From: Candidatus Anstonellales archaeon
GTDB taxonomy: Archaea; Micrarchaeota; Micrarchaeia; Anstonellales; CG1-02-47-40
NCBI GenBank assembly: GCA_038869735.1
Contig: JAWCQO010000005.1
Coordinates: 7,538-71,537 of the forward strand
DNA: 64,000 nucleotides
Reading direction: 5' to 3'
Part shown: positions 1 to 64,000 of the stretch, piece by piece
Layout: the number at the start of each line of letters is the position of its first letter
Numbering within the stretch: position 1 is the first letter of the stretch
The notes under the pieces: generated by a model
What the model was told of the DNA's origin: nothing
Database searches by the model: none
The model's input: only the letters and a program-made list of their open reading frames with translations
Position numbers and translations under genes: made by a program

Positions 1-1
1 G

Positions 2-523
2 AAAGTCAAGAAGGGCGAAATGATTACGGGCACCCTGTTTTCGAATTCCTCCCCACTGGGAGGTGCACGAATAGAAATTCTGACTCCGTCTTATGAGAGG
101 ATAGTAAGAACTACGGACTATAAAGGTGAAGTAAGGGTAGTTGCACTAGAAAACGGCATCTATAGGTTCTTTTATCTTGATACGCCGTATCTAGTTTTTG
201 CAGAAGATGAGGATGAGGGGTGGGAACAGCCACAGTCTGAGATAGCGGAACCTTTGCCTCCTAAAGAAGTCGGTAGCTCGGCAGAGATGGAGCAAAAAAA
301 GACAGAGTTCCCCCAGACCATACTTCTTTTTATCGGAGGGTTTATTGTCATAGTCACTTTTCTCATAGTAGCTCTGCTTTATCTTGTAAAAAAAAGGAAA
401 TTGGCATCTTCGAATGTAGGTGGGGGTAGCGAGAAGGCTTCAACGCCGCCCGAAATTGCTACTGGACGGGTTGAGCAAGTTAGAGAGGAACAAAGGCCTC
501 TGCACTCGAAGAAAAAAAAGTAA
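2..523 (+). CDS. C-terminal fragment of a larger surface-anchored protein; the 5' end lies upstream of the window. It has a single TM near the C-terminus followed by a basic cytoplasmic tail.
   Basis: The frame is open from window position 2. A hydrophobic stretch ILLFIGGFIVIVTFLIVALLYLV is followed by KKRK. The ORF ends in an A8 run. Confidence 0.5.
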   Translation, partial: KVKKGEMITGTLFSNSSPLGGARIEILTPSYERIVRTTDYKGEVRVVALENGIYRFFYLDTPYLVFAEDEDEGWEQPQSEIAEPLPPKEVGSSAEMEQKKTEFPQTILLFIGGFIVIVTFLIVALLYLVKKRKLASSNVGGGSEKASTPPEIATGRVEQVREEQRPLHSKKKK

Positions 524-542
524 AAAAGTAGACAAGCTAAAC

Positions 543-872
543 GTGATATGGTTGGGCATACTTGAACTTCTTCTTGGACAAAAAAAGAAAGGGATACCTC
601 TCGTCTGCCAAAACTGTAAGGAGAAGATAGACTCAAGTTTGGAAAGATGTCCGCGCTGTGGCGTGCATCTATCTTCAATGTTTAGAATAAAGTGTCCTCG
701 ATGTGGTGAGCCAAATGAACTTGATGCAAAGAAATGTAAGAAGTGTGGTTATAGCTTTGAAGCACCGCCTTCTCCACCTATTACAAGTGTAAGGTATACG
801 TGTCCTAGATGCGGATATGTGGCAGACTATTATATGCTGTCATGTCCAGCTTGTGGAGTGAGGTTTGTTTAG
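543..872 (+). CDS. Zinc-ribbon protein with four CPxCG-type ribbons. The start is uncertain (GTG 543 or later); the upstream part of ORF 420-872 is probably non-coding.
   Basis: Repeated C-x2-C...C-x2-C pairs: CQNCKEK..CPRCG, CPRCG..CKKCG, CPRCG..CPACG. Confidence 0.45.
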   Translation: MIWLGILELLLGQKKKGIPLVCQNCKEKIDSSLERCPRCGVHLSSMFRIKCPRCGEPNELDAKKCKKCGYSFEAPPSPPITSVRYTCPRCGYVADYYMLSCPACGVRFV

Positions 873-874
873 AG

Positions 875-1072
875 TTATTTCACTATTCGTTCTATTTCTT
901 TTGCAGTCTTTTTAAAGAGTCCTTCGGGGTCTGTGCTGTTTACTTTTCTTATAACATAGCGTGATGGCTGCCCTGCAACAAGAGAGCGACCCTTCTGCTC
1001 CAAAATTTTGGTTTCTTCCATTAGCCTATCAAAAAATTCTGCCTCTTGCATAGGTTTGTTTGCTTTCTGCAT
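875..1072 (-). CDS. Small hypothetical protein (65 aa)
   Basis: ORF only; no family recognised. Confidence 0.35.
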   Translation of the reverse strand: MQKANKPMQEAEFFDRLMEETKILEQKGRSLVAGQPSRYVIRKVNSTDPEGLFKKTAKEIERIVK

Positions 1073-1126
1073 AGATAACGCTTCTTGCGCATGTCTATTT
1101 ATTTATTTGCATGAGAAATTTTTGGT

Positions 1127-1444
1127 ATGCTGCTAAAAATTCATGTTGTAGGAGGAAAGAAGGTTGTTGCTGTCTGCGACTCTGAGCTGGTTGGTAAGAA
1201 ATTTGTTGAGGGCCACATCTCTCTTGATTTGGAACGGTGCCGCTCATTTTACGATGGAGAAAAAATCTCTGATACTCAAAGGATAGTTTTTGCAATAAAG
1301 GAGGCGCAATCTGCAAATCTTGTAGGACACCGTTGCGTTGAAGTCGCAAAAAAAGCAGGATTAATAACTGATGATGATGTGTTTTTTATATCCGGAGTGC
1401 CGCATGTGATTTTGTACAATCTTTCCGTTATTGCCAAAAAATGA
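1127..1444 (+). CDS. DUF424-family archaeal protein
   Basis: Motifs KIHVVGGKKVVAVCDSELVGK ... GEKISD ... NLVGHRCVEVAKKAGLI ... ISGVPH match the DUF424/COG2412 pattern. Confidence 0.7.
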   Translation: MLLKIHVVGGKKVVAVCDSELVGKKFVEGHISLDLERCRSFYDGEKISDTQRIVFAIKEAQSANLVGHRCVEVAKKAGLITDDDVFFISGVPHVILYNLSVIAKK

Positions 1445-1492
1445 GACGAAAAGTTTCAGAAATACAAGAATTGTTAAACATAAAAATTAAAA

Positions 1493-1930
1493 TTGTATCT
1501 AGGGAAACTAATTCTGGGGAGGGGGATGAAACATATTGTTATTGTTGTTGATGACAGACCGGGCGTACTTGCGGACATATCCTATTTGCTTGGAAAGTCA
1601 AAAATCAACATGGAAAATGTGAGTGTTGAAGTAGTAGGTGGAAAGGGGATAATTCATATTTTCTTGAAGGATGACACAAAAGCCCGAAAGATACTTACTA
1701 TAAATGGGTATAATGTGATATCTCCAGAGCACATTGTTCTTAGACTTGAAAACAAGCCGGGAGAATGGGCAAAGGCTGCCGGTCTTTTGAAAAAAGAGAA
1801 GATAAACATCCTAAACGTTCAGCTTCTTACAAAAGGGAGAACTCATCATATTTACTCTTTGATAACTGACAACAACAAGAAAGCGGAAAAGGTACTTTCA
1901 TCTTATCTTTGGCTTGAGGATGTGCCCTGA
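1493..1930 (+). CDS. ACT-domain protein (two ACT-like halves)
   Basis: IVIVVDDRPGVLADISYLLGKSKINMENVSVEV and a second half LRLENKPGEWAKAAGLL..INILNVQL. The true start is probably the Met at about 1526. Confidence 0.6.
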   Translation: MYLGKLILGRGMKHIVIVVDDRPGVLADISYLLGKSKINMENVSVEVVGGKGIIHIFLKDDTKARKILTINGYNVISPEHIVLRLENKPGEWAKAAGLLKKEKINILNVQLLTKGRTHHIYSLITDNNKKAEKVLSSYLWLEDVP

Positions 1931-1954
1931 TGCGTTGGGTTTGACCAATAAAAC

Positions 1955-2992
1955 TTAAATTTCGAGGTAGGCTTTTTTCTCGCCTCTTGCCCTTGCCTCT
2001 TCTATCTTCTTCTCTGCAGAATCAAAATTTTCGTAGATGGCTTTTGCGAATGCAGAATTTTTCGCTATTTCTTTCTCAAGCTTTCGCACTTCTTCTTCTT
2101 GCACTTCGATTCGCCGCGATAACTTTTTTATTTGTTCTTCAAGTTCTTCTTCTTTTTTATCTTTCTCTTGTAAGATTGCAATATAATATTCATCGGCTGC
2201 TTCGGAGAGCGTTTCTGTTTCTCTTCTTTCAAACTTGCCCTCGAGGATAGACAGTTTTGCAGCAGAAAATTGGATAGGTGTGTTTTGTGTATCGAGGTAT
2301 ATTGCGGGATCGTCTTCGGCTCTAATTAAACTGATGTTTTGCAACAGCCTCATAAGTCTGCTTTCATCAATGGTGGATGCATCTTCTCTTTCTTCGATAC
2401 CCGAGCGAGCAAGGACCTCTCGTATATATAAAGTTCCTAGAGGTATCTTTGAAAAATTAGCGATTGCATATTTTTTTTCGACTTCCATTTTTAGTTCTTC
2501 AAGTGTTGGGTTTGGAGAAACGTGAGTTGTCGGTGGGAGGGTGTATTTTCTGCCAGGCAGAAGCTCGCGCTCGTTCCATATTCTCTGCTCAAACGCCCTT
2601 ATTATAGTTTGGTTCTCATCAATTAGTATAAGGTTTCCTTGTCCAAACATTTCCAGAATTAAATGATAGTTTCCTTCCTTTCCAGAAATTGTAAATTCAA
2701 CTATTCGGTCATTTCTGATTTGTTGTATGGACTCCACTTTACGGCCTCGCAACCTTGAACGAAGAAGCATAACTAAGTTTGACGGCTGTGGTGACGTTTT
2801 AGGTATGTACTTTGTCTCATGAAGGCGAAGGCCAAGGGTGCAAACAATATCTGCCTTACCAATTCTAAGGCGGAAAGTCTTGTCACCAGTTTGGTATATG
2901 TTATCAAGGCGACAGCCACATAGATGATGGAGCTCAGAGCATATCCTTGCATACTCCAGATTCTCCATTTGGCGTGCAATCATAAAGAGCAT
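1955..2992 (-). CDS. Hypothetical protein with a C-terminal K/E-rich coiled coil. The N-terminus is weakly NFACT-N-like.
   Basis: N-terminal LDNIYQTGDKTFRLRIGKADIVCTLG. The C-terminus is a heptad-like EEELEEQIKKLSRRIEVQEEEVRKLEKEI stretch. Its start overlaps the infB stop. Confidence 0.4.
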   Translation of the reverse strand: MLFMIARQMENLEYARICSELHHLCGCRLDNIYQTGDKTFRLRIGKADIVCTLGLRLHETKYIPKTSPQPSNLVMLLRSRLRGRKVESIQQIRNDRIVEFTISGKEGNYHLILEMFGQGNLILIDENQTIIRAFEQRIWNERELLPGRKYTLPPTTHVSPNPTLEELKMEVEKKYAIANFSKIPLGTLYIREVLARSGIEEREDASTIDESRLMRLLQNISLIRAEDDPAIYLDTQNTPIQFSAAKLSILEGKFERRETETLSEAADEYYIAILQEKDKKEEELEEQIKKLSRRIEVQEEEVRKLEKEIAKNSAFAKAIYENFDSAEKKIEEARARGEKKAYLEI

Positions 2993-4731
2993 TAGAGATA
3001 TTTTCCTTTTAATATTGATATTATTTCACTTAAGATGGCAGAATCCGAACGAGGTAGAATATCCTTCACCTTCAAGAGCTTATTCTGGGCTTCGTCATTG
3101 AGGTGCGTATAGAGAATATCGCCTTCTCTGATTTCCTTCCCAACTTCAGTTCCATCAACAGATATTGCAACTTGCTCTCCTGCCTCTGCAGAATTCACGT
3201 CTTGTCTATCCTTTTCGATGCCCCCAACTTCGCCAATCCGTCTTCCTGCACTATCCATAAGGACTGCTCGCCTCACAAGCTTTCCTCCGAGTACTTCGAT
3301 ACCGAATATCGCTGGACTACTTTTTCTAAATATATATCCTGGAAGTATTTTCAGCTTTGCAGGATAAATGGCCTCTTGGAGAATTCTTTGGCGCTCCTTT
3401 TGTTTTACTTTTTCAACCCATTTTTTATAATTTTCAACAAGAGAATAAATCACATTGTCCAACATAATTTCAACCCCGGACCCGTCGCTCTCGTCCTTGA
3501 CCCCAAAACCTAAAACAACACCAAGAAGTGGGTCGTAAAATGCTGATGCTTTTGCAAGCATTGCGTCTTTTTTTGTAATGTTGCCAACGCCTGCCTTTTT
3601 TACGGCAATTCCTTCATTTGAGATTATTTTTAAGAGCGCCTCGAGGGAGCCAAGAGTGTCTGCTTTGACTACTATTCCGGCAGAGTCATTCTCGAAAAGT
3701 ATCCTTTTCACTTGGGATGAAATTCTCTCTTGTGCAATTTCTTGCTCTTCTGGAGTATTTGCAACGACAAGAGGAGAACCAGGAATTGCGTCTTCAAGTC
3801 CACTTGCAAATATTTTTATTCCACAGGCTGCTCTAACCTCATTTGGGTATTCATATTTTTCGGCTTGGTTTGTGTGTTGGCTTTTTGGCTTGATTATTGC
3901 CCTCACGCTTGTCTTTGCGCAACCTTGAGTTGTTCCAAATAGAATCGTGTCGTTTTTGCGTAAAATGCCTCTGTAGAGAATAACGTCGATTGTTGTTCCC
4001 AACCCACGTTCCTCTCCGACTTCTAGGATGCTTCCTTCGCCCTTTTCTTCATTACCAATAGAGAGCTCACGCTCCAAGAACTTCTGTGAAAGCCCTGAAA
4101 GAAGGAGAAGTAACTCTAAGATTCCTTCCTCAGTCTTTGAGGATATAGGCACTATTACGACTGTTTTTGTAAAATCGGTGACTCTATCAAAGCGCTCGGA
4201 ATTTATCCCAAACTCAGATATCTGACTGATTATTTTATAAAGCTTCTCATCTAGTTGGGCGATTGTTCGGTCAGTTTGTTCTCGAAGACTATCTGCGATA
4301 CATCTTCCAGCGCGAGGTATCCAGCCATTTAATGTATCCACCTTGGTTGCTGCAACTAAAAAAGGTGTTTTGTATTGTGAGAGTATTTTTATGCTTTCAA
4401 TGGTTTGTGGTTGCACGCCTTCGTTTATATCAACAACAAGTATGGCAATATCCGCAATGCTTCCCCCTCTTTCCCTCAGGTTGGTGAATGCTTCATGGCC
4501 AGGAGTGTCTATAAATAGAAGACCTGGGATTTTGATTTCTATATTCATCCTTTCTAAAGCAGGCCCGCAAATATCTTTTATTGTGGTTATTGAGACCTCG
4601 CTTGCGCCAATATGTTGTGTGATTGCTCCGGCTTCCTTTTTTTGGATGGAAGTCCTTCTTATTGAGTCGAGTAAGCTTGTTTTTCCATGGTCAACATGAC
4701 CAAGAACGCAAACGATTGGTTGTCTTAACAT
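2992..4731 (-). CDS. infB: Translation initiation factor aIF-2 / eIF5B
   Basis: G1 motif VLGHVDHGKTSLLD, G3 DTPGHEAF, NKVD-type G4; the 579-aa length fits archaeal aIF5B. Confidence 0.9.
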   Translation of the reverse strand: MLRQPIVCVLGHVDHGKTSLLDSIRRTSIQKKEAGAITQHIGASEVSITTIKDICGPALERMNIEIKIPGLLFIDTPGHEAFTNLRERGGSIADIAILVVDINEGVQPQTIESIKILSQYKTPFLVAATKVDTLNGWIPRAGRCIADSLREQTDRTIAQLDEKLYKIISQISEFGINSERFDRVTDFTKTVVIVPISSKTEEGILELLLLLSGLSQKFLERELSIGNEEKGEGSILEVGEERGLGTTIDVILYRGILRKNDTILFGTTQGCAKTSVRAIIKPKSQHTNQAEKYEYPNEVRAACGIKIFASGLEDAIPGSPLVVANTPEEQEIAQERISSQVKRILFENDSAGIVVKADTLGSLEALLKIISNEGIAVKKAGVGNITKKDAMLAKASAFYDPLLGVVLGFGVKDESDGSGVEIMLDNVIYSLVENYKKWVEKVKQKERQRILQEAIYPAKLKILPGYIFRKSSPAIFGIEVLGGKLVRRAVLMDSAGRRIGEVGGIEKDRQDVNSAEAGEQVAISVDGTEVGKEIREGDILYTHLNDEAQNKLLKVKDILPRSDSAILSEIISILKGKYL

Positions 4732-5261
4732 TTTGCACCAACGCCTTTGCCTTTGGCTCTGTTTTCTTTCATATAGACTCCTTGGTATCCTTGTTCGGCG
4801 CTTTTCTCAAGTTTTAGAAGGATCAGTTGCACCAATCTTGCATTTTTCTCAAGCCAAATCCCATTTTCATTTGCTACTACAAGAAGAGATTCGCTTCTTC
4901 CCTCATAACCCGGATCCCAAACCGCGCAATGAATAAATGCTCCGCATCTAAGAAGACTTGAACGTGGAAATGCAAGGCCTATGCAACCGGTTGGAATTTT
5001 TATATATTCGTTATATACTATTTTGTAACATCCTTTATTCAGTTTGAGCTTTTCCTTTTTTGAGAAAGCTACTTTCTCTGTTGGAGCAAGGCGTCTGTTT
5101 TTATTCCAAAAGTCAATTACACCTGAGCCCTTAAATTTATACACGTCCCTGAGGCTCAAATCGATGCCTCCAGGCTGAAATTGAATTGCATCTAGATAAT
5201 CACTTGCGATTCCGCTCTTTGAAATTGTCTTTCCGAGGATAACCGCCATCTTTTCACCCAA
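4725..5261 (-). CDS. dcd: dCTP deaminase / dUTPase-superfamily protein
   Basis: GIDLSLRD, IPTGCIGLAFPRSSLLRCG, AVWDPGYEGRSESLLVVAN and LVQLIL fit the Dcd/Dut fold motifs. Confidence 0.75.
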   Translation of the reverse strand: MGEKMAVILGKTISKSGIASDYLDAIQFQPGGIDLSLRDVYKFKGSGVIDFWNKNRRLAPTEKVAFSKKEKLKLNKGCYKIVYNEYIKIPTGCIGLAFPRSSLLRCGAFIHCAVWDPGYEGRSESLLVVANENGIWLEKNARLVQLILLKLEKSAEQGYQGVYMKENRAKGKGVGAKC

Positions 5262-5372
5262 CTTTTCGCCTGAGTTTGTTTTTTGTTGCTACGAAACTTG
5301 CTTCATTTGCAACTTTGCGTTTGAAAAACGTATCTTTGGAAGAATGATTGATTGGTAAAATTCTTTGGATTC

Positions 5373-5855
5373 TTATTTTTTGCTTTCTTCTTGTAGATAG
5401 TCAGCCAAGCCAATTTCCCTTGCCGTTAAGTAGTTGTGTAGCTCGTCCTTTCTGAAGAATTTTTTAATTTCCGTTTCCGCAGTTTTGGGTGAATCAGACG
5501 CGTGGATTATATTGCACTGTATTGATAGCGAGAAATCGCCACGTATGGTTCCGGGTGCAGCGTTTCTTGGGTTTGTCGGCCCGCACATTTCTCTAACCAC
5601 CCTCACGCATTCCTTGCCCTCAAGAACTGCAACGATGACGGGTGCAGATTTCATGAACTTCTTTATGCTTGAAAAAAAGGGTTTGTTTTTCAAGTGCGCA
5701 TAATGCTCATCCAAAAGAGAGTCTTCAAGGCGCATCATTTTCATTGCGATAATCTTTAGTCCTCGTCTCTCAAATCTTCTGATGACTTCTCCAACAAACC
5801 CTCCAATCAGGCAGTCCGGTTTAAGGATGATAAGTGTCTGCTCGTTTTCTTCCAT
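5373..5855 (-). CDS. ndk: Nucleoside diphosphate kinase
   Basis: ERTLIILKPD, RGLKIIAMKMM, NIIHASDS (active-site His region). Confidence 0.9.
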   Translation of the reverse strand: MEENEQTLIILKPDCLIGGFVGEVIRRFERRGLKIIAMKMMRLEDSLLDEHYAHLKNKPFFSSIKKFMKSAPVIVAVLEGKECVRVVREMCGPTNPRNAAPGTIRGDFSLSIQCNIIHASDSPKTAETEIKKFFRKDELHNYLTAREIGLADYLQEESKK

Positions 5856-5877
5856 CTAAACCCCCTAGGTCTTTGAA

Positions 5878-6048
5878 TTATTTCTTTTTCTTCTTTGCAC
5901 GTGTCCATTTTAGTCGTCTTCCAATGCGTCCCATCTGCCAGCTTCTAAATTCTTTTCTGTTCAAAAAATAAAGTACGGTGCCATCTTTTTTTACGTACAT
6001 GAGGCCGGTCCCTTTTGGAATCTCCTTTCCAGAAAAGCTTGAGCGCAT
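5878..6048 (-). CDS. rpl24e: Ribosomal protein L24e (56 aa). This variant lacks the zinc-binding cysteines. It is absent from the ORF track because it is under 60 aa.
   Basis: Manual translation gives MRSSFSGKEIPKGTGLMYVKKDGTVLYFLNRKEFRSWQMGRIGRRLKWTRAKKKKK. It matches the L24e pattern GTG.M.V.KDG..FCS.KC...R.P..L.WT with Cys replaced by Ser/Leu. It sits between S28e and ndk. Confidence 0.7.
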   Translation of the reverse strand: MRSSFSGKEIPKGTGLMYVKKDGTVLYFLNRKEFRSWQMGRIGRRLKWTRAKKKKK

Positions 6049-6053
6049 CTTTT

Positions 6054-6275
6054 CTACCTCGCTTTAATCTCTTTTGCCTCTCGTTCGGTTTCAAGCAGTA
6101 GAATTATGTCTCCTACTTTTACTGGTCCTTTAACGTTTCTCCTAATAACGCGTCCCTTATCTTTTCCAGATAATACTTTACACATGACTTGGTTAACTTC
6201 TCCGTGAATGCCTGTTCGACCGCGTATCTGTACTATTTCTACAGGTATTGGCTCAGAACCTTCAGACATAATCAT
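6054..6275 (-). CDS. rps28e: Ribosomal protein S28e
   Basis: [56 protein letters not shown]. Confidence 0.85.
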
Positions 6276-6308
6276 ACACCACTATTTGTTTGTTTTAGTT
6301 TGTCGGTT

Positions 6309-6815
6309 TCAAGACGGTGCTGCTGGTGAGTCTTCCTTCTTTTTTGGTTTTTTGGGTTTTTTGGGTTTTTTTGCTTCGGCTTGTGGCTGTTCTTCGACCG
6401 GCTTTTGCTCTTCTTTTTTCTCTTCAGACTTCTTTTTTGGAAGTAATGGGTCGAGAGCTTCTCGTATATCTCGGACAATCTCTGAAGACTGACCTTCCTG
6501 TTCAATAGCAACACAGGAGCAGGGTACATCAAGGCCTGCGGCACTGCCAAGCTCCTTCTTTGTCGGAAGATAGCAGTAATAGACTCCTTTCTCTTCGCAG
6601 AGGAGTGGGATGTGAAGGACTATTTCCTCCGGATCTACATCCTCTGCCATGACAACAAGGGATGGATTAGACGCTTCTATGCTTTTTGTAACCTCGTTGA
6701 TTCCCTTTCTAATTCTTCCGCTCTCCTTTGCAACTGAAACGGCTTGTTTTATTTTATCCAAAATGGTTTTTGGGGTTTCAAACTTGACGTAATTTTTTCC
6801 CATACGACCTTTCAC
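6309..6815 (-). CDS. rpl7ae: Ribosomal protein L7Ae (also the C/D and H/ACA RNP K-turn binder) with an about 45-aa Lys/Pro-rich C-terminal tail
   Basis: GINEVTKSIEASNPSLVVMAEDVDPEEIVLHIPLLCEEKGVYYCYLPTKKELGSAAGL. The tail is KKPKKPKKPKKK. The start is probably the Met at MGKNYVKFETP. Confidence 0.85.
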   Translation of the reverse strand: MKGRMGKNYVKFETPKTILDKIKQAVSVAKESGRIRKGINEVTKSIEASNPSLVVMAEDVDPEEIVLHIPLLCEEKGVYYCYLPTKKELGSAAGLDVPCSCVAIEQEGQSSEIVRDIREALDPLLPKKKSEEKKEEQKPVEEQPQAEAKKPKKPKKPKKKEDSPAAPS

Positions 6816-6907
6816 CTCACCGCTGTCTAGATGGCGGCATCATTGGCCTTATTTGTAAGAATAAGTGCCCGGTTTATCTTCTTTTTGTCAGGCCTTCCTT
6901 TAAAAGC

Positions 6908-7291
6908 TTATTTATATATCTTTGCCAGAATTGCGCCTCCGATTGCAGAGAGGATAGGAGATATAATTAGACTTGCAAAAAATATGGCAACCCCACTAAA
7001 AAGCGGGTTGAATCTGAGTCCAAGAGCTGGAAAAAGGAAAAGAGGATAGATTATGCCAGCTAAAAATCCTCCAAGTATGCCAGCAACAAAACCTCCCATG
7101 GCTCCAATAACTGCGCCGTCTTTTGTTGATATTGGTCCACCATATTGAAACCGCAGTGCACTTGAGGATACTGCTCCTCCAATTATGTAAGGAATAAAGC
7201 AACAGACGCTTCCAGCGATTCCGCCGCTAAGTCCGCCTAAAACAACAGAAATGCCTCGTTGTACATTGTCACCGGCTTCAATTATGTGCAT
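6908..7291 (-). CDS. Gly-rich small membrane protein
   Basis: Hydrophobic, Gly-rich segments; no family call. Confidence 0.4.
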   Translation of the reverse strand: MHIIEAGDNVQRGISVVLGGLSGGIAGSVCCFIPYIIGGAVSSSALRFQYGGPISTKDGAVIGAMGGFVAGILGGFLAGIIYPLFLFPALGLRFNPLFSGVAIFFASLIISPILSAIGGAILAKIYK

Positions 7292-7325
7292 AAAAAATCA
7301 ACCTTTGCTAAAGAATCTGGAGATT

Positions 7326-7700
7326 TTATAGATTTATTTTTATAAATTCACCCTCCCCTTTTGCAATCTTGTATGCATCAGCTATTATTGCAACAGCGAA
7401 CCCGACTAATAATAAAAAAACAACAAAAGGAATGCAACATAGAGCCCCAATTCCAAGTAAAGGGGATGCCACACTGACAAGTGAGTAGATAATTGCCCCT
7501 ATAACTAGAGCGAGTAGATAAATTATGTTTAGGACAATTCCACGTTTTATTCTTCTGATATAAATGTGCCCCAGGGCAGGGAACAAACCAAAAAGAAGAA
7601 ACCCAACGATGCCAATAAAAAGTGTAACTGTCGGGTCGTGGGGAGTAGCCCCCCTTTCTGTTGTTTTTGTCTTATTCATCTTAGCATCTTTTGATTTCAA
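7326..7700 (-). CDS. Small membrane protein (3 predicted TM)
   Basis: Hydrophobic segments; no family call. Confidence 0.4.
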   Translation of the reverse strand: MKSKDAKMNKTKTTERGATPHDPTVTLFIGIVGFLLFGLFPALGHIYIRRIKRGIVLNIIYLLALVIGAIIYSLVSVASPLLGIGALCCIPFVVFLLLVGFAVAIIADAYKIAKGEGEFIKINL

Positions 7701-8097
7701 TAGTTATATAAACGTTTTGGGGACCTTTAAGATAAGTTGTTGAGGTTTTGTGGTTTGTAGCTGGAGCGTTTCCGCAAGCTTAGTCTTTTTTTTGATGAGA
7801 CTTTGAGTATAAGATAGTGCAAGATAGTGCATGAGTTCTTGAGGAGGAAATGTTCGGATGCGAAGCGGATGTTGCGAGTTGTTGTTTGACTTTAGCTTGG
7901 ACAGACGTTGGGGGTGTGTTTTGCTCTATGTTTGTTGGGTTGATTTGTTAAGTTATGTTAGATATTTGTCAAGTTCGAATCGTTTTCGGGAGCAGGCTCT
8001 ATGATTTTTTTCTAATATGGTTGAATTTTCTAAGGATTAGACCACATAAGCTATTGATAACGCTTCCAGAATCCGAACATTTAGATGACTGCAATTT

Positions 8098-9624
8098 TTA
8101 CAGGGTTACTCTTCCTTCTTTTATGTTTCGGATTATGGTGCTGTAGACTTCTCCAACTTTTATGCGCTCCTGCTTACCATCGTTTCTGTAACGTATAGTC
8201 ACTGTATCGTCTTTGAGAGTGTCATAATCTATTGTAAGACAATAGGGGATGCCTATCTCATCTGCTCGAGCATATCTACGTCCTATTGAACCGCTCTCAG
8301 TATATATAACGTCCAATCCTTCTGCTCTTAAATTTCCAAGAAGGTCAAGTGCTTTCTCACTAAGGCCGTCTCTCCTCATAAGCGGATAAACTGCGCATGA
8401 GTAAGGAGCAATGACTGGGGGAAAATCAAACCACGCCCAATCTTTTTTGTTTCCTTTTTCTCTGAAGGTGTGTTCGAGTATGCACCAGAATAATCTGTCA
8501 AGCCCCATTGAAGGTTCAACTACATGTGGGATTATCTTCCGTTCGTTTTCCTTTCCTTCTTTTGCTTCGTTTGGATTGTTGTGGTTTACATAAACGCGAA
8601 GATCAACTCCGCTTTTTGAAGAATGAGACGATAGGTCGAAGTCGGTCCGATAGGCATTGCCAATAGTTTCTATGACTCCAAAAGAGGTTTCGATTTCCAG
8701 ATCAAAATTCCCGGCTGAATAATGGGGTGTGTCCTTTTTTCCCATTTTCTTAAAATAAAATTTCTCGTACGGAATGCCAAGAGATGTATAAAATTGCGTT
8801 TGCCTGACCATAAAATATGCCATTATCTCGTTCGGGATTATTCCTTTTCTTACAGCTTCGGCTGCCGACATCTTTTGGATTCTGTCGCTTCCGGCAACCA
8901 TTATTCTTATCTGTTCAGTCTCGACTTGAGAAAATTTCTCTATTGTTGGGCTTCGCGGGTCAAAAAAGTACTCAAGTTCCATCTGTGTAAATTCCCTGAG
9001 GCGCAAGATACCCTTGCGGGGAGAGATTTCGTTTCTGAAACTTTTTCCTATCTGACCGACACAGATTGGAAGCTTTGTTCCATGGTTCCTGAAAATTCTT
9101 GAGAAGTCCAGGAATATTCCCTGGGCGGTTTCTGGTCTGAAGTATCCTGTATTTCCTTCCACTGGACCTATGTTCGTCTTGAACATCAAGTTAAACCAAC
9201 CCTTGCTTTCAAACTCCCCTCCGCAGGCTGGACAGGCGATTCCTTCCTTCTTTAGCAGAGGTAATAGCTCTTCGGGTGAATTCCAGCCTGACGCTTCGAG
9301 CTTCTTTTGATCGAGGAACTCGTCGGCTTTGAATTCGGATGAACAGGCCTTGCATCTGATTAGAGGATCAACAAAATTCTTTGCGTGCCCTGAGGCTTCA
9401 AGCACAACTGAAGGCAATACTGTAGAAGTTTCTATCTCAAAAAAACCCTCGCTTTTTATGAAAAATTTTCTGAAATAGTCCTCTATCTTCTTTTTCATCA
9501 GGCAACCTACAGGTCCGTAGTCATAAAAACCACTGATTGATCCGTAGATTTCGAATGAGGGAATCAAAAAAGAACGTTGGAGCGCTATTTCCATTAGCCG
9601 TTCATACAATTTCTGGTGCTTCAT
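8098..9624 (-). CDS. glyS: Glycyl-tRNA synthetase (archaeal/eukaryotic type)
   Basis: N-terminal FEIYGSISGFYDYGPVGCLMKKKIEDYF; class II motifs; C-terminal anticodon-binding domain. Confidence 0.9.
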   Translation of the reverse strand: MKHQKLYERLMEIALQRSFLIPSFEIYGSISGFYDYGPVGCLMKKKIEDYFRKFFIKSEGFFEIETSTVLPSVVLEASGHAKNFVDPLIRCKACSSEFKADEFLDQKKLEASGWNSPEELLPLLKKEGIACPACGGEFESKGWFNLMFKTNIGPVEGNTGYFRPETAQGIFLDFSRIFRNHGTKLPICVGQIGKSFRNEISPRKGILRLREFTQMELEYFFDPRSPTIEKFSQVETEQIRIMVAGSDRIQKMSAAEAVRKGIIPNEIMAYFMVRQTQFYTSLGIPYEKFYFKKMGKKDTPHYSAGNFDLEIETSFGVIETIGNAYRTDFDLSSHSSKSGVDLRVYVNHNNPNEAKEGKENERKIIPHVVEPSMGLDRLFWCILEHTFREKGNKKDWAWFDFPPVIAPYSCAVYPLMRRDGLSEKALDLLGNLRAEGLDVIYTESGSIGRRYARADEIGIPYCLTIDYDTLKDDTVTIRYRNDGKQERIKVGEVYSTIIRNIKEGRVTL

Positions 9625-9686
9625 CGCAAATTATTAATTGTGTATATATTTTATATCTTGCCTTGCATTAACTTATAGGGCAAATT

Positions 9687-10478
9687 ATGATTGAAAGAGA
9701 GAAATACCTAGAAATGGCACGCATGTCTATGAAGGAGAAGATTTCTTCCCCTGATCTCCTTATTTCCCAAACCGTTGCAACTATAAGCGAACTTGACAGA
9801 TGCATAAATGTTTTGTATGAGAAATTGGCTGAATGGTACGGACTGTATTTTCCAGAGTTAAAGCTGTCAGATATGCGCACATACTGCCAGGTAGTCATTA
9901 AGTTTGACAGAAAAAAGCAAAACGTCGCTTCTATTCTATCTGTTGTTGGTGAGAAGAACGCAGAAGTAGTAGTCTCTAAAGCCAAGACCTCTGCCGGTGC
10001 AGATTTCTCTGATGATGATTTGGAAGAAGTGCGCAAGCTTGCAAGGCACGTTCTTGAGCTTTATGAGTTGCGTGATGAGATTGAAAAGTATCAGGCTTCT
10101 CTTGCAAGGAAATTCTATCCAAACTTATCTTACTTGCTTGAGCCGGCTCTTGCCGCGAAGATGGTATCTCTTGCAGGCTCACTTAGGAAGCTTGCTCTTC
10201 TTCCTGCAAGTACGATTCAGGTTATGGGTGCAACAAAAGCTTTATTTAAGCATCTAAAAACTGGTTCAAAACCACCAAAGCACGGGGTCATCTTTCAGCA
10301 TCCTTCAATATCAGGAGCGCCAAGAAAGCTTCGCGGAAAAATCGCGCGCGCCCTTGCATCAAAGATAGCCATAGCCGCAAGGGCGGATGCATTCACTGGA
10401 GCGCAAATAGGGAAAAAATTAAAGGAGGAGTTTGAAAGGCGAGTTGGTGAGATAAGAGGAGGGAGCAGACGAGAATGA
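9687..10478 (+). CDS. nop5: Nop5 (Nop56/58-like) box C/D snoRNP protein, short form with coiled-coil and Nop domain
   Basis: LAEWYGLYFPEL and the Nop domain MGATKALFKHL..PKHGVIFQHPSI..APRKLRGKIARALASKIAIAARADAF. Confidence 0.75.
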   Translation: MIEREKYLEMARMSMKEKISSPDLLISQTVATISELDRCINVLYEKLAEWYGLYFPELKLSDMRTYCQVVIKFDRKKQNVASILSVVGEKNAEVVVSKAKTSAGADFSDDDLEEVRKLARHVLELYELRDEIEKYQASLARKFYPNLSYLLEPALAAKMVSLAGSLRKLALLPASTIQVMGATKALFKHLKTGSKPPKHGVIFQHPSISGAPRKLRGKIARALASKIAIAARADAFTGAQIGKKLKEEFERRVGEIRGGSRRE

Positions 10479-10702
10479 AATTCCTTGCACTTTCTGATCT
10501 TCATGCAAGCGAAGAGGCGCTTGATCGCCTTGGTGAGATAAGAGGAGGGAGCAGACGAGAATGAAATTCCTTGCACTTTCTGATCTTCATGCAAGCGAAG
10601 AGGCGCTTGATCGCCTTGGTGAGATAAGAGGAGGGAGCAGACGAGAATGAAATTCCTTGCACTTTCTGATCTTCATGCAAGCGAAGAGGCGCTTGATCGC
10701 CT
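10446..10702 (+). repeat. Perfect tandem triplication of an 86-bp unit spanning the nop5 stop and the downstream gene start
   Basis: The unit ggtgagataagaggagggagcagacgagaatgaaattccttgcactttctgatcttcatgcaagcgaagaggcgcttgatcgcctt recurs at 10446, 10532 and 10618. The third copy diverges after nt 85. Confidence 0.9.
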
Positions 10703-11285
10703 CCGCGTAATAATGATGAGAGAAAACGACTATGACTGGATATTCATAGTTGGCGATATTACCACTAATGGCCCTGTTAGCTACGCCGAAGACCTTCTTG
10801 ATATACTGCGAGAAAAAGGGCTTTTTGTACATGGAAATATGGATCCGTTTCCTGTTCAAAAGTTGATCGAGCAGAAAGGTGCATCAGTTCATGGAAAAAA
10901 AATAAATATCGGCGAATGGAACGTTGTTGGGTTGGGCGGCTCGAATCCTACTCCCTTTGGGACTCCTTGTGAATATTCTGAGGAGGCAATAGAAAAGTGT
11001 ATATCTGATTCTAATATGGATGAATATTCTATATTTCTATCTCATCCGCCTCCATTTGGGCTCTTTGACACTGTTGGTGTCGGAGTTCATGTGGGAAGCG
11101 TATCTGTTCGCAAAGCCATAGAAGACAAGAAGCCTATTCTCTGCATATGTGGGCATATACACGAGCATCAGGGAAAAGTTCTTCACAAGGAAACGACGGT
11201 AGTAAAGCTTGGAAGCGGAGAGAAACTAAATGCGGCTGAGATAACAATCAAAGATGAAATTAAAGTCAGTTTTATAAAGATTTAA
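10647..11285 (+). CDS. Calcineurin-like metallophosphoesterase
   Basis: LALSDLH, IFIVGDITTNG, VHGNMD, GHIHE motif set. Confidence 0.75.
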   Translation: MKFLALSDLHASEEALDRLRVIMMRENDYDWIFIVGDITTNGPVSYAEDLLDILREKGLFVHGNMDPFPVQKLIEQKGASVHGKKINIGEWNVVGLGGSNPTPFGTPCEYSEEAIEKCISDSNMDEYSIFLSHPPPFGLFDTVGVGVHVGSVSVRKAIEDKKPILCICGHIHEHQGKVLHKETTVVKLGSGEKLNAAEITIKDEIKVSFIKI

Positions 11286-11693
11286 ATGGGGAGAATACGG
11301 ATTTTTCGGGTTTTGGATGAAGAAGACTTCTGCGATATCTATCCAGTTGTTAAGGCTATTTTTCCTAGCAGCCAAATACGGTTTTCAGACAAGGACGTCT
11401 ATTTCTATGCAAGAGTTAAAAAAGAGGTTGTCGGGTTTTCGCATGTCTTTGATAAGGGCGGTGGCACTTATGTGCTACAGGGGATAGGGGTTCTTCCAAA
11501 ATTCCGCAACAGAGGGATAGGAGGCAAGTTGGCAGATAAAGCCATAAAATTTTGTGAACAGAAAGGAGCACTGCGTATATTGCTAAGAGTAAGATGCACA
11601 AACCCTGCTGTGCTACTCTATTTAAAAAAAGGTTTTTATCTAAAAAAAGAGTCATTCGGTTCATATACGCTTGAAAGACGAAAACCCTCATAA
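11286..11693 (+). CDS. GNAT family N-acetyltransferase
   Basis: Acetyl-CoA motif A: GIGVLPKFRNRGIGGKLADKAI. Confidence 0.7.
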   Translation: MGRIRIFRVLDEEDFCDIYPVVKAIFPSSQIRFSDKDVYFYARVKKEVVGFSHVFDKGGGTYVLQGIGVLPKFRNRGIGGKLADKAIKFCEQKGALRILLRVRCTNPAVLLYLKKGFYLKKESFGSYTLERRKPS

Positions 11694-11736
11694 ACCGATG
11701 CTTGCGAGGGAATAGTGGATTTAAGAAACTTTGAAA

Positions 11737-11809
11737 GGGGCTGTGTGCTAACTTGGTATGCTTCCAGGTTTGGGACCTGGCGGTCTGAGTTCAAATCTCA
11801 GCAGCCCCA
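11737..11809 (+). tRNA. tRNA-Pro (anticodon UGG), intronless. The D-stem is irregular.
   Basis: Acceptor GGGGCUG/CAGCCCC, anticodon arm CCAGG-UUUGGGA-CCUGG, T-arm CUGAG-UUCAAAU-CUCAG. No CCA is encoded. Confidence 0.55.
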
Positions 11810-12114
11810 TTCTAAGAACACCCTTTAGAAGTACTCTTTGCTTTCTTTCTTGTGGTATCTAAGACGAGAAAAGTATTTCGCTTCTTAGTTTGCGCGAATT
11901 TTAGCTGTTGTTTTTTCTTTGTGACGGCTTGGCTTTCGAGTATTAATCGAGTTTAGTCTCATTTGCTTTATAATATTGGGGGTAGTCTTCGTGGCATGTT
12001 GGTTTTTTAAGTTATTTAGCTACTTTTTATTTTAGCCGATTTTTATAAACTCTCCTATATTATAAATATAAAATAGTAGCACTGTGGATGAGGGATAAAT
12101 AGAAACTTTGCGAT

Positions 12115-12256
12115 GGGCTCGTGGCGCAGTGGTAGCGCGCGTGCTTTGCATTTCTGAAAGAGAAATTGATGAGGAACAAAAAAGCACGAGGCCGTGGGTT
12201 CAAAAATGGAAGGGAAAGAGCTTGCTTTCTTCCTTTTGAAATTCCCACCGAGTCCA
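12115..12256 (+). tRNA. tRNA-Ala (UGC) with two introns: canonical 37/38 (about 12151-12182) and T-loop 59/60 (about 12205-12242)
   Basis: Acceptor GGGCUCG/CGAGUCC with a G3:U70 pair, D-arm GCGC-AGUGGUA-GCGC, anticodon stem CGUGC/GCACG with loop UUUGCA[intron]A, T-stem GUGGG/CCCAC interrupted after UUCAAA. Confidence 0.8.
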
Positions 12257-12489
12257 TCTTTAAGCACAACAGCGTGCCCATGTTTGCTCCTGCTCTGCCA
12301 CACAGCTTGATCTTCTTGCGAACTTGCTTTTGCATTACAACTTATTAATCAGAGTCGACTTATGGGCTTTCGTCTGCATTACAACTTATTAATTAGCATT
12401 GACTTATTAGTTAGTCTTGAAGAACTGGTTTTTAGTTTCTCTCAGTTTCTCGCAAAATAGAAAGGGGGACTGCCTGTTTTTTATTTTGA

Positions 12490-13143
12490 TTATCTTGAAT
12501 CTAATTCTTCTTCCATATGGGGTGGCGAGGCAAACTCTACGTGGAGAGGTATTTTTAGTATCTTGGTTGCGATTAGTTTGAGAACTTCAGCTGCAACTAA
12601 TGCGTGCTTGTCCGTACTGGAATTTGTTGATATGACTAAATAGCCGTTGCTTTTCTCCGAGTTTAGATATTTGCCAACGGAGCTATCGTAGAGCACATAT
12701 TGCAGAACATAGAACTTCTTGTTTGGTTTTGAAGTGTAGGCAGAGCTTCCATAAAATGAGAATGCAGGAGCGCCTGGGAGATTTCCTGTTTTTTTCGTGT
12801 GGTCTTGGCTTGCTGAGGAAAGGAAATTTTTTAGGTACTCAATCAGCCACAGCCGGTGGGCTTTGTTATTAAATAAAGTGGTTGAGAGGTCAAAATAGTT
12901 ATATCTGTGAAGGAGAATTGGTGGGGTTTGGATTGTCTGGCGGACAAAGCCGTTATTTTTAAAGTAAGGGAGTGTGTCCAATCTTGTGTAATTTGGACTT
13001 CCCCTATTTTTGATATAAGACAGTGTTTCGTTCTCTATGAGACATTTTGAATTCTGTATATACTTCGTCAAAGGCTTTTTATGTAACGGTTCCTGCTGGT
13101 TTGGAATCTTATCTTGTGTTTTGTTTATATATGCTTTATTCAT
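12490..13143 (-). CDS. Hypothetical protein (217 aa)
   Basis: ORF only, Asn/Lys/Tyr-rich; no family call. Confidence 0.3.
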   Translation of the reverse strand: MNKAYINKTQDKIPNQQEPLHKKPLTKYIQNSKCLIENETLSYIKNRGSPNYTRLDTLPYFKNNGFVRQTIQTPPILLHRYNYFDLSTTLFNNKAHRLWLIEYLKNFLSSASQDHTKKTGNLPGAPAFSFYGSSAYTSKPNKKFYVLQYVLYDSSVGKYLNSEKSNGYLVISTNSSTDKHALVAAEVLKLIATKILKIPLHVEFASPPHMEEELDSR

Positions 13144-13311
13144 ACTTACATCACCTCTGTTACTTTTGTAGAGTTATAGCGGGCTCCTCCTTCTATCCTC
13201 TTCATCAACCGCGACGAAAGTTAGCTTGAAGGGTCGAATTATAGATAAGAGCGTAAATTTGTCTTGCTCTCTGTGTGCCGATTCTCTGAGAATGTGGAAG
13301 ATTTGGAGGAA

Positions 13312-13325
13312 CATTTATAAATAAC
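13312..13325 (+). promoter_or_regulatory. Putative archaeal TATA box (TTTATAAATA) with a purine-rich BRE-like upstream segment, positioned to be the 23S rRNA promoter
   Basis: ggaggaacaTTTATAAATAacttt lies about 100 nt upstream of the first 23S-conserved sequence. Confidence 0.4.
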
Positions 13326-13424
13326 TTTGTATTCAAATATGGCTTACCGATTTTCAGGCTGGCACCTGGCCTGAAACATTAGCATCCCAGACAAGGGATT
13401 GCGATGGAATTATTACTTGCCTTA

Positions 13425-16400
13425 GGGTAAGCAATCGCATTTTTGACGCTAAGGGCGGCGGATGAAGAATGCGAGCGCGTCGTGCGGTTGCGCGAGCGCT
13501 TTATGAGGATGAAGGGAAAACCGTAAGATTCACAAGAGAGTATGGATATGATATGCTGCTTTAGGCTTGGCAGGGGATAGCTTGGCTTGGGCAATATATC
13601 CGCCGTGGCAAGCAGCGAAATGCCCGTGGTAGGCGCAGGCTGCCTGTAATCACGGGGTTGCGGATTTACGCGGGGAATTAAAACATTCTAGTACCCGCAG
13701 GAAAAGAAAAAAATTTGATTTGGCTAGTAAGGGCGACTGAACGCCAAACAGGGCGACCCGAATAGTCCGTCGCGAGGCGGAAAAGATGTGGGACCGCAAA
13801 ATCTCTCTCTGTGGAGAAGAAACCTCTGGAAAGTGGTGCCATAGAGGGTGAAAGCCCCGTATTCGAACCGGAGAGAGACGAGGTAAAAAGAGTAGTGTCC
13901 ATTGGTGATTGGGCACAAATATGGCAGAATCAACTGCCAACCCTAAATATACCCCAAGACCGATAGCGTACAAGTAGCGCGAGCGAAAGCTGAAAAGGAC
14001 CCCGGGAGGGGTGTGAAAAGAGCTTGAAACTGTCAAGCCACAGTTTGATGCGGCCAAAAAGCGGTTTATGTCCTTCAAAGCAACTGCTGGAGACGGCAGA
14101 AGCGAGAAGGAAGTAGCATGGTTGCATCGTCCTTCTATAAGCAAGGGCCAGGGAGTTTTCCTCAACGGCGAGGCGAAAGCCGGAGCGAAAGCGAGTACTA
14201 ACGTGCGACAAGTCGTTGGGGAAAGACCCGAAGCCGATGTGAGCTATACGTGGGCAGGGCGAAGCCGGCCTGACGGCTGGTGAAGGCCCGCAACCAGTAC
14301 TAGTATATTCTGTTTGGGTGACCTGCGTATAGGGGTGATAGTCCAGTCGAACTCGGCAATAGCGGGCTCCTCCTGAAGTATATCTCAGTATAGCGGCGCC
14401 GGAGCATGTCATACAGGGTAGAGCACTGATTAGGAGGAATGGGCCCGAGAGGGCTCGCCTTCTTGTCAAACTCCGAATCTGTATGAAGCGTAGATGGTGC
14501 TAGTAGGCTTCTCTCGGGTAAGCCGAGAGGACTGTACGGGAACAACCGTTACCGCGGTTAAGGCCCCCAAATCTTGGCTAAGTGCAACTTAAAAGAGTCT
14601 CTGCTCAAAAACAGCTGGGAGGTAGGCTTAGAAGCAGCCATCCTTCAAACAACGCGTAATAGCGGACCAGCCGAGAGCGCAGATTCTGAAAATGCTCGGG
14701 GCTATAAGCCAAGTGCCGATACCGCGGAGTGGCGCATTATGTAGATGCGCGCAATCTGGTAAGGAGGCGAACCGGTTGGGCAGAAGCGCGGGCGTAAGCT
14801 CGCGTGGACCGGCTGGTTATGATAATCCTGGTATTAGTAGCAGCATATCCAGGTGAGAATCCTGGACGCCGGAAGCACGCGGGTTCCTTGGCGATGCTCG
14901 TCAGCCAAGGGTAAGGCGATCCTAAGCGTCGCGCTAATCGCAAAGACGCGAAAGGGAAACCGGTTAAGATTCCGGTTCCAGACGGATAGGTGCGGTAACG
15001 CGAGGGTGTCTTTCTGACGCTTTGGGGTAGGCTCAGTGGAGGAGACTCCATTTAAGCAGGATAGTTCTCTGGAGTCTAGTTGTTAGGAGAAGGAGAACAA
15101 ACTGCGAAGGCCACACGGTTGAGCTGACCCCTGGAGCCCGTGAAAAGGAAAGACACAGCGATTCCGTCTGCTCGTACCTAGAACCAGTACAGGTGGTGCT
15201 GGCAGAAAAAGCCAAGGCGTGGCAGGAGAACTCTCGTAAGGGAACTTGGCAAATTAGTGGCGTAACTTCGGGATAAGCCATGCCTGCGGTTCTCTAAAAA
15301 GGAACTGCAGGTCTCAGTGACAAGGGGAGACCGACTGTTTACCAAAAACACAGGTCATCGCTGAGCCGAAAGGCTGAGTACAATGGCCGATGCCTGCTCA
15401 CTACTGGTACGTCAAACTCCGGTCCAACGGAGCGAAGCGCCAGCAAAGAGCGGGGGTAACTCTGACCCTCTTAAGGTAGCGTAATACCTCGCCGCTTAAT
15501 TGGTGGCTTGCATGAAGGGCATAACGAGTCTCCCACTGTCCCTACGAGGGACCTGGTGAACTTACTACTCTGTGAATATGCAGAGGACTTCCAGGGGGAA
15601 ACGAAGACCCCGTGGAGCTTTACTATAGCCTGTTGTTGGAATGCGGTGATGGTCGCGGAGCGTAAATGGGAGCCGTTAAGCCGTACCTTTTGGGGTGCGG
15701 ATAGGCGCCGTTGTAACACCATTCGGCTGTTATTGCATTTCTTACCGGAAGGGACAGCGACAGGTGGATAGTTTGGCTGGGGCGGTACATCCTCGATAAG
15801 GAAACAAGGATGCCCAATGTTCGGCTTAGGTGCGTCAGAAATGCACCGTTAAGGGACAAGGACAAATGCCGGACTGACTGTATCCCTAAAAGCATCGGAT
15901 GCAGAGGCGAAAGCCGGGCCTAACGAACCTTGGTATCCCTTTTGATGAGGGTCCAAGCTGTCAGACAAGCTACCCCGGGGGTAACAGGCTCGTCGCGGGC
16001 GAGAGACGCCTATCTTTAAGTTTTTAAAAAAGAAGGTAGGTGCTCAAATACCCATCGACCCCGCGGTTTGGTACATCGCTGTCGGCCTAGGTCATCCTGG
16101 CGGTGCAGGAGCCGCCAATGGTTGGGTTGTTCATCCATTAAAGACCTACACGAGCTGGGTTCAGAACGTCGCGAGACAGTTCGGTAGTATCTCCTGGGAG
16201 TGCAAATCCGCCTGAGAGGAAGAACCCTTAAGTACGAGAGGAACTTGGGTTCGAAGCCTCTGGTGTACCGGTTGTGAAAAGCAGATGCCGGGCAGCTACG
16301 CTTTATGGGATAAGACCTGAAAGCATCTAAGGTCGAAGCTCATCTCAAAACGAGGCGGTTTGGCGGTCGTAGCAGACGACTTTGATAGGAGGGAGGTGTA

Positions 16401-16460
16401 AGAGCCAAGCGCAAGCGAGGCTTTCAGCCTGCCCCTTACTAAAAGCCAGATGTATATCAT
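13425..16460 (+). rRNA. 23S: 23S (large-subunit) rRNA; ends approximate to +/-50 nt
   Basis: 5'-domain matches include ggcggatgaagaatgcgagcg, gggaattaaaacattctagtacccgcaggaaaagaaa and ctggaaagtggtgccatagagggtgaaagccccgta. The peptidyl-transferase region has ctgggttcagaacgtcgcgagacagttcggt. The sarcin-ricin loop agtacgagaggaac is at about 16223. Confidence 0.85.
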
Positions 16461-16685
16461 ATCCATTCCCTCTTCTGGAGCTTGCGGTTTTCTCAAAATC
16501 CTTAAAAACACTTTTTTCTGAAGTTCTGGTGCTTGAATGTGTTTAGACTGGCTCTTTCTTGCGCTATCTAACTTCTAATCTTTGCTTTCTATAGTTGTTG
16601 CTGCCTATAGGGTAATAATATTGCCACAATATTGAAAACGAAGGATATAGGCTTCCTTGCGCTATCTGCCTCTAATCTTTGCTAT

Positions 16686-19600
16686 CTAAGTTTCCTCCTC
16701 GCATTTTAGCTGTTGATTTGACACAACGTTTGCAAAGACGCATGACTTGGAGATGTCAAGTCCGGGTTTACATGCTGGAACGTCTCTTCCTCTGTTTCCA
16801 TATATGATTGGGGTTACGTCTCTCCCTGCTACTTCCATTTTTGCATAGGTATGGTATACCTTTTCGTCAGGCTGAATCTGCCCGTCGAGATTGCTGTCCT
16901 CTTCGCTTGCTATGCAACACCTCATGGATGGAGGAAGTGACGCAAGATACTCAATGTACAGGAAGGATTCGTCTTGTTCTGTTTCTGGGTTGTTATAAGA
17001 CATATTCTGAATGGAGGGTGGTTCTTTTACCGTGCCGTCAGTATAAGTACACTTAACAAAATCTTGAGATTCGTCCCCATCGTAAGACGGATTTGTACAG
17101 AGTCTCTCGCTGCATACCTCTCTTCTTGCGCATAGAAGTGGGCATTTATAGCCGTAAGGCCAGTCATCTCCTGCTGGAATATCACACATAGAGCCATCTG
17201 CACAAATATTTGAAACGCCGGCTGTCTGCTCTGACTTTGTTCTTCTTTCACATGTGCACTTCTGGCTATCTGCAACCAATCTAACATAAGTCGTTTTTGT
17301 TGATAAGTCAACGGTGAGCCTTGAGGCGTTTTGAATCACGCAAAATGGCTGCTCCTCTGGAGAGAGAGTCTCATTAAAACCATAAGGTTGGAGTTCATTT
17401 CTTGGCTCATGGATTCCTATAATTCCACTGGAGGATAAGTTTGACGAGAGTTTTATTAGCTCCTGAATCAGTCGCGCCCTGTCTATATCTTGCCAGCTGT
17501 CACACTGAGGAGCCTCTGTTGCCCTTTCTCCAAAGTATATGAGGGATGGTAAGTTGAAATCCATAAGAAGCTTTCTTGAAGCGTTTGTCAAGTTTGTTGC
17601 CATCAGGAGCGCTTGCTCTTCCGGGGACAGCGCGCAGAACGACGGATTTCCTCCTGAATAATAAGCCATTTCGGGAATATAGGGCATTATGATTATCAGG
17701 TCAAGCTCTTTTAAAAATTCAGTGTCTATCGTACCTGGCGAGGGCGTGTGCACTACTCTTTTGTAAGTTATCCCGTTAATTGTTTGTACGTTTCCGTCTG
17801 CCTGCTCATTTAGGAGCAAGGCATAAGAAATTGCATTAACGTCTTGCATTGGAATAGCCTCGCCATCTAAAGTCGGTGAAACGCCTCTAAGGGCAGGAAT
17901 TATGACTGCAGTTAGGGCGTGAGGAAACTTGCGTTTGTAGTATATGACTTTGTTTTTTATGTCTTCTATCTTAGAGGTGTTTCGCAGAAGGTACTGTTGT
18001 CCGTTGTTGTTTAGAATTGTAACCTCTGAGAGGTTAATAGTGTGAAGAGCAAGTATTGTTGTTCCTTGGTCCTTTAGGTATTTTGCAAGATTTGCTGGAA
18101 GAAATGTGTCGAATTTGTTTTGTGGTGAGAGTCTACAGGAGTAATAGGAGTAACATTCTGAAGGATTGTGTTGCTCGCACCACCCGTTTGATGCACAGGC
18201 ACTACCGGTCCATTCACATGATGGAGAATCTTCGCATCGAAGCATGGTTTTGTCTTCGCAGTCGCCTATACAGGAAAAAGAAGTTACATTTGCTAAATAC
18301 GGAAGCGTGTTTGGAACAACAAGAATTGGAAGAGTGGAGGCTTTTTGATATTTTTGTATTTTTACATGGAGGTAGTTTGGGTCTGGCAAAAACGAGGGAC
18401 CTTGGGCAGTCATTGTTGGATGGGGTGATTGGTTGGGTTGTTCGTCTTGGACATACACTGTCACACCCTTTGCGTCTGTGTCGTTGTATGACTTAAAGGG
18501 AGAGGGAGGCGCACAGTCATAACAATATCCATTGGAAGCTGTGCATTCCCCATAGCTCTCGCTTTGAGTAAGGCAAACTGGAGTGTTTTGCTCGGTAGGC
18601 GAAATTTGTTGCACTGCACTGGTAGAAAGTGAGCAGGGCTCGCACCCTCCCCAAGAGTAGATGAGAAGTTGGCCTTCGCGCTCTGGGTCGGAAAGACAGT
18701 CTCCAAAAAGGATTTTTCCAGCATCTTGGCCTTCTCCTTGGTGTGGAGTGATAAGCACAAGGGTTTGGGTTCTTGTTGGTTCCCAGAAAAGTTCATGGGG
18801 CCACCAATCTAAACTGCCTCCCTCATGATCAAAGAATTTAAGCTCGAAAATAGTGAATGTGCCGTATCTTATGTGAAAATCAGTTCCAAGCCTCATGTTG
18901 CAGGCGCTAAGAAGTGGTATTCTTTGTTTTATTTCTTGTTCTGTGTAGTGGGAGTTGTACAGGACAGTATAGGCACGAGAAGTTTCATTAGAAGTCGTTG
19001 TTTTGGACATGTCTATCTCTAGCGGGCCTTCGAGTCTGTTGTTCTCGTACCAGTATCTGCAATTATAATGGTTATCGCCTATCTGACCAACTCCTTGTTG
19101 ATTTTCACCACTGCCTACTGAAATTGAGTGACAGATATACAGCGTATCAGACCACCTATCATTAGGGAATAGAGTTCTTTCATCTGGAATTGGTGGAATT
19201 GCTCTTTCAGGCTGTCCTTCGTATGGGCAGAAGTCTTGATTTCCAAGGCCTTGATAACCTCGGGAGTCTCCGTCTCTAGAAAATGAATAAGTATTGCCGT
19301 CAATTGTAGCAGTACAGCGAAAGGTTTGGGAACTGCCGCTGTTAGAAAAGTTGCCTCCTGTGCAAACATAACATGCTGAACCGACCGATGTATCTCGCGG
19401 ATGAATAGTAGCTCTCATAGGAAGTTTTTCGTTAGCAGAAAGAGCGTTTACCTTGCACTTTGTCTTTCCAAAGCTATCGATGTAGCAGCCGCAGTCAACG
19501 GGCGTTCCGTCTTTAAGAATGCATTTGTTGGTTGGGAGTATATTCTTGTTGCAGATGCCAGAGTAGCACTCCCCGTTTGATTGGCAAAGCGCACTTGCGC

Positions 19601-20981
19601 CCGGAATTATGTTTAGGATTTTTGAGTTGCGATTATCACACAGTTCTGGCCCTACCTGCTCTTCGTTGTCAAGCCTGTTGTTGGAATTTTCATCCAAGTA
19701 GCAAACGCAGCCTGGTTCTGGGCAGTAGCCGTTTGCTATTTCAAATTCGTATTGTTCTTTTATTTTGGAGATATAATAATCGGTGTCTATTTTTTTTGTA
19801 GTCTCTGTTGCGTAAAGCGTGCCATTGGGCCTTGAAATATTTAATTTTTCTTCTGTTGTTACATATTGACTTCTTGCTAAGAATGGTAGATATACTCTCT
19901 CATCAGCCTGTCCTGTTGGGAGAGAGCATGAACGCTGTGGGTAGCAATTATCCATGCACGCTCCTTTGCTTGAGTACTGCTTTCCTGTGCTGGCACAAGT
20001 CCACTTTATTCTCTTTACTATGGATATGTTAAACTCCTTTGTCCAGTGGCACTCGCCGCCGTCGCCGTATTTATAGTCCTCGCATGGTGTTCCCCTTAGA
20101 AGCTCATCTATGTTTGAATAACAGTTTGCTGTTATAAGTACACCCGAAGGAGAATTTACGGGGTGGGCTTCGCCCCATTTAGTTGTATACCCGATAAGGT
20201 AGCCTTTGAGTGGCCCTGATGCAAACTGCCGCTCAACGTAATTTAGATATCTGTCTTTTTGGTATTTGTTATAATCACTAAAGCCGCAGAAGACATCTGA
20301 GATGGGAGTATAAAGGCGCGCCTCTTCGAATGTTGAGAAATTGTTTGCGACTCCAAAGCGGAATGTGTTTATGAACGCTGTCGGAGACGACTTAAATTCC
20401 CTATTTGTCTCTTTGTTGAGTGGCTTGAAAGAACAGAAAGTTCCAAACAGCCCCTCCGGAACATCTGTAAAATCAAAAGAAGAAGTAGAGAAGGCGGTTG
20501 GGTTTAGGTCTTGTGGTTGGGGTAGTGCTCGGTCTCGTGCATTAAGGTAGTCAGACAAACTCATAGATATGCGTGGGTTATAGGAGGTCCTGCCGCAAAT
20601 CATTGCCGCGCAGTCTGGCGCTATACAGGGGTCAGATGGAATTTGGCCGCAAACGGGGATTTTGCTGTCTACACCATTGACACAGCCTGGTGGACACCAT
20701 TGAGGATTTCCATTTGCATCTGCTGGACAGATAGAAGGGTCGCAGTAATATGTGCAGTTTAGCCTTTCATTTTCGGGACCTAAATCTGATATGCTTGGGC
20801 ATTCAAGCCTCTGGCTTCCATTGAGGCTTAGAACATCTCTACATTGAAAGCTTGAGGTGTAGTTACCTGAAGCGCAACAAGAAGTGTATGCGGTTTGAGC
20901 AACGCATCCGACAAGAAAAAGGAGAGGGGATATCACTAAAATGAACGAGCCGATTGATGCCGAAACTGAAATCTTTTTCAT
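16686..20981 (-). CDS. Giant (1431 aa) secreted cysteine-rich protein. It is the last gene of the seven-gene surface operon. It has an N-terminal signal peptide and no C-terminal anchor.
   Basis: Start MKKISVSASIGSFILVISPLLFLVGCVAQ. Cys-rich throughout with many N-x-S/T sites. Only 4 nt separate it from the upstream gene. Confidence 0.75.
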   Translation of the reverse strand: MKKISVSASIGSFILVISPLLFLVGCVAQTAYTSCCASGNYTSSFQCRDVLSLNGSQRLECPSISDLGPENERLNCTYYCDPSICPADANGNPQWCPPGCVNGVDSKIPVCGQIPSDPCIAPDCAAMICGRTSYNPRISMSLSDYLNARDRALPQPQDLNPTAFSTSSFDFTDVPEGLFGTFCSFKPLNKETNREFKSSPTAFINTFRFGVANNFSTFEEARLYTPISDVFCGFSDYNKYQKDRYLNYVERQFASGPLKGYLIGYTTKWGEAHPVNSPSGVLITANCYSNIDELLRGTPCEDYKYGDGGECHWTKEFNISIVKRIKWTCASTGKQYSSKGACMDNCYPQRSCSLPTGQADERVYLPFLARSQYVTTEEKLNISRPNGTLYATETTKKIDTDYYISKIKEQYEFEIANGYCPEPGCVCYLDENSNNRLDNEEQVGPELCDNRNSKILNIIPGASALCQSNGECYSGICNKNILPTNKCILKDGTPVDCGCYIDSFGKTKCKVNALSANEKLPMRATIHPRDTSVGSACYVCTGGNFSNSGSSQTFRCTATIDGNTYSFSRDGDSRGYQGLGNQDFCPYEGQPERAIPPIPDERTLFPNDRWSDTLYICHSISVGSGENQQGVGQIGDNHYNCRYWYENNRLEGPLEIDMSKTTTSNETSRAYTVLYNSHYTEQEIKQRIPLLSACNMRLGTDFHIRYGTFTIFELKFFDHEGGSLDWWPHELFWEPTRTQTLVLITPHQGEGQDAGKILFGDCLSDPEREGQLLIYSWGGCEPCSLSTSAVQQISPTEQNTPVCLTQSESYGECTASNGYCYDCAPPSPFKSYNDTDAKGVTVYVQDEQPNQSPHPTMTAQGPSFLPDPNYLHVKIQKYQKASTLPILVVPNTLPYLANVTSFSCIGDCEDKTMLRCEDSPSCEWTGSACASNGWCEQHNPSECYSYYSCRLSPQNKFDTFLPANLAKYLKDQGTTILALHTINLSEVTILNNNGQQYLLRNTSKIEDIKNKVIYYKRKFPHALTAVIIPALRGVSPTLDGEAIPMQDVNAISYALLLNEQADGNVQTINGITYKRVVHTPSPGTIDTEFLKELDLIIIMPYIPEMAYYSGGNPSFCALSPEEQALLMATNLTNASRKLLMDFNLPSLIYFGERATEAPQCDSWQDIDRARLIQELIKLSSNLSSSGIIGIHEPRNELQPYGFNETLSPEEQPFCVIQNASRLTVDLSTKTTYVRLVADSQKCTCERRTKSEQTAGVSNICADGSMCDIPAGDDWPYGYKCPLLCARREVCSERLCTNPSYDGDESQDFVKCTYTDGTVKEPPSIQNMSYNNPETEQDESFLYIEYLASLPPSMRCCIASEEDSNLDGQIQPDEKVYHTYAKMEVAGRDVTPIIYGNRGRDVPACKPGLDISKSCVFANVVSNQQLKCEEET

Positions 20982-20985
20982 GTAC

Positions 20986-22026
20986 TCATATCACCTTTGA
21001 TATAGCTGAAGTAAGTTCTCCTAATTCCCCTCCAAGGAGTGGTGTTATTATGCGCACAAAAATAAGAGTTAGAGCAAAAGCAATAAATGGATAGTACATT
21101 ATACCGATGGTAAGGGTTGCAAGCTCTGATGAGAAGAGTTCAAATGTACTTCTGCTTATGTCAACGTTCTGGGTTATTGTTGAAAGTGTAACTGATGCGC
21201 CAGAAAAACCGGCATAGCATGCATTGAACACCTCTGTTTTTGGAGTGACGTCTATATCGCCGGATCCGTGAGCATATGCTGGATCCATAACGACATAGAA
21301 TGCAGGGAGTATAAAATAAAAGCCCATCGCAACGGCTATAAGAAGGCCTCCGGCCCCTCTTGTAAATTGAAATATTCGAAGGAGGATGCCAAGAGGAAGA
21401 AAAACTGACAGCATATTCTTCTCTATATAATCGAGGAAGATGTATTGCGCGTGTAGATGGATAAGGAGTGGAGTTATTTTTGAGCCAAGAAGATGGGCGC
21501 GCTCAACATCTCCACGCAAGAACCAGTCACCGCAGTAAACCTGAATGCCTACAAAGCTCAAACAAAATGCAGCTTGCTTTTCGGTTTCTTTGTTTTGTTC
21601 AAAAATTCTCTGATACATTTTGTCAAGAAAGTTTATTTTTTCCTGTATTCTGCACTTTGCAAAGGATATTGGGTTTCCGATTATAAGTCCGTTTTGGTCG
21701 ATTGAAAATGTTATCGGCTGTCCTCCACACTCTATTGCGGTATCTTGGCCTATTATTATTGCAATGGTGATAAATGCGGCTAGGTTGACAAGATTTATAA
21801 GCATGACTATGAGGATTGATGATGCAGATGCCTGAAGCATCTCTGAAATGGCCCAGCGCTTTATATTTTCAAGAGATAATGACCTTCCAATGACGTATAC
21901 TATTGTAAAGAAGAAAATGCATAGTGCTACTGCTGAAAGCGCAACGGCATTCCACCCAAGGCCTTCCCAGACGGAGATGAGGCCTGTGGTTGAGCCATAA
22001 GATTGGAGGATGTATGCGGGCTCCAT
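20986..22026 (-). CDS. Paralog P6 (346 aa) of the new 5-TM membrane family; minimal form with about 105-aa extracellular loop
   Basis: Core motif LPLGILLRIFQFTRGAGGLLIAVAMGFYFILP; C-terminal tail LLGGELGELTSAISKVI. Confidence 0.7.
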   Translation of the reverse strand: MEPAYILQSYGSTTGLISVWEGLGWNAVALSAVALCIFFFTIVYVIGRSLSLENIKRWAISEMLQASASSILIVMLINLVNLAAFITIAIIIGQDTAIECGGQPITFSIDQNGLIIGNPISFAKCRIQEKINFLDKMYQRIFEQNKETEKQAAFCLSFVGIQVYCGDWFLRGDVERAHLLGSKITPLLIHLHAQYIFLDYIEKNMLSVFLPLGILLRIFQFTRGAGGLLIAVAMGFYFILPAFYVVMDPAYAHGSGDIDVTPKTEVFNACYAGFSGASVTLSTITQNVDISRSTFELFSSELATLTIGIMYYPFIAFALTLIFVRIITPLLGGELGELTSAISKVI

Positions 22027-23037
22027 TCATATCAACCTCGATAATCTTCCTGCATCAACCTCTTGTCCTAACAATCCTGAAACCTGCGATATAGCCGCAA
22101 CAACAACAATAAGATTGATGGAAGTTATAAAGACTGAACCAAAGAATATTAGAGTTGCATTTTTTATAAGGAAGATAACGTCTGTACCTTCTTGGATTGT
22201 AGAGGAGTAAATCGCTGGAAAGAAAAGGCCCTCCAACATCAAGAGGAACGGAAAGAAGATGTAAAGCGCGACTCCAAGGCCTATCAGGGAACCTCCAAAC
22301 ATGCGCATAAATGGTATGCTGCGAAGTATGATACCCCAAACAAGGCAGAAGATGAGAAAGGAGTTAGTATAATCGGTGCCTACAAGAAGAATGTTATAGA
22401 CGCCTATCTGCGCAAGGATGGTAGCAAGGGATATTAGAGACGAGTTCATAAACAAAGTGAGAACTGCGTTGTGTGCCTGCACTCCGGATTCTGGATTTAA
22501 AGAAACTCCAGAACCCCCAAGGATGCAGAGGGTTTTGCAGTTCCATAGTGTGAGAGTCAATTTCCTTTCATTTAGGCCTATAATTTCGCGTAGATTATAA
22601 AACGTAGAATAGGAGATTGTTTGCATATAGACTAAAAACTTTTTTGCTGCAGTGTAGACGTTGTCTGACTCCTGAAAATCTACATTGGCTTGAGATTCAA
22701 TAGGTATCTGCGGAAGGTTGGTGAGCGTTACTGCGCTTCCTACCTCAATAGAGCAGAAGAGCGTCAAAATTTGGAGTATTAGTGCAATTATAATGGCAGT
22801 GCTGATAAGTTGCATAACTTCATCTTTTGACCAGGCCACTAGCCGAGGATAGCTGAGAAACTCTCCAGCAGCATATGTTATTGCTATCAGTCCTGCAAGT
22901 GCCGCAAATCCCGCGGTTGCGTAAGAGATTGCAGGCGAAAATAGATTTTGTGGCTGCTCACATATCGCTTGTTGGGAAAATGCAAACCCTCCGAGGGCAA
23001 GAACAAAAAATAATAGTGTGTTGTTTGTTCTTATCAT
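22027..23037 (-). CDS. Paralog P5 (about 336 aa). The likely start is at 23037 (MIRTNNTLLFF...), overlapping the P4 stop as ATGA; the longest ORF reaches 23097.
   Basis: Signal-like N-terminus; core motif ILRSIPFMRMFGGSLIGLGVALYIFFP; tail LLGQEVDAGRLSRLI. Confidence 0.7.
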   Translation of the reverse strand: MIRTNNTLLFFVLALGGFAFSQQAICEQPQNLFSPAISYATAGFAALAGLIAITYAAGEFLSYPRLVAWSKDEVMQLISTAIIIALILQILTLFCSIEVGSAVTLTNLPQIPIESQANVDFQESDNVYTAAKKFLVYMQTISYSTFYNLREIIGLNERKLTLTLWNCKTLCILGGSGVSLNPESGVQAHNAVLTLFMNSSLISLATILAQIGVYNILLVGTDYTNSFLIFCLVWGIILRSIPFMRMFGGSLIGLGVALYIFFPFLLMLEGLFFPAIYSSTIQEGTDVIFLIKNATLIFFGSVFITSINLIVVVAAISQVSGLLGQEVDAGRLSRLI

Positions 23038-24317
23038 TGCGACAACCTCACAAGGGTCGATATGTCTATTTGAGAGCCAAACATTGCTGCAAGCCACTGG
23101 ATAAACAGAAGCGTTATTGTTAGGTTCAGCGCAGTCGCAAATATGGAGCGCAGATATACTTGAAAGATGAGTGGTTCAAAGTTGTAAATGCTTTTGTTAT
23201 CGCCTATTTCTGTTTGGCCGATTAATGGTTCGATGAATTTTTCGCGTGTGCTTGCGTAGGAAAAATCAAATGGGTCGCATGTTTGAGTGCGAATCGTATT
23301 TGCAAGATTAGAATTTTGGTTGCTTCTGTAAGCTTGCAAGTACTCATTAGAGTCTAAAATTTCTCCAAAAAGAATTTTTTCTGAAAAAAGGAAAGTAAGC
23401 GGCAGGACAAGGTATAGCCCAGCTGCAAATGCTATTAACGTTCCACCTACTTTTCGCGTGAAGTTGAAAGTGCGAAGGAAGATTCCTATAGGAAGCAGGA
23501 TAGAGAAAGCATAATTCTTTGCAAAGCTCATGATAAGGAAAATTGCCTGAAAATCTGTAACAGCAAGAGACAATGATGTTGTCGCATGGGTGATGGAAGG
23601 GCGCATTGCATTTATGGCGGAACATGTGATTATTGAATACCCAACACCTAATATTGAGCAATAGCCGGATTTTGAGCCTTCTTGTCCCGATTTCTTTGAA
23701 ATTTCAAGATAGTTTGAGAGTAGGTCTTCGTAATTGCTCTTTACATCTTCAAGGGTTGCAAACGCGTAGTCATAAAATGTCCCCTCTACTTCTGCCCCAC
23801 CAGCTAAAGACTTAAATGCTGGGAGGAGAGAGGCGTCTAGATAATAAGCCATGCTAGTAAGAGAAGCTAGAATCAGTGCTGTAAAGATAAGTTGGGTCAG
23901 CTCATCTTTAGTATAGGTTTTTAGTTCAGTTATATTGAAGACGGAGCTACCCATATAAAGTAGCGATATTAATGAAGCGGAGATAAGAAAAGCTATGAGT
24001 ACTAGAGGAAGCCATTGTGACTGGCAACGGCAGTTAGAGCATGAGGCAGTTAAAGGACATCCGCCTCTTAGTTCTACTGCAGAAACTTCGCACTCCTCGC
24101 CTTGGTCAAGAACTCCGTTTCCACAGATTGGAAGCTGAACGTTGACGTTTTCTGCAATACATTCGCCGTTTTGGCAGATATAACCTTCTTGACATGGAGG
24201 GGAGCAGAGTGCAGCGTTTCCTCCTTCTCCAGCGGAGAAAAGAACAGCTGAGGCTAGGATAATGAAAAAGAGCTCAAGTATCAACGCCTTTTGTTGCTTC
24301 ATTTTGCTCCACATCAC
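23034..24317 (-). CDS. Paralog P4 (427 aa). It has a signal peptide, a small Cys-rich N-terminal ectodomain with one CGNGVLDQGEEC repeat, and the 5-TM core.
   Basis: ICGNGVLDQGEECEV. Core FLRTFNFTRKVGGTLIAFAAGLYLVLP. Tail AAMFGSQIDISTLVRLSQ. Confidence 0.7.
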   Translation of the reverse strand: MMWSKMKQQKALILELFFIILASAVLFSAGEGGNAALCSPPCQEGYICQNGECIAENVNVQLPICGNGVLDQGEECEVSAVELRGGCPLTASCSNCRCQSQWLPLVLIAFLISASLISLLYMGSSVFNITELKTYTKDELTQLIFTALILASLTSMAYYLDASLLPAFKSLAGGAEVEGTFYDYAFATLEDVKSNYEDLLSNYLEISKKSGQEGSKSGYCSILGVGYSIITCSAINAMRPSITHATTSLSLAVTDFQAIFLIMSFAKNYAFSILLPIGIFLRTFNFTRKVGGTLIAFAAGLYLVLPLTFLFSEKILFGEILDSNEYLQAYRSNQNSNLANTIRTQTCDPFDFSYASTREKFIEPLIGQTEIGDNKSIYNFEPLIFQVYLRSIFATALNLTITLLFIQWLAAMFGSQIDISTLVRLSQ

Positions 24318-26614
24318 AAAAATCTTGATATTCCCGGAAGTTCTATATCTCCTCCGAATGTTTGGGAAAAAACTCTAATGAATGCTATCAAGACAACTAT
24401 ATTAAAGAGTGGAAGAACGTAAGCAGGAATTGCAAGCACACCTACATTTTTTGTGTCACTCATGGTTGTTTTTGCTCCTGTCTGGCTGGATATAAAGCCT
24501 GCAGGGGTAAAATCGCGTGAAGCGGCGGTTGGGAGATTGCAAACTTCTGCACAATTTGTCCGTATTGGGGGTATTGTGGTGCAGTCATCATCACATTTGA
24601 GGCACGAAGTGCAAAGTGATGGCGGTGAGTCTGTTGTGAAATTGCTTTTGCATTCCTTGTTGCAATATGGTTCAAGGCAACTTGCGGGACAGTTTATGTC
24701 TCCAGCGTCTGCAACTCTGCACCTTTTTGGGCATGCAGAACATGTTCCGTCGGGTTGTGGTTGTATTGAGCCGTAGTTTTGACGAGTTGGAAAGTTTGCA
24801 CAGTTTTGAGAGGGAGAGGGGATCTGAATTCCACAATAAGCTCGACAGGCAACACAGGAAGGGTTGGTCCTACAATGTAATTGGAAGTAGTTGTCAGCGT
24901 CCTCATTGTCTTGGATGTTGGCGATGCGGCATTCGCGCTGGCAGCTTCCGCAAAGGGTAAGGCAGTCAAGTAGTTTTGGGTCTGGAATCCCTATCCTGCA
25001 GTTTGGTTCGTTTTCGCTTCTTCCCATTGGGCAATGTTCTTCTGTACATTCCTCGCATGCTTTCCAGACAGATTCTCCGTTTTCCTGCACTGGAAAGTCT
25101 GATGGCTTTGGAATTCTCCAATAGCCATCGACGGGGTCGTTTGGGTCATCATCTGACTTATCATCCGGATAAAGTGGATTGAAGTAATAAACACGACAAA
25201 AGTCTGGGCATAGTGTGCACTTGCCTTGGCATTCTGGCGACATATAACTGACTGAATTTATTATTGCACATCCAGATATATAGCAGCCATCTTGAGAATC
25301 TTCTATTCTATTTGCTCTGGAGCAAGTATTTTCACCAAATAACTGTTTGATTTCCTCCGGGGGGTCGGGTTTTTCGTCATCAGAAAAACATGTTGTCCTC
25401 TCGCGATAAGGGACATATGCTTGGTTGTCTGAATTCAGCTTACTTTTTCCTCCAACCTTACACTCGTCCGGGCAAGTGGAGCAAACGGCCCGTACATCAA
25501 CGTCCTTAACTATTTGACCTGCGTGTTCAGAGTCTTCTGCTATGAGATCTGATTTGGTGCAAGAAGGATTTTGGATAGGATAGGGAATTTCTCTACATAT
25601 GGAGGGACATGAGAGGATTACGGTTTGGCCAGTTATAGTCTCACCTTCTTGATTTACAACCATTTGATTTGTCAGTTGTCTCTTGCAACTTCCAAGCTCT
25701 TCGCAAGTGTTTATTTTCGGTGGGTTGAAAGTGCATTCTCCAGGACAATAATCTGGAGGTGGGGAGACCATCTGGTCTCCAAACACTGCAACTTTTAGAG
25801 TAAACCAAGAAAAGACGTAGAGCATTGGCCAGACTAAAAGCAGGGATATTCCGATTGCAAGTAAAAGCCCTCCTAATCTGCGCGAAAAGAAAAATGTGCG
25901 GAGGATAACTCCATAAAAAATGAGCACAGATGAAAGAGATGCTGACTGCGGGTTATTTGTTGAAGCCAGATTGGATAGAAAGCTTTTTTGGGTGGCAAGC
26001 GAAGAGTATATCCCTGAGAGAACATCGAAGTTGTATGAATATCTTTCTGTGTACATGGAATAGCCGGCATTTTTTCCTGAATAATAAGCGGCCCAGAGTG
26101 TGTAGTACGTGTTGGTAGACACTCCTTCTCGCTCAGAGGATTTTTTTGCATTTTCAAACGCATCTATGAGATTTGATTTTAGCGTTGAGTTTGTAATTGA
26201 AAGAAGCGAATCTAAGTAGCACAAACCAAGCGAGATTACATACGGCTGATTCTGGATGGGTTGGCAGGCAAATTGGCCTGCTGTTATTGATAGTAGAAAC
26301 GAAGAAAGGAACGAGAAAATAGCGATAAGAGAGATTATTATCAGAGCTGAAGCAAAGACTTGTGAGAGTTCTGTATTTGCCCAGACTTTTATTTCTGGGA
26401 TGTTTAGCCCTATCCCAACAATATATGCAATAGAAACGATGGATAAGGAGATGGCCAGCGCGATTATTGATGCCGATTGCCAATTTCCATTTCCAAGAAA
26501 TTGATTATATGTAAGATCTATGGGGGATAGCTGTAGGAGTGGCTGTGGGTACGAGAAAGTAGAGAATAGCAAAAGAACGAGGAGGATCTGCGTCTTTTTT
26601 AATTTTGTATTCAT
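24314..26614 (-). CDS. Paralog P3 (766 aa). The 5-TM core carries an about 420-aa Cys-rich ectodomain inserted between TM4 and TM5 rather than at the N-terminus.
   Basis: Core VILRTFFFSRRLGGLLLAIGISLLLVWP is followed by a long Cys-rich region. Final TM and tail: FIRVFSQTFGGDIELPGISRFL. Confidence 0.7.
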   Translation of the reverse strand: MNTKLKKTQILLVLLLFSTFSYPQPLLQLSPIDLTYNQFLGNGNWQSASIIALAISLSIVSIAYIVGIGLNIPEIKVWANTELSQVFASALIIISLIAIFSFLSSFLLSITAGQFACQPIQNQPYVISLGLCYLDSLLSITNSTLKSNLIDAFENAKKSSEREGVSTNTYYTLWAAYYSGKNAGYSMYTERYSYNFDVLSGIYSSLATQKSFLSNLASTNNPQSASLSSVLIFYGVILRTFFFSRRLGGLLLAIGISLLLVWPMLYVFSWFTLKVAVFGDQMVSPPPDYCPGECTFNPPKINTCEELGSCKRQLTNQMVVNQEGETITGQTVILSCPSICREIPYPIQNPSCTKSDLIAEDSEHAGQIVKDVDVRAVCSTCPDECKVGGKSKLNSDNQAYVPYRERTTCFSDDEKPDPPEEIKQLFGENTCSRANRIEDSQDGCYISGCAIINSVSYMSPECQGKCTLCPDFCRVYYFNPLYPDDKSDDDPNDPVDGYWRIPKPSDFPVQENGESVWKACEECTEEHCPMGRSENEPNCRIGIPDPKLLDCLTLCGSCQRECRIANIQDNEDADNYFQLHCRTNPSCVACRAYCGIQIPSPSQNCANFPTRQNYGSIQPQPDGTCSACPKRCRVADAGDINCPASCLEPYCNKECKSNFTTDSPPSLCTSCLKCDDDCTTIPPIRTNCAEVCNLPTAASRDFTPAGFISSQTGAKTTMSDTKNVGVLAIPAYVLPLFNIVVLIAFIRVFSQTFGGDIELPGISRFL

Positions 26615-29119
26615 TTACATCCCTATTTCAGAAACCTTACGGATTGCGGATGCAAACCCATGCACTGAGGTTATTATTATAATTATCGCGAGATTCGGAA
26701 GAAAAACGGCTTGTGGGAGAAGCAAGGCGAGCGTTTTAAAGGAAACGTGTGGGTCTGCAGCAATATAAAATGAATCAAGAACTTGGCTTGTTAGAGGATA
26801 TGTGTTTGCGAAGAGGGTATAGATTGCTGGAAATATTAAGTAAAGTGAAAAGCAGAGTGCCATAAGATAGTTTCCTGCGGTCCTGGTTGGTGGAAGGACT
26901 CTTAGAAAAATTGCAAAGGATAGGAAGAGTACTATTATTGGTTGGTTTTCTTGAGGGGTGGAAATGAAAAGAAGCCTAAATAGTTCTAACTGGAGTTTTA
27001 TGCTGACTATCATTGGTATGAGCAGGTCTATCATCACTTCCTGGGATTGTGAATACGCTCTCCTGATTGCGTCTTTTGATTCTCCTTTGCCACCTTTAAA
27101 TGGAATGCCAACAAAGAGATAGTTTGTTGCTTTGAGTTGATTAGTAAGACTACCTTCAGTTAGACGTTGAACTTCTGCCGTTCCGATTCTTTGAAGAGAG
27201 TCAAGGTATTTTGTTGAGTAAACGTACATCGTTGTACCTTCCGGGACATTTAAAAATGAGCCTATGACGGCGTTTGAGTTTTCAAGAAAGTTTGTTGCTA
27301 GAATCAAAACGGCAAAAATAGCTGACCAACCAAGATGCACTGCTTCGTCTCTTAGCAATATGTCAAGATGTACATTGCCTCCGAAATATTTTGAGTACAT
27401 AAATGCAAGGGCTATGAGCAGGACGATTAAAAAAAATGCAGAGTGCACCAGTGCAGCGATGTTGCCTGAGCTAGGGCAGTCCTGTTGACAATAGACAGGT
27501 TCTGCTCCTTCACATCTGCCGTTTCCACATTCAAATGATGTTTGGATGCACCTGCAAGAATAGGGGTCGCAACTAAACTTTTCACTACAGTTGTTTTCTA
27601 TTCCAGGATCGCACTCTTCGCCTTGGTCAAGAACTCCGTTTCCACAAAGCATTTGAGGAGGCTGTTTAGTTATTAAAACCTCCTTGCTTTCTTGCGCTGA
27701 GATTATGCTATCTGAATAGATAATCGACGCTTTAAACACCAGTGTTTTTCCTTCTGAGCAGGACTCATAGAGTGGGCATACTATTGACCTTGTTAGTTGT
27801 TGGTCTGCCTGTACTTGTGTAGAGCCACTTAACAGCACTTCGGATGAAGATTCTGAACGGATTACCCACTCCCACTCAAGACTTTGGGGGCTAACACCTT
27901 CTGGAGACGGAATGGTGATCCGTAATGATGGTGATTGTGACTCTGTGGCGGGGTTTGGCGTAATGTCAGAAAGAATTGGAGGGGGATGTTCTGGCACTAA
28001 TTCATCTATAGTAGCTTCGTCAAATGTTTCATTGGAGGTGTAGCGTTCTCCTTGGCCATAAGAAAGAGTTGCATAAAACCTAAGAGTTGAACGATCAGGG
28101 CAACCGTTATCCAGATTGAAGCAGTAGTAGGTTTGATATGAGTAATTTGTTGTTCCTCTTCTGTAGGCCTGTGTTCCTTGATGAATGGTTACACTCATTC
28201 CGTCCGGTTGCGTTAATTCGAAGCGCCAGTTTATAGTGTTGGGCTCAATGATGTTTTCAGGTATTGTGACGATTCCGTTAAAAACGTCTCGGGGATTCGC
28301 ACGTTTTGGTTTAATTGAAACTGATGGTGGGAGGATAGGTTCATAGTATGCATCGTCAGATTGAGAGTAATCAGTGCAAGCATAAACAGAGCATGCCCTT
28401 ACACGAACATGAACGTTTCTTGGTGATGAGGCTGAGCACCCTGGATAGTCTGAGCATCTAAAAGACATTGCTGATTGGCCCTCCATCCATGGAGTTTCAA
28501 AGTCTGGTCCGTCTCCAAGATAGGCAACCCACTTAAATTGATAGATAAAGTTACTTGCGTCTCCCTGTCCGGCAGTGACAAGTTGACATGAGGAGCGGCC
28601 GGATATTTGGTTGCAATAATTTCTATTTGCGACAGTGGCTGAATCTATTCCTGAAGTGTATCCTCTGCATCGAATGTTCCACGGAGGTCCACTTTCGCCT
28701 TCAAGCCCTTCATCTGGGACACAAGAGTTTGAGTTTACATCCCAGTGACAACCGGCGGGTTGCTCTTGAAGAAAATAAGGAGCGTTATAATCGCTATATT
28801 GGGCACTCAAAGAATTACAATTATTTTGGTTTAGGATACTGCATCTTGCTTGTGAATTTTGAGCTCCCTGAGCAAGCTGGCATAATCTGCTGGCAAAATA
28901 ACTCCCTGCTCGGCAGCCTCCGCTCCAGTCATTGCTTATGCTAACTGTTGTTGAATACGAAGGAATTGAAATTAGTGTGAGCTCTGGTTTTTCTGGAATG
29001 CCGGACACAACATTACCGCCTGCACCCTCGTCATCATCACCGATTATGCAATTTTGTGACATAAGAAATTGAGCAGCAAATACTAGAAAGAGCAGGATGA
29101 AACTATAGGGGCTTTTCAT
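26615..29119 (-). CDS. Paralog P2 (834 aa). It has a signal peptide, an about 520-aa Cys-rich N-terminal ectodomain ending in CGNGVLDQGEECD, and the 5-TM core.
   Basis: LCGNGVLDQGEECDPGIENNC. Core AIFLRVLPPTRTAGNYLMALCFSLYLIFP. Tail SAIRKVSEIGM. Confidence 0.7.
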   Translation of the reverse strand: MKSPYSFILLFLVFAAQFLMSQNCIIGDDDEGAGGNVVSGIPEKPELTLISIPSYSTTVSISNDWSGGCRAGSYFASRLCQLAQGAQNSQARCSILNQNNCNSLSAQYSDYNAPYFLQEQPAGCHWDVNSNSCVPDEGLEGESGPPWNIRCRGYTSGIDSATVANRNYCNQISGRSSCQLVTAGQGDASNFIYQFKWVAYLGDGPDFETPWMEGQSAMSFRCSDYPGCSASSPRNVHVRVRACSVYACTDYSQSDDAYYEPILPPSVSIKPKRANPRDVFNGIVTIPENIIEPNTINWRFELTQPDGMSVTIHQGTQAYRRGTTNYSYQTYYCFNLDNGCPDRSTLRFYATLSYGQGERYTSNETFDEATIDELVPEHPPPILSDITPNPATESQSPSLRITIPSPEGVSPQSLEWEWVIRSESSSEVLLSGSTQVQADQQLTRSIVCPLYESCSEGKTLVFKASIIYSDSIISAQESKEVLITKQPPQMLCGNGVLDQGEECDPGIENNCSEKFSCDPYSCRCIQTSFECGNGRCEGAEPVYCQQDCPSSGNIAALVHSAFFLIVLLIALAFMYSKYFGGNVHLDILLRDEAVHLGWSAIFAVLILATNFLENSNAVIGSFLNVPEGTTMYVYSTKYLDSLQRIGTAEVQRLTEGSLTNQLKATNYLFVGIPFKGGKGESKDAIRRAYSQSQEVMIDLLIPMIVSIKLQLELFRLLFISTPQENQPIIVLFLSFAIFLRVLPPTRTAGNYLMALCFSLYLIFPAIYTLFANTYPLTSQVLDSFYIAADPHVSFKTLALLLPQAVFLPNLAIIIIITSVHGFASAIRKVSEIGM

Positions 29120-31162
29120 TTATATCAACCTATAAAGACCAATTATTCTGGTATCGCCTCCAAGAACTTCTGATGTGCCTTTGGTCATTACGACCGTTAT
29201 AAAAACTGTTAAGAGGATGGATATTAGCGCATTTGTGTAAAAGCCAGATATTAGATGTAGAACTGATTCAAGAGGGGAGTAATAGTCTGAAATGAGCTCT
29301 GATTGAGATATTGCTGCATAGTTATAGAGTGCTGGCCCAAATGGAAGCGGGAATCCCTGCACAATTGCAAGGTAAGTTAGCTTTACTATGTTCGCACATG
29401 AAAAGAAGCCGCCTGCAGTGGCAGGATTTGACAGAAGAATACTACATATGAGCCACTCATAGAAGTCTTCTCCGGGTAAAACGAACAGCGCAAATGTAGA
29501 TGAACACACTAAACTTTGTGCTGGTGGACTACCGGGATCAAAATCAGTTGCATTTTTTATTGAGTTTAGGTCTAAGTTTGTTTGTGTATAGGCCCATGAG
29601 GCAAAAACGATACTGGCAGGAAACCAAAGATATGCTCCAATACACACAGCAATAAGGGTAGTACCTACCCTTCTTGTTAATGGAAATGTTCTTAGGGCAA
29701 ACGCAGCTGGTAGAAGAAGTGTTGGGATTGTTGATGAGAAAAAGTAAAGAAGCATTTTTTGTATTGAAAAGGCATATATTATTTTTGATAAATTATCCAA
29801 AGCTTGGAGGATGCTTGAGGTTAGGATAGATAGTCCAGCTGATGGAGAACGGGATATAAATTTATTTGAGTAAAACGGAATAAGTGGAGTGCTTAATGAA
29901 TAAGAAAAACTTGAAATCTTTGAAATGTAAAAGTTTACTTCAGCCAGATAGTTTATTGAATTTCTCGAATTCTGGATAAAGTAATCAATGTGAGAAATCG
30001 CAGCTGAAGTCATATCTGGAGAACCCGTAATCGCACTTGCAAATGTCTCTATTCCAGCTATAGCAATAATGGTGGCAATTATTAATGCTGCACTTGCAAA
30101 AACCTCTCTAAATTCTGATTTTGACCAAACGTGGAGTTGGATTGAGTTGGTAAATTCTGCAAGCATATAGGCAATGGCTGAAATTACGACGGCTGCAAAA
30201 AGACCTATTAGGATTATTGGTGAAATAGCGATTTGGACTGCATTGCCAAATAGGCGCGGGGCTGAAACGCACTGGCAACTTTCACAAATAAAGGCGTCTG
30301 CACATTGGTTGGTGTATTCACACTGTTCGTTTTCTTCGTCAATTATTCCGTTTCCACAATAAGGTGGGTTTGCTCTAGCCACTTCATTTACTGACACACA
30401 AGAACAGGAGAAGCATCTCTGACCGACTTGGCAGTCTGCATCTGAATCGCACTCTTCGCCTTGGTCAAGAACTCCGTTTCCACAGCTGGATGTGAAAGTA
30501 TAGGGATTGAAATCTCTAATTGATTCACATGTGCAATTTTGAGAGCATGTGTAGCCTGGAGCACAATTGTTTGTGTTTATGTCGCATTCCTCTCCAGCAT
30601 CTAAAAATCCATCACCGCACTGTGGTCCAAAAGCTATCTGTTCGGCTGTTGGGCTGCATTGGTTATTTAGGCAGGAATATCCTGCTTTACAATCAGCATT
30701 TGTTAGGCATGATGTTTTGCATGTGCAAGATTGCGAGCAGACGTATGCGCCACAGTTGAGGTTTTGTTCTTTGTCGCATTCCTCTCCAGCATCTAAAAAT
30801 CCATCACCGCATACTGGAAGGGAAGATACGCACTGGCAACTTAGAGGATCGCAGAGTTGTCCGCTTTTGCAGATTATTTTAGAATCAGCCGGGTCACACT
30901 GTTCCCGTCCCGTAATTTTTCCGTCGCCGCATACTGAGTTATCCTGTACGCACTGGCATCCGGGGTTACAGTAAAAGCCGAATGGGCAATCGCTGTGAAT
31001 TTCGCATTGCTCTTGTGGTTGCTCGACTATTCCGTTTCCGCATATGTGAGCAGGGGGGCTACTTTGAGCAAAGAAAACTCCGCTTGAAAGGAGAAGAGTG
31101 AAAAATAGTATGGCGAATATGGAGCGCTTGTCAAAAATCACAAAGCCAAGCATCATAAACAC
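29120..31162 (-). CDS. Paralog P1 (680 aa), first gene of the operon. It has a signal peptide, six DUF4215-like Cys-rich repeats in the N-terminal ectodomain, and the 5-TM core.
   Basis: Repeats CGNGIVEQPQEQCE, CGDGKITGREQCD, CGDGFLDAGEECD x2, CGNGVLDQGEECD, CGNGIIDEENEQCE. Core FALRTFPLTRRVGTTLIAVCIGAYLWFP. Tail LGGDTRIIGLYRLI. Confidence 0.7.
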   Translation of the reverse strand: MFMMLGFVIFDKRSIFAILFFTLLLSSGVFFAQSSPPAHICGNGIVEQPQEQCEIHSDCPFGFYCNPGCQCVQDNSVCGDGKITGREQCDPADSKIICKSGQLCDPLSCQCVSSLPVCGDGFLDAGEECDKEQNLNCGAYVCSQSCTCKTSCLTNADCKAGYSCLNNQCSPTAEQIAFGPQCGDGFLDAGEECDINTNNCAPGYTCSQNCTCESIRDFNPYTFTSSCGNGVLDQGEECDSDADCQVGQRCFSCSCVSVNEVARANPPYCGNGIIDEENEQCEYTNQCADAFICESCQCVSAPRLFGNAVQIAISPIILIGLFAAVVISAIAYMLAEFTNSIQLHVWSKSEFREVFASAALIIATIIAIAGIETFASAITGSPDMTSAAISHIDYFIQNSRNSINYLAEVNFYISKISSFSYSLSTPLIPFYSNKFISRSPSAGLSILTSSILQALDNLSKIIYAFSIQKMLLYFFSSTIPTLLLPAAFALRTFPLTRRVGTTLIAVCIGAYLWFPASIVFASWAYTQTNLDLNSIKNATDFDPGSPPAQSLVCSSTFALFVLPGEDFYEWLICSILLSNPATAGGFFSCANIVKLTYLAIVQGFPLPFGPALYNYAAISQSELISDYYSPLESVLHLISGFYTNALISILLTVFITVVMTKGTSEVLGGDTRIIGLYRLI

Positions 31163-31192
31163 TAGACATAATTAATTTAAATTGATTTCTAA

Positions 31193-32173
31193 GTGAGAAA
31201 TTTTCTGATGCGGATTGGAGATATTCTAATTGATGGATGGCTCGTTCTTGCCCCTATGGCTGGAAAAACAGATATTGCGTTTAGGCATCTGTGCAAAGAA
31301 TTAGGGGCTTCATTGGTATTTTGTGAATTTGCAAGTGCCGAGGGCATATTGAGAAATGAGGAATACGCTCTTCGAGTGATGAGAACTGAAGAATCAGAGC
31401 GTCCGGTCGGAGTGCAAATATTTGGGGAAGGTGCTAAAAGGATGGGAGAGGCTTGTAGAAAAATAAATGAGCTGAAAGAGCACGGGAGAATCTGCCCTGA
31501 CATTCTTGACATAAATTTTGGATGTCCTGGAAAAAATGTTATGAGGTGTGGTGCTGGAGCTGCCCTTCTTAAAAATAAAGAAGAGATTAAGAGAATACTT
31601 AACGCATGTATTGAAAATTCAAAAATACCAATCAGTGCAAAAATTAGAATAGACGGAGGGGTAGAAAGAACTATTGAAATTGCAAAGGAAATTGAGGATT
31701 GTGGTGCTTTTGCTCTGACCGTTCATGCAAGGACTATCGCTGGTGGAAAGAAAAGAAATTCGGTGCAGTGGGAGGTTATAAAAAGGGTGAAGGAGAGCGT
31801 GAATATTCAAGTTATAGGTAATGGGGGAGTCATTAGCTGGAAAGATGCAATTCGTATGCGCAACTTGACTGGATGCGATGCTGTAATGGTTGCGCGGGGT
31901 GCGTTGTATGATCCATTTATATTTCTGAAAGCTTCATCCGTCAAAATAACGAGCAAAGAAATTGAGAATCCTGAAAGGGTAAAGTATGAGAGGATGAGCG
32001 CTTTGAAAAGATATGTTGAACTTTCACAAAAGTTTGGGATTTTGAACCTGCAAAGTGTCAGGTCGCATGCACTAGATTTTTGCTTTGGGCTTGAGAGAGC
32101 TAGAGAAATGCGTGAGAAGATATCAAAGGCAGGCGATATAGATGATATTGTCAGGGTTTTTGGGGAAATTTAA
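31193..32173 (+). CDS. dus: tRNA-dihydrouridine synthase (Dus family, TIM barrel). The start is probably the ATG at 31208.
   Basis: LAPMAGKTD, NFGCPGKNVMRCGAGAALLKN, and a catalytic-Cys-containing loop. Confidence 0.8.
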   Translation: MRNFLMRIGDILIDGWLVLAPMAGKTDIAFRHLCKELGASLVFCEFASAEGILRNEEYALRVMRTEESERPVGVQIFGEGAKRMGEACRKINELKEHGRICPDILDINFGCPGKNVMRCGAGAALLKNKEEIKRILNACIENSKIPISAKIRIDGGVERTIEIAKEIEDCGAFALTVHARTIAGGKKRNSVQWEVIKRVKESVNIQVIGNGGVISWKDAIRMRNLTGCDAVMVARGALYDPFIFLKASSVKITSKEIENPERVKYERMSALKRYVELSQKFGILNLQSVRSHALDFCFGLERAREMREKISKAGDIDDIVRVFGEI

Positions 32174-32188
32174 GTTATTGCTTTTTGA

Positions 32189-32770
32189 TTATTTTGAAGG
32201 TGGCTTTGAGGCATAGTTTTTTAATACTCTGGTAAGGTGTAACAATGTTTTTCTTACGTCATTTTCGGACTGACAGCCAGTGCAGATTATCTTGCCGTTT
32301 TTAAAAAGAAGGAGAGAGGATTTTGGATTTTTGAATTTTAGGATTGCGCCTGGGAATTGCTCGGGTTCGTATTCTACGTCCTCTACTTCCGCAGCTATTG
32401 AATAAAGGTCAAGGTAAACGCCAAGTGATGCTGAAGCAACGATATTTTCTATCTTGAATTTTGGTTTTGCGTGTGTTTGTGGAGTTGTTTTTGCGTATGG
32501 TTTTAAAAGGTTCATTGTTCTGTTGACTGTTGTTTGGACTTGGGATTCTGACTGACAGCCCGTGCAGATTATCTTGCCGTTTTTAAAAAGAAGGAGAGAG
32601 GATTTTGGTTCTTTTAGCTTCAGGATTGCGCCTGGGAATTGCTCGGGTTCGTATTCTACTCCAGGTATTTTAAATGCTATAGAATAGAGGTCAAGCTCTA
32701 TGTTGAGGTTTGCGCTTGCGACAATGTTTTCTATCTTGAATTTTGGTTTTGGTATTCTTATTCCACTCAT
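32189..32770 (-). CDS. tbp: TATA-box binding protein
   Basis: Two direct repeats KFKIENIVASA.L...LDLYSIA....VEYEPEQFPGAILK...SSLLLFKNGKIICTGCQSE. Confidence 0.85.
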   Translation of the reverse strand: MSGIRIPKPKFKIENIVASANLNIELDLYSIAFKIPGVEYEPEQFPGAILKLKEPKSSLLLFKNGKIICTGCQSESQVQTTVNRTMNLLKPYAKTTPQTHAKPKFKIENIVASASLGVYLDLYSIAAEVEDVEYEPEQFPGAILKFKNPKSSLLLFKNGKIICTGCQSENDVRKTLLHLTRVLKNYASKPPSK

Positions 32771-32922
32771 CTCAACACAACACCTGCTACTTTGAAAACA
32801 TTTTTAAATAGGTATATTTTGGATGACGGCTTTAAAAAGGTATATATATCAATTTATAATGGAGCTATCAATAGCATGACGCCTTTGAGCTATAGGTAGT
32901 GTTGAGTTTAGTGGGTGATTTG

Positions 32923-33201
32923 ATGGCAAAGATGTCAAAAGGGTTGCTTAGAAGGAAAACGCGTGCCCTTGGAAGGTCATCAAAAAGACTCAGCATAAAC
33001 CGTGTTGTCAAGACATATGGGATTGGAGACCGGGTAGTTATAAAAATAAATGCGCGATATGGCGGCGCCCCTAACCCGCGGTTTAATGGTAAGGCAGGAA
33101 TGATTGTAGGGAAAAGGGGTAAAGGATGTGTTGTTAGAATAAAGGATATAGAAAAAGAAAAAGAATTAGTCGTCTTACCTATGCATCTTCAGGCTCGGTA
33201 A
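32923..33201 (+). CDS. rpl21e: Ribosomal protein L21e
   Basis: SKGLLRRKTRAL ... GDRVVIKINA..GAPNPRFNGKAGMIVGKRGKGCVV ... LPMHLQ. Confidence 0.8.
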   Translation: MAKMSKGLLRRKTRALGRSSKRLSINRVVKTYGIGDRVVIKINARYGGAPNPRFNGKAGMIVGKRGKGCVVRIKDIEKEKELVVLPMHLQAR

Positions 33202-33237
33202 GTTAGTTTAGTTAAACTTTGTGTTGGGGGTATTTCT

Positions 33238-33681
33238 GTGATAGGAAAAAACATAAAGTCAAAAACACCACTATGCCTTGCAGAAGTAAAGGAAATTTTG
33301 GATAGTAGAAAGAAAGATGGAGAGTTCGGATTTGAGCAAAAGGCGTCTTATGATTATTGCGAGAAGTTTTGTCACCTTAGTCTAGAGGACGCAAAAGGTC
33401 TTTTGGAAGAACTAGGGAAAGTTGAGAAGCTAAACGAAGAAGCAAGGATAAAGATAGTGGATATATTGCCAGAATATGCGTCTCAAATTCGGCTCATTTG
33501 TCAGAAGGCAAAGGTAGAGTTAAGCGAAAATGAAGTTGAGAAAATATTAAACATTGTAAAAAAGTATTTGGAAGTTGCAGATAAAAGTAGAAAAGTAGAA
33601 AAAGATGAGCAAAAGATTTCTGAATCTGAAAAGGGAGAAGATGAAAAAAAGAAAAAGAGTCAAAAGAAGAAAGGGAAGTGA
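33238..33681 (+). CDS. rpoF: RNA polymerase subunit Rpo4/F with a K/E-rich C-terminal tail
   Basis: MIGKNIKSK..LAEVKEIL..YDYCEKFCHLSLEDAKGLLEEL..IKIVDILPEYASQIRLI resembles M. jannaschii RpoF. It follows L21e, the conserved gene order. Confidence 0.7.
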   Translation: MIGKNIKSKTPLCLAEVKEILDSRKKDGEFGFEQKASYDYCEKFCHLSLEDAKGLLEELGKVEKLNEEARIKIVDILPEYASQIRLICQKAKVELSENEVEKILNIVKKYLEVADKSRKVEKDEQKISESEKGEDEKKKKSQKKKGK

Positions 33682-34278
33682 GTGTTATATTGGTTGTGGT
33701 TGTTGCTTATGGGAGAAATGGAGGAATGGGCTTACGTTCTTGATTTTATGCCGCAGGGGATGGCTGCTTCTCGAGAAGCCGAACCGTTGGCACAGGTTAT
33801 TGGAACAAAGTTTTTCACCTTACTTGAAGTTATTCTGAAGCCGGGAGTTGCGGTTTCTATTGAATCAAAGGTTTATGTGGGGCGAGACAAACGCGTAGAG
33901 GTTGATAGGATAAAAAGAAGAATTGGTGTCCGAGAACTAACAAATACTGCAAAGACAGAGCTGCATCCGGTTTTGAAAAAAATTGTGCAGGAAAGAGAAA
34001 AGGATTTTGTACAGTTCTTTAACAAGTGCGGTCCTATATCAATAAGACTGCACCAACTTGAGCTTCTTCCGGGGGTTGGAAAAAAGCATATGGAGCAGAT
34101 ATTGGAGGAGAGGGAGTTGAGGGGATTTGAGACCTTTGCTGATATAAGAAACAGAGTGACCTTGCTTAGTGACCCATTAAATATAATTGTTACAAGGATC
34201 GCGCGGGAGTTAGAGGGCGTTGAAAAATACTATCTTTTTGTAAAGCCTCCTCTATCGTCAAAGAAAGGATTATATTAA
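33682..34278 (+). CDS. DUF655 (COG1491) HhH-containing RNA-binding protein. The true start is probably MEEWAYVLDF.
   Basis: EEWAYVLDFMPQG ... LELLPGVGKKHMEQILEERE. This is the conserved L21e-RpoF-DUF655 triad. Confidence 0.7.
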   Translation: MLYWLWLLLMGEMEEWAYVLDFMPQGMAASREAEPLAQVIGTKFFTLLEVILKPGVAVSIESKVYVGRDKRVEVDRIKRRIGVRELTNTAKTELHPVLKKIVQEREKDFVQFFNKCGPISIRLHQLELLPGVGKKHMEQILEERELRGFETFADIRNRVTLLSDPLNIIVTRIARELEGVEKYYLFVKPPLSSKKGLY

Positions 34279-34308
34279 AAAGAAAAGGGGATATTTTTTA
34301 GTGTTGGT

Positions 34309-34455
34309 GGGCCCGTAGCGCAACGGATAGCGCGCTTGGCTTCGGTCACAATTGAGCCTGAAAGTGGAAGAAACCAAGAGGTTGCGGGTTCGAATCAGCT
34401 GATGTTAGGACTTTGACATTGCCTAAGCATAACTGTGACAATCCCGTCGGGCCCG
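34309..34455 (+). tRNA. tRNA-Arg (UCG) with two introns: canonical 37/38 (about 34346-34372) and T-loop (about 34396-34442)
   Basis: Acceptor GGGCCCG/CGGGCCC+G, D-arm GCGC-AACGGAUA-GCGC, anticodon stem CUUGG/CCAAG with loop CUUCGG[intron]A, T-stem GCGGG/CCCGU with UUCGAAU interrupted. Confidence 0.75.
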
Positions 34456-34498
34456 TTATTTGGCTTAGGCATCATTTGGTTTAGAAGGTGGGGGGAGG

Positions 34499-35002
34499 AT
34501 GTCGGCAGGCAGAAGGAGGATTAAATCGGTTTGCGCTTTTATCTTTTTCTTTGTTTTGGTTGGGTTATTTTATGGTCTTGAGCTTTTGGTTTCCAATGCC
34601 ACTGTTGGAAAGGACATTTATGTTTTAGTTTATGAGGAAAGAGGCGAGTTGTTTGATGGGGTGGGGAAGGCTCAAACTCCAACGGGCGCTGAAATTTTTT
34701 TTGAATTATATCATGGGCAGGGGAGAATAAATGCTAGTGAGGTTGGTAGGTGGGAGATCTGGGTTGGGGAAGAAAAAAGAGATGTGTTTGTCTTTGACGA
34801 GAAGCCGCGAACGAGGGTGTTTGAGGGGCAAGCCGATTTTTTTCTTCTTTTTTCTTTTTTGCTTGCACTTGTAGTTGTATTTGGGTTTTTAGGTGTCGTT
34901 TTTATTTGTAGAAAGCTTGTTTTGGAAGAAGAGAGAGTGGATTTGATTAGGGAAACGCGAAAGCGAACACTTGGTAGGGAGGAAGCAGGACGTGGCAGAT
35001 AA
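34499..35002 (+). CDS. Hypothetical membrane protein (2 TM)
   Basis: Hydrophobic N-terminal and central segments. Confidence 0.4.
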   Translation: MSAGRRRIKSVCAFIFFFVLVGLFYGLELLVSNATVGKDIYVLVYEERGELFDGVGKAQTPTGAEIFFELYHGQGRINASEVGRWEIWVGEEKRDVFVFDEKPRTRVFEGQADFFLLFSFLLALVVVFGFLGVVFICRKLVLEEERVDLIRETRKRTLGREEAGRGR

Positions 35003-35744
35003 GCGGCTTGGACAGAATTTTCTTTGCAATGAGGATATACTTGAATTTGAAGCTAGTCTTGTTGAGATAAGTGGAAAGAGAGTCATTGAAATTGGCGCAG
35101 GCGATGGAAGACTTTCAAAGAAACTTGTTTTGAAAAACCCAAGCAGGCTTGTACTAATTGAAAAAGATAGGAATCTTGCGCGAGTACTTGAAAGTGAGTT
35201 TAAAAATATGAGTAATGTTTCAATCTTAAACTGTGATGCGCTTGAGGTTGATTTCTCTCGATTTGATGTTGTGTTTGGGAATATACCGTATAGTATAAGC
35301 TCTCCGCTTCTGTTTTTGCTTGCAAGGCAACAAATTAATAGAGCGGTATTATGCTTGCAAAAGGAATTTGCTCTCAGACTTGTGGCAAAGCCAGGAACAA
35401 AGGAATATGGAAGACTGTCGGTAACTGCAGGGCACTGTTTTAACAGCAGAATAATGCGCATTGTTCCTGCCGAAGCGTTTAGACCAAAGCCAAAGGTAGA
35501 TTCAGCAATAGTTATGCTGGAGCGACGAGGAGAGGCGCTTGGAGATGAAGAGTCTGATTTCATCAGGAAGATATTTTCTTATAAAAAACAAAAGGTGAAG
35601 AATGCAATTAAGCATGCATTTCAAACTCTTGGCTCATCGGTTCTTGAGATGCTGCCCCACAAAGACAGAAAGGTTTATACACTCAATATAGAAGAAATAA
35701 GAGATGTGTTCTGGAGCTTGAAAGCTTATGGGAAAACGGATTAA
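34971..35744 (+). CDS. ksgA: 16S rRNA (adenine1518/1519-N6)-dimethyltransferase KsgA/Dim1
   Basis: LGQNFL; the SAM motif VIEIGAGDGRLSKKL; NIPYSISSP. Confidence 0.85.
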   Translation: MVGRKQDVADKRLGQNFLCNEDILEFEASLVEISGKRVIEIGAGDGRLSKKLVLKNPSRLVLIEKDRNLARVLESEFKNMSNVSILNCDALEVDFSRFDVVFGNIPYSISSPLLFLLARQQINRAVLCLQKEFALRLVAKPGTKEYGRLSVTAGHCFNSRIMRIVPAEAFRPKPKVDSAIVMLERRGEALGDEESDFIRKIFSYKKQKVKNAIKHAFQTLGSSVLEMLPHKDRKVYTLNIEEIRDVFWSLKAYGKTD

Positions 35745-36063
35745 GCTGGTGGATATGCACAAGAGGCACAAAAAAAAATTTAGAGGGAGGCTCTCTTCTT
35801 ACGTACTTGTTGTTTTGGGGTCGTTGAGTTTTTTTCTTTGGGCTTATGGGAAAATAGATGTTATAATTCTCTCGGCCGTGTCAGTTGTTTTAATTTTTTT
35901 GGGCTTTATTGTATGCGCCTATATGCATTTCTGGTCAAGGGTTGCTGGGGTTTTGGGGGTTTTGCTGGCGCTTGTTCCTGTAGTGATTGAGAAAATGCCT
36001 TATTGGGAATATGTAGTACTTTTAGGAACTGCTATTGGATGGTGGGTTTGGAAGCACGATTAG
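35728..36063 (+). CDS. Small membrane protein (3 TM)
   Basis: Hydrophobicity only. Confidence 0.4.
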   Translation: MGKRIKLVDMHKRHKKKFRGRLSSYVLVVLGSLSFFLWAYGKIDVIILSAVSVVLIFLGFIVCAYMHFWSRVAGVLGVLLALVPVVIEKMPYWEYVVLLGTAIGWWVWKHD

Positions 36064-36066
36064 ATG

Positions 36067-37146
36067 TTACTTTTTCTTGTTACTTTTTTCCTCTTTTGGA
36101 GTTAGGAGAGACATTATTTCTCTTGATTTTTTCTCAAAATCCTCTCGCAGTTTATCTATTTCGTCTAGTTGTTTTGAGGGGGAGCTGGTAACTTTGGGGT
36201 ATGTAGAAGGTTCTTTTTGTTTGGATACTTTTAGACCCGCAGTGTATCTAGAGGGAATCCCTTTTTCTATTTTGGGTTTGGAAATGCTCGAGCTTTTTTT
36301 AGCAAGTAGGTCTTTTAAAAGGGAAATGCTTTCAAACAGGCTTTTCTTAGATGAACCGAATCTACGAGCATAATTCTCTATTTTTGAAAGTGTGCGCGAG
36401 CTAGATAAATAAGTTGCTGAAATATCGCTATCGGTTTTGGCCGCTTTTACCTTCGCTATTTCTTTTGCAAGCTTTCGTTCATATTCGTCTTCTAGCGATT
36501 TTGCAATTGTAGAGAGCTTTCTTTGCGCCTCTTCCATTTCTTTTTTTCTTGCTTCTTCTGCCTCCTCCTTTAGGCGTTTTATTTCCTCGCTTAGCTTTGC
36601 TTCTTGTTCCGCTTTCAGTTTGTTTATTTCTCTTTTTAATCGTTCTATCTCCTTTTGGGCTTCTGAAAGATGAATTTCTTTTCTTGCAAGCTCTATATCA
36701 CCTAGGAGATCTTCTGGAGTGAGAGGCATGTCGTCGCGTTGTTTTTGGTATTTTTGTTGAGGTTGGAAGGTATCCGTTTCATTAGTCAATTCGATTTGTT
36801 CGGTTTGGTTTGCTTGCATGCTTGGCGTTGGTTTTTCCATTGGTTTTGGCGGAACAGTCAAGTATATCTCGTCAAGTATTATTTTCTTTGGTGAAGGTTC
36901 TTTGATTGGCTTGGTGGAGGTTATTCTTTGACTTACTTCTTGCGTTTTTGGTGCTTTTCCAAGGAGTGATTCAAGAGCATTGACACGTATTAGCAGATTC
37001 TGATAGATAATTGGCTCGGGCTGAAAAAAAGCAAGGGGAACTATCGGCTCGTAGCTTGTCGTTTTCTTTGGCGTTGTTGCTTTCTTCTCCATTTGTGCTA
37101 CCGCTTTGGAGAGTGATGCAAAATCTGTCTGGAATTGTTCTCCCAT
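36067..37146 (-). CDS. Lys/Glu-rich coiled-coil protein (359 aa), hypothetical
   Basis: Long KE-rich heptad stretches: EIERLKREINKLKAEQEAKLSEEIKRLKEEAEEARKKEMEEAQRKL. Confidence 0.5.
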   Translation of the reverse strand: MGEQFQTDFASLSKAVAQMEKKATTPKKTTSYEPIVPLAFFQPEPIIYQNLLIRVNALESLLGKAPKTQEVSQRITSTKPIKEPSPKKIILDEIYLTVPPKPMEKPTPSMQANQTEQIELTNETDTFQPQQKYQKQRDDMPLTPEDLLGDIELARKEIHLSEAQKEIERLKREINKLKAEQEAKLSEEIKRLKEEAEEARKKEMEEAQRKLSTIAKSLEDEYERKLAKEIAKVKAAKTDSDISATYLSSSRTLSKIENYARRFGSSKKSLFESISLLKDLLAKKSSSISKPKIEKGIPSRYTAGLKVSKQKEPSTYPKVTSSPSKQLDEIDKLREDFEKKSREIMSLLTPKEEKSNKKK

Positions 37147-37208
37147 ATAATTGAAGATGTGTAAGAAGAATTAATAAAGATTGAGTGTGATGAGTCAGAG
37201 GTAATAGT

Positions 37209-37694
37209 ATGGGCGAAGGATTATTCTATCCGCGTCAGGTTGTTCTTTTGACGTCCTCCTATCGCGGAAGAAGCAATCTCTCGTGTCTAGATGCAATCCT
37301 TCCAGTTGGCGACGGACCGGATTTTGTGGTTTTTACTCTTACAAAAAACTCATTTACGCTTGAACTTATCGAGAGATCAAAGGAATTTGTAATTGCAATT
37401 GTTGACGCAAGGTTTAAAGATGCAGTACGCCTTGCAGGAAGCGTTTCTGGAAATGTGGTGGATAAAGTCTTAGAGGCAGGGATTGTTACGGAAAGGGGAG
37501 CATATGTAAGTGCTCCCTACATTGTAGGTGCACTTGCAAATATAGAGTGCCGCGCTGTTGGAAGCTTTGAATGTGGAGAGCGCGCCATAATTGTTGGGGA
37601 GGTTCTAAAGATTAACAAGGAGGCGTCTGAGGGGAGGGAAAATTCAAAAAGTCTTTTTATAGATGTGGATGGAAGTTTATTTGAAGTTGGGTGA
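37209..37694 (+). CDS. Flavin-reductase-like (FMN-binding split-barrel) domain protein
   Basis: PRQVVLLTS.Y.GR.N...DAILPV...P..VVFTL ... pattern typical of the flavin-reductase-like family. Confidence 0.55.
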   Translation: MGEGLFYPRQVVLLTSSYRGRSNLSCLDAILPVGDGPDFVVFTLTKNSFTLELIERSKEFVIAIVDARFKDAVRLAGSVSGNVVDKVLEAGIVTERGAYVSAPYIVGALANIECRAVGSFECGERAIIVGEVLKINKEASEGRENSKSLFIDVDGSLFEVG

Positions 37695-38736
37695 AACAAG
37701 AGTGGTACAGGATCTGCAAGAGATAAGTGTGATAAAGCCAAACAAAACTGCCAAAGAAAGGCAGAGAGATGAGGAATGGGTAAGACAACAGATTGGTGAG
37801 GTTGGGATTGATATTTATAAACGAATTGAAGGGAAGCGTAAGTTTGTTGACATCGAACGCGAAGTTTTGCTGACTCAAAATGAGCTTGGCTCAATTCTAG
37901 CAAGCATGCAGGTTGGAGGAGTAATAAGAGCGCTCGATGATATGGGAAAACCTATTGAGCTTAACCGGATTTTTTTAGAGTATCGGCGTGATAGAGAAGT
38001 AGATGCAGGCGAAAAAGAGGAAATTAGAGAAACAAAAAAACGCATTAAAAGCATTTGGGGAGAAAAAGGCATCAGAATTTACGATAGCGTAGAAGGTGAT
38101 TCTGCATTTGAGGATATAGTAAGAAAAAGCGGTATCCCAGCAGATGAAACTAAAAAGATTATTTTTGAGATGGAACGTGAGGGGATAATAAGACTTGAAC
38201 GTAACAGAGAAACCGACACATCTGCAGTTTCTGTGAAGTACATAAGAAATCTTGGTCGAAATGCAATTGCCTATGCTAAATTTTTGTGGAACCCACTATA
38301 TTTTTTAGTAGTTTTTAATGCCATAATGCGGTTTGGGCTTGCGGCGCTGATAGTGTTTAAAATGATAAAAAAAGAGGCAACTGTTCCGGAGATAGCGGCA
38401 GAGGCTGGTATTAGTATAAAGCATGCGTTAAACATCATTGAATTTTTTGAAAAGAAGAAGATTGTGGCCATCCTGAGATTTGGGCGAGAAAAAATAAAAG
38501 AGAAGTATGGAGCAATTGGTGCGGAAATTTTGAAGTGTTTTGGTTCTGATGGAATGTTGATCTATGAGTTGTACAAAAGAGGAAAGACGCCATCTGAAAT
38601 AATAAAGCAGTCCGGGGTTTCTCCAAGCTGCGTTATTGAAATTATTGCATTTATAAATAAGTTATGTAGGATTCCCATTGATGCAGAAAAACTCTTGCGT
38701 TACGAACGATATAGAATTGAAATGGAAAGATCATGA
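37663..38736 (+). CDS. Hypothetical protein with several wHTH-like segments
   Basis: ORF; repeated helix-rich segments such as IAAEAGISIKHALNIIEFFEKKKIVAI. Confidence 0.45.
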   Translation: MWMEVYLKLGETRVVQDLQEISVIKPNKTAKERQRDEEWVRQQIGEVGIDIYKRIEGKRKFVDIEREVLLTQNELGSILASMQVGGVIRALDDMGKPIELNRIFLEYRRDREVDAGEKEEIRETKKRIKSIWGEKGIRIYDSVEGDSAFEDIVRKSGIPADETKKIIFEMEREGIIRLERNRETDTSAVSVKYIRNLGRNAIAYAKFLWNPLYFLVVFNAIMRFGLAALIVFKMIKKEATVPEIAAEAGISIKHALNIIEFFEKKKIVAILRFGREKIKEKYGAIGAEILKCFGSDGMLIYELYKRGKTPSEIIKQSGVSPSCVIEIIAFINKLCRIPIDAEKLLRYERYRIEMERS

Positions 38737-38767
38737 TGTGTTTGTTGGATTTGAGTTTGTTGGTTGC

Positions 38768-39886
38768 TCATTGGCTGGTTTGAGGTTTTTTGAAGTAGAG
38801 AGTTAAGATGTCTCCATCTTGCAGTGTGTGTGAGGGCCCAACCATTTGACCTTCAAAGCGAGCGGATGGGCCCCAAATTCTTGCAAACTGGAGGTCTTCT
38901 AACCGACTTTCCTGTATCCTTTTACATACATCCGCTACTGTTGAACCTGACGGTAGCATGAGGGGATATTGGATGTCTGCCTTGCTGCCTCTTGGCCTGG
39001 TATATACTCGGATTAGATTGAGTTTTTTGTATATCTCACGCTTTAAGAGGTCTATGTTGATGTTCTTTTCAACTGATATTGGGATAAAGTCAAATTGGAG
39101 GCTTGAGAGATAGTCTGGCGGCGCCAGATCAACTTTATTTATTGCTATTAAGCTTGGGATGTAGCACCTATTTCCTACGCAGATGTCGATAAGAGAATCT
39201 TCGTCTGCGTCTTCCCTAAACGTTATATGGGCGTTATGTATTTTGTATTCGTTTAGGATTCCTATTATTGTCTTTGGAGAGAGCTTTGTAAGCCTAAGCG
39301 TTGAGCTTATTTCTAAGCCTCCAGATGTTCTTTTTATTATTGATATCTTAGGTGGTGACTTGTCAAGTCGAATGCCCATTGCTTCAAGCTCATTTTTGAT
39401 TGGCTCGGGGTTCGGTTTAAATATATCAAGAAGGATGAGGATCAGGTCGGCACTCCTTGCCACTCCAATAACCTCTCTGCCTCTGCCTCGTCCTTCATGA
39501 GCACCCTCTAAGATGCCTGGAAGGTCCAGTAACTGTATTTTAGAACCCGCATATTCCATCGTTCCTGGGATGCAGGAGGTTGTAGTAAAGTAATGTGGCG
39601 CCGTCTTACTTGATGCGTTAGTAAGAGCATTTAGAAGGCTTGATTTTCCTACTGATGGCAAGCCTATTATCGCCACCGTTGCGTCGCCGGATTTTCTTAC
39701 AGCAAACCCTGTATCGCTTTTAGCAGATTTTTTTGGCGATGCAAGTTGTCGTTTGATATTCGCAATTTTAGCTTTCAATATACCGATGTGATATTCTGTT
39801 GCTTTGTTTTTCTGAGTGCGTCTGAGTTCTTCTTCAAGTTCCCTCAATTTGTCTGTAAGTCCCATACAGATATTAATATGGTTCAA
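38768..39886 (-). CDS. drg: Developmentally regulated GTP-binding protein (DRG/Rbg1 family) with C-terminal TGS domain
   Basis: AIIGLPSVGKSSLLNALT, HYFTTTSCIPG, IQLLDLPGILEGAHEGRGRG, NKVD. The start is probably MGLTDKLRE. Confidence 0.85.
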   Translation of the reverse strand: MNHINICMGLTDKLRELEEELRRTQKNKATEYHIGILKAKIANIKRQLASPKKSAKSDTGFAVRKSGDATVAIIGLPSVGKSSLLNALTNASSKTAPHYFTTTSCIPGTMEYAGSKIQLLDLPGILEGAHEGRGRGREVIGVARSADLILILLDIFKPNPEPIKNELEAMGIRLDKSPPKISIIKRTSGGLEISSTLRLTKLSPKTIIGILNEYKIHNAHITFREDADEDSLIDICVGNRCYIPSLIAINKVDLAPPDYLSSLQFDFIPISVEKNINIDLLKREIYKKLNLIRVYTRPRGSKADIQYPLMLPSGSTVADVCKRIQESRLEDLQFARIWGPSARFEGQMVGPSHTLQDGDILTLYFKKPQTSQ

Positions 39887-39909
39887 TGAAGATTTTATAG
39901 ATTGGGATT

Positions 39910-40305
39910 ATGGAAGTCGAAAAGGCTCTTGACGTACAGCAGAGAATCGAAAAAATTATTGATGCACTACGGCCAAAGGGGATAAACCAGTTTAGGATAA
40001 TCTGTATGCGGAGCCGGGGTTCAAGTTCAAGAGCCTATGCAAGAATATGGAGCATGCCCAAGATTTGGCAGAAAGCGCTTGACATAGGCACATTTTATGT
40101 TATTGAGGTCTTGAGTGAGAGGTTTGATGGACTGAGTGATGAGGATAAGACAAAGGTATTGATACATGAGCTTATGCACATACCGCAAACGTTTTCAGGT
40201 GCACTCCTTTCTCATGGGCATCGAGGTGGGAGGGGTGATTGGGAACGAGAAGTCGAGATGCTTTATAGGGAATACAGCTCACGCGTAAGATATATGAACA
40301 AATAA
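39910..40305 (+). CDS. Putative zinc metallopeptidase-like protein (HExxH)
   Basis: VLIHELMHIPQTF, a DUF45/SprT-like motif. Confidence 0.45.
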   Translation: MEVEKALDVQQRIEKIIDALRPKGINQFRIICMRSRGSSSRAYARIWSMPKIWQKALDIGTFYVIEVLSERFDGLSDEDKTKVLIHELMHIPQTFSGALLSHGHRGGRGDWEREVEMLYREYSSRVRYMNK

Positions 40306-40418
40306 GAGCTTGCTTTGATGGTGGGGCAAATTGTTAAGAATTGTTAAGAATTGTTTGGAATGTTGTTTGGGCTTCCGATGTTTGTTTAACGTTGTTTGTC
40401 TAAGTCACGATTGAAAAC

Positions 40419-41993
40419 TCAAAAGTCAGCATCAATCTCAAAGAGGGCTACTGGGTGTTCAATTGAAAGATTTTCCAAGACCTGTGGATGAATCTCGCCA
40501 ATCCTGCCGACAGATTTTCCTAATAAATTAATTGTGGCACAGCGGCCCTCAATAAATGTTGTGCCGGCAACTCCTTCTTCTTTCTTTAGGGTGTAGGTTT
40601 TGTTGCTCTCGCGCATCAGTAGCTCAAGCACAGACTTTATCTTTGAGAACGATGCGTTGTGAGACAAAATTGCAACGCATAGTTTCTCTTTTTCTTCTGG
40701 AACTGATACGGTACCAATCTCGTATATTTTTTGAGGCAATCGCTCGTTTTTGCTCTCTGAGAAGACGCGGAGTAATCCTGGGATTAGTGATGGGCGAAAA
40801 GTCGTGAAATCTTCTGTTAGAGGATTCTTTATTTTTACGCCTCTAGCATCTATTCCACAAAGTGACAACTCGTGGGGAGAGGTTAAGAGCCAGCTTTTTA
40901 TTTCAAGAAAACCTGCTCCCACGAGAATAGCGTTTGCTGGATGCTCATCTTTTGAGCTTCCGGTTGTCGATAGCTGGGGAAGTGTTGGAGTGAAGTTGTC
41001 GTATCCGTGAGCTATTGCTATATCTTCGTATATGTCCACTTCGTGCATTATGTCTGCGCGATAAGGTGGGACAAGAACCGCTGAAGGGCCGGCCAGAGAA
41101 TAGCCCATTTTGAGTAGATAGTCTTTAATTTGCGACTCTGTAAACTTTATTCCTAAAAGGCGCTCGCATCTTTTTATTGAAAATTTCTTTATGTGTGGGG
41201 TTAAGTTAGGAGTTAGTTCTTTTCCACATTTTATTTTTTTAATCTTGCCGCCACGGTCAGCTAACATGCAGACCAATATGTTGAGGGTTGCATGCACTGC
41301 ATCTTTTGAGGTGCCTGTTACGTCTATCAGTAAATTTTTTGTGTTTTCACTAACACGCGTAAGCTCTCCGTTTATTATTGGTGGAAAGGATAGGACGTTT
41401 TCGTCTGCGTCAGTAATTAGAGGACATTTTCTTCCTACAAGATGGCGGTATTCGATTCCTTTTGGATGTTCATGAAGAATTTGTTTTGGAGTCATTGGGG
41501 AGTGCATGTCAAGTGGCACAAATGAAACGGCTTCTGGGCTGCATGCAAAATACTTATAGGGTGGTTTGACGGCGTCTGCATTGTGTATTCCAATTGCAAC
41601 TTTTTTTCTTTTTCGTCCAAGTGTCTCGTGGAGCTTCTCCTGTATTTGGATTATTGATTTTATTGAATAGTCGTCAAGACTAACGCCATCCACTCTGGCC
41701 ATTGCAATAAATGGACGCACCCGCCGCACAGAAGTGTCTATTATGAGCTCGCCGGCAAGCCCTTCTTCTGCAACATATGTGTTTGGTGGTTTTCCAAAGT
41801 ATAGATTTAACGCCCGTGATATTCCTTCTGAAGAAAGCATATCTGGTCTGTTTGGAGTTATTTCAAGATGAAGCTCGTCCTTGTCTGCTCTGTTTGTTGG
41901 TACTCCTAGAAGCGGAAGAGTTTGTAGTATATCTTCTTCGGAAAGTCCTGTCTGGTTTTGGATATCTCTAAGTGAGGTAGTTATCTGCGCCAT
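40419..41993 (-). CDS. pheT: Phenylalanyl-tRNA synthetase beta subunit (archaeal form)
   Basis: N-terminal ITPNRPDMLSSEGISRAL; B3/4 and B5 domain-like regions; 524-aa length. Confidence 0.85.
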   Translation of the reverse strand: MAQITTSLRDIQNQTGLSEEDILQTLPLLGVPTNRADKDELHLEITPNRPDMLSSEGISRALNLYFGKPPNTYVAEEGLAGELIIDTSVRRVRPFIAMARVDGVSLDDYSIKSIIQIQEKLHETLGRKRKKVAIGIHNADAVKPPYKYFACSPEAVSFVPLDMHSPMTPKQILHEHPKGIEYRHLVGRKCPLITDADENVLSFPPIINGELTRVSENTKNLLIDVTGTSKDAVHATLNILVCMLADRGGKIKKIKCGKELTPNLTPHIKKFSIKRCERLLGIKFTESQIKDYLLKMGYSLAGPSAVLVPPYRADIMHEVDIYEDIAIAHGYDNFTPTLPQLSTTGSSKDEHPANAILVGAGFLEIKSWLLTSPHELSLCGIDARGVKIKNPLTEDFTTFRPSLIPGLLRVFSESKNERLPQKIYEIGTVSVPEEKEKLCVAILSHNASFSKIKSVLELLMRESNKTYTLKKEEGVAGTTFIEGRCATINLLGKSVGRIGEIHPQVLENLSIEHPVALFEIDADF

Positions 41994-42141
41994 CGTATCA
42001 TATTCTATTTTAAGAGAAGAATTTTAAATGTGGAGTAAATCAAGTAATACTTTTTTTATTTTGGATAGAAGGTTGAGGCGCTCCTTTATAACAATAAAAG
42101 AAAGGTCCTTCTGCTTTGATTTTAAGGTTCTGAAATAGAGT

Positions 42142-42858
42142 TCAGGGATTTTCTGCTTTTGCAATATAACCGCCTTTTAGGAGCCTATCAAGTGCTTGTT
42201 CAACGCGGACTTCGGAGACGCCGTGTGCCTTCGAAAAGGAACTTATACGTATTCTACCACCATGTATCTTTATCCAATCAAAAACCATACATTCAAGCTC
42301 AGTGTCGGATATTCCATCAATTGAATCAAGACGTTTTTTTAGTATTGAATTTGTTTTTTCAAGTTCCATTCTGATTGAGCTTTCCTTTTCCAATAATTGC
42401 GACATTGTCTTGTACTCTTTAGATAGGCGTCTGCATTCTGCTGTCAATTTTTCACATTGGTTGGAGAGGATTTCCTGCTGGGTGTTTGTAAGCTTAAGAA
42501 GATGGTCTATTGGACCTCTGAGGATGGAATGGGCTTGTGAAAGAGGTATATTATAGCAGTTGCAGATGGCGAGTATGTCAAATAAATTAAGTAGCATTGA
42601 GAGGCGACGCGTGAGGTGTCTCTCTGATTCAGTTGTAAATTCAAGTTCAAATCCAGTGGGCATTAAAGAAAGAGTCCAAAAAGCGCGTGGATTGCCAATG
42701 AAGTCTTGTGATTCTACATGGGTTATACTAATAGTATCTGAACTCTTTAATGGGCGAAAGCCGATGGAGGAGAGGTTCTTAATTAGTTCGTCTGCGTTTT
42801 TTGTGCGCTTGCATTTGAGGCTAATTTTTTCTGTTTGTAATTTCAATCTAATCACCAT
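42142..42858 (-). CDS. Hypothetical protein with a C-terminal winged-helix, co-operonic with the VirB4-like ATPase
   Basis: C-terminal HGGRIRISSFSKAHGVSEVRVEQALDRLLKGGYIAKA; it overlaps the ATPase stop. Confidence 0.5.
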   Translation of the reverse strand: MVIRLKLQTEKISLKCKRTKNADELIKNLSSIGFRPLKSSDTISITHVESQDFIGNPRAFWTLSLMPTGFELEFTTESERHLTRRLSMLLNLFDILAICNCYNIPLSQAHSILRGPIDHLLKLTNTQQEILSNQCEKLTAECRRLSKEYKTMSQLLEKESSIRMELEKTNSILKKRLDSIDGISDTELECMVFDWIKIHGGRIRISSFSKAHGVSEVRVEQALDRLLKGGYIAKAENP

Positions 42859-44347
42859 CCAAAGTTAGTGTTGCGAGTTTATCAGCATCGGCTCCGAGAC
42901 GAGAACGCTGAAGGGTAGAAAAGAGGCTTAAAAGTGATGCCTCTGGCGCTCCGAGTTCTCTGAAGAGTGATAGAATCCGTGTTCTTGCAAAACCATATTT
43001 TTCGAGTAAGGAGACGAGTTCCTGTGCAGGAATAGTGTTGCCAGACAGTGAAAACCTTAAAAGGATCTCTGAAACCTGTTCGTCTTGAAGGCCGAATAAG
43101 TGTAGCTTTCGCCTCAGCTCTTCTTTTTCAAATTCGAATTTCATTCCATCACCCCGCAGAGATAGGAGCACGAAAGGCTCTTCACCATCAATTTTTTTTA
43201 TTATAAACGTTGTCGAGCTCGTTGTTTTTTCTTTCCGTATTAGATGAACTGCGGCTGACCCAACGTTGAAGGTTGATATCTGTTTGGCTATTTCATCAGA
43301 ATAAGCTAAGGAGGAGCGGACGTAGTCTTTGTATTCATGAAGAAGAAGACGAAAGATGAAAATTGTTCCTGCATTTGAGAGGATTGTTTTGCTTATATCG
43401 GTTGGATTTTGCGATGCCACTATGAGAGAGAAGCCGTACTTTCTTCCTTCTCTTATCAGAGAAACGGCATCGCTCTTTTCATCTTGAGCTATTTTCCATG
43501 CTTCGTCAAGCACAACAAACAGCCTTATTTTATCTTCTTGAGTTGGTTGGCTGCGCATTAATTCAATTATGAATTGGAGGATAGTGAGGCCGGCTAGGCT
43601 TCTTGATTGCTCTGAGGGTAAGCTATGGAGGTCTACGCATACTAAGCCTGAAGAAGCAAGCTGTAAAATGCTAGTTGTAGATTTTCCAAAAAAGAAGTTC
43701 TGGTTTGGGGAACATAGTTTCTCAAGTCGGTATATGCATTCTTCAATATCGTCCTTTTTCTGTTCACTTTTTGCTTTCTTCAAAAAAAAGTGAAGATGGT
43801 CAAAAACATCTGCAATTGTAGGGACTCTGTTTTTTGAACATTTATATGCCTGGCGAAAAGCTTTCTCAGTTATTCTTTTTTGTGATGGATAGTTGGAAAT
43901 GTCTGTGAGTATTTCAAGCGCATCTATTATCTGGGTTATTCGTTCCTCCTTTTCTCCTATGCAGTCAAGAAGGTTGAGGCTATGCCCTTCCTTAAAGCTT
44001 ATTATTTTTCCACCAACTTCCCGTACCCATGGCACATATTCTCCTGACCAATCAAGAATTAGTGCGTTTGCGCCCCAAACGAGACTTGCCCTTACCAGGA
44101 ATGTCTTTATAAGGTAGCTCTTCCCGCTTCCGGATATACCTAAGATTACTATGTGTGGATTTGCAAGGAGTGCCGGATTCCAGAAAAATGGGGTTGAAAA
44201 AATAGAGGTTCTGCCAACGTAAATTGAATTTGAAGGGTTGTTTGAAAGGAAGGTAATGGGAGGTTCCTCTTCTGAAAAAAAGATCTGTCTACTATCAAAA
44301 TCAGAGGTAAAAAACCTCTCTAAATTGATATTACCCATATTAAGCAA
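42848..44347 (-). CDS. VirB4/TrbE/HerA-like (DUF87/AAA_10) P-loop ATPase
   Basis: Walker A ILGISGSGKSYLIK; Walker B LFVVLDEAWKIA (the DEAW box typical of VirB4); an Arg-finger region. Confidence 0.75.
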   Translation of the reverse strand: MLNMGNINLERFFTSDFDSRQIFFSEEEPPITFLSNNPSNSIYVGRTSIFSTPFFWNPALLANPHIVILGISGSGKSYLIKTFLVRASLVWGANALILDWSGEYVPWVREVGGKIISFKEGHSLNLLDCIGEKEERITQIIDALEILTDISNYPSQKRITEKAFRQAYKCSKNRVPTIADVFDHLHFFLKKAKSEQKKDDIEECIYRLEKLCSPNQNFFFGKSTTSILQLASSGLVCVDLHSLPSEQSRSLAGLTILQFIIELMRSQPTQEDKIRLFVVLDEAWKIAQDEKSDAVSLIREGRKYGFSLIVASQNPTDISKTILSNAGTIFIFRLLLHEYKDYVRSSLAYSDEIAKQISTFNVGSAAVHLIRKEKTTSSTTFIIKKIDGEEPFVLLSLRGDGMKFEFEKEELRRKLHLFGLQDEQVSEILLRFSLSGNTIPAQELVSLLEKYGFARTRILSLFRELGAPEASLLSLFSTLQRSRLGADADKLATLTLDGD

Positions 44348-44348
44348 C

Positions 44349-45125
44349 TCAGGATGTTTCCTCTTTTATTTCGGTAGCTGTTTCTGGGATTGCGTACTCC
44401 CATTCAAAGCACTTTTTCATTTCTTCTCCGCGTAAAATTGAAACCCGCGCAGAGAGCGCGTTTGCGAATATTGCTTTTATTTCGTTTGCTTGTGAACGTG
44501 ATTTGGTTTGAGCTTCTTCGAAGCTATCACCATATGCTGTTGTTGAGACAAACGCTAACGATTGGATTGGCTTCTCTCCATTTGCAAGTTTGTTTATTTG
44601 TGAGGTCCACATCGAAATCTCGCGCTCGAGAACCGCTATTTGGGCGGCATTTTTGTGTTGATCAAGAAGCAGTTGTGACTTCTTATTCTCAGCCAGACTT
44701 CTCCGTGCCTTTAGCTCATCTAAAACTGATGAGAGGTCTGGATTATAGAGAAGTACGGAAAGTTTGCAGGGTGAACGTATTGAAGATATTGCTTTTGCAA
44801 AGCTTGAGCTGTTGGGTTGGGCTGTTGGTTGTACTGGCTCAAGATTAATTGAAAGAAATGTTGTTGCAAGATAGCCGTTTTGTGTTTTCTTGACAAGAAC
44901 GTCTTGACTCGGCGGTATCTGAAATTCGCCTATTCTCTCCTTTAGCCCTAATCCAAGGAATATGGACGGCATTATTGCATAGCCATACTTCCAAAGAAAA
45001 AAGGAAATTGACAATAAGAAGGCGCAGAGAAACGCAAAGAAAGCTGAGCCGACAGAGATAGATAGAAGGAGGGAAATTGCCGAACCAGCGATACAGATTA
45101 GTGCTATGGACCGTGTGCCTATCAA
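44349..45125 (-). CDS. Membrane protein (2 N-terminal TM) encoded immediately upstream of the VirB4-like ATPase
   Basis: N-terminal double TM; coiled-coil-like C-terminus; 1-nt gap to the ATPase. Confidence 0.5.
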   Translation of the reverse strand: MIGTRSIALICIAGSAISLLLSISVGSAFFAFLCAFLLSISFFLWKYGYAIMPSIFLGLGLKERIGEFQIPPSQDVLVKKTQNGYLATTFLSINLEPVQPTAQPNSSSFAKAISSIRSPCKLSVLLYNPDLSSVLDELKARRSLAENKKSQLLLDQHKNAAQIAVLEREISMWTSQINKLANGEKPIQSLAFVSTTAYGDSFEEAQTKSRSQANEIKAIFANALSARVSILRGEEMKKCFEWEYAIPETATEIKEETS

Positions 45126-45149
45126 AAAAAGCCCCGGACAGTTTAATGT

Positions 45150-45770
45150 ATGGATATATTTTTATGGATATTGTGGGTAAGCCTTATTATGTTTCTGTCG
45201 GAAATTGCGGATGTAGCTATAATATTTTTCATTATTATGGATCCCTTTTCATCTGTTCTCCCATTCTTAGCTGTTACTAAGAATGCGGGTGTGAAAGAGA
45301 GAGTGCGTCTTGCGGGTGTTGCAACCATTACTGCAGGCATAGTTCTAGTAACGTTTACACTTATTGGGCCTGAGATGCTTCGGATTTTGGCTGTGAGGGT
45401 TGAGAGTTTTCAAATAGCTGGAGGGCTCTTGCTTTTGTTGATTGGGATTGTGTTCGTCTTTGGCCTCCATTTTGAGGATAATTCAAGAAGAAAGAAGGAG
45501 ATTACGAGTGAGGTATTGCTTATAGGCGTCCCTCTTATATGTGGTCCTGGAACTATGACAACTGCACTTTTATTTTCAGCAAGTCATGGTGTTTTAGTAA
45601 CGCTTATGGGGGGGATTGCTGCATGCATTGTCGTTTATGTCGTCTTAATGGCGGCTAACCCGATAGCGCAGTTAGTAGGCGTGAGGGGATTAGAGATATC
45701 TTCCAGGCTTATAGGGATAATAGTCTCAGCTGTTGGAGTTGAGTACATCCGCCTTGGATTTGGATTTTGA
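45150..45770 (+). CDS. MarC-family (UPF0056) integral membrane protein
   Basis: IMDPFSSVLPFLA ... LIGVPLICGPGTMTTALL. Confidence 0.75.
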   Translation: MDIFLWILWVSLIMFLSEIADVAIIFFIIMDPFSSVLPFLAVTKNAGVKERVRLAGVATITAGIVLVTFTLIGPEMLRILAVRVESFQIAGGLLLLLIGIVFVFGLHFEDNSRRKKEITSEVLLIGVPLICGPGTMTTALLFSASHGVLVTLMGGIAACIVVYVVLMAANPIAQLVGVRGLEISSRLIGIIVSAVGVEYIRLGFGF

Positions 45771-45947
45771 TAGCATTGGTTATTAGTGAGTTTAAACGTT
45801 GATTGTTAGAATTTGAGTGGTTGTTGTTTTGATTGGCGGCGTATTGGTGAATGAAGCTTCTGCAGAAGAATTATAAGTGCTGATGTATGTATCTAAATGG
45901 ATAAATGGCCGGAAACAAGAGATTAAGTATTAGTAGGAGTAGTAGAT

Positions 45948-47132
45948 GTGGGTATATCTAGTATGCTTGTTGGTGTTGTTGGAGCTCCAAATAAAGGAAA
46001 AACCACTTTTTTCTCAGCAGCTACTCTTGTTGATGCAAAAATTGCAGATTACCCATTCACTACCATTGAGCCAAATCGAGGGGTTGCGTATGTGGGTGTT
46101 AGATGTGCCTGTGTAGGTTTGGGAGTAACCTGCAACGCAAGAAACAGTGTTTGCAGAGGTGGTACCCGGCTTGTGCCTATTAGTATGGTTGACGTTGCTG
46201 GGCTCGTGCCTGGTGCACATTCCGGGCGCGGGATGGGGAATAAATTTTTAGACGATTTGAGGCAGGCTGACGCTCTGATTCAAGTTGTTGATGCAACTGG
46301 AAAGACAGATTTAGAAGGAAAACCTGTTGAATGGTCAAACCCCGCAGAAGAAGTCTTGTTCCTCTTAAGGGAAATTGATGCTTGGGTTGCTGGCATAATA
46401 AAAAGAAACTGGGACAAAATAAAGGGAAGAGACATAAAATTTGTTTGCTCTGCACTAAGTGGATTTGGGGTCGGCGAAAGAGAGATTAAGGGAATCGTTG
46501 AGCGGTTAGGTTTAGATGCTGAAAGAATTGCGTGGGGCGATGAGGAGATATTAAAGTTTGCACAAGAAGTCAGGGTAGAGAGTAAGCCTATTGTGGTGGC
46601 TGCCAATAAATGTGATATTCCAGAGGCACGTGAAAACGCCAAAAAGTTGGCTTCGGAACTTAACGGTCTGCGTGGAGTTAGGGGAGTATTCCCTTGTTCT
46701 TCGGCTGTTGAGCTTGCACTAAGAAAAGGAGAAAGGGCAGGGGTGGTAAGCTATGTGCCTGGAATGTTGGGGTTCGAAATACTAAAGGGGGCAACTGGGA
46801 AGCAGAGGGAGACTCTTGAAAAAATTGAAGCTATGGTTAGAGAGAACGGCACAGGTGTACAAAATATTATAGATTATGTTGCAAGACAGGTACTAAGATT
46901 ATTGGTTGTTTATCCTGTTGAGGATGAAAACAGATTTTCGGATTCTGCTGGAAGTGTGCTTCCTGACGCATATCTTGTAAAAGACGGCACAACCGCGCTT
47001 GAGTTTGCTGGAAAGATACATACTGAATTACAGAGCGGATTTCTTGGTGCAATTGATGCAAGGACAAAAAAGAAGGTCGGGAAGGAGTACATCTTAAAGG
47101 ATGGCGACATCATAAAGATAATTGCAAGATAG
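45948..47132 (+). CDS. Obg/DRG-family GTPase with a Cys-containing insertion and a C-terminal TGS-like domain
   Basis: VGVVGAPNKGKTTFF, DYPFTTIEPNRG, VDVAGLVPGAHSGRGMGN, ANKCD, C-terminal KDGDIIKIIAR. Confidence 0.7.
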   Translation: MGISSMLVGVVGAPNKGKTTFFSAATLVDAKIADYPFTTIEPNRGVAYVGVRCACVGLGVTCNARNSVCRGGTRLVPISMVDVAGLVPGAHSGRGMGNKFLDDLRQADALIQVVDATGKTDLEGKPVEWSNPAEEVLFLLREIDAWVAGIIKRNWDKIKGRDIKFVCSALSGFGVGEREIKGIVERLGLDAERIAWGDEEILKFAQEVRVESKPIVVAANKCDIPEARENAKKLASELNGLRGVRGVFPCSSAVELALRKGERAGVVSYVPGMLGFEILKGATGKQRETLEKIEAMVRENGTGVQNIIDYVARQVLRLLVVYPVEDENRFSDSAGSVLPDAYLVKDGTTALEFAGKIHTELQSGFLGAIDARTKKKVGKEYILKDGDIIKIIAR

Positions 47133-47214
47133 GACATGAGGGTTTTAGAATTCTGCTTTTGGTTTGGTTGATTGTTTGTTGTTTGGTTGATTGTTTGTTG
47201 ATAGATTGGATTTT

Positions 47215-48390
47215 TTAGGCGTACTTTTCTATAAACTGTCCAATTTTGGATACTGCTTCTTCTATTATATCGGGAGGAGGGAGAAAGGTTATTCTGAAGT
47301 AGAGACCGTTCAAAATTGGGGAGAAACCGCTACCTGGGATAGCTACAACTCCTGTTTCTTCTAGAAGCGAATACACAAACTTTTTGTCGTTTTTGAATTT
47401 TTTTGTTTTTACTTTGATGAATGCATAAAACGCTGCGTTTGGAGTAGGACACTGAAGGGCTGGTATTTTTGATATTGAGCGGATGAGTGCGTCTCTTCTT
47501 AAAAGAAGTTGTTTTTTGACATCTGCAAGATGGGTTGGAGGTAGGGTAAAGGCAGCTAATGCCCCACGCTGCATCTCCCAATTGACAGATAAACGCTGGT
47601 TGCATAGCTTCATTATTGCAGTCTGGAGGTCTTCTGTACCTTCACCATGAAATGCAAGATATCCAACTCGTGCACCGGGATAGATAAAGTTCTTTGATAG
47701 ACCGTTTCCAGAAATCAGAGGAACGTCATGTGAAATGGAGCGTAGATTAATCATGGGTTGCTCGTTGAGTATTAGCTGGTCGTATATTTCATCTGCAATG
47801 ATTGGGAGTGAGTTTTCACCTGCGATGTTAACTATTTCTTTTAGTAGTGAATGAGGGTAGACTGTGCCTGTAGGGTTGTTGGGATTTATGACTACAATTG
47901 CACGGGTTCTCTTATTTACTCTTTTTCTGATCTCATCTGGAATTGGAAGATAGTTTTCATCGCATGGATAGAAGTTGTCGGTTCCTCCCAAAACCCGTGA
48001 TTTTGTATTATACAGCGGATAGCCTGGAGATGGAAGTAGTATATTGTCTCCTGGGTTTAAGAGTGACTGGAAAAGGAAGTCTATTCCTTCGGAGAGTCCG
48101 TTTGTTATAAAAACTGCTTGTGGGTTCACACCTTCCCTTTTAGCTATTGTTTGGCGAAGTTCAGGATCTCCTTCCGAAGGGCAATAACCAGAGTATTTTG
48201 GTTGGTGTAACGCTTCGATGACTGCGTCGGTTATGTGCTGAGAGGGGCAAAAACCAAACAGATTCGGGTCGCCTATATTGAGCCAAATCATTTTCTTTCC
48301 TTTTTTTTCAACTTCCTTTGCTTTTTGGACGATATCCCGAATTTCATAAGTGATATGTGCTACTCGCGATGCAACTCTGATTTTTTGCAT
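47215..48390 (-). CDS. PLP-dependent aminotransferase, class I/II (Asp/Ala aminotransferase-like)
   Basis: NPNNPTG; the PLP-Lys region GNGLSKNFIYPGARVGYL. Confidence 0.85.
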   Translation of the reverse strand: MQKIRVASRVAHITYEIRDIVQKAKEVEKKGKKMIWLNIGDPNLFGFCPSQHITDAVIEALHQPKYSGYCPSEGDPELRQTIAKREGVNPQAVFITNGLSEGIDFLFQSLLNPGDNILLPSPGYPLYNTKSRVLGGTDNFYPCDENYLPIPDEIRKRVNKRTRAIVVINPNNPTGTVYPHSLLKEIVNIAGENSLPIIADEIYDQLILNEQPMINLRSISHDVPLISGNGLSKNFIYPGARVGYLAFHGEGTEDLQTAIMKLCNQRLSVNWEMQRGALAAFTLPPTHLADVKKQLLLRRDALIRSISKIPALQCPTPNAAFYAFIKVKTKKFKNDKKFVYSLLEETGVVAIPGSGFSPILNGLYFRITFLPPPDIIEEAVSKIGQFIEKYA

Positions 48391-48421
48391 AAGCGAAGGT
48401 AATACGACTATAAGTTATAAA

Positions 48422-50677
48422 ATGTTTCTTTTATTGAATCTGGAAAGGATTAAAAGATTAAATTGTTTTGATGCATGTGTGGAGAGAAAAATTTTGTTTT
48501 GGTTGATGTTGCTGCTTTTTCTTTCTTCGCTGCTTGTTGTTTGGGCCAATATCCAGCATCTTGACTTGAATTTTTTTCAGATCAAACAGCCTCAAGAGAT
48601 ATTTGTAAGCTGGCGGGGTGGGGACTCGTTTAATCTTTCAGCAAATTTTGATGGGGAATGTAGCATATGTGGTATAAGGCGTGAGATTCAGAGTGGAGAT
48701 AACCGGTTGAGTTATGGAGGTTGTGAAAGCCGCATTATAGTTGAATGCGCTGATGAGCAAGGGAGGAATAGTTCTCTGGCTTTTTTGCGTCCTAAAATAG
48801 CTGAGGTTATTAACCTAAATACATGGAGTAAAAGGGAAGATGACGGGGGAGCGGGAGTTATCTTTGTTAGTGGGGCAACAAAAAACAGAGGTGACTTGCA
48901 AGTTAGCTACTTTATTGATGGAATACTAAAAAGAAGATTTTTTGAAAAAAACGTCTCTGGGGAGTTTGTTTTTGGTGAAAAATTTAGATTTGATAGGGGG
49001 GAGCACACCTATCAGATTGACGTCAATGGAGTCGTGGTTGAAGGTGTATTTGATTATGAAGGATTAACGGTTCCTGTGTCTCAAGTAATCATTGTTACCT
49101 GCTCTGTGATTTTGGCTCTTGCAGTTGGGAGAGGGCATCTTGAACGAATTTTTAGTATGTTCTGCTTTCTTGCTATTTTTTTTGCTTTTCATTATGAGGT
49201 AGTGTCGCTTTTTAAAGCCGAATTTTTTGTTCCTGCAATAGCTGATTTTCTTGCTATTTTGTTTGTTAGTAGGAAGTTAAGGTGGAGATTTTGGCTACCG
49301 AAGATTGACGAGAAGGAAGTGCTATGGTTTGTATTAGTTGGTTTGGGGCTTGTTGTCCTATCAAACATTTTTATAGGTTCTTTGGATTTGTGGGGGCCTT
49401 ATTATTATAGGCATGTGCAGGCCGTCATGGATAAAGGGGGGGTGTTTTACTCTGATCTCCTGAGTTATTTGGGAAGACCGTTTACATATCCGCCTGCGTA
49501 TTTTCAGTTTGCGGCTGGTCTTACAAGCGCATTTTTTATATCTGATTTTGAAACTGTGAGACTGTTTGAGCATTTACTTATCGCTTCACTCTATTTTGCT
49601 AGCTTATATATGCTTTTTTTTAAGTATTTAAAGAGGGCTAGAGTACTAGGGGCACTTATTACAATCTCTGAAGTATTTGTGTTAGTTACAGCATCAAATG
49701 TAACGCTACATATTTTTGCATATACACTAATGCATATTGCTGCAATCCTTTCTACCGGACGAGGAAGAATTTTTTTATTTATTCTATTAGGAATATCCGT
49801 TGCGGCCCATCCATCATCAATCGTACTTTTTCCATTTTATGCGCTTGTTGCAAACCAATTTGAATTGAAAAAAAGGTTCGTCCTGAAGCTCATAGCGTGC
49901 ATTTTTGGTGGGTTGTTGGTTTGCTTGCCGTTCTACTCTATAATTTTTTACAAATATGGGTTGCCTTATGAAATCGCTCCTTATGAGTGGGGGTATCTTC
50001 TGACTTGGGGATTTGGAGGTATGGTAAATGATTTTGGGCCTCTCCTCTTCCTTGGATTATCTGGTGCTTTTTTGGTATTGCTTGCGCGGCTTGGCTTCAT
50101 TGAAAGGAGGTTTGATGGTGTGGGATTGCCGAAGCTAATTGTTCCAGCAATTCTTATTTTTGTATTTTTTATATTAGGTATTTTTGTCAGCTTTAGAGCG
50201 AATATGTTGTTTGGTGTGATGTCAGCAGCGTTAGTTTCTTCTATCTTTGAAAGAAGTTTATCGGATAAAAAATTATTTTACCTGTTGTGCCTGTTTTGTG
50301 TTTTTAACTTCATTTTGTTTTTTCTTGTTCAGTCAGGACCGCATGCATGGTGCTATTGGGGTGTTGCAAACGACAACTGCTTATTGCCTATGAAATATTT
50401 AGAAAAGTACACTAAAGGAGAAAGCTCTGTTGTAGCAAATCCTCGATTTGGTCACTTGGAGACATATATAGGCAAAAGAAAGATCCTATCTGATTTATAT
50501 GTGGAATATGCAGATAATGAGAAATATTTGGCTGCAGTTGAAGCTTACAAAACAGGGGTTTTGCCAGAAGAATTTGAGGTTGATTACCTCGTTTTGGATG
50601 TTGTTGAAGGAGCAGAACAGGGAGTAAGTTTAGACAAGATATATGACAATGGATTTGCGAGCATTTGGGAAAAGTAG
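48422..50677 (+). CDS. Large polytopic membrane protein: an about 200-aa extracytoplasmic N-terminal domain followed by at least 12 TM. It may be a GT-C-type glycosyltransferase. The longest ORF starts at 48350.
   Basis: Topology only; no confident motif. Confidence 0.5.
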   Translation: MFLLLNLERIKRLNCFDACVERKILFWLMLLLFLSSLLVVWANIQHLDLNFFQIKQPQEIFVSWRGGDSFNLSANFDGECSICGIRREIQSGDNRLSYGGCESRIIVECADEQGRNSSLAFLRPKIAEVINLNTWSKREDDGGAGVIFVSGATKNRGDLQVSYFIDGILKRRFFEKNVSGEFVFGEKFRFDRGEHTYQIDVNGVVVEGVFDYEGLTVPVSQVIIVTCSVILALAVGRGHLERIFSMFCFLAIFFAFHYEVVSLFKAEFFVPAIADFLAILFVSRKLRWRFWLPKIDEKEVLWFVLVGLGLVVLSNIFIGSLDLWGPYYYRHVQAVMDKGGVFYSDLLSYLGRPFTYPPAYFQFAAGLTSAFFISDFETVRLFEHLLIASLYFASLYMLFFKYLKRARVLGALITISEVFVLVTASNVTLHIFAYTLMHIAAILSTGRGRIFLFILLGISVAAHPSSIVLFPFYALVANQFELKKRFVLKLIACIFGGLLVCLPFYSIIFYKYGLPYEIAPYEWGYLLTWGFGGMVNDFGPLLFLGLSGAFLVLLARLGFIERRFDGVGLPKLIVPAILIFVFFILGIFVSFRANMLFGVMSAALVSSIFERSLSDKKLFYLLCLFCVFNFILFFLVQSGPHAWCYWGVANDNCLLPMKYLEKYTKGESSVVANPRFGHLETYIGKRKILSDLYVEYADNEKYLAAVEAYKTGVLPEEFEVDYLVLDVVEGAEQGVSLDKIYDNGFASIWEK

Positions 50678-50745
50678 TGGTAGGATTACTTGATTAGTCT
50701 TAGTTGTTGATTGATTTTTTGATCATACATATTGCGGGGGGTGAG

Positions 50746-51711
50746 TTAAGCTTTTGTAAGAACGCGAGCTCCATCTTTTTCAATCACTATAGTGACTTCG
50801 GATTGCGAGACGTAAGAGCCCTTTTCGTCTGATAGGATTGGGAATGGCTGAATTGCACTGTTATTCATAAGATCACGGAGTGATGCGTGGAGGATTAGGT
50901 GCGATTGGAATTTACCTGAAATCCAGCGCTGAGCAAATGGAAGAGTAAGATAGTTTTCAATCAAATAAGATAGAAGTTGTTTTGATGTTCGAAGGCGAGT
51001 ATTTGTTAGCTTCATAACTTGGAATATCTCTATTTGGTCCGTATCATGCACTCTTCCGCTTCCTGTAGAAGCAAAAGGTTCTATGGCAAAGAAATCTCCT
51101 TCTTTAAACTCGTAGCCTCCACTGACTGCTATGTTTGGAATTTCTGGTCCTGCGTGGAGGGTGTACGGCTGCAGCATGTGCCCCGTCAAGTTCTCTATAG
51201 GCTTAAATCCAAATGAAGTTATTGTTTTTTGTATTATTTGCCCTATTTCGCCAGTTTTTTTTCCTGGCCTAATAGACGCGATTGCTTCATCGAGCGCTTT
51301 TTCTGAAGCCTCGACGAGTTTGCCGTGTTCTTCTGATAAGTCAACGGTAAATGCGGTATCAGCAATGCAGCCGTTTATATGCACGCCAAGATCTATTTTT
51401 ACTAAGTCCTTCTCCCCGATTAGCAACGTTGAGGACGCTTCGGGTGTCGCATGAGCGGCAATTTCGTTTATGGATATATTAACAGGAAAAGCTGGTTTTG
51501 CTTGAGCATCAAATATCATTTTCTCTAAGCTCTCTGCAATATCAATTGTTGAGGCTCCTGGCATTATTAGTTTTTTTGCATCTTGGCGGATAGAATACGC
51601 TATTTTGTTTGCTTTCTCATAGTGTTTTAGTAGGTCTTCTTCATTTGTCATATCATCTTTATTTGTATTCTTATCTGATTCGTTTGTCTGTGTTTTCGAC
51701 ATAAGGCTCAC
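50746..51711 (-). CDS. map: Methionine aminopeptidase, type 2 (archaeal)
   Basis: IDLGVHINGCIADTAFTV; the pita-bread fold His/Glu/Asp metal ligand pattern. Confidence 0.85.
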   Translation of the reverse strand: MSLMSKTQTNESDKNTNKDDMTNEEDLLKHYEKANKIAYSIRQDAKKLIMPGASTIDIAESLEKMIFDAQAKPAFPVNISINEIAAHATPEASSTLLIGEKDLVKIDLGVHINGCIADTAFTVDLSEEHGKLVEASEKALDEAIASIRPGKKTGEIGQIIQKTITSFGFKPIENLTGHMLQPYTLHAGPEIPNIAVSGGYEFKEGDFFAIEPFASTGSGRVHDTDQIEIFQVMKLTNTRLRTSKQLLSYLIENYLTLPFAQRWISGKFQSHLILHASLRDLMNNSAIQPFPILSDEKGSYVSQSEVTIVIEKDGARVLTKA

Positions 51712-51718
51712 GTATAGT

Positions 51719-52390
51719 TCAAAGCAGCTTTAAAAGGTCCGTTATTTCCTTTATCTCGAAGTCGGACTTACAGTGCTTATTTTTGTTTTTGCCTTTTAAA
51801 ATCCTCACTGAAATCAGGCCAGCCATGTTGGAGTATAGAATATCTGCTACTGGTGAGTCACCAACCATCAGGCAATTTTCTGGGCGGAACCCCAATATTT
51901 TACAAATTCGTTTATAAAAAAGTGGGGATTTGTTTATGCCTAGTTCTTGTGATATAAAAACGTGGTCAAATGAATCTTGTAAAGACAGACGAATTAATTT
52001 GTCCCATTGTTTTTTTGGTATTCCTTCTGTTGCAATACAGAGGATATAGCCGGCTTTTCTAAGTTGTGAGAGAAGTTGTTTTACTCCTCGATATGGCTTT
52101 AAGTTCCTTTTTGAGTCGTGATACGCTCTGATTCCTGAGGCAACTATTTTTGATTTGTCTTTGGCATTCAATTTTTTACACAACAAGTCAAAGTGATTTT
52201 GAGAATTTGAGCCAACCTTAGATATTATTTGATTGAGGAGTTCTTGCGCCTTTTTTTCTGTCGTCGGCAATCCTGCACGGACCATGGCTCTTATTGCAGC
52301 ACGCCGCGCTTTTTTTGAAAAATCGGTTGAGGCAAATAGGGTGTCGTCTATGTCAAATAAGATGGCTCTTACTCTTTTTATGTCAGGCAT
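51719..52390 (-). CDS. HAD-superfamily hydrolase
   Basis: Motif I ILFDIDDTLF; motif III/IV K...GDSPVAD. Confidence 0.7.
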   Translation of the reverse strand: MPDIKRVRAILFDIDDTLFASTDFSKKARRAAIRAMVRAGLPTTEKKAQELLNQIISKVGSNSQNHFDLLCKKLNAKDKSKIVASGIRAYHDSKRNLKPYRGVKQLLSQLRKAGYILCIATEGIPKKQWDKLIRLSLQDSFDHVFISQELGINKSPLFYKRICKILGFRPENCLMVGDSPVADILYSNMAGLISVRILKGKNKNKHCKSDFEIKEITDLLKLL

Positions 52391-52424
52391 GATTTGAGAT
52401 AGGTTGTTTTAGTATAAAAAGAAG

Positions 52425-52514
52425 CGCTCCGACCGGGATTTGAACCCGGGTTACCGGCTTTCTTCACGAAAATTTGAAAGGCCGGCGTCCTTGACCGGGC
52501 TAGACTATCGGAGC
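52425..52514 (-). tRNA. tRNA-Glu (UUC) with a short (about 15 nt) canonical anticodon-loop intron
   Basis: RNA sequence GCUCCGA..GUCU-AGCCCGGUCAA-GGAC..CCGGC-CUUUCA[AUUUUCGUGAAGAAA]A-GCCGG..CCGGG-UUCAAAU-CCCGG-UCGGAGC-G. Confidence 0.7.
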
Positions 52515-52516
52515 TC

Positions 52517-53119
52517 TCAGACTGGGATTACGCTTAAGGATCTAAGAAGCCTTATTATTTGTGAATGTATTTCTTGTTTGTCTTTTGCTCCATCTATCTT
52601 TATCCATTTTTTGGTTAGGAATTTTGAAGTATAAAGTTTTTTGTAGTTTTTTCTTGTCTGTGTGAGGAGATTGAAGTTTGATTCGTGAGTATCGAGGTGA
52701 AGTTTCTGTTTCTTTTTGCGAGATTGGGAGGTGGCGACGTCGACATCAAGGAGGATTATTACATCTGGTGTACAGAAGGGAAAGGACGAGATGATGTTTA
52801 TTGCTTCTTTAAAAGATATTGAGCGTGAGTAGGCTATTGTTGAAGTTATGTATCTGTCTAAAATCACTATGCGGTCTTCTTCTAGTTCTCTATTTATTTT
52901 TTGTTGGTTGAGTAGGATATCCAGCAAGTAAAGAAAGAATACAGTCCTGAGTGGCAACTTTGACTTTCCAGATAGATATGTGTGTATTTTTGAGGCTTTT
53001 TTTGTAGGGTATTTGTGGATTGAAAATTTTATTTTTCTTGATTTTAGAAATGAAGATAGTAATTGGATTTGTGTGGCTTTCCCGCTTCCATCTATACCTT
53101 CAAATATGATGAGGGGCAT
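52517..53119 (-). CDS. tmk: Thymidylate kinase
   Basis: P-loop FEGIDGSGKATQ; DRY motif ILDRYITSTIAYS. Confidence 0.8.
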   Translation of the reverse strand: MPLIIFEGIDGSGKATQIQLLSSFLKSRKIKFSIHKYPTKKASKIHTYLSGKSKLPLRTVFFLYLLDILLNQQKINRELEEDRIVILDRYITSTIAYSRSISFKEAINIISSFPFCTPDVIILLDVDVATSQSRKKKQKLHLDTHESNFNLLTQTRKNYKKLYTSKFLTKKWIKIDGAKDKQEIHSQIIRLLRSLSVIPV

Positions 53120-53166
53120 AGAAATGTTTTTAATTTTGGAAATTTTAAAAGAGGTGGGGTTTAGAA

Positions 53167-54075
53167 GTGAGGCACCTAATTTCTATTCGTGACCTGTCGC
53201 GGAAGCAGGTTGAGAAGTATTTTAGAGAAACGGAGAAAATGGAGCGCGCTCTTGAGAAGGGAAGAGTGAATGTTTTGAGTGGCAAAATTATAGCTACTTT
53301 ATTTTTTGAACCATCGACAAGAACTAAAATTTCGTTTCAGGCTGCAGCAAAACGTCTTGGTGCAGATGTTGTAGATTTTAATCAGGAAACTTCATCACTT
53401 AAAAAAGGAGAGAGTTTTTTAGACACAATACGAATGGTTGATGGATATGTTGATGGGATGATTATTAGACATGAAAGTGATGGTTCGGCAAGGCTTGCAT
53501 CTGAAGTTGCTACCCATCCTGTGATAAATGGGGGGGATGGGGCTAACCAGCACCCGACCCAGACGCTTATTGACCTCTATGCAATAAAGAAGTTTAGTGG
53601 TAGGGTGACCAACCTACATGTAACTCTCTTTGGTGACCTAAAACATGCAAGAGCTATGCGCTCATTTTTATATGGTGTGTCTATGTTTGGGAATGAGGTT
53701 GATCTTTGCTCGCCACCAGGTTTGGGAATGGATGAAAACGTGATATCTGAGATAAAAGAAAGATTTGGAGTCGCGATAAGAGAGGTTAGCCGCCCACAAC
53801 TTTCAAATTGTGATGTCCTCTATGTTTGTAGAATACAGAAAGAGAGATTTTCCGATCCTTATGAGGCGGTTCGGGTTCAACAAGAATTTTCGATTAATAG
53901 ACAGATTTTAAGAGATGCTAAAAAAGACATGGTTATTTTACATCCCCTCCCAAGAATTGAGGAGATATCCAGAGATATTGACTCTGATAAAAGAGCGAGA
54001 TATTTTGAGCAAGCAAAGCTTGGAGTTCCTGTTAGAATGGCTATTTTGGTGGATGTGGTGGGTAGGGGGTATTGA
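53167..54075 (+). CDS. pyrB: Aspartate carbamoyltransferase catalytic subunit
   Basis: STRTKISFQAA, HPTQTLIDL, HPLP. Confidence 0.9.
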   Translation: MRHLISIRDLSRKQVEKYFRETEKMERALEKGRVNVLSGKIIATLFFEPSTRTKISFQAAAKRLGADVVDFNQETSSLKKGESFLDTIRMVDGYVDGMIIRHESDGSARLASEVATHPVINGGDGANQHPTQTLIDLYAIKKFSGRVTNLHVTLFGDLKHARAMRSFLYGVSMFGNEVDLCSPPGLGMDENVISEIKERFGVAIREVSRPQLSNCDVLYVCRIQKERFSDPYEAVRVQQEFSINRQILRDAKKDMVILHPLPRIEEISRDIDSDKRARYFEQAKLGVPVRMAILVDVVGRGY

Positions 54076-54125
54076 AGGGGGGGTATTTTATTTGTGTAAT
54101 TGATGTTGATGTTTGGTGGTAAGGT

Positions 54126-54566
54126 GTGGCGATGTTTGTTGAAAAGATAAAGAATGGGACAGTTATAGACCACGTGCCGGTTGGTTTGGGGCTGCAGATA
54201 ATGAAGATTTTAGGGGTTGACAAGAACTATCCTGCGCGTGTTGCTCTTATTATGAATGTTGCTAGTAAGAAGATGGGTAGAAAAGATGTTTTGAAAGTTG
54301 AGGACAAGTATTTGGATAGATTGAGTTTGGATAGGATCTCGCTTGTTGCTCCTGGAGCCACAATAAATTTAATAAAGGACGGAGATGTTGTTGAAAAGAG
54401 AGCTTGCCGGATGCCAAAGATTGTTGGGGGGATAATGGGGTGCCCAAATCCTAAGTGCATAACAAATTTAGAGAGGGTTATAAATACCTTTTTTGTTGAT
54501 GGTAGCGATGGGAGAGTTAGATGTAAGTATTGTGAACGAGTATTTCTCCCAGATGAATTAATATAA
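54126..54566 (+). CDS. pyrI: Aspartate carbamoyltransferase regulatory subunit
   Basis: GTVIDHVP; a C-terminal Zn domain CPNPKC...CKYCE. Confidence 0.85.
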   Translation: MAMFVEKIKNGTVIDHVPVGLGLQIMKILGVDKNYPARVALIMNVASKKMGRKDVLKVEDKYLDRLSLDRISLVAPGATINLIKDGDVVEKRACRMPKIVGGIMGCPNPKCITNLERVINTFFVDGSDGRVRCKYCERVFLPDELI

Positions 54567-54607
54567 GGTAGGGTGGCGAGTTTTTTTAAACTTGAAGGAG
54601 TAGTTGT

Positions 54608-55033
54608 GTGGTGTTGGATATGGGGATACTTGACATCTTTAAAGGTTTGAGAGGTAAAAAGAGTGACGGTTTGCGGGTTCCATATAAAATAGAGACTCGG
54701 TTTAATCCGCTCCGGCTTTCAGCAAGGAGGGCGTCTTCGGTGGATTTGATTTTGGACATTACTAATATATCTGGCGAAGACGCACTCTGTTCTGTTATCG
54801 TGGCGGTTCCAAAGGGACTTGGAACTGATCCTACTGGACTTCAAAGAAAGAAGGAAGTTAATGTGGGTAAGATAGGAGTAAATGAGAAGAAGACGGTTAC
54901 TGTTACGATTTACGGGACGCCAATGACGGCGGCACAGGAATATATGGTTGGAATTTTGGCGTATGTTCATTTTAGAGATTATAGACATGTTTTGAATTCA
55001 ATGAAAAGGACGATAACTTTGAGGGCAGTATAG
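54608..55033 (+). CDS. Hypothetical protein (141 aa)
   Basis: ORF only. Confidence 0.4.
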   Translation: MVLDMGILDIFKGLRGKKSDGLRVPYKIETRFNPLRLSARRASSVDLILDITNISGEDALCSVIVAVPKGLGTDPTGLQRKKEVNVGKIGVNEKKTVTVTIYGTPMTAAQEYMVGILAYVHFRDYRHVLNSMKRTITLRAV

Positions 55034-55068
55034 AATATTGGTAGTGGGTATAGGCGAGATATAGAAGG

Positions 55069-55395
55069 TTACGCGCTTTTTGCTTCTGTGGGTTCTTTTT
55101 GTTGTTGGATTGGTTGTGTCGGGGGTGGTGTTAGCTTTTCAAACAACGTTTCAAGTGTGTTTGCGATTGCCATGCCCTTACTTGTAAGTAAAACCACTCT
55201 TCGCCTTCCTTCCTTAGTAGTCTCTACCAACCCATCTTTTTGAAATTCAGTTATCAGTGACGAAACATAAACAAAAGTTGTGTTTGTTTGTCTTGCTATT
55301 TTTGATAAATGCCATTTTTGTGTAGTATTTTTTAGGAGTAATAGTATTGAAGAGGGTTTTTTGCGTATTAGTTTTTCAGCGTCCGTTTTAGACAC
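55069..55395 (-). CDS. Winged-helix transcriptional regulator-like protein
   Basis: WHLSKIARQTNTTFVYVSSLITEFQKDGLVE, an HTH-wing pattern. Confidence 0.5.
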   Translation of the reverse strand: MSKTDAEKLIRKKPSSILLLLKNTTQKWHLSKIARQTNTTFVYVSSLITEFQKDGLVETTKEGRRRVVLLTSKGMAIANTLETLFEKLTPPPTQPIQQQKEPTEAKSA

Positions 55396-55425
55396 CTATA
55401 CTGAAGGATTTAAGTTTCTTGAAGG

Positions 55426-55499
55426 CGGGCCCGATGGGATTTGAACCCATGACACGCGGGTTAAGAGCCCGCTGCTCTGCCAACCTGAGCTACAGGCCC
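55426..55499 (-). tRNA. tRNA-Lys (CUU), intronless
   Basis: RNA sequence GGGCCUG-UA-GCUC-AGGUUGGCAG-GAGC-A-GCGGG-CUCUUAA-CCCGC-GUGUC-AUGGG-UUCAAAU-CCCAU-CGGGCCC-G. Confidence 0.8.
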
Positions 55500-55558
55500 G
55501 CTTCTCTTCTTTTTGTTCTTTTTATTTTAGAGAGACAGGATTTATAAAATTTTGATGT

Positions 55559-56137
55559 TTGAGTTTTGAGGTTGGAAGAGCTATGGTAGGTGAAGTCAAC
55601 AAGGAAGGGATCTTTGTTTTTAGGGTTGGGCATCGTGTTGGTAGGGACGAGCGCGCCAGCACCCACCTTTTTTTAGCTGCTCGAGCGCTTGGTGCCACGG
55701 GAGCGTATTATTCTGGCCAAAGGGATTGTGAGTTGGAGAGTAGATTGAAGAGGGTTGTGGGGAGTTGGGGTGGGCATTTCTTTTTAGAATATGTTGGGGA
55801 AGGTTGGAAAATGTTTTTGGATAGGTGGAAGAAAATAGGGGGGACAATCGTTCACTTAACTATGTATGGTGAACGGGTGGGTGATGTTTTAGGAAGTATT
55901 GGTGACCGGCGTCCGTTGTTAATTGTTGTCGGCGGTGCGAAGGTGTCTTATGAGGTTTATGGCAAAGCTGACTTTAATGTTGCCATAGGAAATCAGCCTC
56001 ATTCTGAAATTGCCGCGGTAGCTATATTTTTAGACAGGTATTTAAAGGGTGAGTGGGAGGCGTTTGGTTTTGAGAAGGCAAGGATTAAGATCGTGCCATC
56101 AAAAATGGGAAAAAAGGTAATAGAATGTAAAAAATAG
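55559..56137 (+). CDS. trm56: tRNA (cytidine56-2'-O)-methyltransferase aTrm56-like (SPOUT)
   Basis: FVFRVGHRVGRDERASTHLFLAARALGATGAYYSG resembles the aTrm56 N-terminal signature. Confidence 0.6.
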   Translation: MSFEVGRAMVGEVNKEGIFVFRVGHRVGRDERASTHLFLAARALGATGAYYSGQRDCELESRLKRVVGSWGGHFFLEYVGEGWKMFLDRWKKIGGTIVHLTMYGERVGDVLGSIGDRRPLLIVVGGAKVSYEVYGKADFNVAIGNQPHSEIAAVAIFLDRYLKGEWEAFGFEKARIKIVPSKMGKKVIECKK

Positions 56138-56198
56138 ACATAGATATTTATAATAGTTATTTATAAAGCTTTTTGCTTGTTTAGAAATGGGTGTTTAA

Positions 56199-56858
56199 AT
56201 GAAGAATATTAAAAGGGATAAGCGCCGACGGACCGCTAAGATAAGGGGCAGGGTTCGTGCGGTGAGTAAAAAATTCAAAAGTAATGGTAGGGGAGTGAGT
56301 GTTAAGAGAGTTGGTGGTTTGAAGGTAGTAAGAAATAAAACTAAAAAAGGTTTGAAGAAGGCAAGTACAAAAAAATTGCAAAAAAGTTTGGTTTATAGAA
56401 AAAGAATGGAGCTTCTATCAACCGCTCTTAGTAGGCAAAAAATGATTGAATTGGGTGGTGAGGAGGCAATTAAAGTTATAAGTGCATTTTCGAAAGATAT
56501 GTCCGACGAAGAGCTTGCAAAGAGAGCTGAGGTAAGGATTTGTGATGTTAGAACGGTTTTGAATCGTTTGCATGCTGTTGGTTTAGTTAGTTATGTTAGG
56601 AACCGAGATCAGTCAAGTGGGTGGTATACGTATATATGGAGAATTAATGACGATCTTTTTGAAAGGTTTTCAAATTATATGAATATTGGTGGTGGAGAGG
56701 GGGGAGAACAGACGCAGAATTTTGAAGGAGAATACTACTGCTGCAGGCGTTGTGGTACAGGAAGTTTAATTAATTTTGACGACGCTTTTTCAAAAAAATT
56801 TATCTGTAGTTGTGGTGCTCCGCTTGAGTATTTTAAGCGTGATAGAGATAACTTATAA
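56199..56858 (+). CDS. tfe: Transcription factor E (TFE/TFIIE-alpha homolog). The wHTH plus Zn-ribbon core probably starts at the Met at 56406; the longest ORF adds a 69-aa Lys/Arg-rich N-terminal extension.
   Basis: MELLSTALSRQKMIELGGEEAIKVISAF...EELAKRAEVRICDVRTVLNRLHAVGLVSY. The Zn ribbon is CCRRCG...CSCGAPL. Confidence 0.7.
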   Translation: MKNIKRDKRRRTAKIRGRVRAVSKKFKSNGRGVSVKRVGGLKVVRNKTKKGLKKASTKKLQKSLVYRKRMELLSTALSRQKMIELGGEEAIKVISAFSKDMSDEELAKRAEVRICDVRTVLNRLHAVGLVSYVRNRDQSSGWYTYIWRINDDLFERFSNYMNIGGGEGGEQTQNFEGEYYCCRRCGTGSLINFDDAFSKKFICSCGAPLEYFKRDRDNL

Positions 56859-56862
56859 GTAA

Positions 56863-56969
56863 AGCGGGATGGGGTAGTTTGGAGTGCCCGCTGGGCTCAT
56901 AACCCAGAGATCGGTGGTTCAAAGTTCTGGTTTTTATGGAAACCAGAAATGAAAGTCCACCTCCCGCTA
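56863..56969 (+). tRNA. Initiator tRNA-Met (CAU) with a non-canonical T-loop intron (about 56922-56955)
   Basis: A1:U72 acceptor AGCGGGA/UCCCGCU; three G:C pairs in anticodon stem CUGGG-CUCAUAA-CCCAG; T-stem GGUGG/CCACC split after UUCAAAG by a hairpin-forming insert. Confidence 0.8.
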
Positions 56970-57812
56970 CTTCCACTAATCAAATATACGTGGTTGGTTT
57001 TCTGTTCTCTATTTTAGTCAAATATTATTGATTGGTTCTTAATCAGATATGGTTGGTTCTCTAATTGTTTGGTTTGGTTGTTGTTTGTTAGTCTAGAAAT
57101 TCTGGGTTCTTTTTCTATTTTGTTTTTTGGTTGTAGTCTATTTATAAAGTAAACCTAAACTATTATTAATATTTTATGTAACTATAGTTACATTATGTTA
57201 TTATATTTCTACGATTTGAAAGCAAAAGATTTAAGACTATATAATAACATAAAACGCCGATTTTATTACGAACTATCAACATCAAAACTCACACAAGCCT
57301 TTTTTAGAACAAAATCCGTCTTAGTAGTTCCAGATGAATTAGAAACGTATGCAGATAATTTTTTTAAAAAATATTCAGAATATCTAGAAGTTTACAAAGC
57401 TCGAACACGCCTCATCCTTCAAATAAACTAACTCCGTATTCTCAACTACACATAACATATAAACAACAACATATAAACAACAAGCGCAGTTTCTAATAGA
57501 ATAAACAAAAACAGAAATCACAACCAAACCCAACCAAACACTCAACAAATATCCCAACTCGCCCATCTATTAAAGCTAACAAAAACTATACTCCTTCTTT
57601 AATTATTCCTTCTTTAATTATATTACCTTCTTAAATAAACAAAAAATTAATTATATTACCTTCTTAAATAAACAAAAAAAGCAAAACAATAAATTATAGT
57701 TCAAAGTACTTAGTTAAGTATTCGGCGAGACACTACTAGACACTAATTAATTGGTAGGTGTTAAACAACTAAGTAGGGTTAAAACAATTAGTGGAAGCGT
57801 CCCCCCACACTA

Positions 57813-58073
57813 TTATAAACTAGCACTCCCCCCAGCAGCACTTTTTGATACAACAACCACATCTTCAATAGACCGAACACTTTTAAACAAAACACTTCGA
57901 TCTCTAAGTATTTTTTTTGCTTCTTCTTTTGATACGACATTTAATGGTTCCATAGTAAGACGGACAACTTCTCCTGCCTCTAAATCAATAATAATATCCT
58001 GTACCTTACCAAGAAATCTTCCTCCATCAGTGTAGATATCCATTCCGTATATTGATGAAAGCGCCATGCTCAT
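57813..58073 (-). CDS. PRC-barrel domain protein
   Basis: GMDIYTDGGRFLGKVQDIIIDLEAGEVVRL fits the PRC barrel pattern. Confidence 0.5.
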   Translation of the reverse strand: MSMALSSIYGMDIYTDGGRFLGKVQDIIIDLEAGEVVRLTMEPLNVVSKEEAKKILRDRSVLFKSVRSIEDVVVVSKSAAGGSASL

Positions 58074-58192
58074 GTTAAACCACCCTAATCTCTCTACTCA
58101 ACACCTATTTAAAAACTTATTCCTAAAAATTTTCATCCCATTTGTAGATTCAAAATACAGACTTCAGTTATTGAAGCCAAAGGAGAATAAAA

Positions 58193-58804
58193 ATGAAAGG
58201 GTTTTTTACATTCTTCTTAATCTTTGTTTTTACTTTCTTACTCCTACTTATTTCCACATCACGACCAACCTATCAAACAAACCCATACTTAAAAATAAAC
58301 ACTTTGGCAACAGAGAAAATAGCATTTACCTCTTCCAATATACGTCAAGCATTTGTTAAATACCTTTCAAAAAATATGCTCCCAATCTTACTGGGGAGAG
58401 TATCTCCAGATCCAGAAACGCGCGCAATTTCAGAAGCAAGGCTTCTAACACTTCTCTCCACATTTGAACTTATCGCCGAGAATAATGATCTTCTTAATAT
58501 AGATTTATGGTGTGGAACAACTCCTCATACTGAGCTTAACCAAATAGCCCTAGAATCAACAAAACAACGAAAACCAATTAAATGCCAAAACTGCTACGAC
58601 CTATCCGCACCAATCTGCACTAATTATATCAAAACCGACCTATCATCGAAAACAGCGCAACTTTCCAATTTTCAACAAAATCCACTTATTTTTGGTGGTT
58701 TTGGTTTAACAATCTGTTCTAAAAAAGGAGAAATCTGTAACGTATCTAAAATTCCCCAAGAGCTGGTGATACATCTTGAAAGCGCAGATCTCGATGGAGG
58801 TTGA
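58193..58804 (+). CDS. Pilin-like protein with a short N-terminal signal (MKG then hydrophobic), candidate class III signal peptide
   Basis: MKGFFTFFLIFVFTFLLLLIS. Confidence 0.45.
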   Translation: MKGFFTFFLIFVFTFLLLLISTSRPTYQTNPYLKINTLATEKIAFTSSNIRQAFVKYLSKNMLPILLGRVSPDPETRAISEARLLTLLSTFELIAENNDLLNIDLWCGTTPHTELNQIALESTKQRKPIKCQNCYDLSAPICTNYIKTDLSSKTAQLSNFQQNPLIFGGFGLTICSKKGEICNVSKIPQELVIHLESADLDGG

Positions 58805-59093
58805 GCTCTCTCTTCTCATACTCACAATACTCATACTTTTCTTTATCAACACAGCTACCATTCACATATCCTCCATAATCTTAGCTCAACGGCAGCTCAC
58901 CACTGATTTCATGGTTGAAGACGCAGCAGAATATGTTGGCGCCTTTGCTCTGCTACCAGGAATATCCTATACACGAATCTTACCTCCAATAAAGACAAAC
59001 ATTACTGATATCTGGTTAAACAATTCTAGAACAAAGAGCATAACACCTATATTTAATGGGCGGGTGTTATCTGATGAAAAAGAGCGCGTATAA
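58776..59093 (+). CDS. Type IV pilin-like protein (class III signal peptide)
   Basis: MKA followed by QISMEVELSLLILTILILFF: Gln at +1 and Glu at +5 after a KA cleavage site. Confidence 0.55.
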   Translation: MKAQISMEVELSLLILTILILFFINTATIHISSIILAQRQLTTDFMVEDAAEYVGAFALLPGISYTRILPPIKTNITDIWLNNSRTKSITPIFNGRVLSDEKERV

Positions 59094-59499
59094 CCATAAT
59101 TACCTAGGCTTCATGACGCTAGAGCTATCCATCTCCTTTCTACTTGTGCTGCTGAATTTTATGGCATTCGTTCAATATTGTGATAAAATATTAGCTGTAG
59201 ATAAAGATATTTTGGACGAATACACCAAACTTCGTAAGATCTCTGATCTATCAACATTCTTAGTAAAGAAGGGGCTTGTTGAAGAGCATCCCACCTATTA
59301 CAATACACACATCCTCTCCCCAACAAAACTATCCATAATCGAGCAACTCCAGGAAGATGCGCTAAGCCAACTTAACCTCAACTCAGTAAAAATCTATATC
59401 TCAACAACTCCCCCACCAGAAAACCAACATCGCATCTGCGTAACTCGCATCGTCCTTCTATCAAACAAACCATCAACCCTCATTGTGTGTGGTAATTAG
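59056..59499 (+). CDS. Type IV pilin-like protein (class III signal peptide)
   Basis: ...NYLG followed by FMTLELSISFLLVLLNFMAF: Gly at -1, Phe at +1, Glu at +5. Confidence 0.5.
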   Translation: MGGCYLMKKSAYNHNYLGFMTLELSISFLLVLLNFMAFVQYCDKILAVDKDILDEYTKLRKISDLSTFLVKKGLVEEHPTYYNTHILSPTKLSIIEQLQEDALSQLNLNSVKIYISTTPPPENQHRICVTRIVLLSNKPSTLIVCGN

Positions 59500-59872
59500 T
59501 ATGCTTTCATTCGAAGCCTTATTCTCATACATGACACTCACCTCTATCATCCTCCTATTACTTCTTACTCCCACCCCCCAACCAGACTACTCCCTTCAAT
59601 CATACAATCTACTTTTAGACATAATCACTATACTTGAAAAATCTTCAGCTATTGAAGAAATCATAACGAACGCACCGAATCCCAACGTAAAAAACAAGCT
59701 TGATGAGGTTACTCAACTCAGTGGATTTTGCTTGACAATCGAATCATCATATATTAATGTATCTGGATGCCACAACCCAAGCCCGGAAATCTACTCTGAA
59801 AGCGCCATAATCATAACAAAAGAACAAACACCACTCACAATTCGTTTCTCACTACAAAAAGAAAAATTTTAA
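59483..59872 (+). CDS. Small protein with an N-terminal hydrophobic helix (possible minor pilin)
   Basis: MLSFEALFSYMTLTSIILLLLL. Confidence 0.35.
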   Translation: MCVVISMLSFEALFSYMTLTSIILLLLLTPTPQPDYSLQSYNLLLDIITILEKSSAIEEIITNAPNPNVKNKLDEVTQLSGFCLTIESSYINVSGCHNPSPEIYSESAIIITKEQTPLTIRFSLQKEKF

Positions 59873-60189
59873 ACAAACAAACCAAAACTTACAACATGCA
59901 CATCTCAAAAAGATCTCTTATAACCTACTTCTCAAAACTGGGCATAACCATAATTAAAGACCCCAAAAACCCCTCCATCTTTCTTGTTTACCCACCAGGA
60001 AAGCCTCATGAGGAAGAGACAGCCAAATATCTACTCCTAATCCCTGATAAGGCGTACATTCAATTTACAAAACTCAACTATTTTATAAATATAGCAGGAC
60101 GCCTTCGCAAGGGCCTCCTCATCCCAACTTCTCAAAAACCACCATTCAATTTTGTGTTTGTGCAAAGAATAACCAAGTGGTAATGAAAG

Positions 60190-60714
60190 ATGACCTATTG
60201 TATCAAATGTGGAAGGCTAACTGAGCCTTGGGATTTCGCATACTACGCCCGCGACTTAATGTGTATCCCCTGCTATAAACAATACATCGACTCAGTAAGA
60301 AAGATGCGTTGTGCACTATGTGCCATTCAGATTTTACCCGAAGATGTGGTTTATCTCAAAAAAAGGCCACTATGCAGGCAGTGTTATAGTGAAGAAATTG
60401 AACGCATCACCACAACATCATGTAGGGGGTGTAAACGAATAGTCAAAAAATACGAACCCAGTCACAAACTTCCTCAAGGCGGCATCCTTTGCGACGATTG
60501 TTTCAGGAAAAACGCCATTAAACTTAGAGCAAGAGAATGCTATCGCTGTTTTGCACCTCTTGGGCCAAACAAAAAGATTTTAGGAGACGAAGTTCTTTGC
60601 GGCGCATGCTATCTAGAAAAAGTAGAGTTCAATTCACTTAAAAACAAATTTCTCTCAACAATCCGTGCAATATTATCAACACAAACCCTTCCAGCAGACG
60701 CCGGAACCGATTAA
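60190..60714 (+). CDS. Multi-zinc-ribbon protein (at least 7 CxxC pairs)
   Basis: CIKCG, CIPCY, CALCA, CRQCY, CRGCK, CDDCF, CYRCF, CGACY. Confidence 0.5.
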   Translation: MTYCIKCGRLTEPWDFAYYARDLMCIPCYKQYIDSVRKMRCALCAIQILPEDVVYLKKRPLCRQCYSEEIERITTTSCRGCKRIVKKYEPSHKLPQGGILCDDCFRKNAIKLRARECYRCFAPLGPNKKILGDEVLCGACYLEKVEFNSLKNKFLSTIRAILSTQTLPADAGTD

Positions 60715-60819
60715 AAACAAAGAACTCTTCAACATCAATTAAGGCAAACCTAACCACTCTAATATTCACAAAAACATCAAAGAGTATTCAAAAAATCAAA
60801 GCCATAAGAGAAATCAAAC

Positions 60820-61800
60820 TCATTGGCGCTTAAACATCTTTATAACATAATCCAGAACATCAGAGTTTGCGTACCTTTTACAGACAAAAACTCGTTCTTT
60901 CCCTCTTCTATGGTCTCTCCAAATACAAAATTCAAGAAGAAATTTTTTCAAACTATTCTTATGCTTTTTTTTGAGCTTCTCGTAAGCTTTATTAGCTATT
61001 ATCTCCACCCCCACCCTACACCGTTCCTCATCATAAAGCTCTGGTCGCATCTCATTAGCCAACCACAATGCTTCCTCAGGATGGCTTTCCAGATACCTAA
61101 ACAACATCTCCCTAACAGAAGCTTTAACCACCTTACCTCTACCAACACCAACGGCAACTGCCCATTTTTTATCAACTGCAGGATCAACATCAGAACTGTC
61201 AATAGCCCCCACAACTGCCTCCTCTTTCTTTAAAAGAAGAAGCGTTACAAACAACTCACTATCAACATGCCCAGTACAAAATTTACGAAGAGTGTTAATA
61301 ATCTCAAAACATTTATCTTTCTCACCAACCATAATTAGAGGGCTAATTTCACCCATAATAACCCCCGCGATTTTCTCAACAACCACTCTTTCATTATCCA
61401 TATTACTTACTTTCTCTGTAGACCCGACTCCCTTCTCAAAAAAATCTTTCCAAAGTCCCAATTGCCCAACTTCTACTACCGGTCCGTAATCCCTCCATCC
61501 GGACCGCTCCAGTACCTTCCCTTCTCCTTTTTTTGATACGTTGAGCTCTCCTACTTTCTTAGATACAAGAGATAATGCAGAAAGAAGTCGCTCCCTGCTA
61601 AACTCAGACAAAAATCCTCTCAAAAAGACATCCCCAAGCCTTCCAAGAGCAATCCATTCTAAAAAATTGAACGATTCATCAGCCAAACCAGTTAAACTCG
61701 CCCCACCCCCTTTCTCCAAGTTTGATTTACTAACAACACTTAAAAAATCCACAAATGTCCCACCTATTGTCTTTTTGCATTCTTCATATCTTGGATACAA
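60820..61800 (-). CDS. Hypothetical protein (326 aa)
   Basis: ORF; no family call. Confidence 0.45.
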   Translation of the reverse strand: MYPRYEECKKTIGGTFVDFLSVVSKSNLEKGGGASLTGLADESFNFLEWIALGRLGDVFLRGFLSEFSRERLLSALSLVSKKVGELNVSKKGEGKVLERSGWRDYGPVVEVGQLGLWKDFFEKGVGSTEKVSNMDNERVVVEKIAGVIMGEISPLIMVGEKDKCFEIINTLRKFCTGHVDSELFVTLLLLKKEEAVVGAIDSSDVDPAVDKKWAVAVGVGRGKVVKASVREMLFRYLESHPEEALWLANEMRPELYDEERCRVGVEIIANKAYEKLKKKHKNSLKKFLLEFCIWRDHRRGKERVFVCKRYANSDVLDYVIKMFKRQ

Positions 61801-63152
61801 CTCTCAAGCTCAACTCCTCCCTTCCACATACACCTCCCTTCAACACACCCACATCCACCAAATTTTGAATAGCAAGCATACTCTGGTCGCATCTCACAAG
61901 TTGTTATTGTATCGTTTTTCCCTACCCTTACACACAACTGTCCGGAGCAACCAGCAACAACACAATCCATGTCAACAACACATTCAGGTTTAAAATAATC
62001 GCGACATTCTTGTGCAAGCTTGCTGTCAACAATTCTATCACAATAATCAACCTTCCCGCTTCCAATCGCAACTTGCCCCCAACAATCGTCCTTCATCTCA
62101 GATACAAAATCACATAGCTCGGCTCTTCCACCAGAACTACCAGCCAACGCCACATAACACTTATCTTTTCTATCTTTACTCCTAATCCGCTCACAATACT
62201 TTTCATCATTATTCACTATGCCCCTATCATAGTAGCAGCGGTCTTTTTCCTCATGCCCAACAAATTTTTCACACCCAATATAATTGTCTAATCGCTTGAG
62301 TACGGCTAAAAACATCTCCTCAACTTCTAATTCATCTACTAAAGTTTCGGGAGCTGCAACTTCAATAACTCCCTTAGTAAAGTTCTTTACAACTGATATT
62401 GATGAGCGCTGCTGGCCACCCACTGGCAAATATCTCATCTCATAATAAATCGGAATTCCGTCCCCTCCAAGACACATCACCCAACTAAAATTAGAGAAGT
62501 GGGTAAGCGCAGGACTCGTAGCAGACATACCCAAAATAGCCAAATCCTCAACAGACAGCTTTCTATAATCTATTGCATACTCCAACTTCTTACAGCTACG
62601 CCCTTCATATTCCCTCTCCTCAATTTCATTAGTAAAGTTTAACACTCCCTTCTTTATAAGAAATCCGAGTTTGTCTCTCTCCTTAGCCGCAACTAAATCA
62701 AAAAACTGATTCCTCTGGTTTGAAAGAAAATCAAGTAAAAGATTGCTTGAGTTCGGGCGCGCACATTTCCTTATCTCAGAATAATTTATACATACATATT
62801 CATTCCACCCATCAAAATACACGCTTCTCTTAGATACAGCATCCTCTATCAAAACAAATCTAAGACTTCCATTGCGCATAATTATTTTTTTTTGAGGAAG
62901 TCCAATAGATTGCTCTTCATATTCTATTGTATACTCATCCATCTTTCCTAGTTTATCATACGCATCCAACAACAAGCGAGCCTGAGCAGACATTGCGGTG
63001 CTCCCGCTATCCCCACCCAACCCATCACGCCAACCAAAATATATTGTGAGGAGTACGCCAATCAATACAGCTAACACAAGTAAAAGAATGAGAAAACTAA
63101 ACTTCGGAGTTCCCGTTGTGCCAGATTCCTTCACCACAAAAATCCCCAGCAA
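61764..63152 (-). CDS. N-terminally membrane-anchored extracellular protein with a Cys-rich C-terminal module
   Basis: N-terminal TM FSFLILLLVLAVLIGVLLTIYF. C-terminus ECRDYFKPECVVDMDCVVAGCSGQLC...CGCVEGRC. Confidence 0.5.
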   Translation of the reverse strand: MLGIFVVKESGTTGTPKFSFLILLLVLAVLIGVLLTIYFGWRDGLGGDSGSTAMSAQARLLLDAYDKLGKMDEYTIEYEEQSIGLPQKKIIMRNGSLRFVLIEDAVSKRSVYFDGWNEYVCINYSEIRKCARPNSSNLLLDFLSNQRNQFFDLVAAKERDKLGFLIKKGVLNFTNEIEEREYEGRSCKKLEYAIDYRKLSVEDLAILGMSATSPALTHFSNFSWVMCLGGDGIPIYYEMRYLPVGGQQRSSISVVKNFTKGVIEVAAPETLVDELEVEEMFLAVLKRLDNYIGCEKFVGHEEKDRCYYDRGIVNNDEKYCERIRSKDRKDKCYVALAGSSGGRAELCDFVSEMKDDCWGQVAIGSGKVDYCDRIVDSKLAQECRDYFKPECVVDMDCVVAGCSGQLCVRVGKNDTITTCEMRPEYACYSKFGGCGCVEGRCMWKGGVELESCIQDMKNAKRQ

Positions 63153-63183
63153 AAGTTCCTACTCTATTTTATAACGCCTACAC

Positions 63184-64000
63184 TTAAATCTTTCTCTTCA
63201 CCAGATACTCCGCAAGCCGGATCAGCTTCCTCTTAGCAGGACAATCTCTAATCAAACTAAGTTTTTTATATGCGTCTTCAATCATTCTCGTCTCAACACG
63301 CTTGGCATATTCTATGCTCCTGTATTTTTTCATTATCTTAACAACCCAAGATACGCTTTCTTTGTCCCCCTTACAGGAGTCAAGAATTTCAATCATTTTT
63401 CTTCTTTCTCCAGGGCTCGCCTTATTCAGGGCGTGCAATACCATAAGTGTTCGCTTACCCTCCCTAATGTCACCTCCAATTTCCTTTCCATAAATTTTCT
63501 CAGAACCTGTAATGTTGAGAATATCGTCCTGTATTTGAAATGCCATCCCAATTTTCATCCCAAACTCATAAAGCCCCTCAGTCTGTCCTCCACTCCCACC
63601 ACCAATAATCGATCCAACCTCACAAGAACCAGCTATAAGCGCCCCGGTCTTACCTTTCACCATTTCAAGATAATCATCCTCACCAATATCCCAAATCTTG
63701 TCCCGATGCCACCTAAGCTCTACGGCCTGGCCCTCTAAAACCATAGTAAATGCATGATGAAGCCTTCTTTGCACTTCTAACTGAACCTTCGGCACAACAT
63801 CGAGTTCCAAAACAGCTTTCCACGCCATCATAAAAAGCCCATCACCTGCATTTATGGCTATTGGCAATCCGTGGCTTATGTGAAGACAAGGCTCCCCTCT
63901 CCTCATCTTGGAGTTGTCCTCTATATCATCATGTATGAGTGTGAAGTTATGGAACAATTCAATACAGACTGCTGCAGGGAGAGCATCCTCTCTCTTCCCA
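63184..64000 (-). CDS. idsA: Polyprenyl (geranylgeranyl) diphosphate synthase; the 5' end is beyond the window edge
   Basis: The frame stays open to the window end, reading ALPAAVCIELFHNFTLIHDDIED(x)RRG (first Asp-rich motif) and FQIQDDILN (second motif). Confidence 0.8.
   Translation of the reverse strand, partial: GKREDALPAAVCIELFHNFTLIHDDIEDNSKMRRGEPCLHISHGLPIAINAGDGLFMMAWKAVLELDVVPKVQLEVQRRLHHAFTMVLEGQAVELRWHRDKIWDIGEDDYLEMVKGKTGALIAGSCEVGSIIGGGSGGQTEGLYEFGMKIGMAFQIQDDILNITGSEKIYGKEIGGDIREGKRTLMVLHALNKASPGERRKMIEILDSCKGDKESVSWVVKIMKKYRSIEYAKRVETRMIEDAYKKLSLIRDCPAKRKLIRLAEYLVKRKI

Follow-up and report, generated by a model that had tools for sequence, protein, structure and literature searches.

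A conserved stand-alone cassette of archaeal pilin-like genes with a leaderless member in Micrarchaeota

The question raised by this locus is what is encoded by four small consecutive genes whose products begin like type IV pilins, in a stretch of DNA where no pilus machinery was found. The stretch, called the window below, is the whole 64-kb sequence that was analyzed. It belongs to a metagenome-assembled genome of 'Candidatus Anstonellales' (Micrarchaeota, DPANN), a tiny archaeon of the symbiotic type, Anstonellales being an order of Micrarchaeota (PMC8561730). An archaeal 23S rRNA gene, tRNAs and the genes of TBP, TFE, aIF2 and aminoacyl-tRNA synthetases are all present in the window, which identifies it as archaeal chromosome. 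An earlier note on this DNA had proposed minor pilins or pseudopilins of a system encoded elsewhere. The pilin reading gained support, mainly from the comparison of orthologues, and we give a probability of about 0.65 to the view that the four genes, named here A, B, C and D, are an operon of four pilin-like proteins of the type IV filament (TFF) superfamily with their machinery elsewhere.

Gene A (58193..58804, + strand) is the largest of the four. It starts with ATG, encodes 203 aa and opens with a predicted class III-like leader, MKG (58193-58201). Its product is encoded identically on the 149-kb contig JAWCMN010000001.1 (GCA_038849675.1), where NCBI names it a hypothetical protein of 'Candidatus Anstonellales archaeon'. 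Gene B (58776..59093, + strand) encodes 105 aa from a TTG start, with MKA (58776-58784) as predicted leader. Gene C (59074..59499, + strand) encodes 141 aa from the ATG at 59074 and has a 12-residue predicted leader, MKKSAYNHNYLG (59074-59109); the ORF list had placed its start at 59056 instead. Gene D (59501..59872, + strand) encodes 123 aa from the ATG at 59501 and is without leader, its N-terminus being MLSFE; an alternative TTG start at 59483 would give 129 aa.

The genes are tightly packed. A and B overlap by 29 nt and B and C by 20 nt, and the stop of C is 1 nt apart from the start of D. Shine-Dalgarno-like sequences were found 7 nt 5' of A (GGAG), 5 nt 5' of the TTG of B (GGTGAT) and before C (GGGTG). 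A-B-C-D is one operon. Two gene callers differ over the start of B, one taking TTG 58776 (105 aa) and the other ATG 58794 (99 aa), and the motif MKA/QISME (the slash marks the predicted cleavage site) is present only with the former. We retained TTG 58776 because of the GGTGAT 5 nt upstream and because the motif is kept in all orthologues; among these, TTG and GTG starts lying within the end of A are frequent, in confirmation of the TTG start chosen here. No ORF longer than 55 aa lies beneath A-D on the - strand, and the idea of non-coding or antisense artefacts of a C-rich strand was rejected in view of protein-level conservation across 19 loci. Two further ORFs, E (59896-60183) and F (60190-60714), were considered as members of the cassette and rejected: their conservation extends no further than the closest relative, locus L012.

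The N-termini of the four products were then considered. Each has a single strongly hydrophobic segment in its first ~30 residues, with a maximal 19-residue Kyte-Doolittle mean of 1.95 to 2.59, and by hydropathy a hydrophobic helix follows the cleavage-site position in all four proteins. A short, basic leader with Gly or Ala at -1, as expected of class III signal peptides, is found in A, B and C and is absent from D. The earlier description of four + strand ORFs with a charged start followed by a hydrophobic helix therefore holds for the ORFs, their coordinates and the helices, but not for the start of D, which has no charged leader. In B, cleavage is predicted after Ala3 and would give a mature QISME with Gln+1, Ser+3 and Glu+5, the archaeal 'QxSxE' pilin signature. 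In C, removal of MKKSAYNHNYLG by the predicted cleavage after Gly12 would leave FMTLE with Glu+5; Leu stands at -2 instead of Lys or Arg. The two motifs that had been pointed out from the sequence, MKA/QISMEVEL and LG/FMTLELS, were thus recovered as MKA/QISME in B and YLG/FMTLE in C. The start of A, MKG/FFTFF, is class III-like, with predicted cleavage after Gly3.

How often would such motifs occur by chance? Of the 205 stop-defined window ORFs of at least 60 aa, 4 satisfy a strict class-III-like rule, and three of the four are unrelated to the cluster. A narrower rule (G/A/S-xxxxE) gives 4 matches among the scanned window ORFs, two of them in this cluster. A lone motif thus matches by chance in ~1.5% of window ORFs, so that a single match is weak evidence, and the window taken by itself offers little. 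It is the clustering of the motifs, and above all their conservation in orthologues, that makes them more than chance.

Orthologues were sought with A by scanning 1.84 billion cluster representatives exhaustively with HMMER, which returned 18 full-length relatives of 152 to 257 aa with 21-38% identity; a word-indexed homologue search gave no match but A itself. All named members of the A family that were seen are hypothetical proteins of Micrarchaeota. Cassette loci were collected from the contigs of the A relatives, from a scan of JGI metagenomes with the C-family alignment, and from the window. They number 19 with the window included, two of them (L010 and L029) being identical over the cassette. 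In the 18 other loci A is followed by B-C-D wherever the contig is long enough. The downstream genes encode ~100-122, 118-143 and 103-131 aa, and overlap or abut as in the window. A scan for close relatives with the neighbouring TFE gene yielded one irrelevant bacterial match only.

Three types of neighbourhood were observed. In the window and in L012 ('Micrarchaeota archaeon CG1_02_47_40') the cassette is found with Tmk-PyrB-PyrI-Trm56-TFE-PRC barrel genes. In seven loci (L006, L008, L010, L014, L016, L023 and L029) it directly follows rpoE(Rpb7)-spt4. In the third type S6e/eIF2gamma or a PMT-type glycosyltransferase gene adjoins it: S6e-eIF2gamma in L018 and L026, eIF2gamma also in L024, and PMT in L019, L024 and L026; L021 was assigned to this type by the TrbC-like gene upstream of its cassette. 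The internal order is kept while these three unrelated contexts change, which indicates that A-B-C-D is a functional unit and moves as a unit. Outside the N-terminal segments, identity to the window proteins is 13-30%, with 44% for D in L012. Judged by sequence, the four families are seen so far only in Micrarchaeota, unannotated and new.

The cleavage-site motifs persist across these loci. B has [KR][GA]/Q-x-[ST]-x-E in all 18 loci, and Q+1 and E+5 are the sole invariant columns of its alignment. C has [GA]/[FYVI]-x-x-x-[DE] in 18 of 18, with leaders of 5-12 residues and Lys or Arg at -2 in 16 of the 18. The alignment consensus of A is M[KR]G/[FY]xSF, and the full locus table reads M[KR](K)[GA]/[FYA]xx[FL] throughout; an acidic residue at +5 is never present in this family. 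Loss of the cleavage sites in orthologues had been named beforehand as a finding that would tell against the pilin reading, and what was found is their retention at every locus for B and C, together with the motif of A.

D behaves differently. In 14 of 16 loci it begins M-x-x-[LIVF]-E, and one extra residue is found in L018 and L024. Its Met1 corresponds to pilin position +1 and its Glu to +5, followed by the hydrophobic helix, so that Glu or Asp at +5 is present in B (18/18), C (18/18) and D (14/16, counted from Met1) and in none of the A proteins. A leader is impossible for D where a stop codon lies directly upstream (L006, L021) or where there is no upstream start codon (L016, L019). With hhalign, KA/Q of B, LG/F of C, KG/F of A and M1 of D fall in the same register, and residues 2-5 of D lie on positions +2 to +5 of C; the probabilities are low, as short hydrophobic segments would lead one to expect. 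A pilin-like cluster with class III signal peptides, as the locus had been described, is accordingly supported for A, B and C by their conserved sites, but D is not such a protein.

Family assignments and structure were examined next. Pfam gave no match at E<=1 for A-D or E of the window, NCBIfam gave for the same proteins only noise matches far below cutoff, and scans of all four orthologue sets against both collections found no family at threshold. The family matched by most B orthologues is PF04021 Class_IIIsignal (DUF361), in 4 of 7 and below threshold (best E 0.12); in NCBIfam the B family has no match to a pilin or archaellin family. Profiles of the four families retrieved nothing relevant among PDB sequences. 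Conserved residues outside the N-termini include cysteines. In A, Trp106 is invariant and C131, C134, C142 and G171 nearly so, in a pattern WCG...KCxxC...C. In C, C122, R125 and C139 are invariant, both cysteines being C-terminal, and D keeps C77 and C90 in most orthologues.

An AlphaFold2 model of A built on an 18-sequence alignment has a pLDDT of 91.5 and a pTM of 0.78. In it a membrane helix (residues 2-22, pLDDT >90) is followed by a loop, by three helices spanning 31-96 and finally by a beta-sheet accompanied by two helices; the loop parts the first helix from the next one (31-61), unlike the one continuous alpha-1 helix of pilins. In structural matching the best match of the model is pilin-like (GspK/PilX), and PilV, ComP, PilA4, TTHA1218 and PilA5 occur within the top 52, while Foldseek against the PDB returned nothing significant. 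For C, a single-sequence AF2 prediction gave an N-terminal helix at residues 3-52 in a poor model (pLDDT 47.7). The structure prediction that had been suggested as a check for a pilin fold thus gave a mixed outcome, with a pilin-like best match for A on one side, and a null Foldseek search, a broken helix in A and a poor model for C on the other. We regard the predicted fold of A as supportive of the pilin reading, not conclusive.

The closest known kind of protein is the archaeal DUF361/PF04021 pilin (Epd of Methanococcus maripaludis; 'system 1' or clade 1 type IV pili (T4P), with several minor pilins per locus). This type has been reported in DPANN archaea (bioRxiv 10.64898/2026.04.22.720090). 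Like these pilins, B combines in 18 loci a basic leader ending in Gly or Ala, Gln+1, Ser/Thr+3, Glu+5 and a hydrophobic helix of ~20 residues, and the cassette likewise consists of small proteins encoded by several different pilin-like genes in tandem. Unlike them, B matches the family only below threshold, no relatives of the globular domains of the cassette proteins are detectable beyond Micrarchaeota, the cassette never adjoins an ATPase, a TadC-like platform or an EppA-type peptidase, and one member is leaderless. The locus is a conserved stand-alone cassette, unusual for its leaderless member, and its products are of a known kind, pilin-like proteins with archaeal class III signal peptides. 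The bacterial quartets GspH-I-J-K of the type II secretion system and FimU-PilV-W-X of T4aP, and also Neisseria PilX/PilV, are analogues of the four-gene cassette; A resembles GspK as the largest of four and in being without Glu+5. For a staggered helical bundle that caps the filament, as in the GspHIJK-like complex, the analogous points are only gene order, the number of four genes and the missing Glu+5 of A. By analogy, the four proteins may form an initiation or tip complex like those of GspH-I-J-K and FimU-PilV-W-X, given four genes of which the largest lacks Glu5 and has GspK/PilX as its best structural match.

Where the machinery could lie was considered on two scales. T2SSE, T2SSF and Peptidase_A24 have no occurrence in the 64-kb window, according to Pfam searches of 46 ORFs, which include every ORF of at least 190 aa not otherwise covered, and to precomputed Pfam assignments (7-31 kb and 48-69 kb). 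This agrees with the earlier remark that the window is without prepilin peptidase, PilB/FlaI ATPase and PilC/FlaJ. A few window proteins are without any family, for example a 775-aa polytopic protein at 48350-50677. In ~19 loci, no TFF ATPase, platform protein (T2SSF/FlaJ/TadC) or peptidase was found within ~6-10 kb of the cassette. In the micrarchaeon Mia14 one FlaK-like peptidase and two T4P systems are reported, and the key components are common to many Micrarchaeota (PMC5498576); T4P genes are also reported in MAGs of the Anstonellales lineage (PMC8561730). Stand-alone pilin loci are documented, linkage to the TFF machinery being common and not obligatory (PMC4858521), and in archaeal TFF systems such loci and sets of at least five minor pilins are normal (PMC4858521; bioRxiv 10.64898/2026.04.22.720090).

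In the mechanism we propose, each protein would be inserted into the membrane through its N-terminal hydrophobic helix. The basic leaders of A, B and C would be cut after Gly or Ala by a class III signal peptidase that is homologous to PibD/FlaK/EppA and has its gene elsewhere, and D, whose initiator Met already stands at +1 with Glu at +5, would remain uncleaved. The four proteins would associate via their N-terminal helices into a heteromeric initiation or tip ('minor pilin') complex or a short pseudopilus, to be extruded by a TFF ATPase and a platform protein from another locus. Alternatively, the main filament subunit could be B, given its small size and canonical QxSxE N-terminus. Stabilisation of the extracellular domains is the most likely function of the conserved cysteines (four in A, two in C and two in D). 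The set probably serves in adhesion at the cell surface or in contact with a host.

A different reading takes A-D as lineage-specific envelope proteins, N-terminally anchored or Sec-secreted and unlinked to type IV filaments, and their motifs as constraints of membrane insertion or of signal peptidase I. Several results fit it: the lack of family membership at threshold, the absence of assembly genes beside the cassette in every locus examined, the negative Foldseek search with A, and the chance motif matches in the window. The N-terminus of A, for which a Sec signal peptide or a signal anchor is another possible reading, counts in this respect against the pilin reading; it is Sec-like in its MK followed by a long hydrophobic stretch and STS. 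We consider this envelope-protein reading unlikely.

The cassette could also be an accessory module of a VirB2/TrbC-type pilus (Ced/Ted-like, conjugation-related) or of a system driven by a double-AAA+ ATPase anchored in the membrane, and not of a PilB/FlaI-type TFF machine. The archaeal Ced/Ted DNA-import pili are made of VirB2-like pilins (PMC9905601). In five loci (L018, L019, L021, L024 and L026) a small protein that has two TM helices besides a signal peptide is encoded directly 5' of A, and in L018 its gene overlaps A by 1 nt; against PF04956 (TrbC/VirB2 pilin) the copy of L019 scores 29.2 bits (cutoff 27.9) and that of L018 23.6 bits. Directly after D, L018 and L021 encode a protein of 876 and 895 aa, respectively, that carries two AAA domains and a membrane domain at its N-terminus, and the window itself contains a HerA/VirB4-like ATPase gene at 42848-44347, 14 kb from the cassette. 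However, several of the loci with the TrbC-like gene share a neighbourhood (S6e/eIF2gamma in L018 and L026, PMT in L019, L024 and L026), so that this gene order may have arisen once, in an ancestor. Next to the cassette, the gene is missing from the window, from L012 and from all loci of the rpoE-spt4 type (the window and at least 8 others), and tblastn of it against the window found no homologue. Genes resembling VirB4 or VirB6 were not found next to the cassette. Cleavage motifs of the class III type, moreover, are a hallmark of TFF and not of type IV secretion systems, and a text search of published Ced/Ted descriptions (PMC9905601) found no such proteins mentioned. This makes the reading improbable in our view. 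About as doubtful is a broader version of it, a phylum-wide Micrarchaeota module of three processed pilin-like proteins and one leaderless protein forming a fixed heterotetramer, a module that in one lineage or more would act together with a membrane-anchored double-AAA+ ATPase and a pilin of the VirB2/TrbC type; this would be a hybrid apparatus for contact or for DNA or cargo transfer in host interaction, and not a conventional T4P.

There is also little probability, as we see it, that D (possibly with others of the set) is an unprocessed membrane-anchored stator or alignment protein, comparable to ArlF/ArlG (FlaF/FlaG) or PilN/PilO, and not a filament subunit. ArlF and ArlG are membrane-anchored by an N-terminal helix and carry an archaellin-like domain; they are kin of filament subunits and are not cut by the prepilin peptidase. 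D resembles them in its N-terminal-helix anchor and in not being cleaved by a peptidase, of which a leaderless protein cannot be a substrate, and in L024 its homologue lies ~3.4 kb from A-B-C, hence less tightly bound to the set. It differs from them in the pilin-type Glu5 counted from its own Met and in belonging to a pilin-like cassette and not to an arl operon; no sequence or profile match was found. The Glu at position 5 in 14 of 16 loci is pilin-specific and unexpected for a mere anchor, and so is the alignment of D in one register with B and C at their mature N-termini. A link of the cassette to the archaellum was rejected, arl context being found in none of the loci.

The cells of Micrarchaeota and other DPANN archaea are attached to those of hosts, a contact in which pili are commonly suspected to take part. 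The cassette recurs across the phylum. Read as an operon of TFF pilin-like proteins, it offers four candidate subunits of the cell surface, for which cleavage sites are predicted and conserved cysteines known, to be looked for in cultivated Micrarchaeota. The leaderless D, if this reading of it is true, would represent an unusual route to a pilin-like subunit without prepilin peptidase, and a VirB2-like pilin gene found repeatedly next to the cassette is a hint that the two filament types may be connected. Should none of this hold, the cassette would be one more divergent stand-alone pilin locus.

The surroundings of the pilin-like cassette (genes A to D) were compared between the window and related loci. 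In one group of Micrarchaeota loci, a small TrbC/VirB2-like pilin gene (PF04956) lies immediately 5' of A-B-C(-D). We found it directly before the cassette at 5675-6001 in L018, 1714-2121 in L019, 1-234 in L021, 8623-9000 in L024 and 508-879 in L026 (coordinates internal to each locus). The encoded proteins have a signal peptide and two TM helices, and the loop GAETRARASVWAT is conserved. A second small ORF is present in L024 (5606-6001); its N-terminus is signal-peptide-like and appears similar to that of the TrbC/VirB2-like gene.

At the other edge, gene D is directly followed in two divergent loci by the gene of a large protein (876 aa, L018 7604-10234; 895 aa, L021 2073-4760) that combines two Cdc48-like AAA domains with a polytopic membrane domain at its N-terminus. 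The D homologue of L024, a locus of a high-GC lineage, begins MMIKTLEA and is detached from A-B-C: it is found at 13798-14229, about 3.4 kb downstream of them, past the eIF2gamma and RFC genes. In the window, D is followed after a 23-nt gap by gene E (95 aa, no family) and, 6 nt after E, by gene F (174 aa), both within 59896-60714. F contains about eight CxxC pairs and gives weak matches to LIM/NMD3-type zinc ribbons. Among the cassette loci compared, E and F are kept only in L012, the closest relative; they are probably co-transcribed passengers.

About 0.9 kb 5' of gene A, the composition of the window changes abruptly. Within 57000-57750, a very strong GC skew of +0.1 to +0.57, which does not depend on gene strand, flips suddenly to values of -0.3 to -0.55; the sign changes at about 57200-57300. 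The flip is located in an AT-rich stretch (26-30% GC) which carries a tandem repeat of 33 nt x2 (57614-57679), further tandem repeats of 15 nt x2 and 14 nt x2, and GTTTGG-rich inverted arms (57066-57089 / 57515-57540). A misassembly is disfavoured because L012 is syntenic across the same point. We consider this region a candidate origin or terminus of replication. None of the genes identified within the 64-kb window is orc1/cdc6.

Concerning RNA genes, the window contains a complete archaeal 23S rRNA gene (13546-16462), which neither a 16S nor a 5S gene adjoins there. A 90-nt gene on the minus strand (52424-52514) was scored as tRNA by Rfam; ARAGORN could assign it no anticodon, and it is therefore probably an intron-containing archaeal tRNA.

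A HerA/VirB4-like P-loop ATPase (42848-44347, minus strand; DUF87, AAA_10 and TraG P-loop matches) has as neighbours on the same strand (42142-45125) a 258-aa protein with a long hydrophobic N-terminal segment and another of 238 aa that gives a weak wHTH-like match. Among otherwise housekeeping genes, a 131-aa ORF (39910-40305) matches the Pfam family "Putative phage metallopeptidase" (PF18894, E 7e-21).

Several large proteins are also encoded in the window. In a 775-aa protein (48350-50677, plus strand), which matched no family at all, the hydrophobic segments number about 12 or more. A 462-aa protein (61764-63152, minus strand), syntenic in L012, carries an eight-cysteine "heavy_Cys"/CGP-CTERM-type domain. 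Finally, seven large genes (680, 834, 766, 427, 356, 346 and 1431 aa) stand in a row at 16686-31162 on the minus strand. Their products have signal-peptide-like N-termini and Cys-rich segments, most with several TM-like hydrophobic segments, and Pfam gave no family except one DUF4215 match. The block is also found in a second MAG, GCA_038870215.1 (L017), and may represent a lineage-specific envelope complex.
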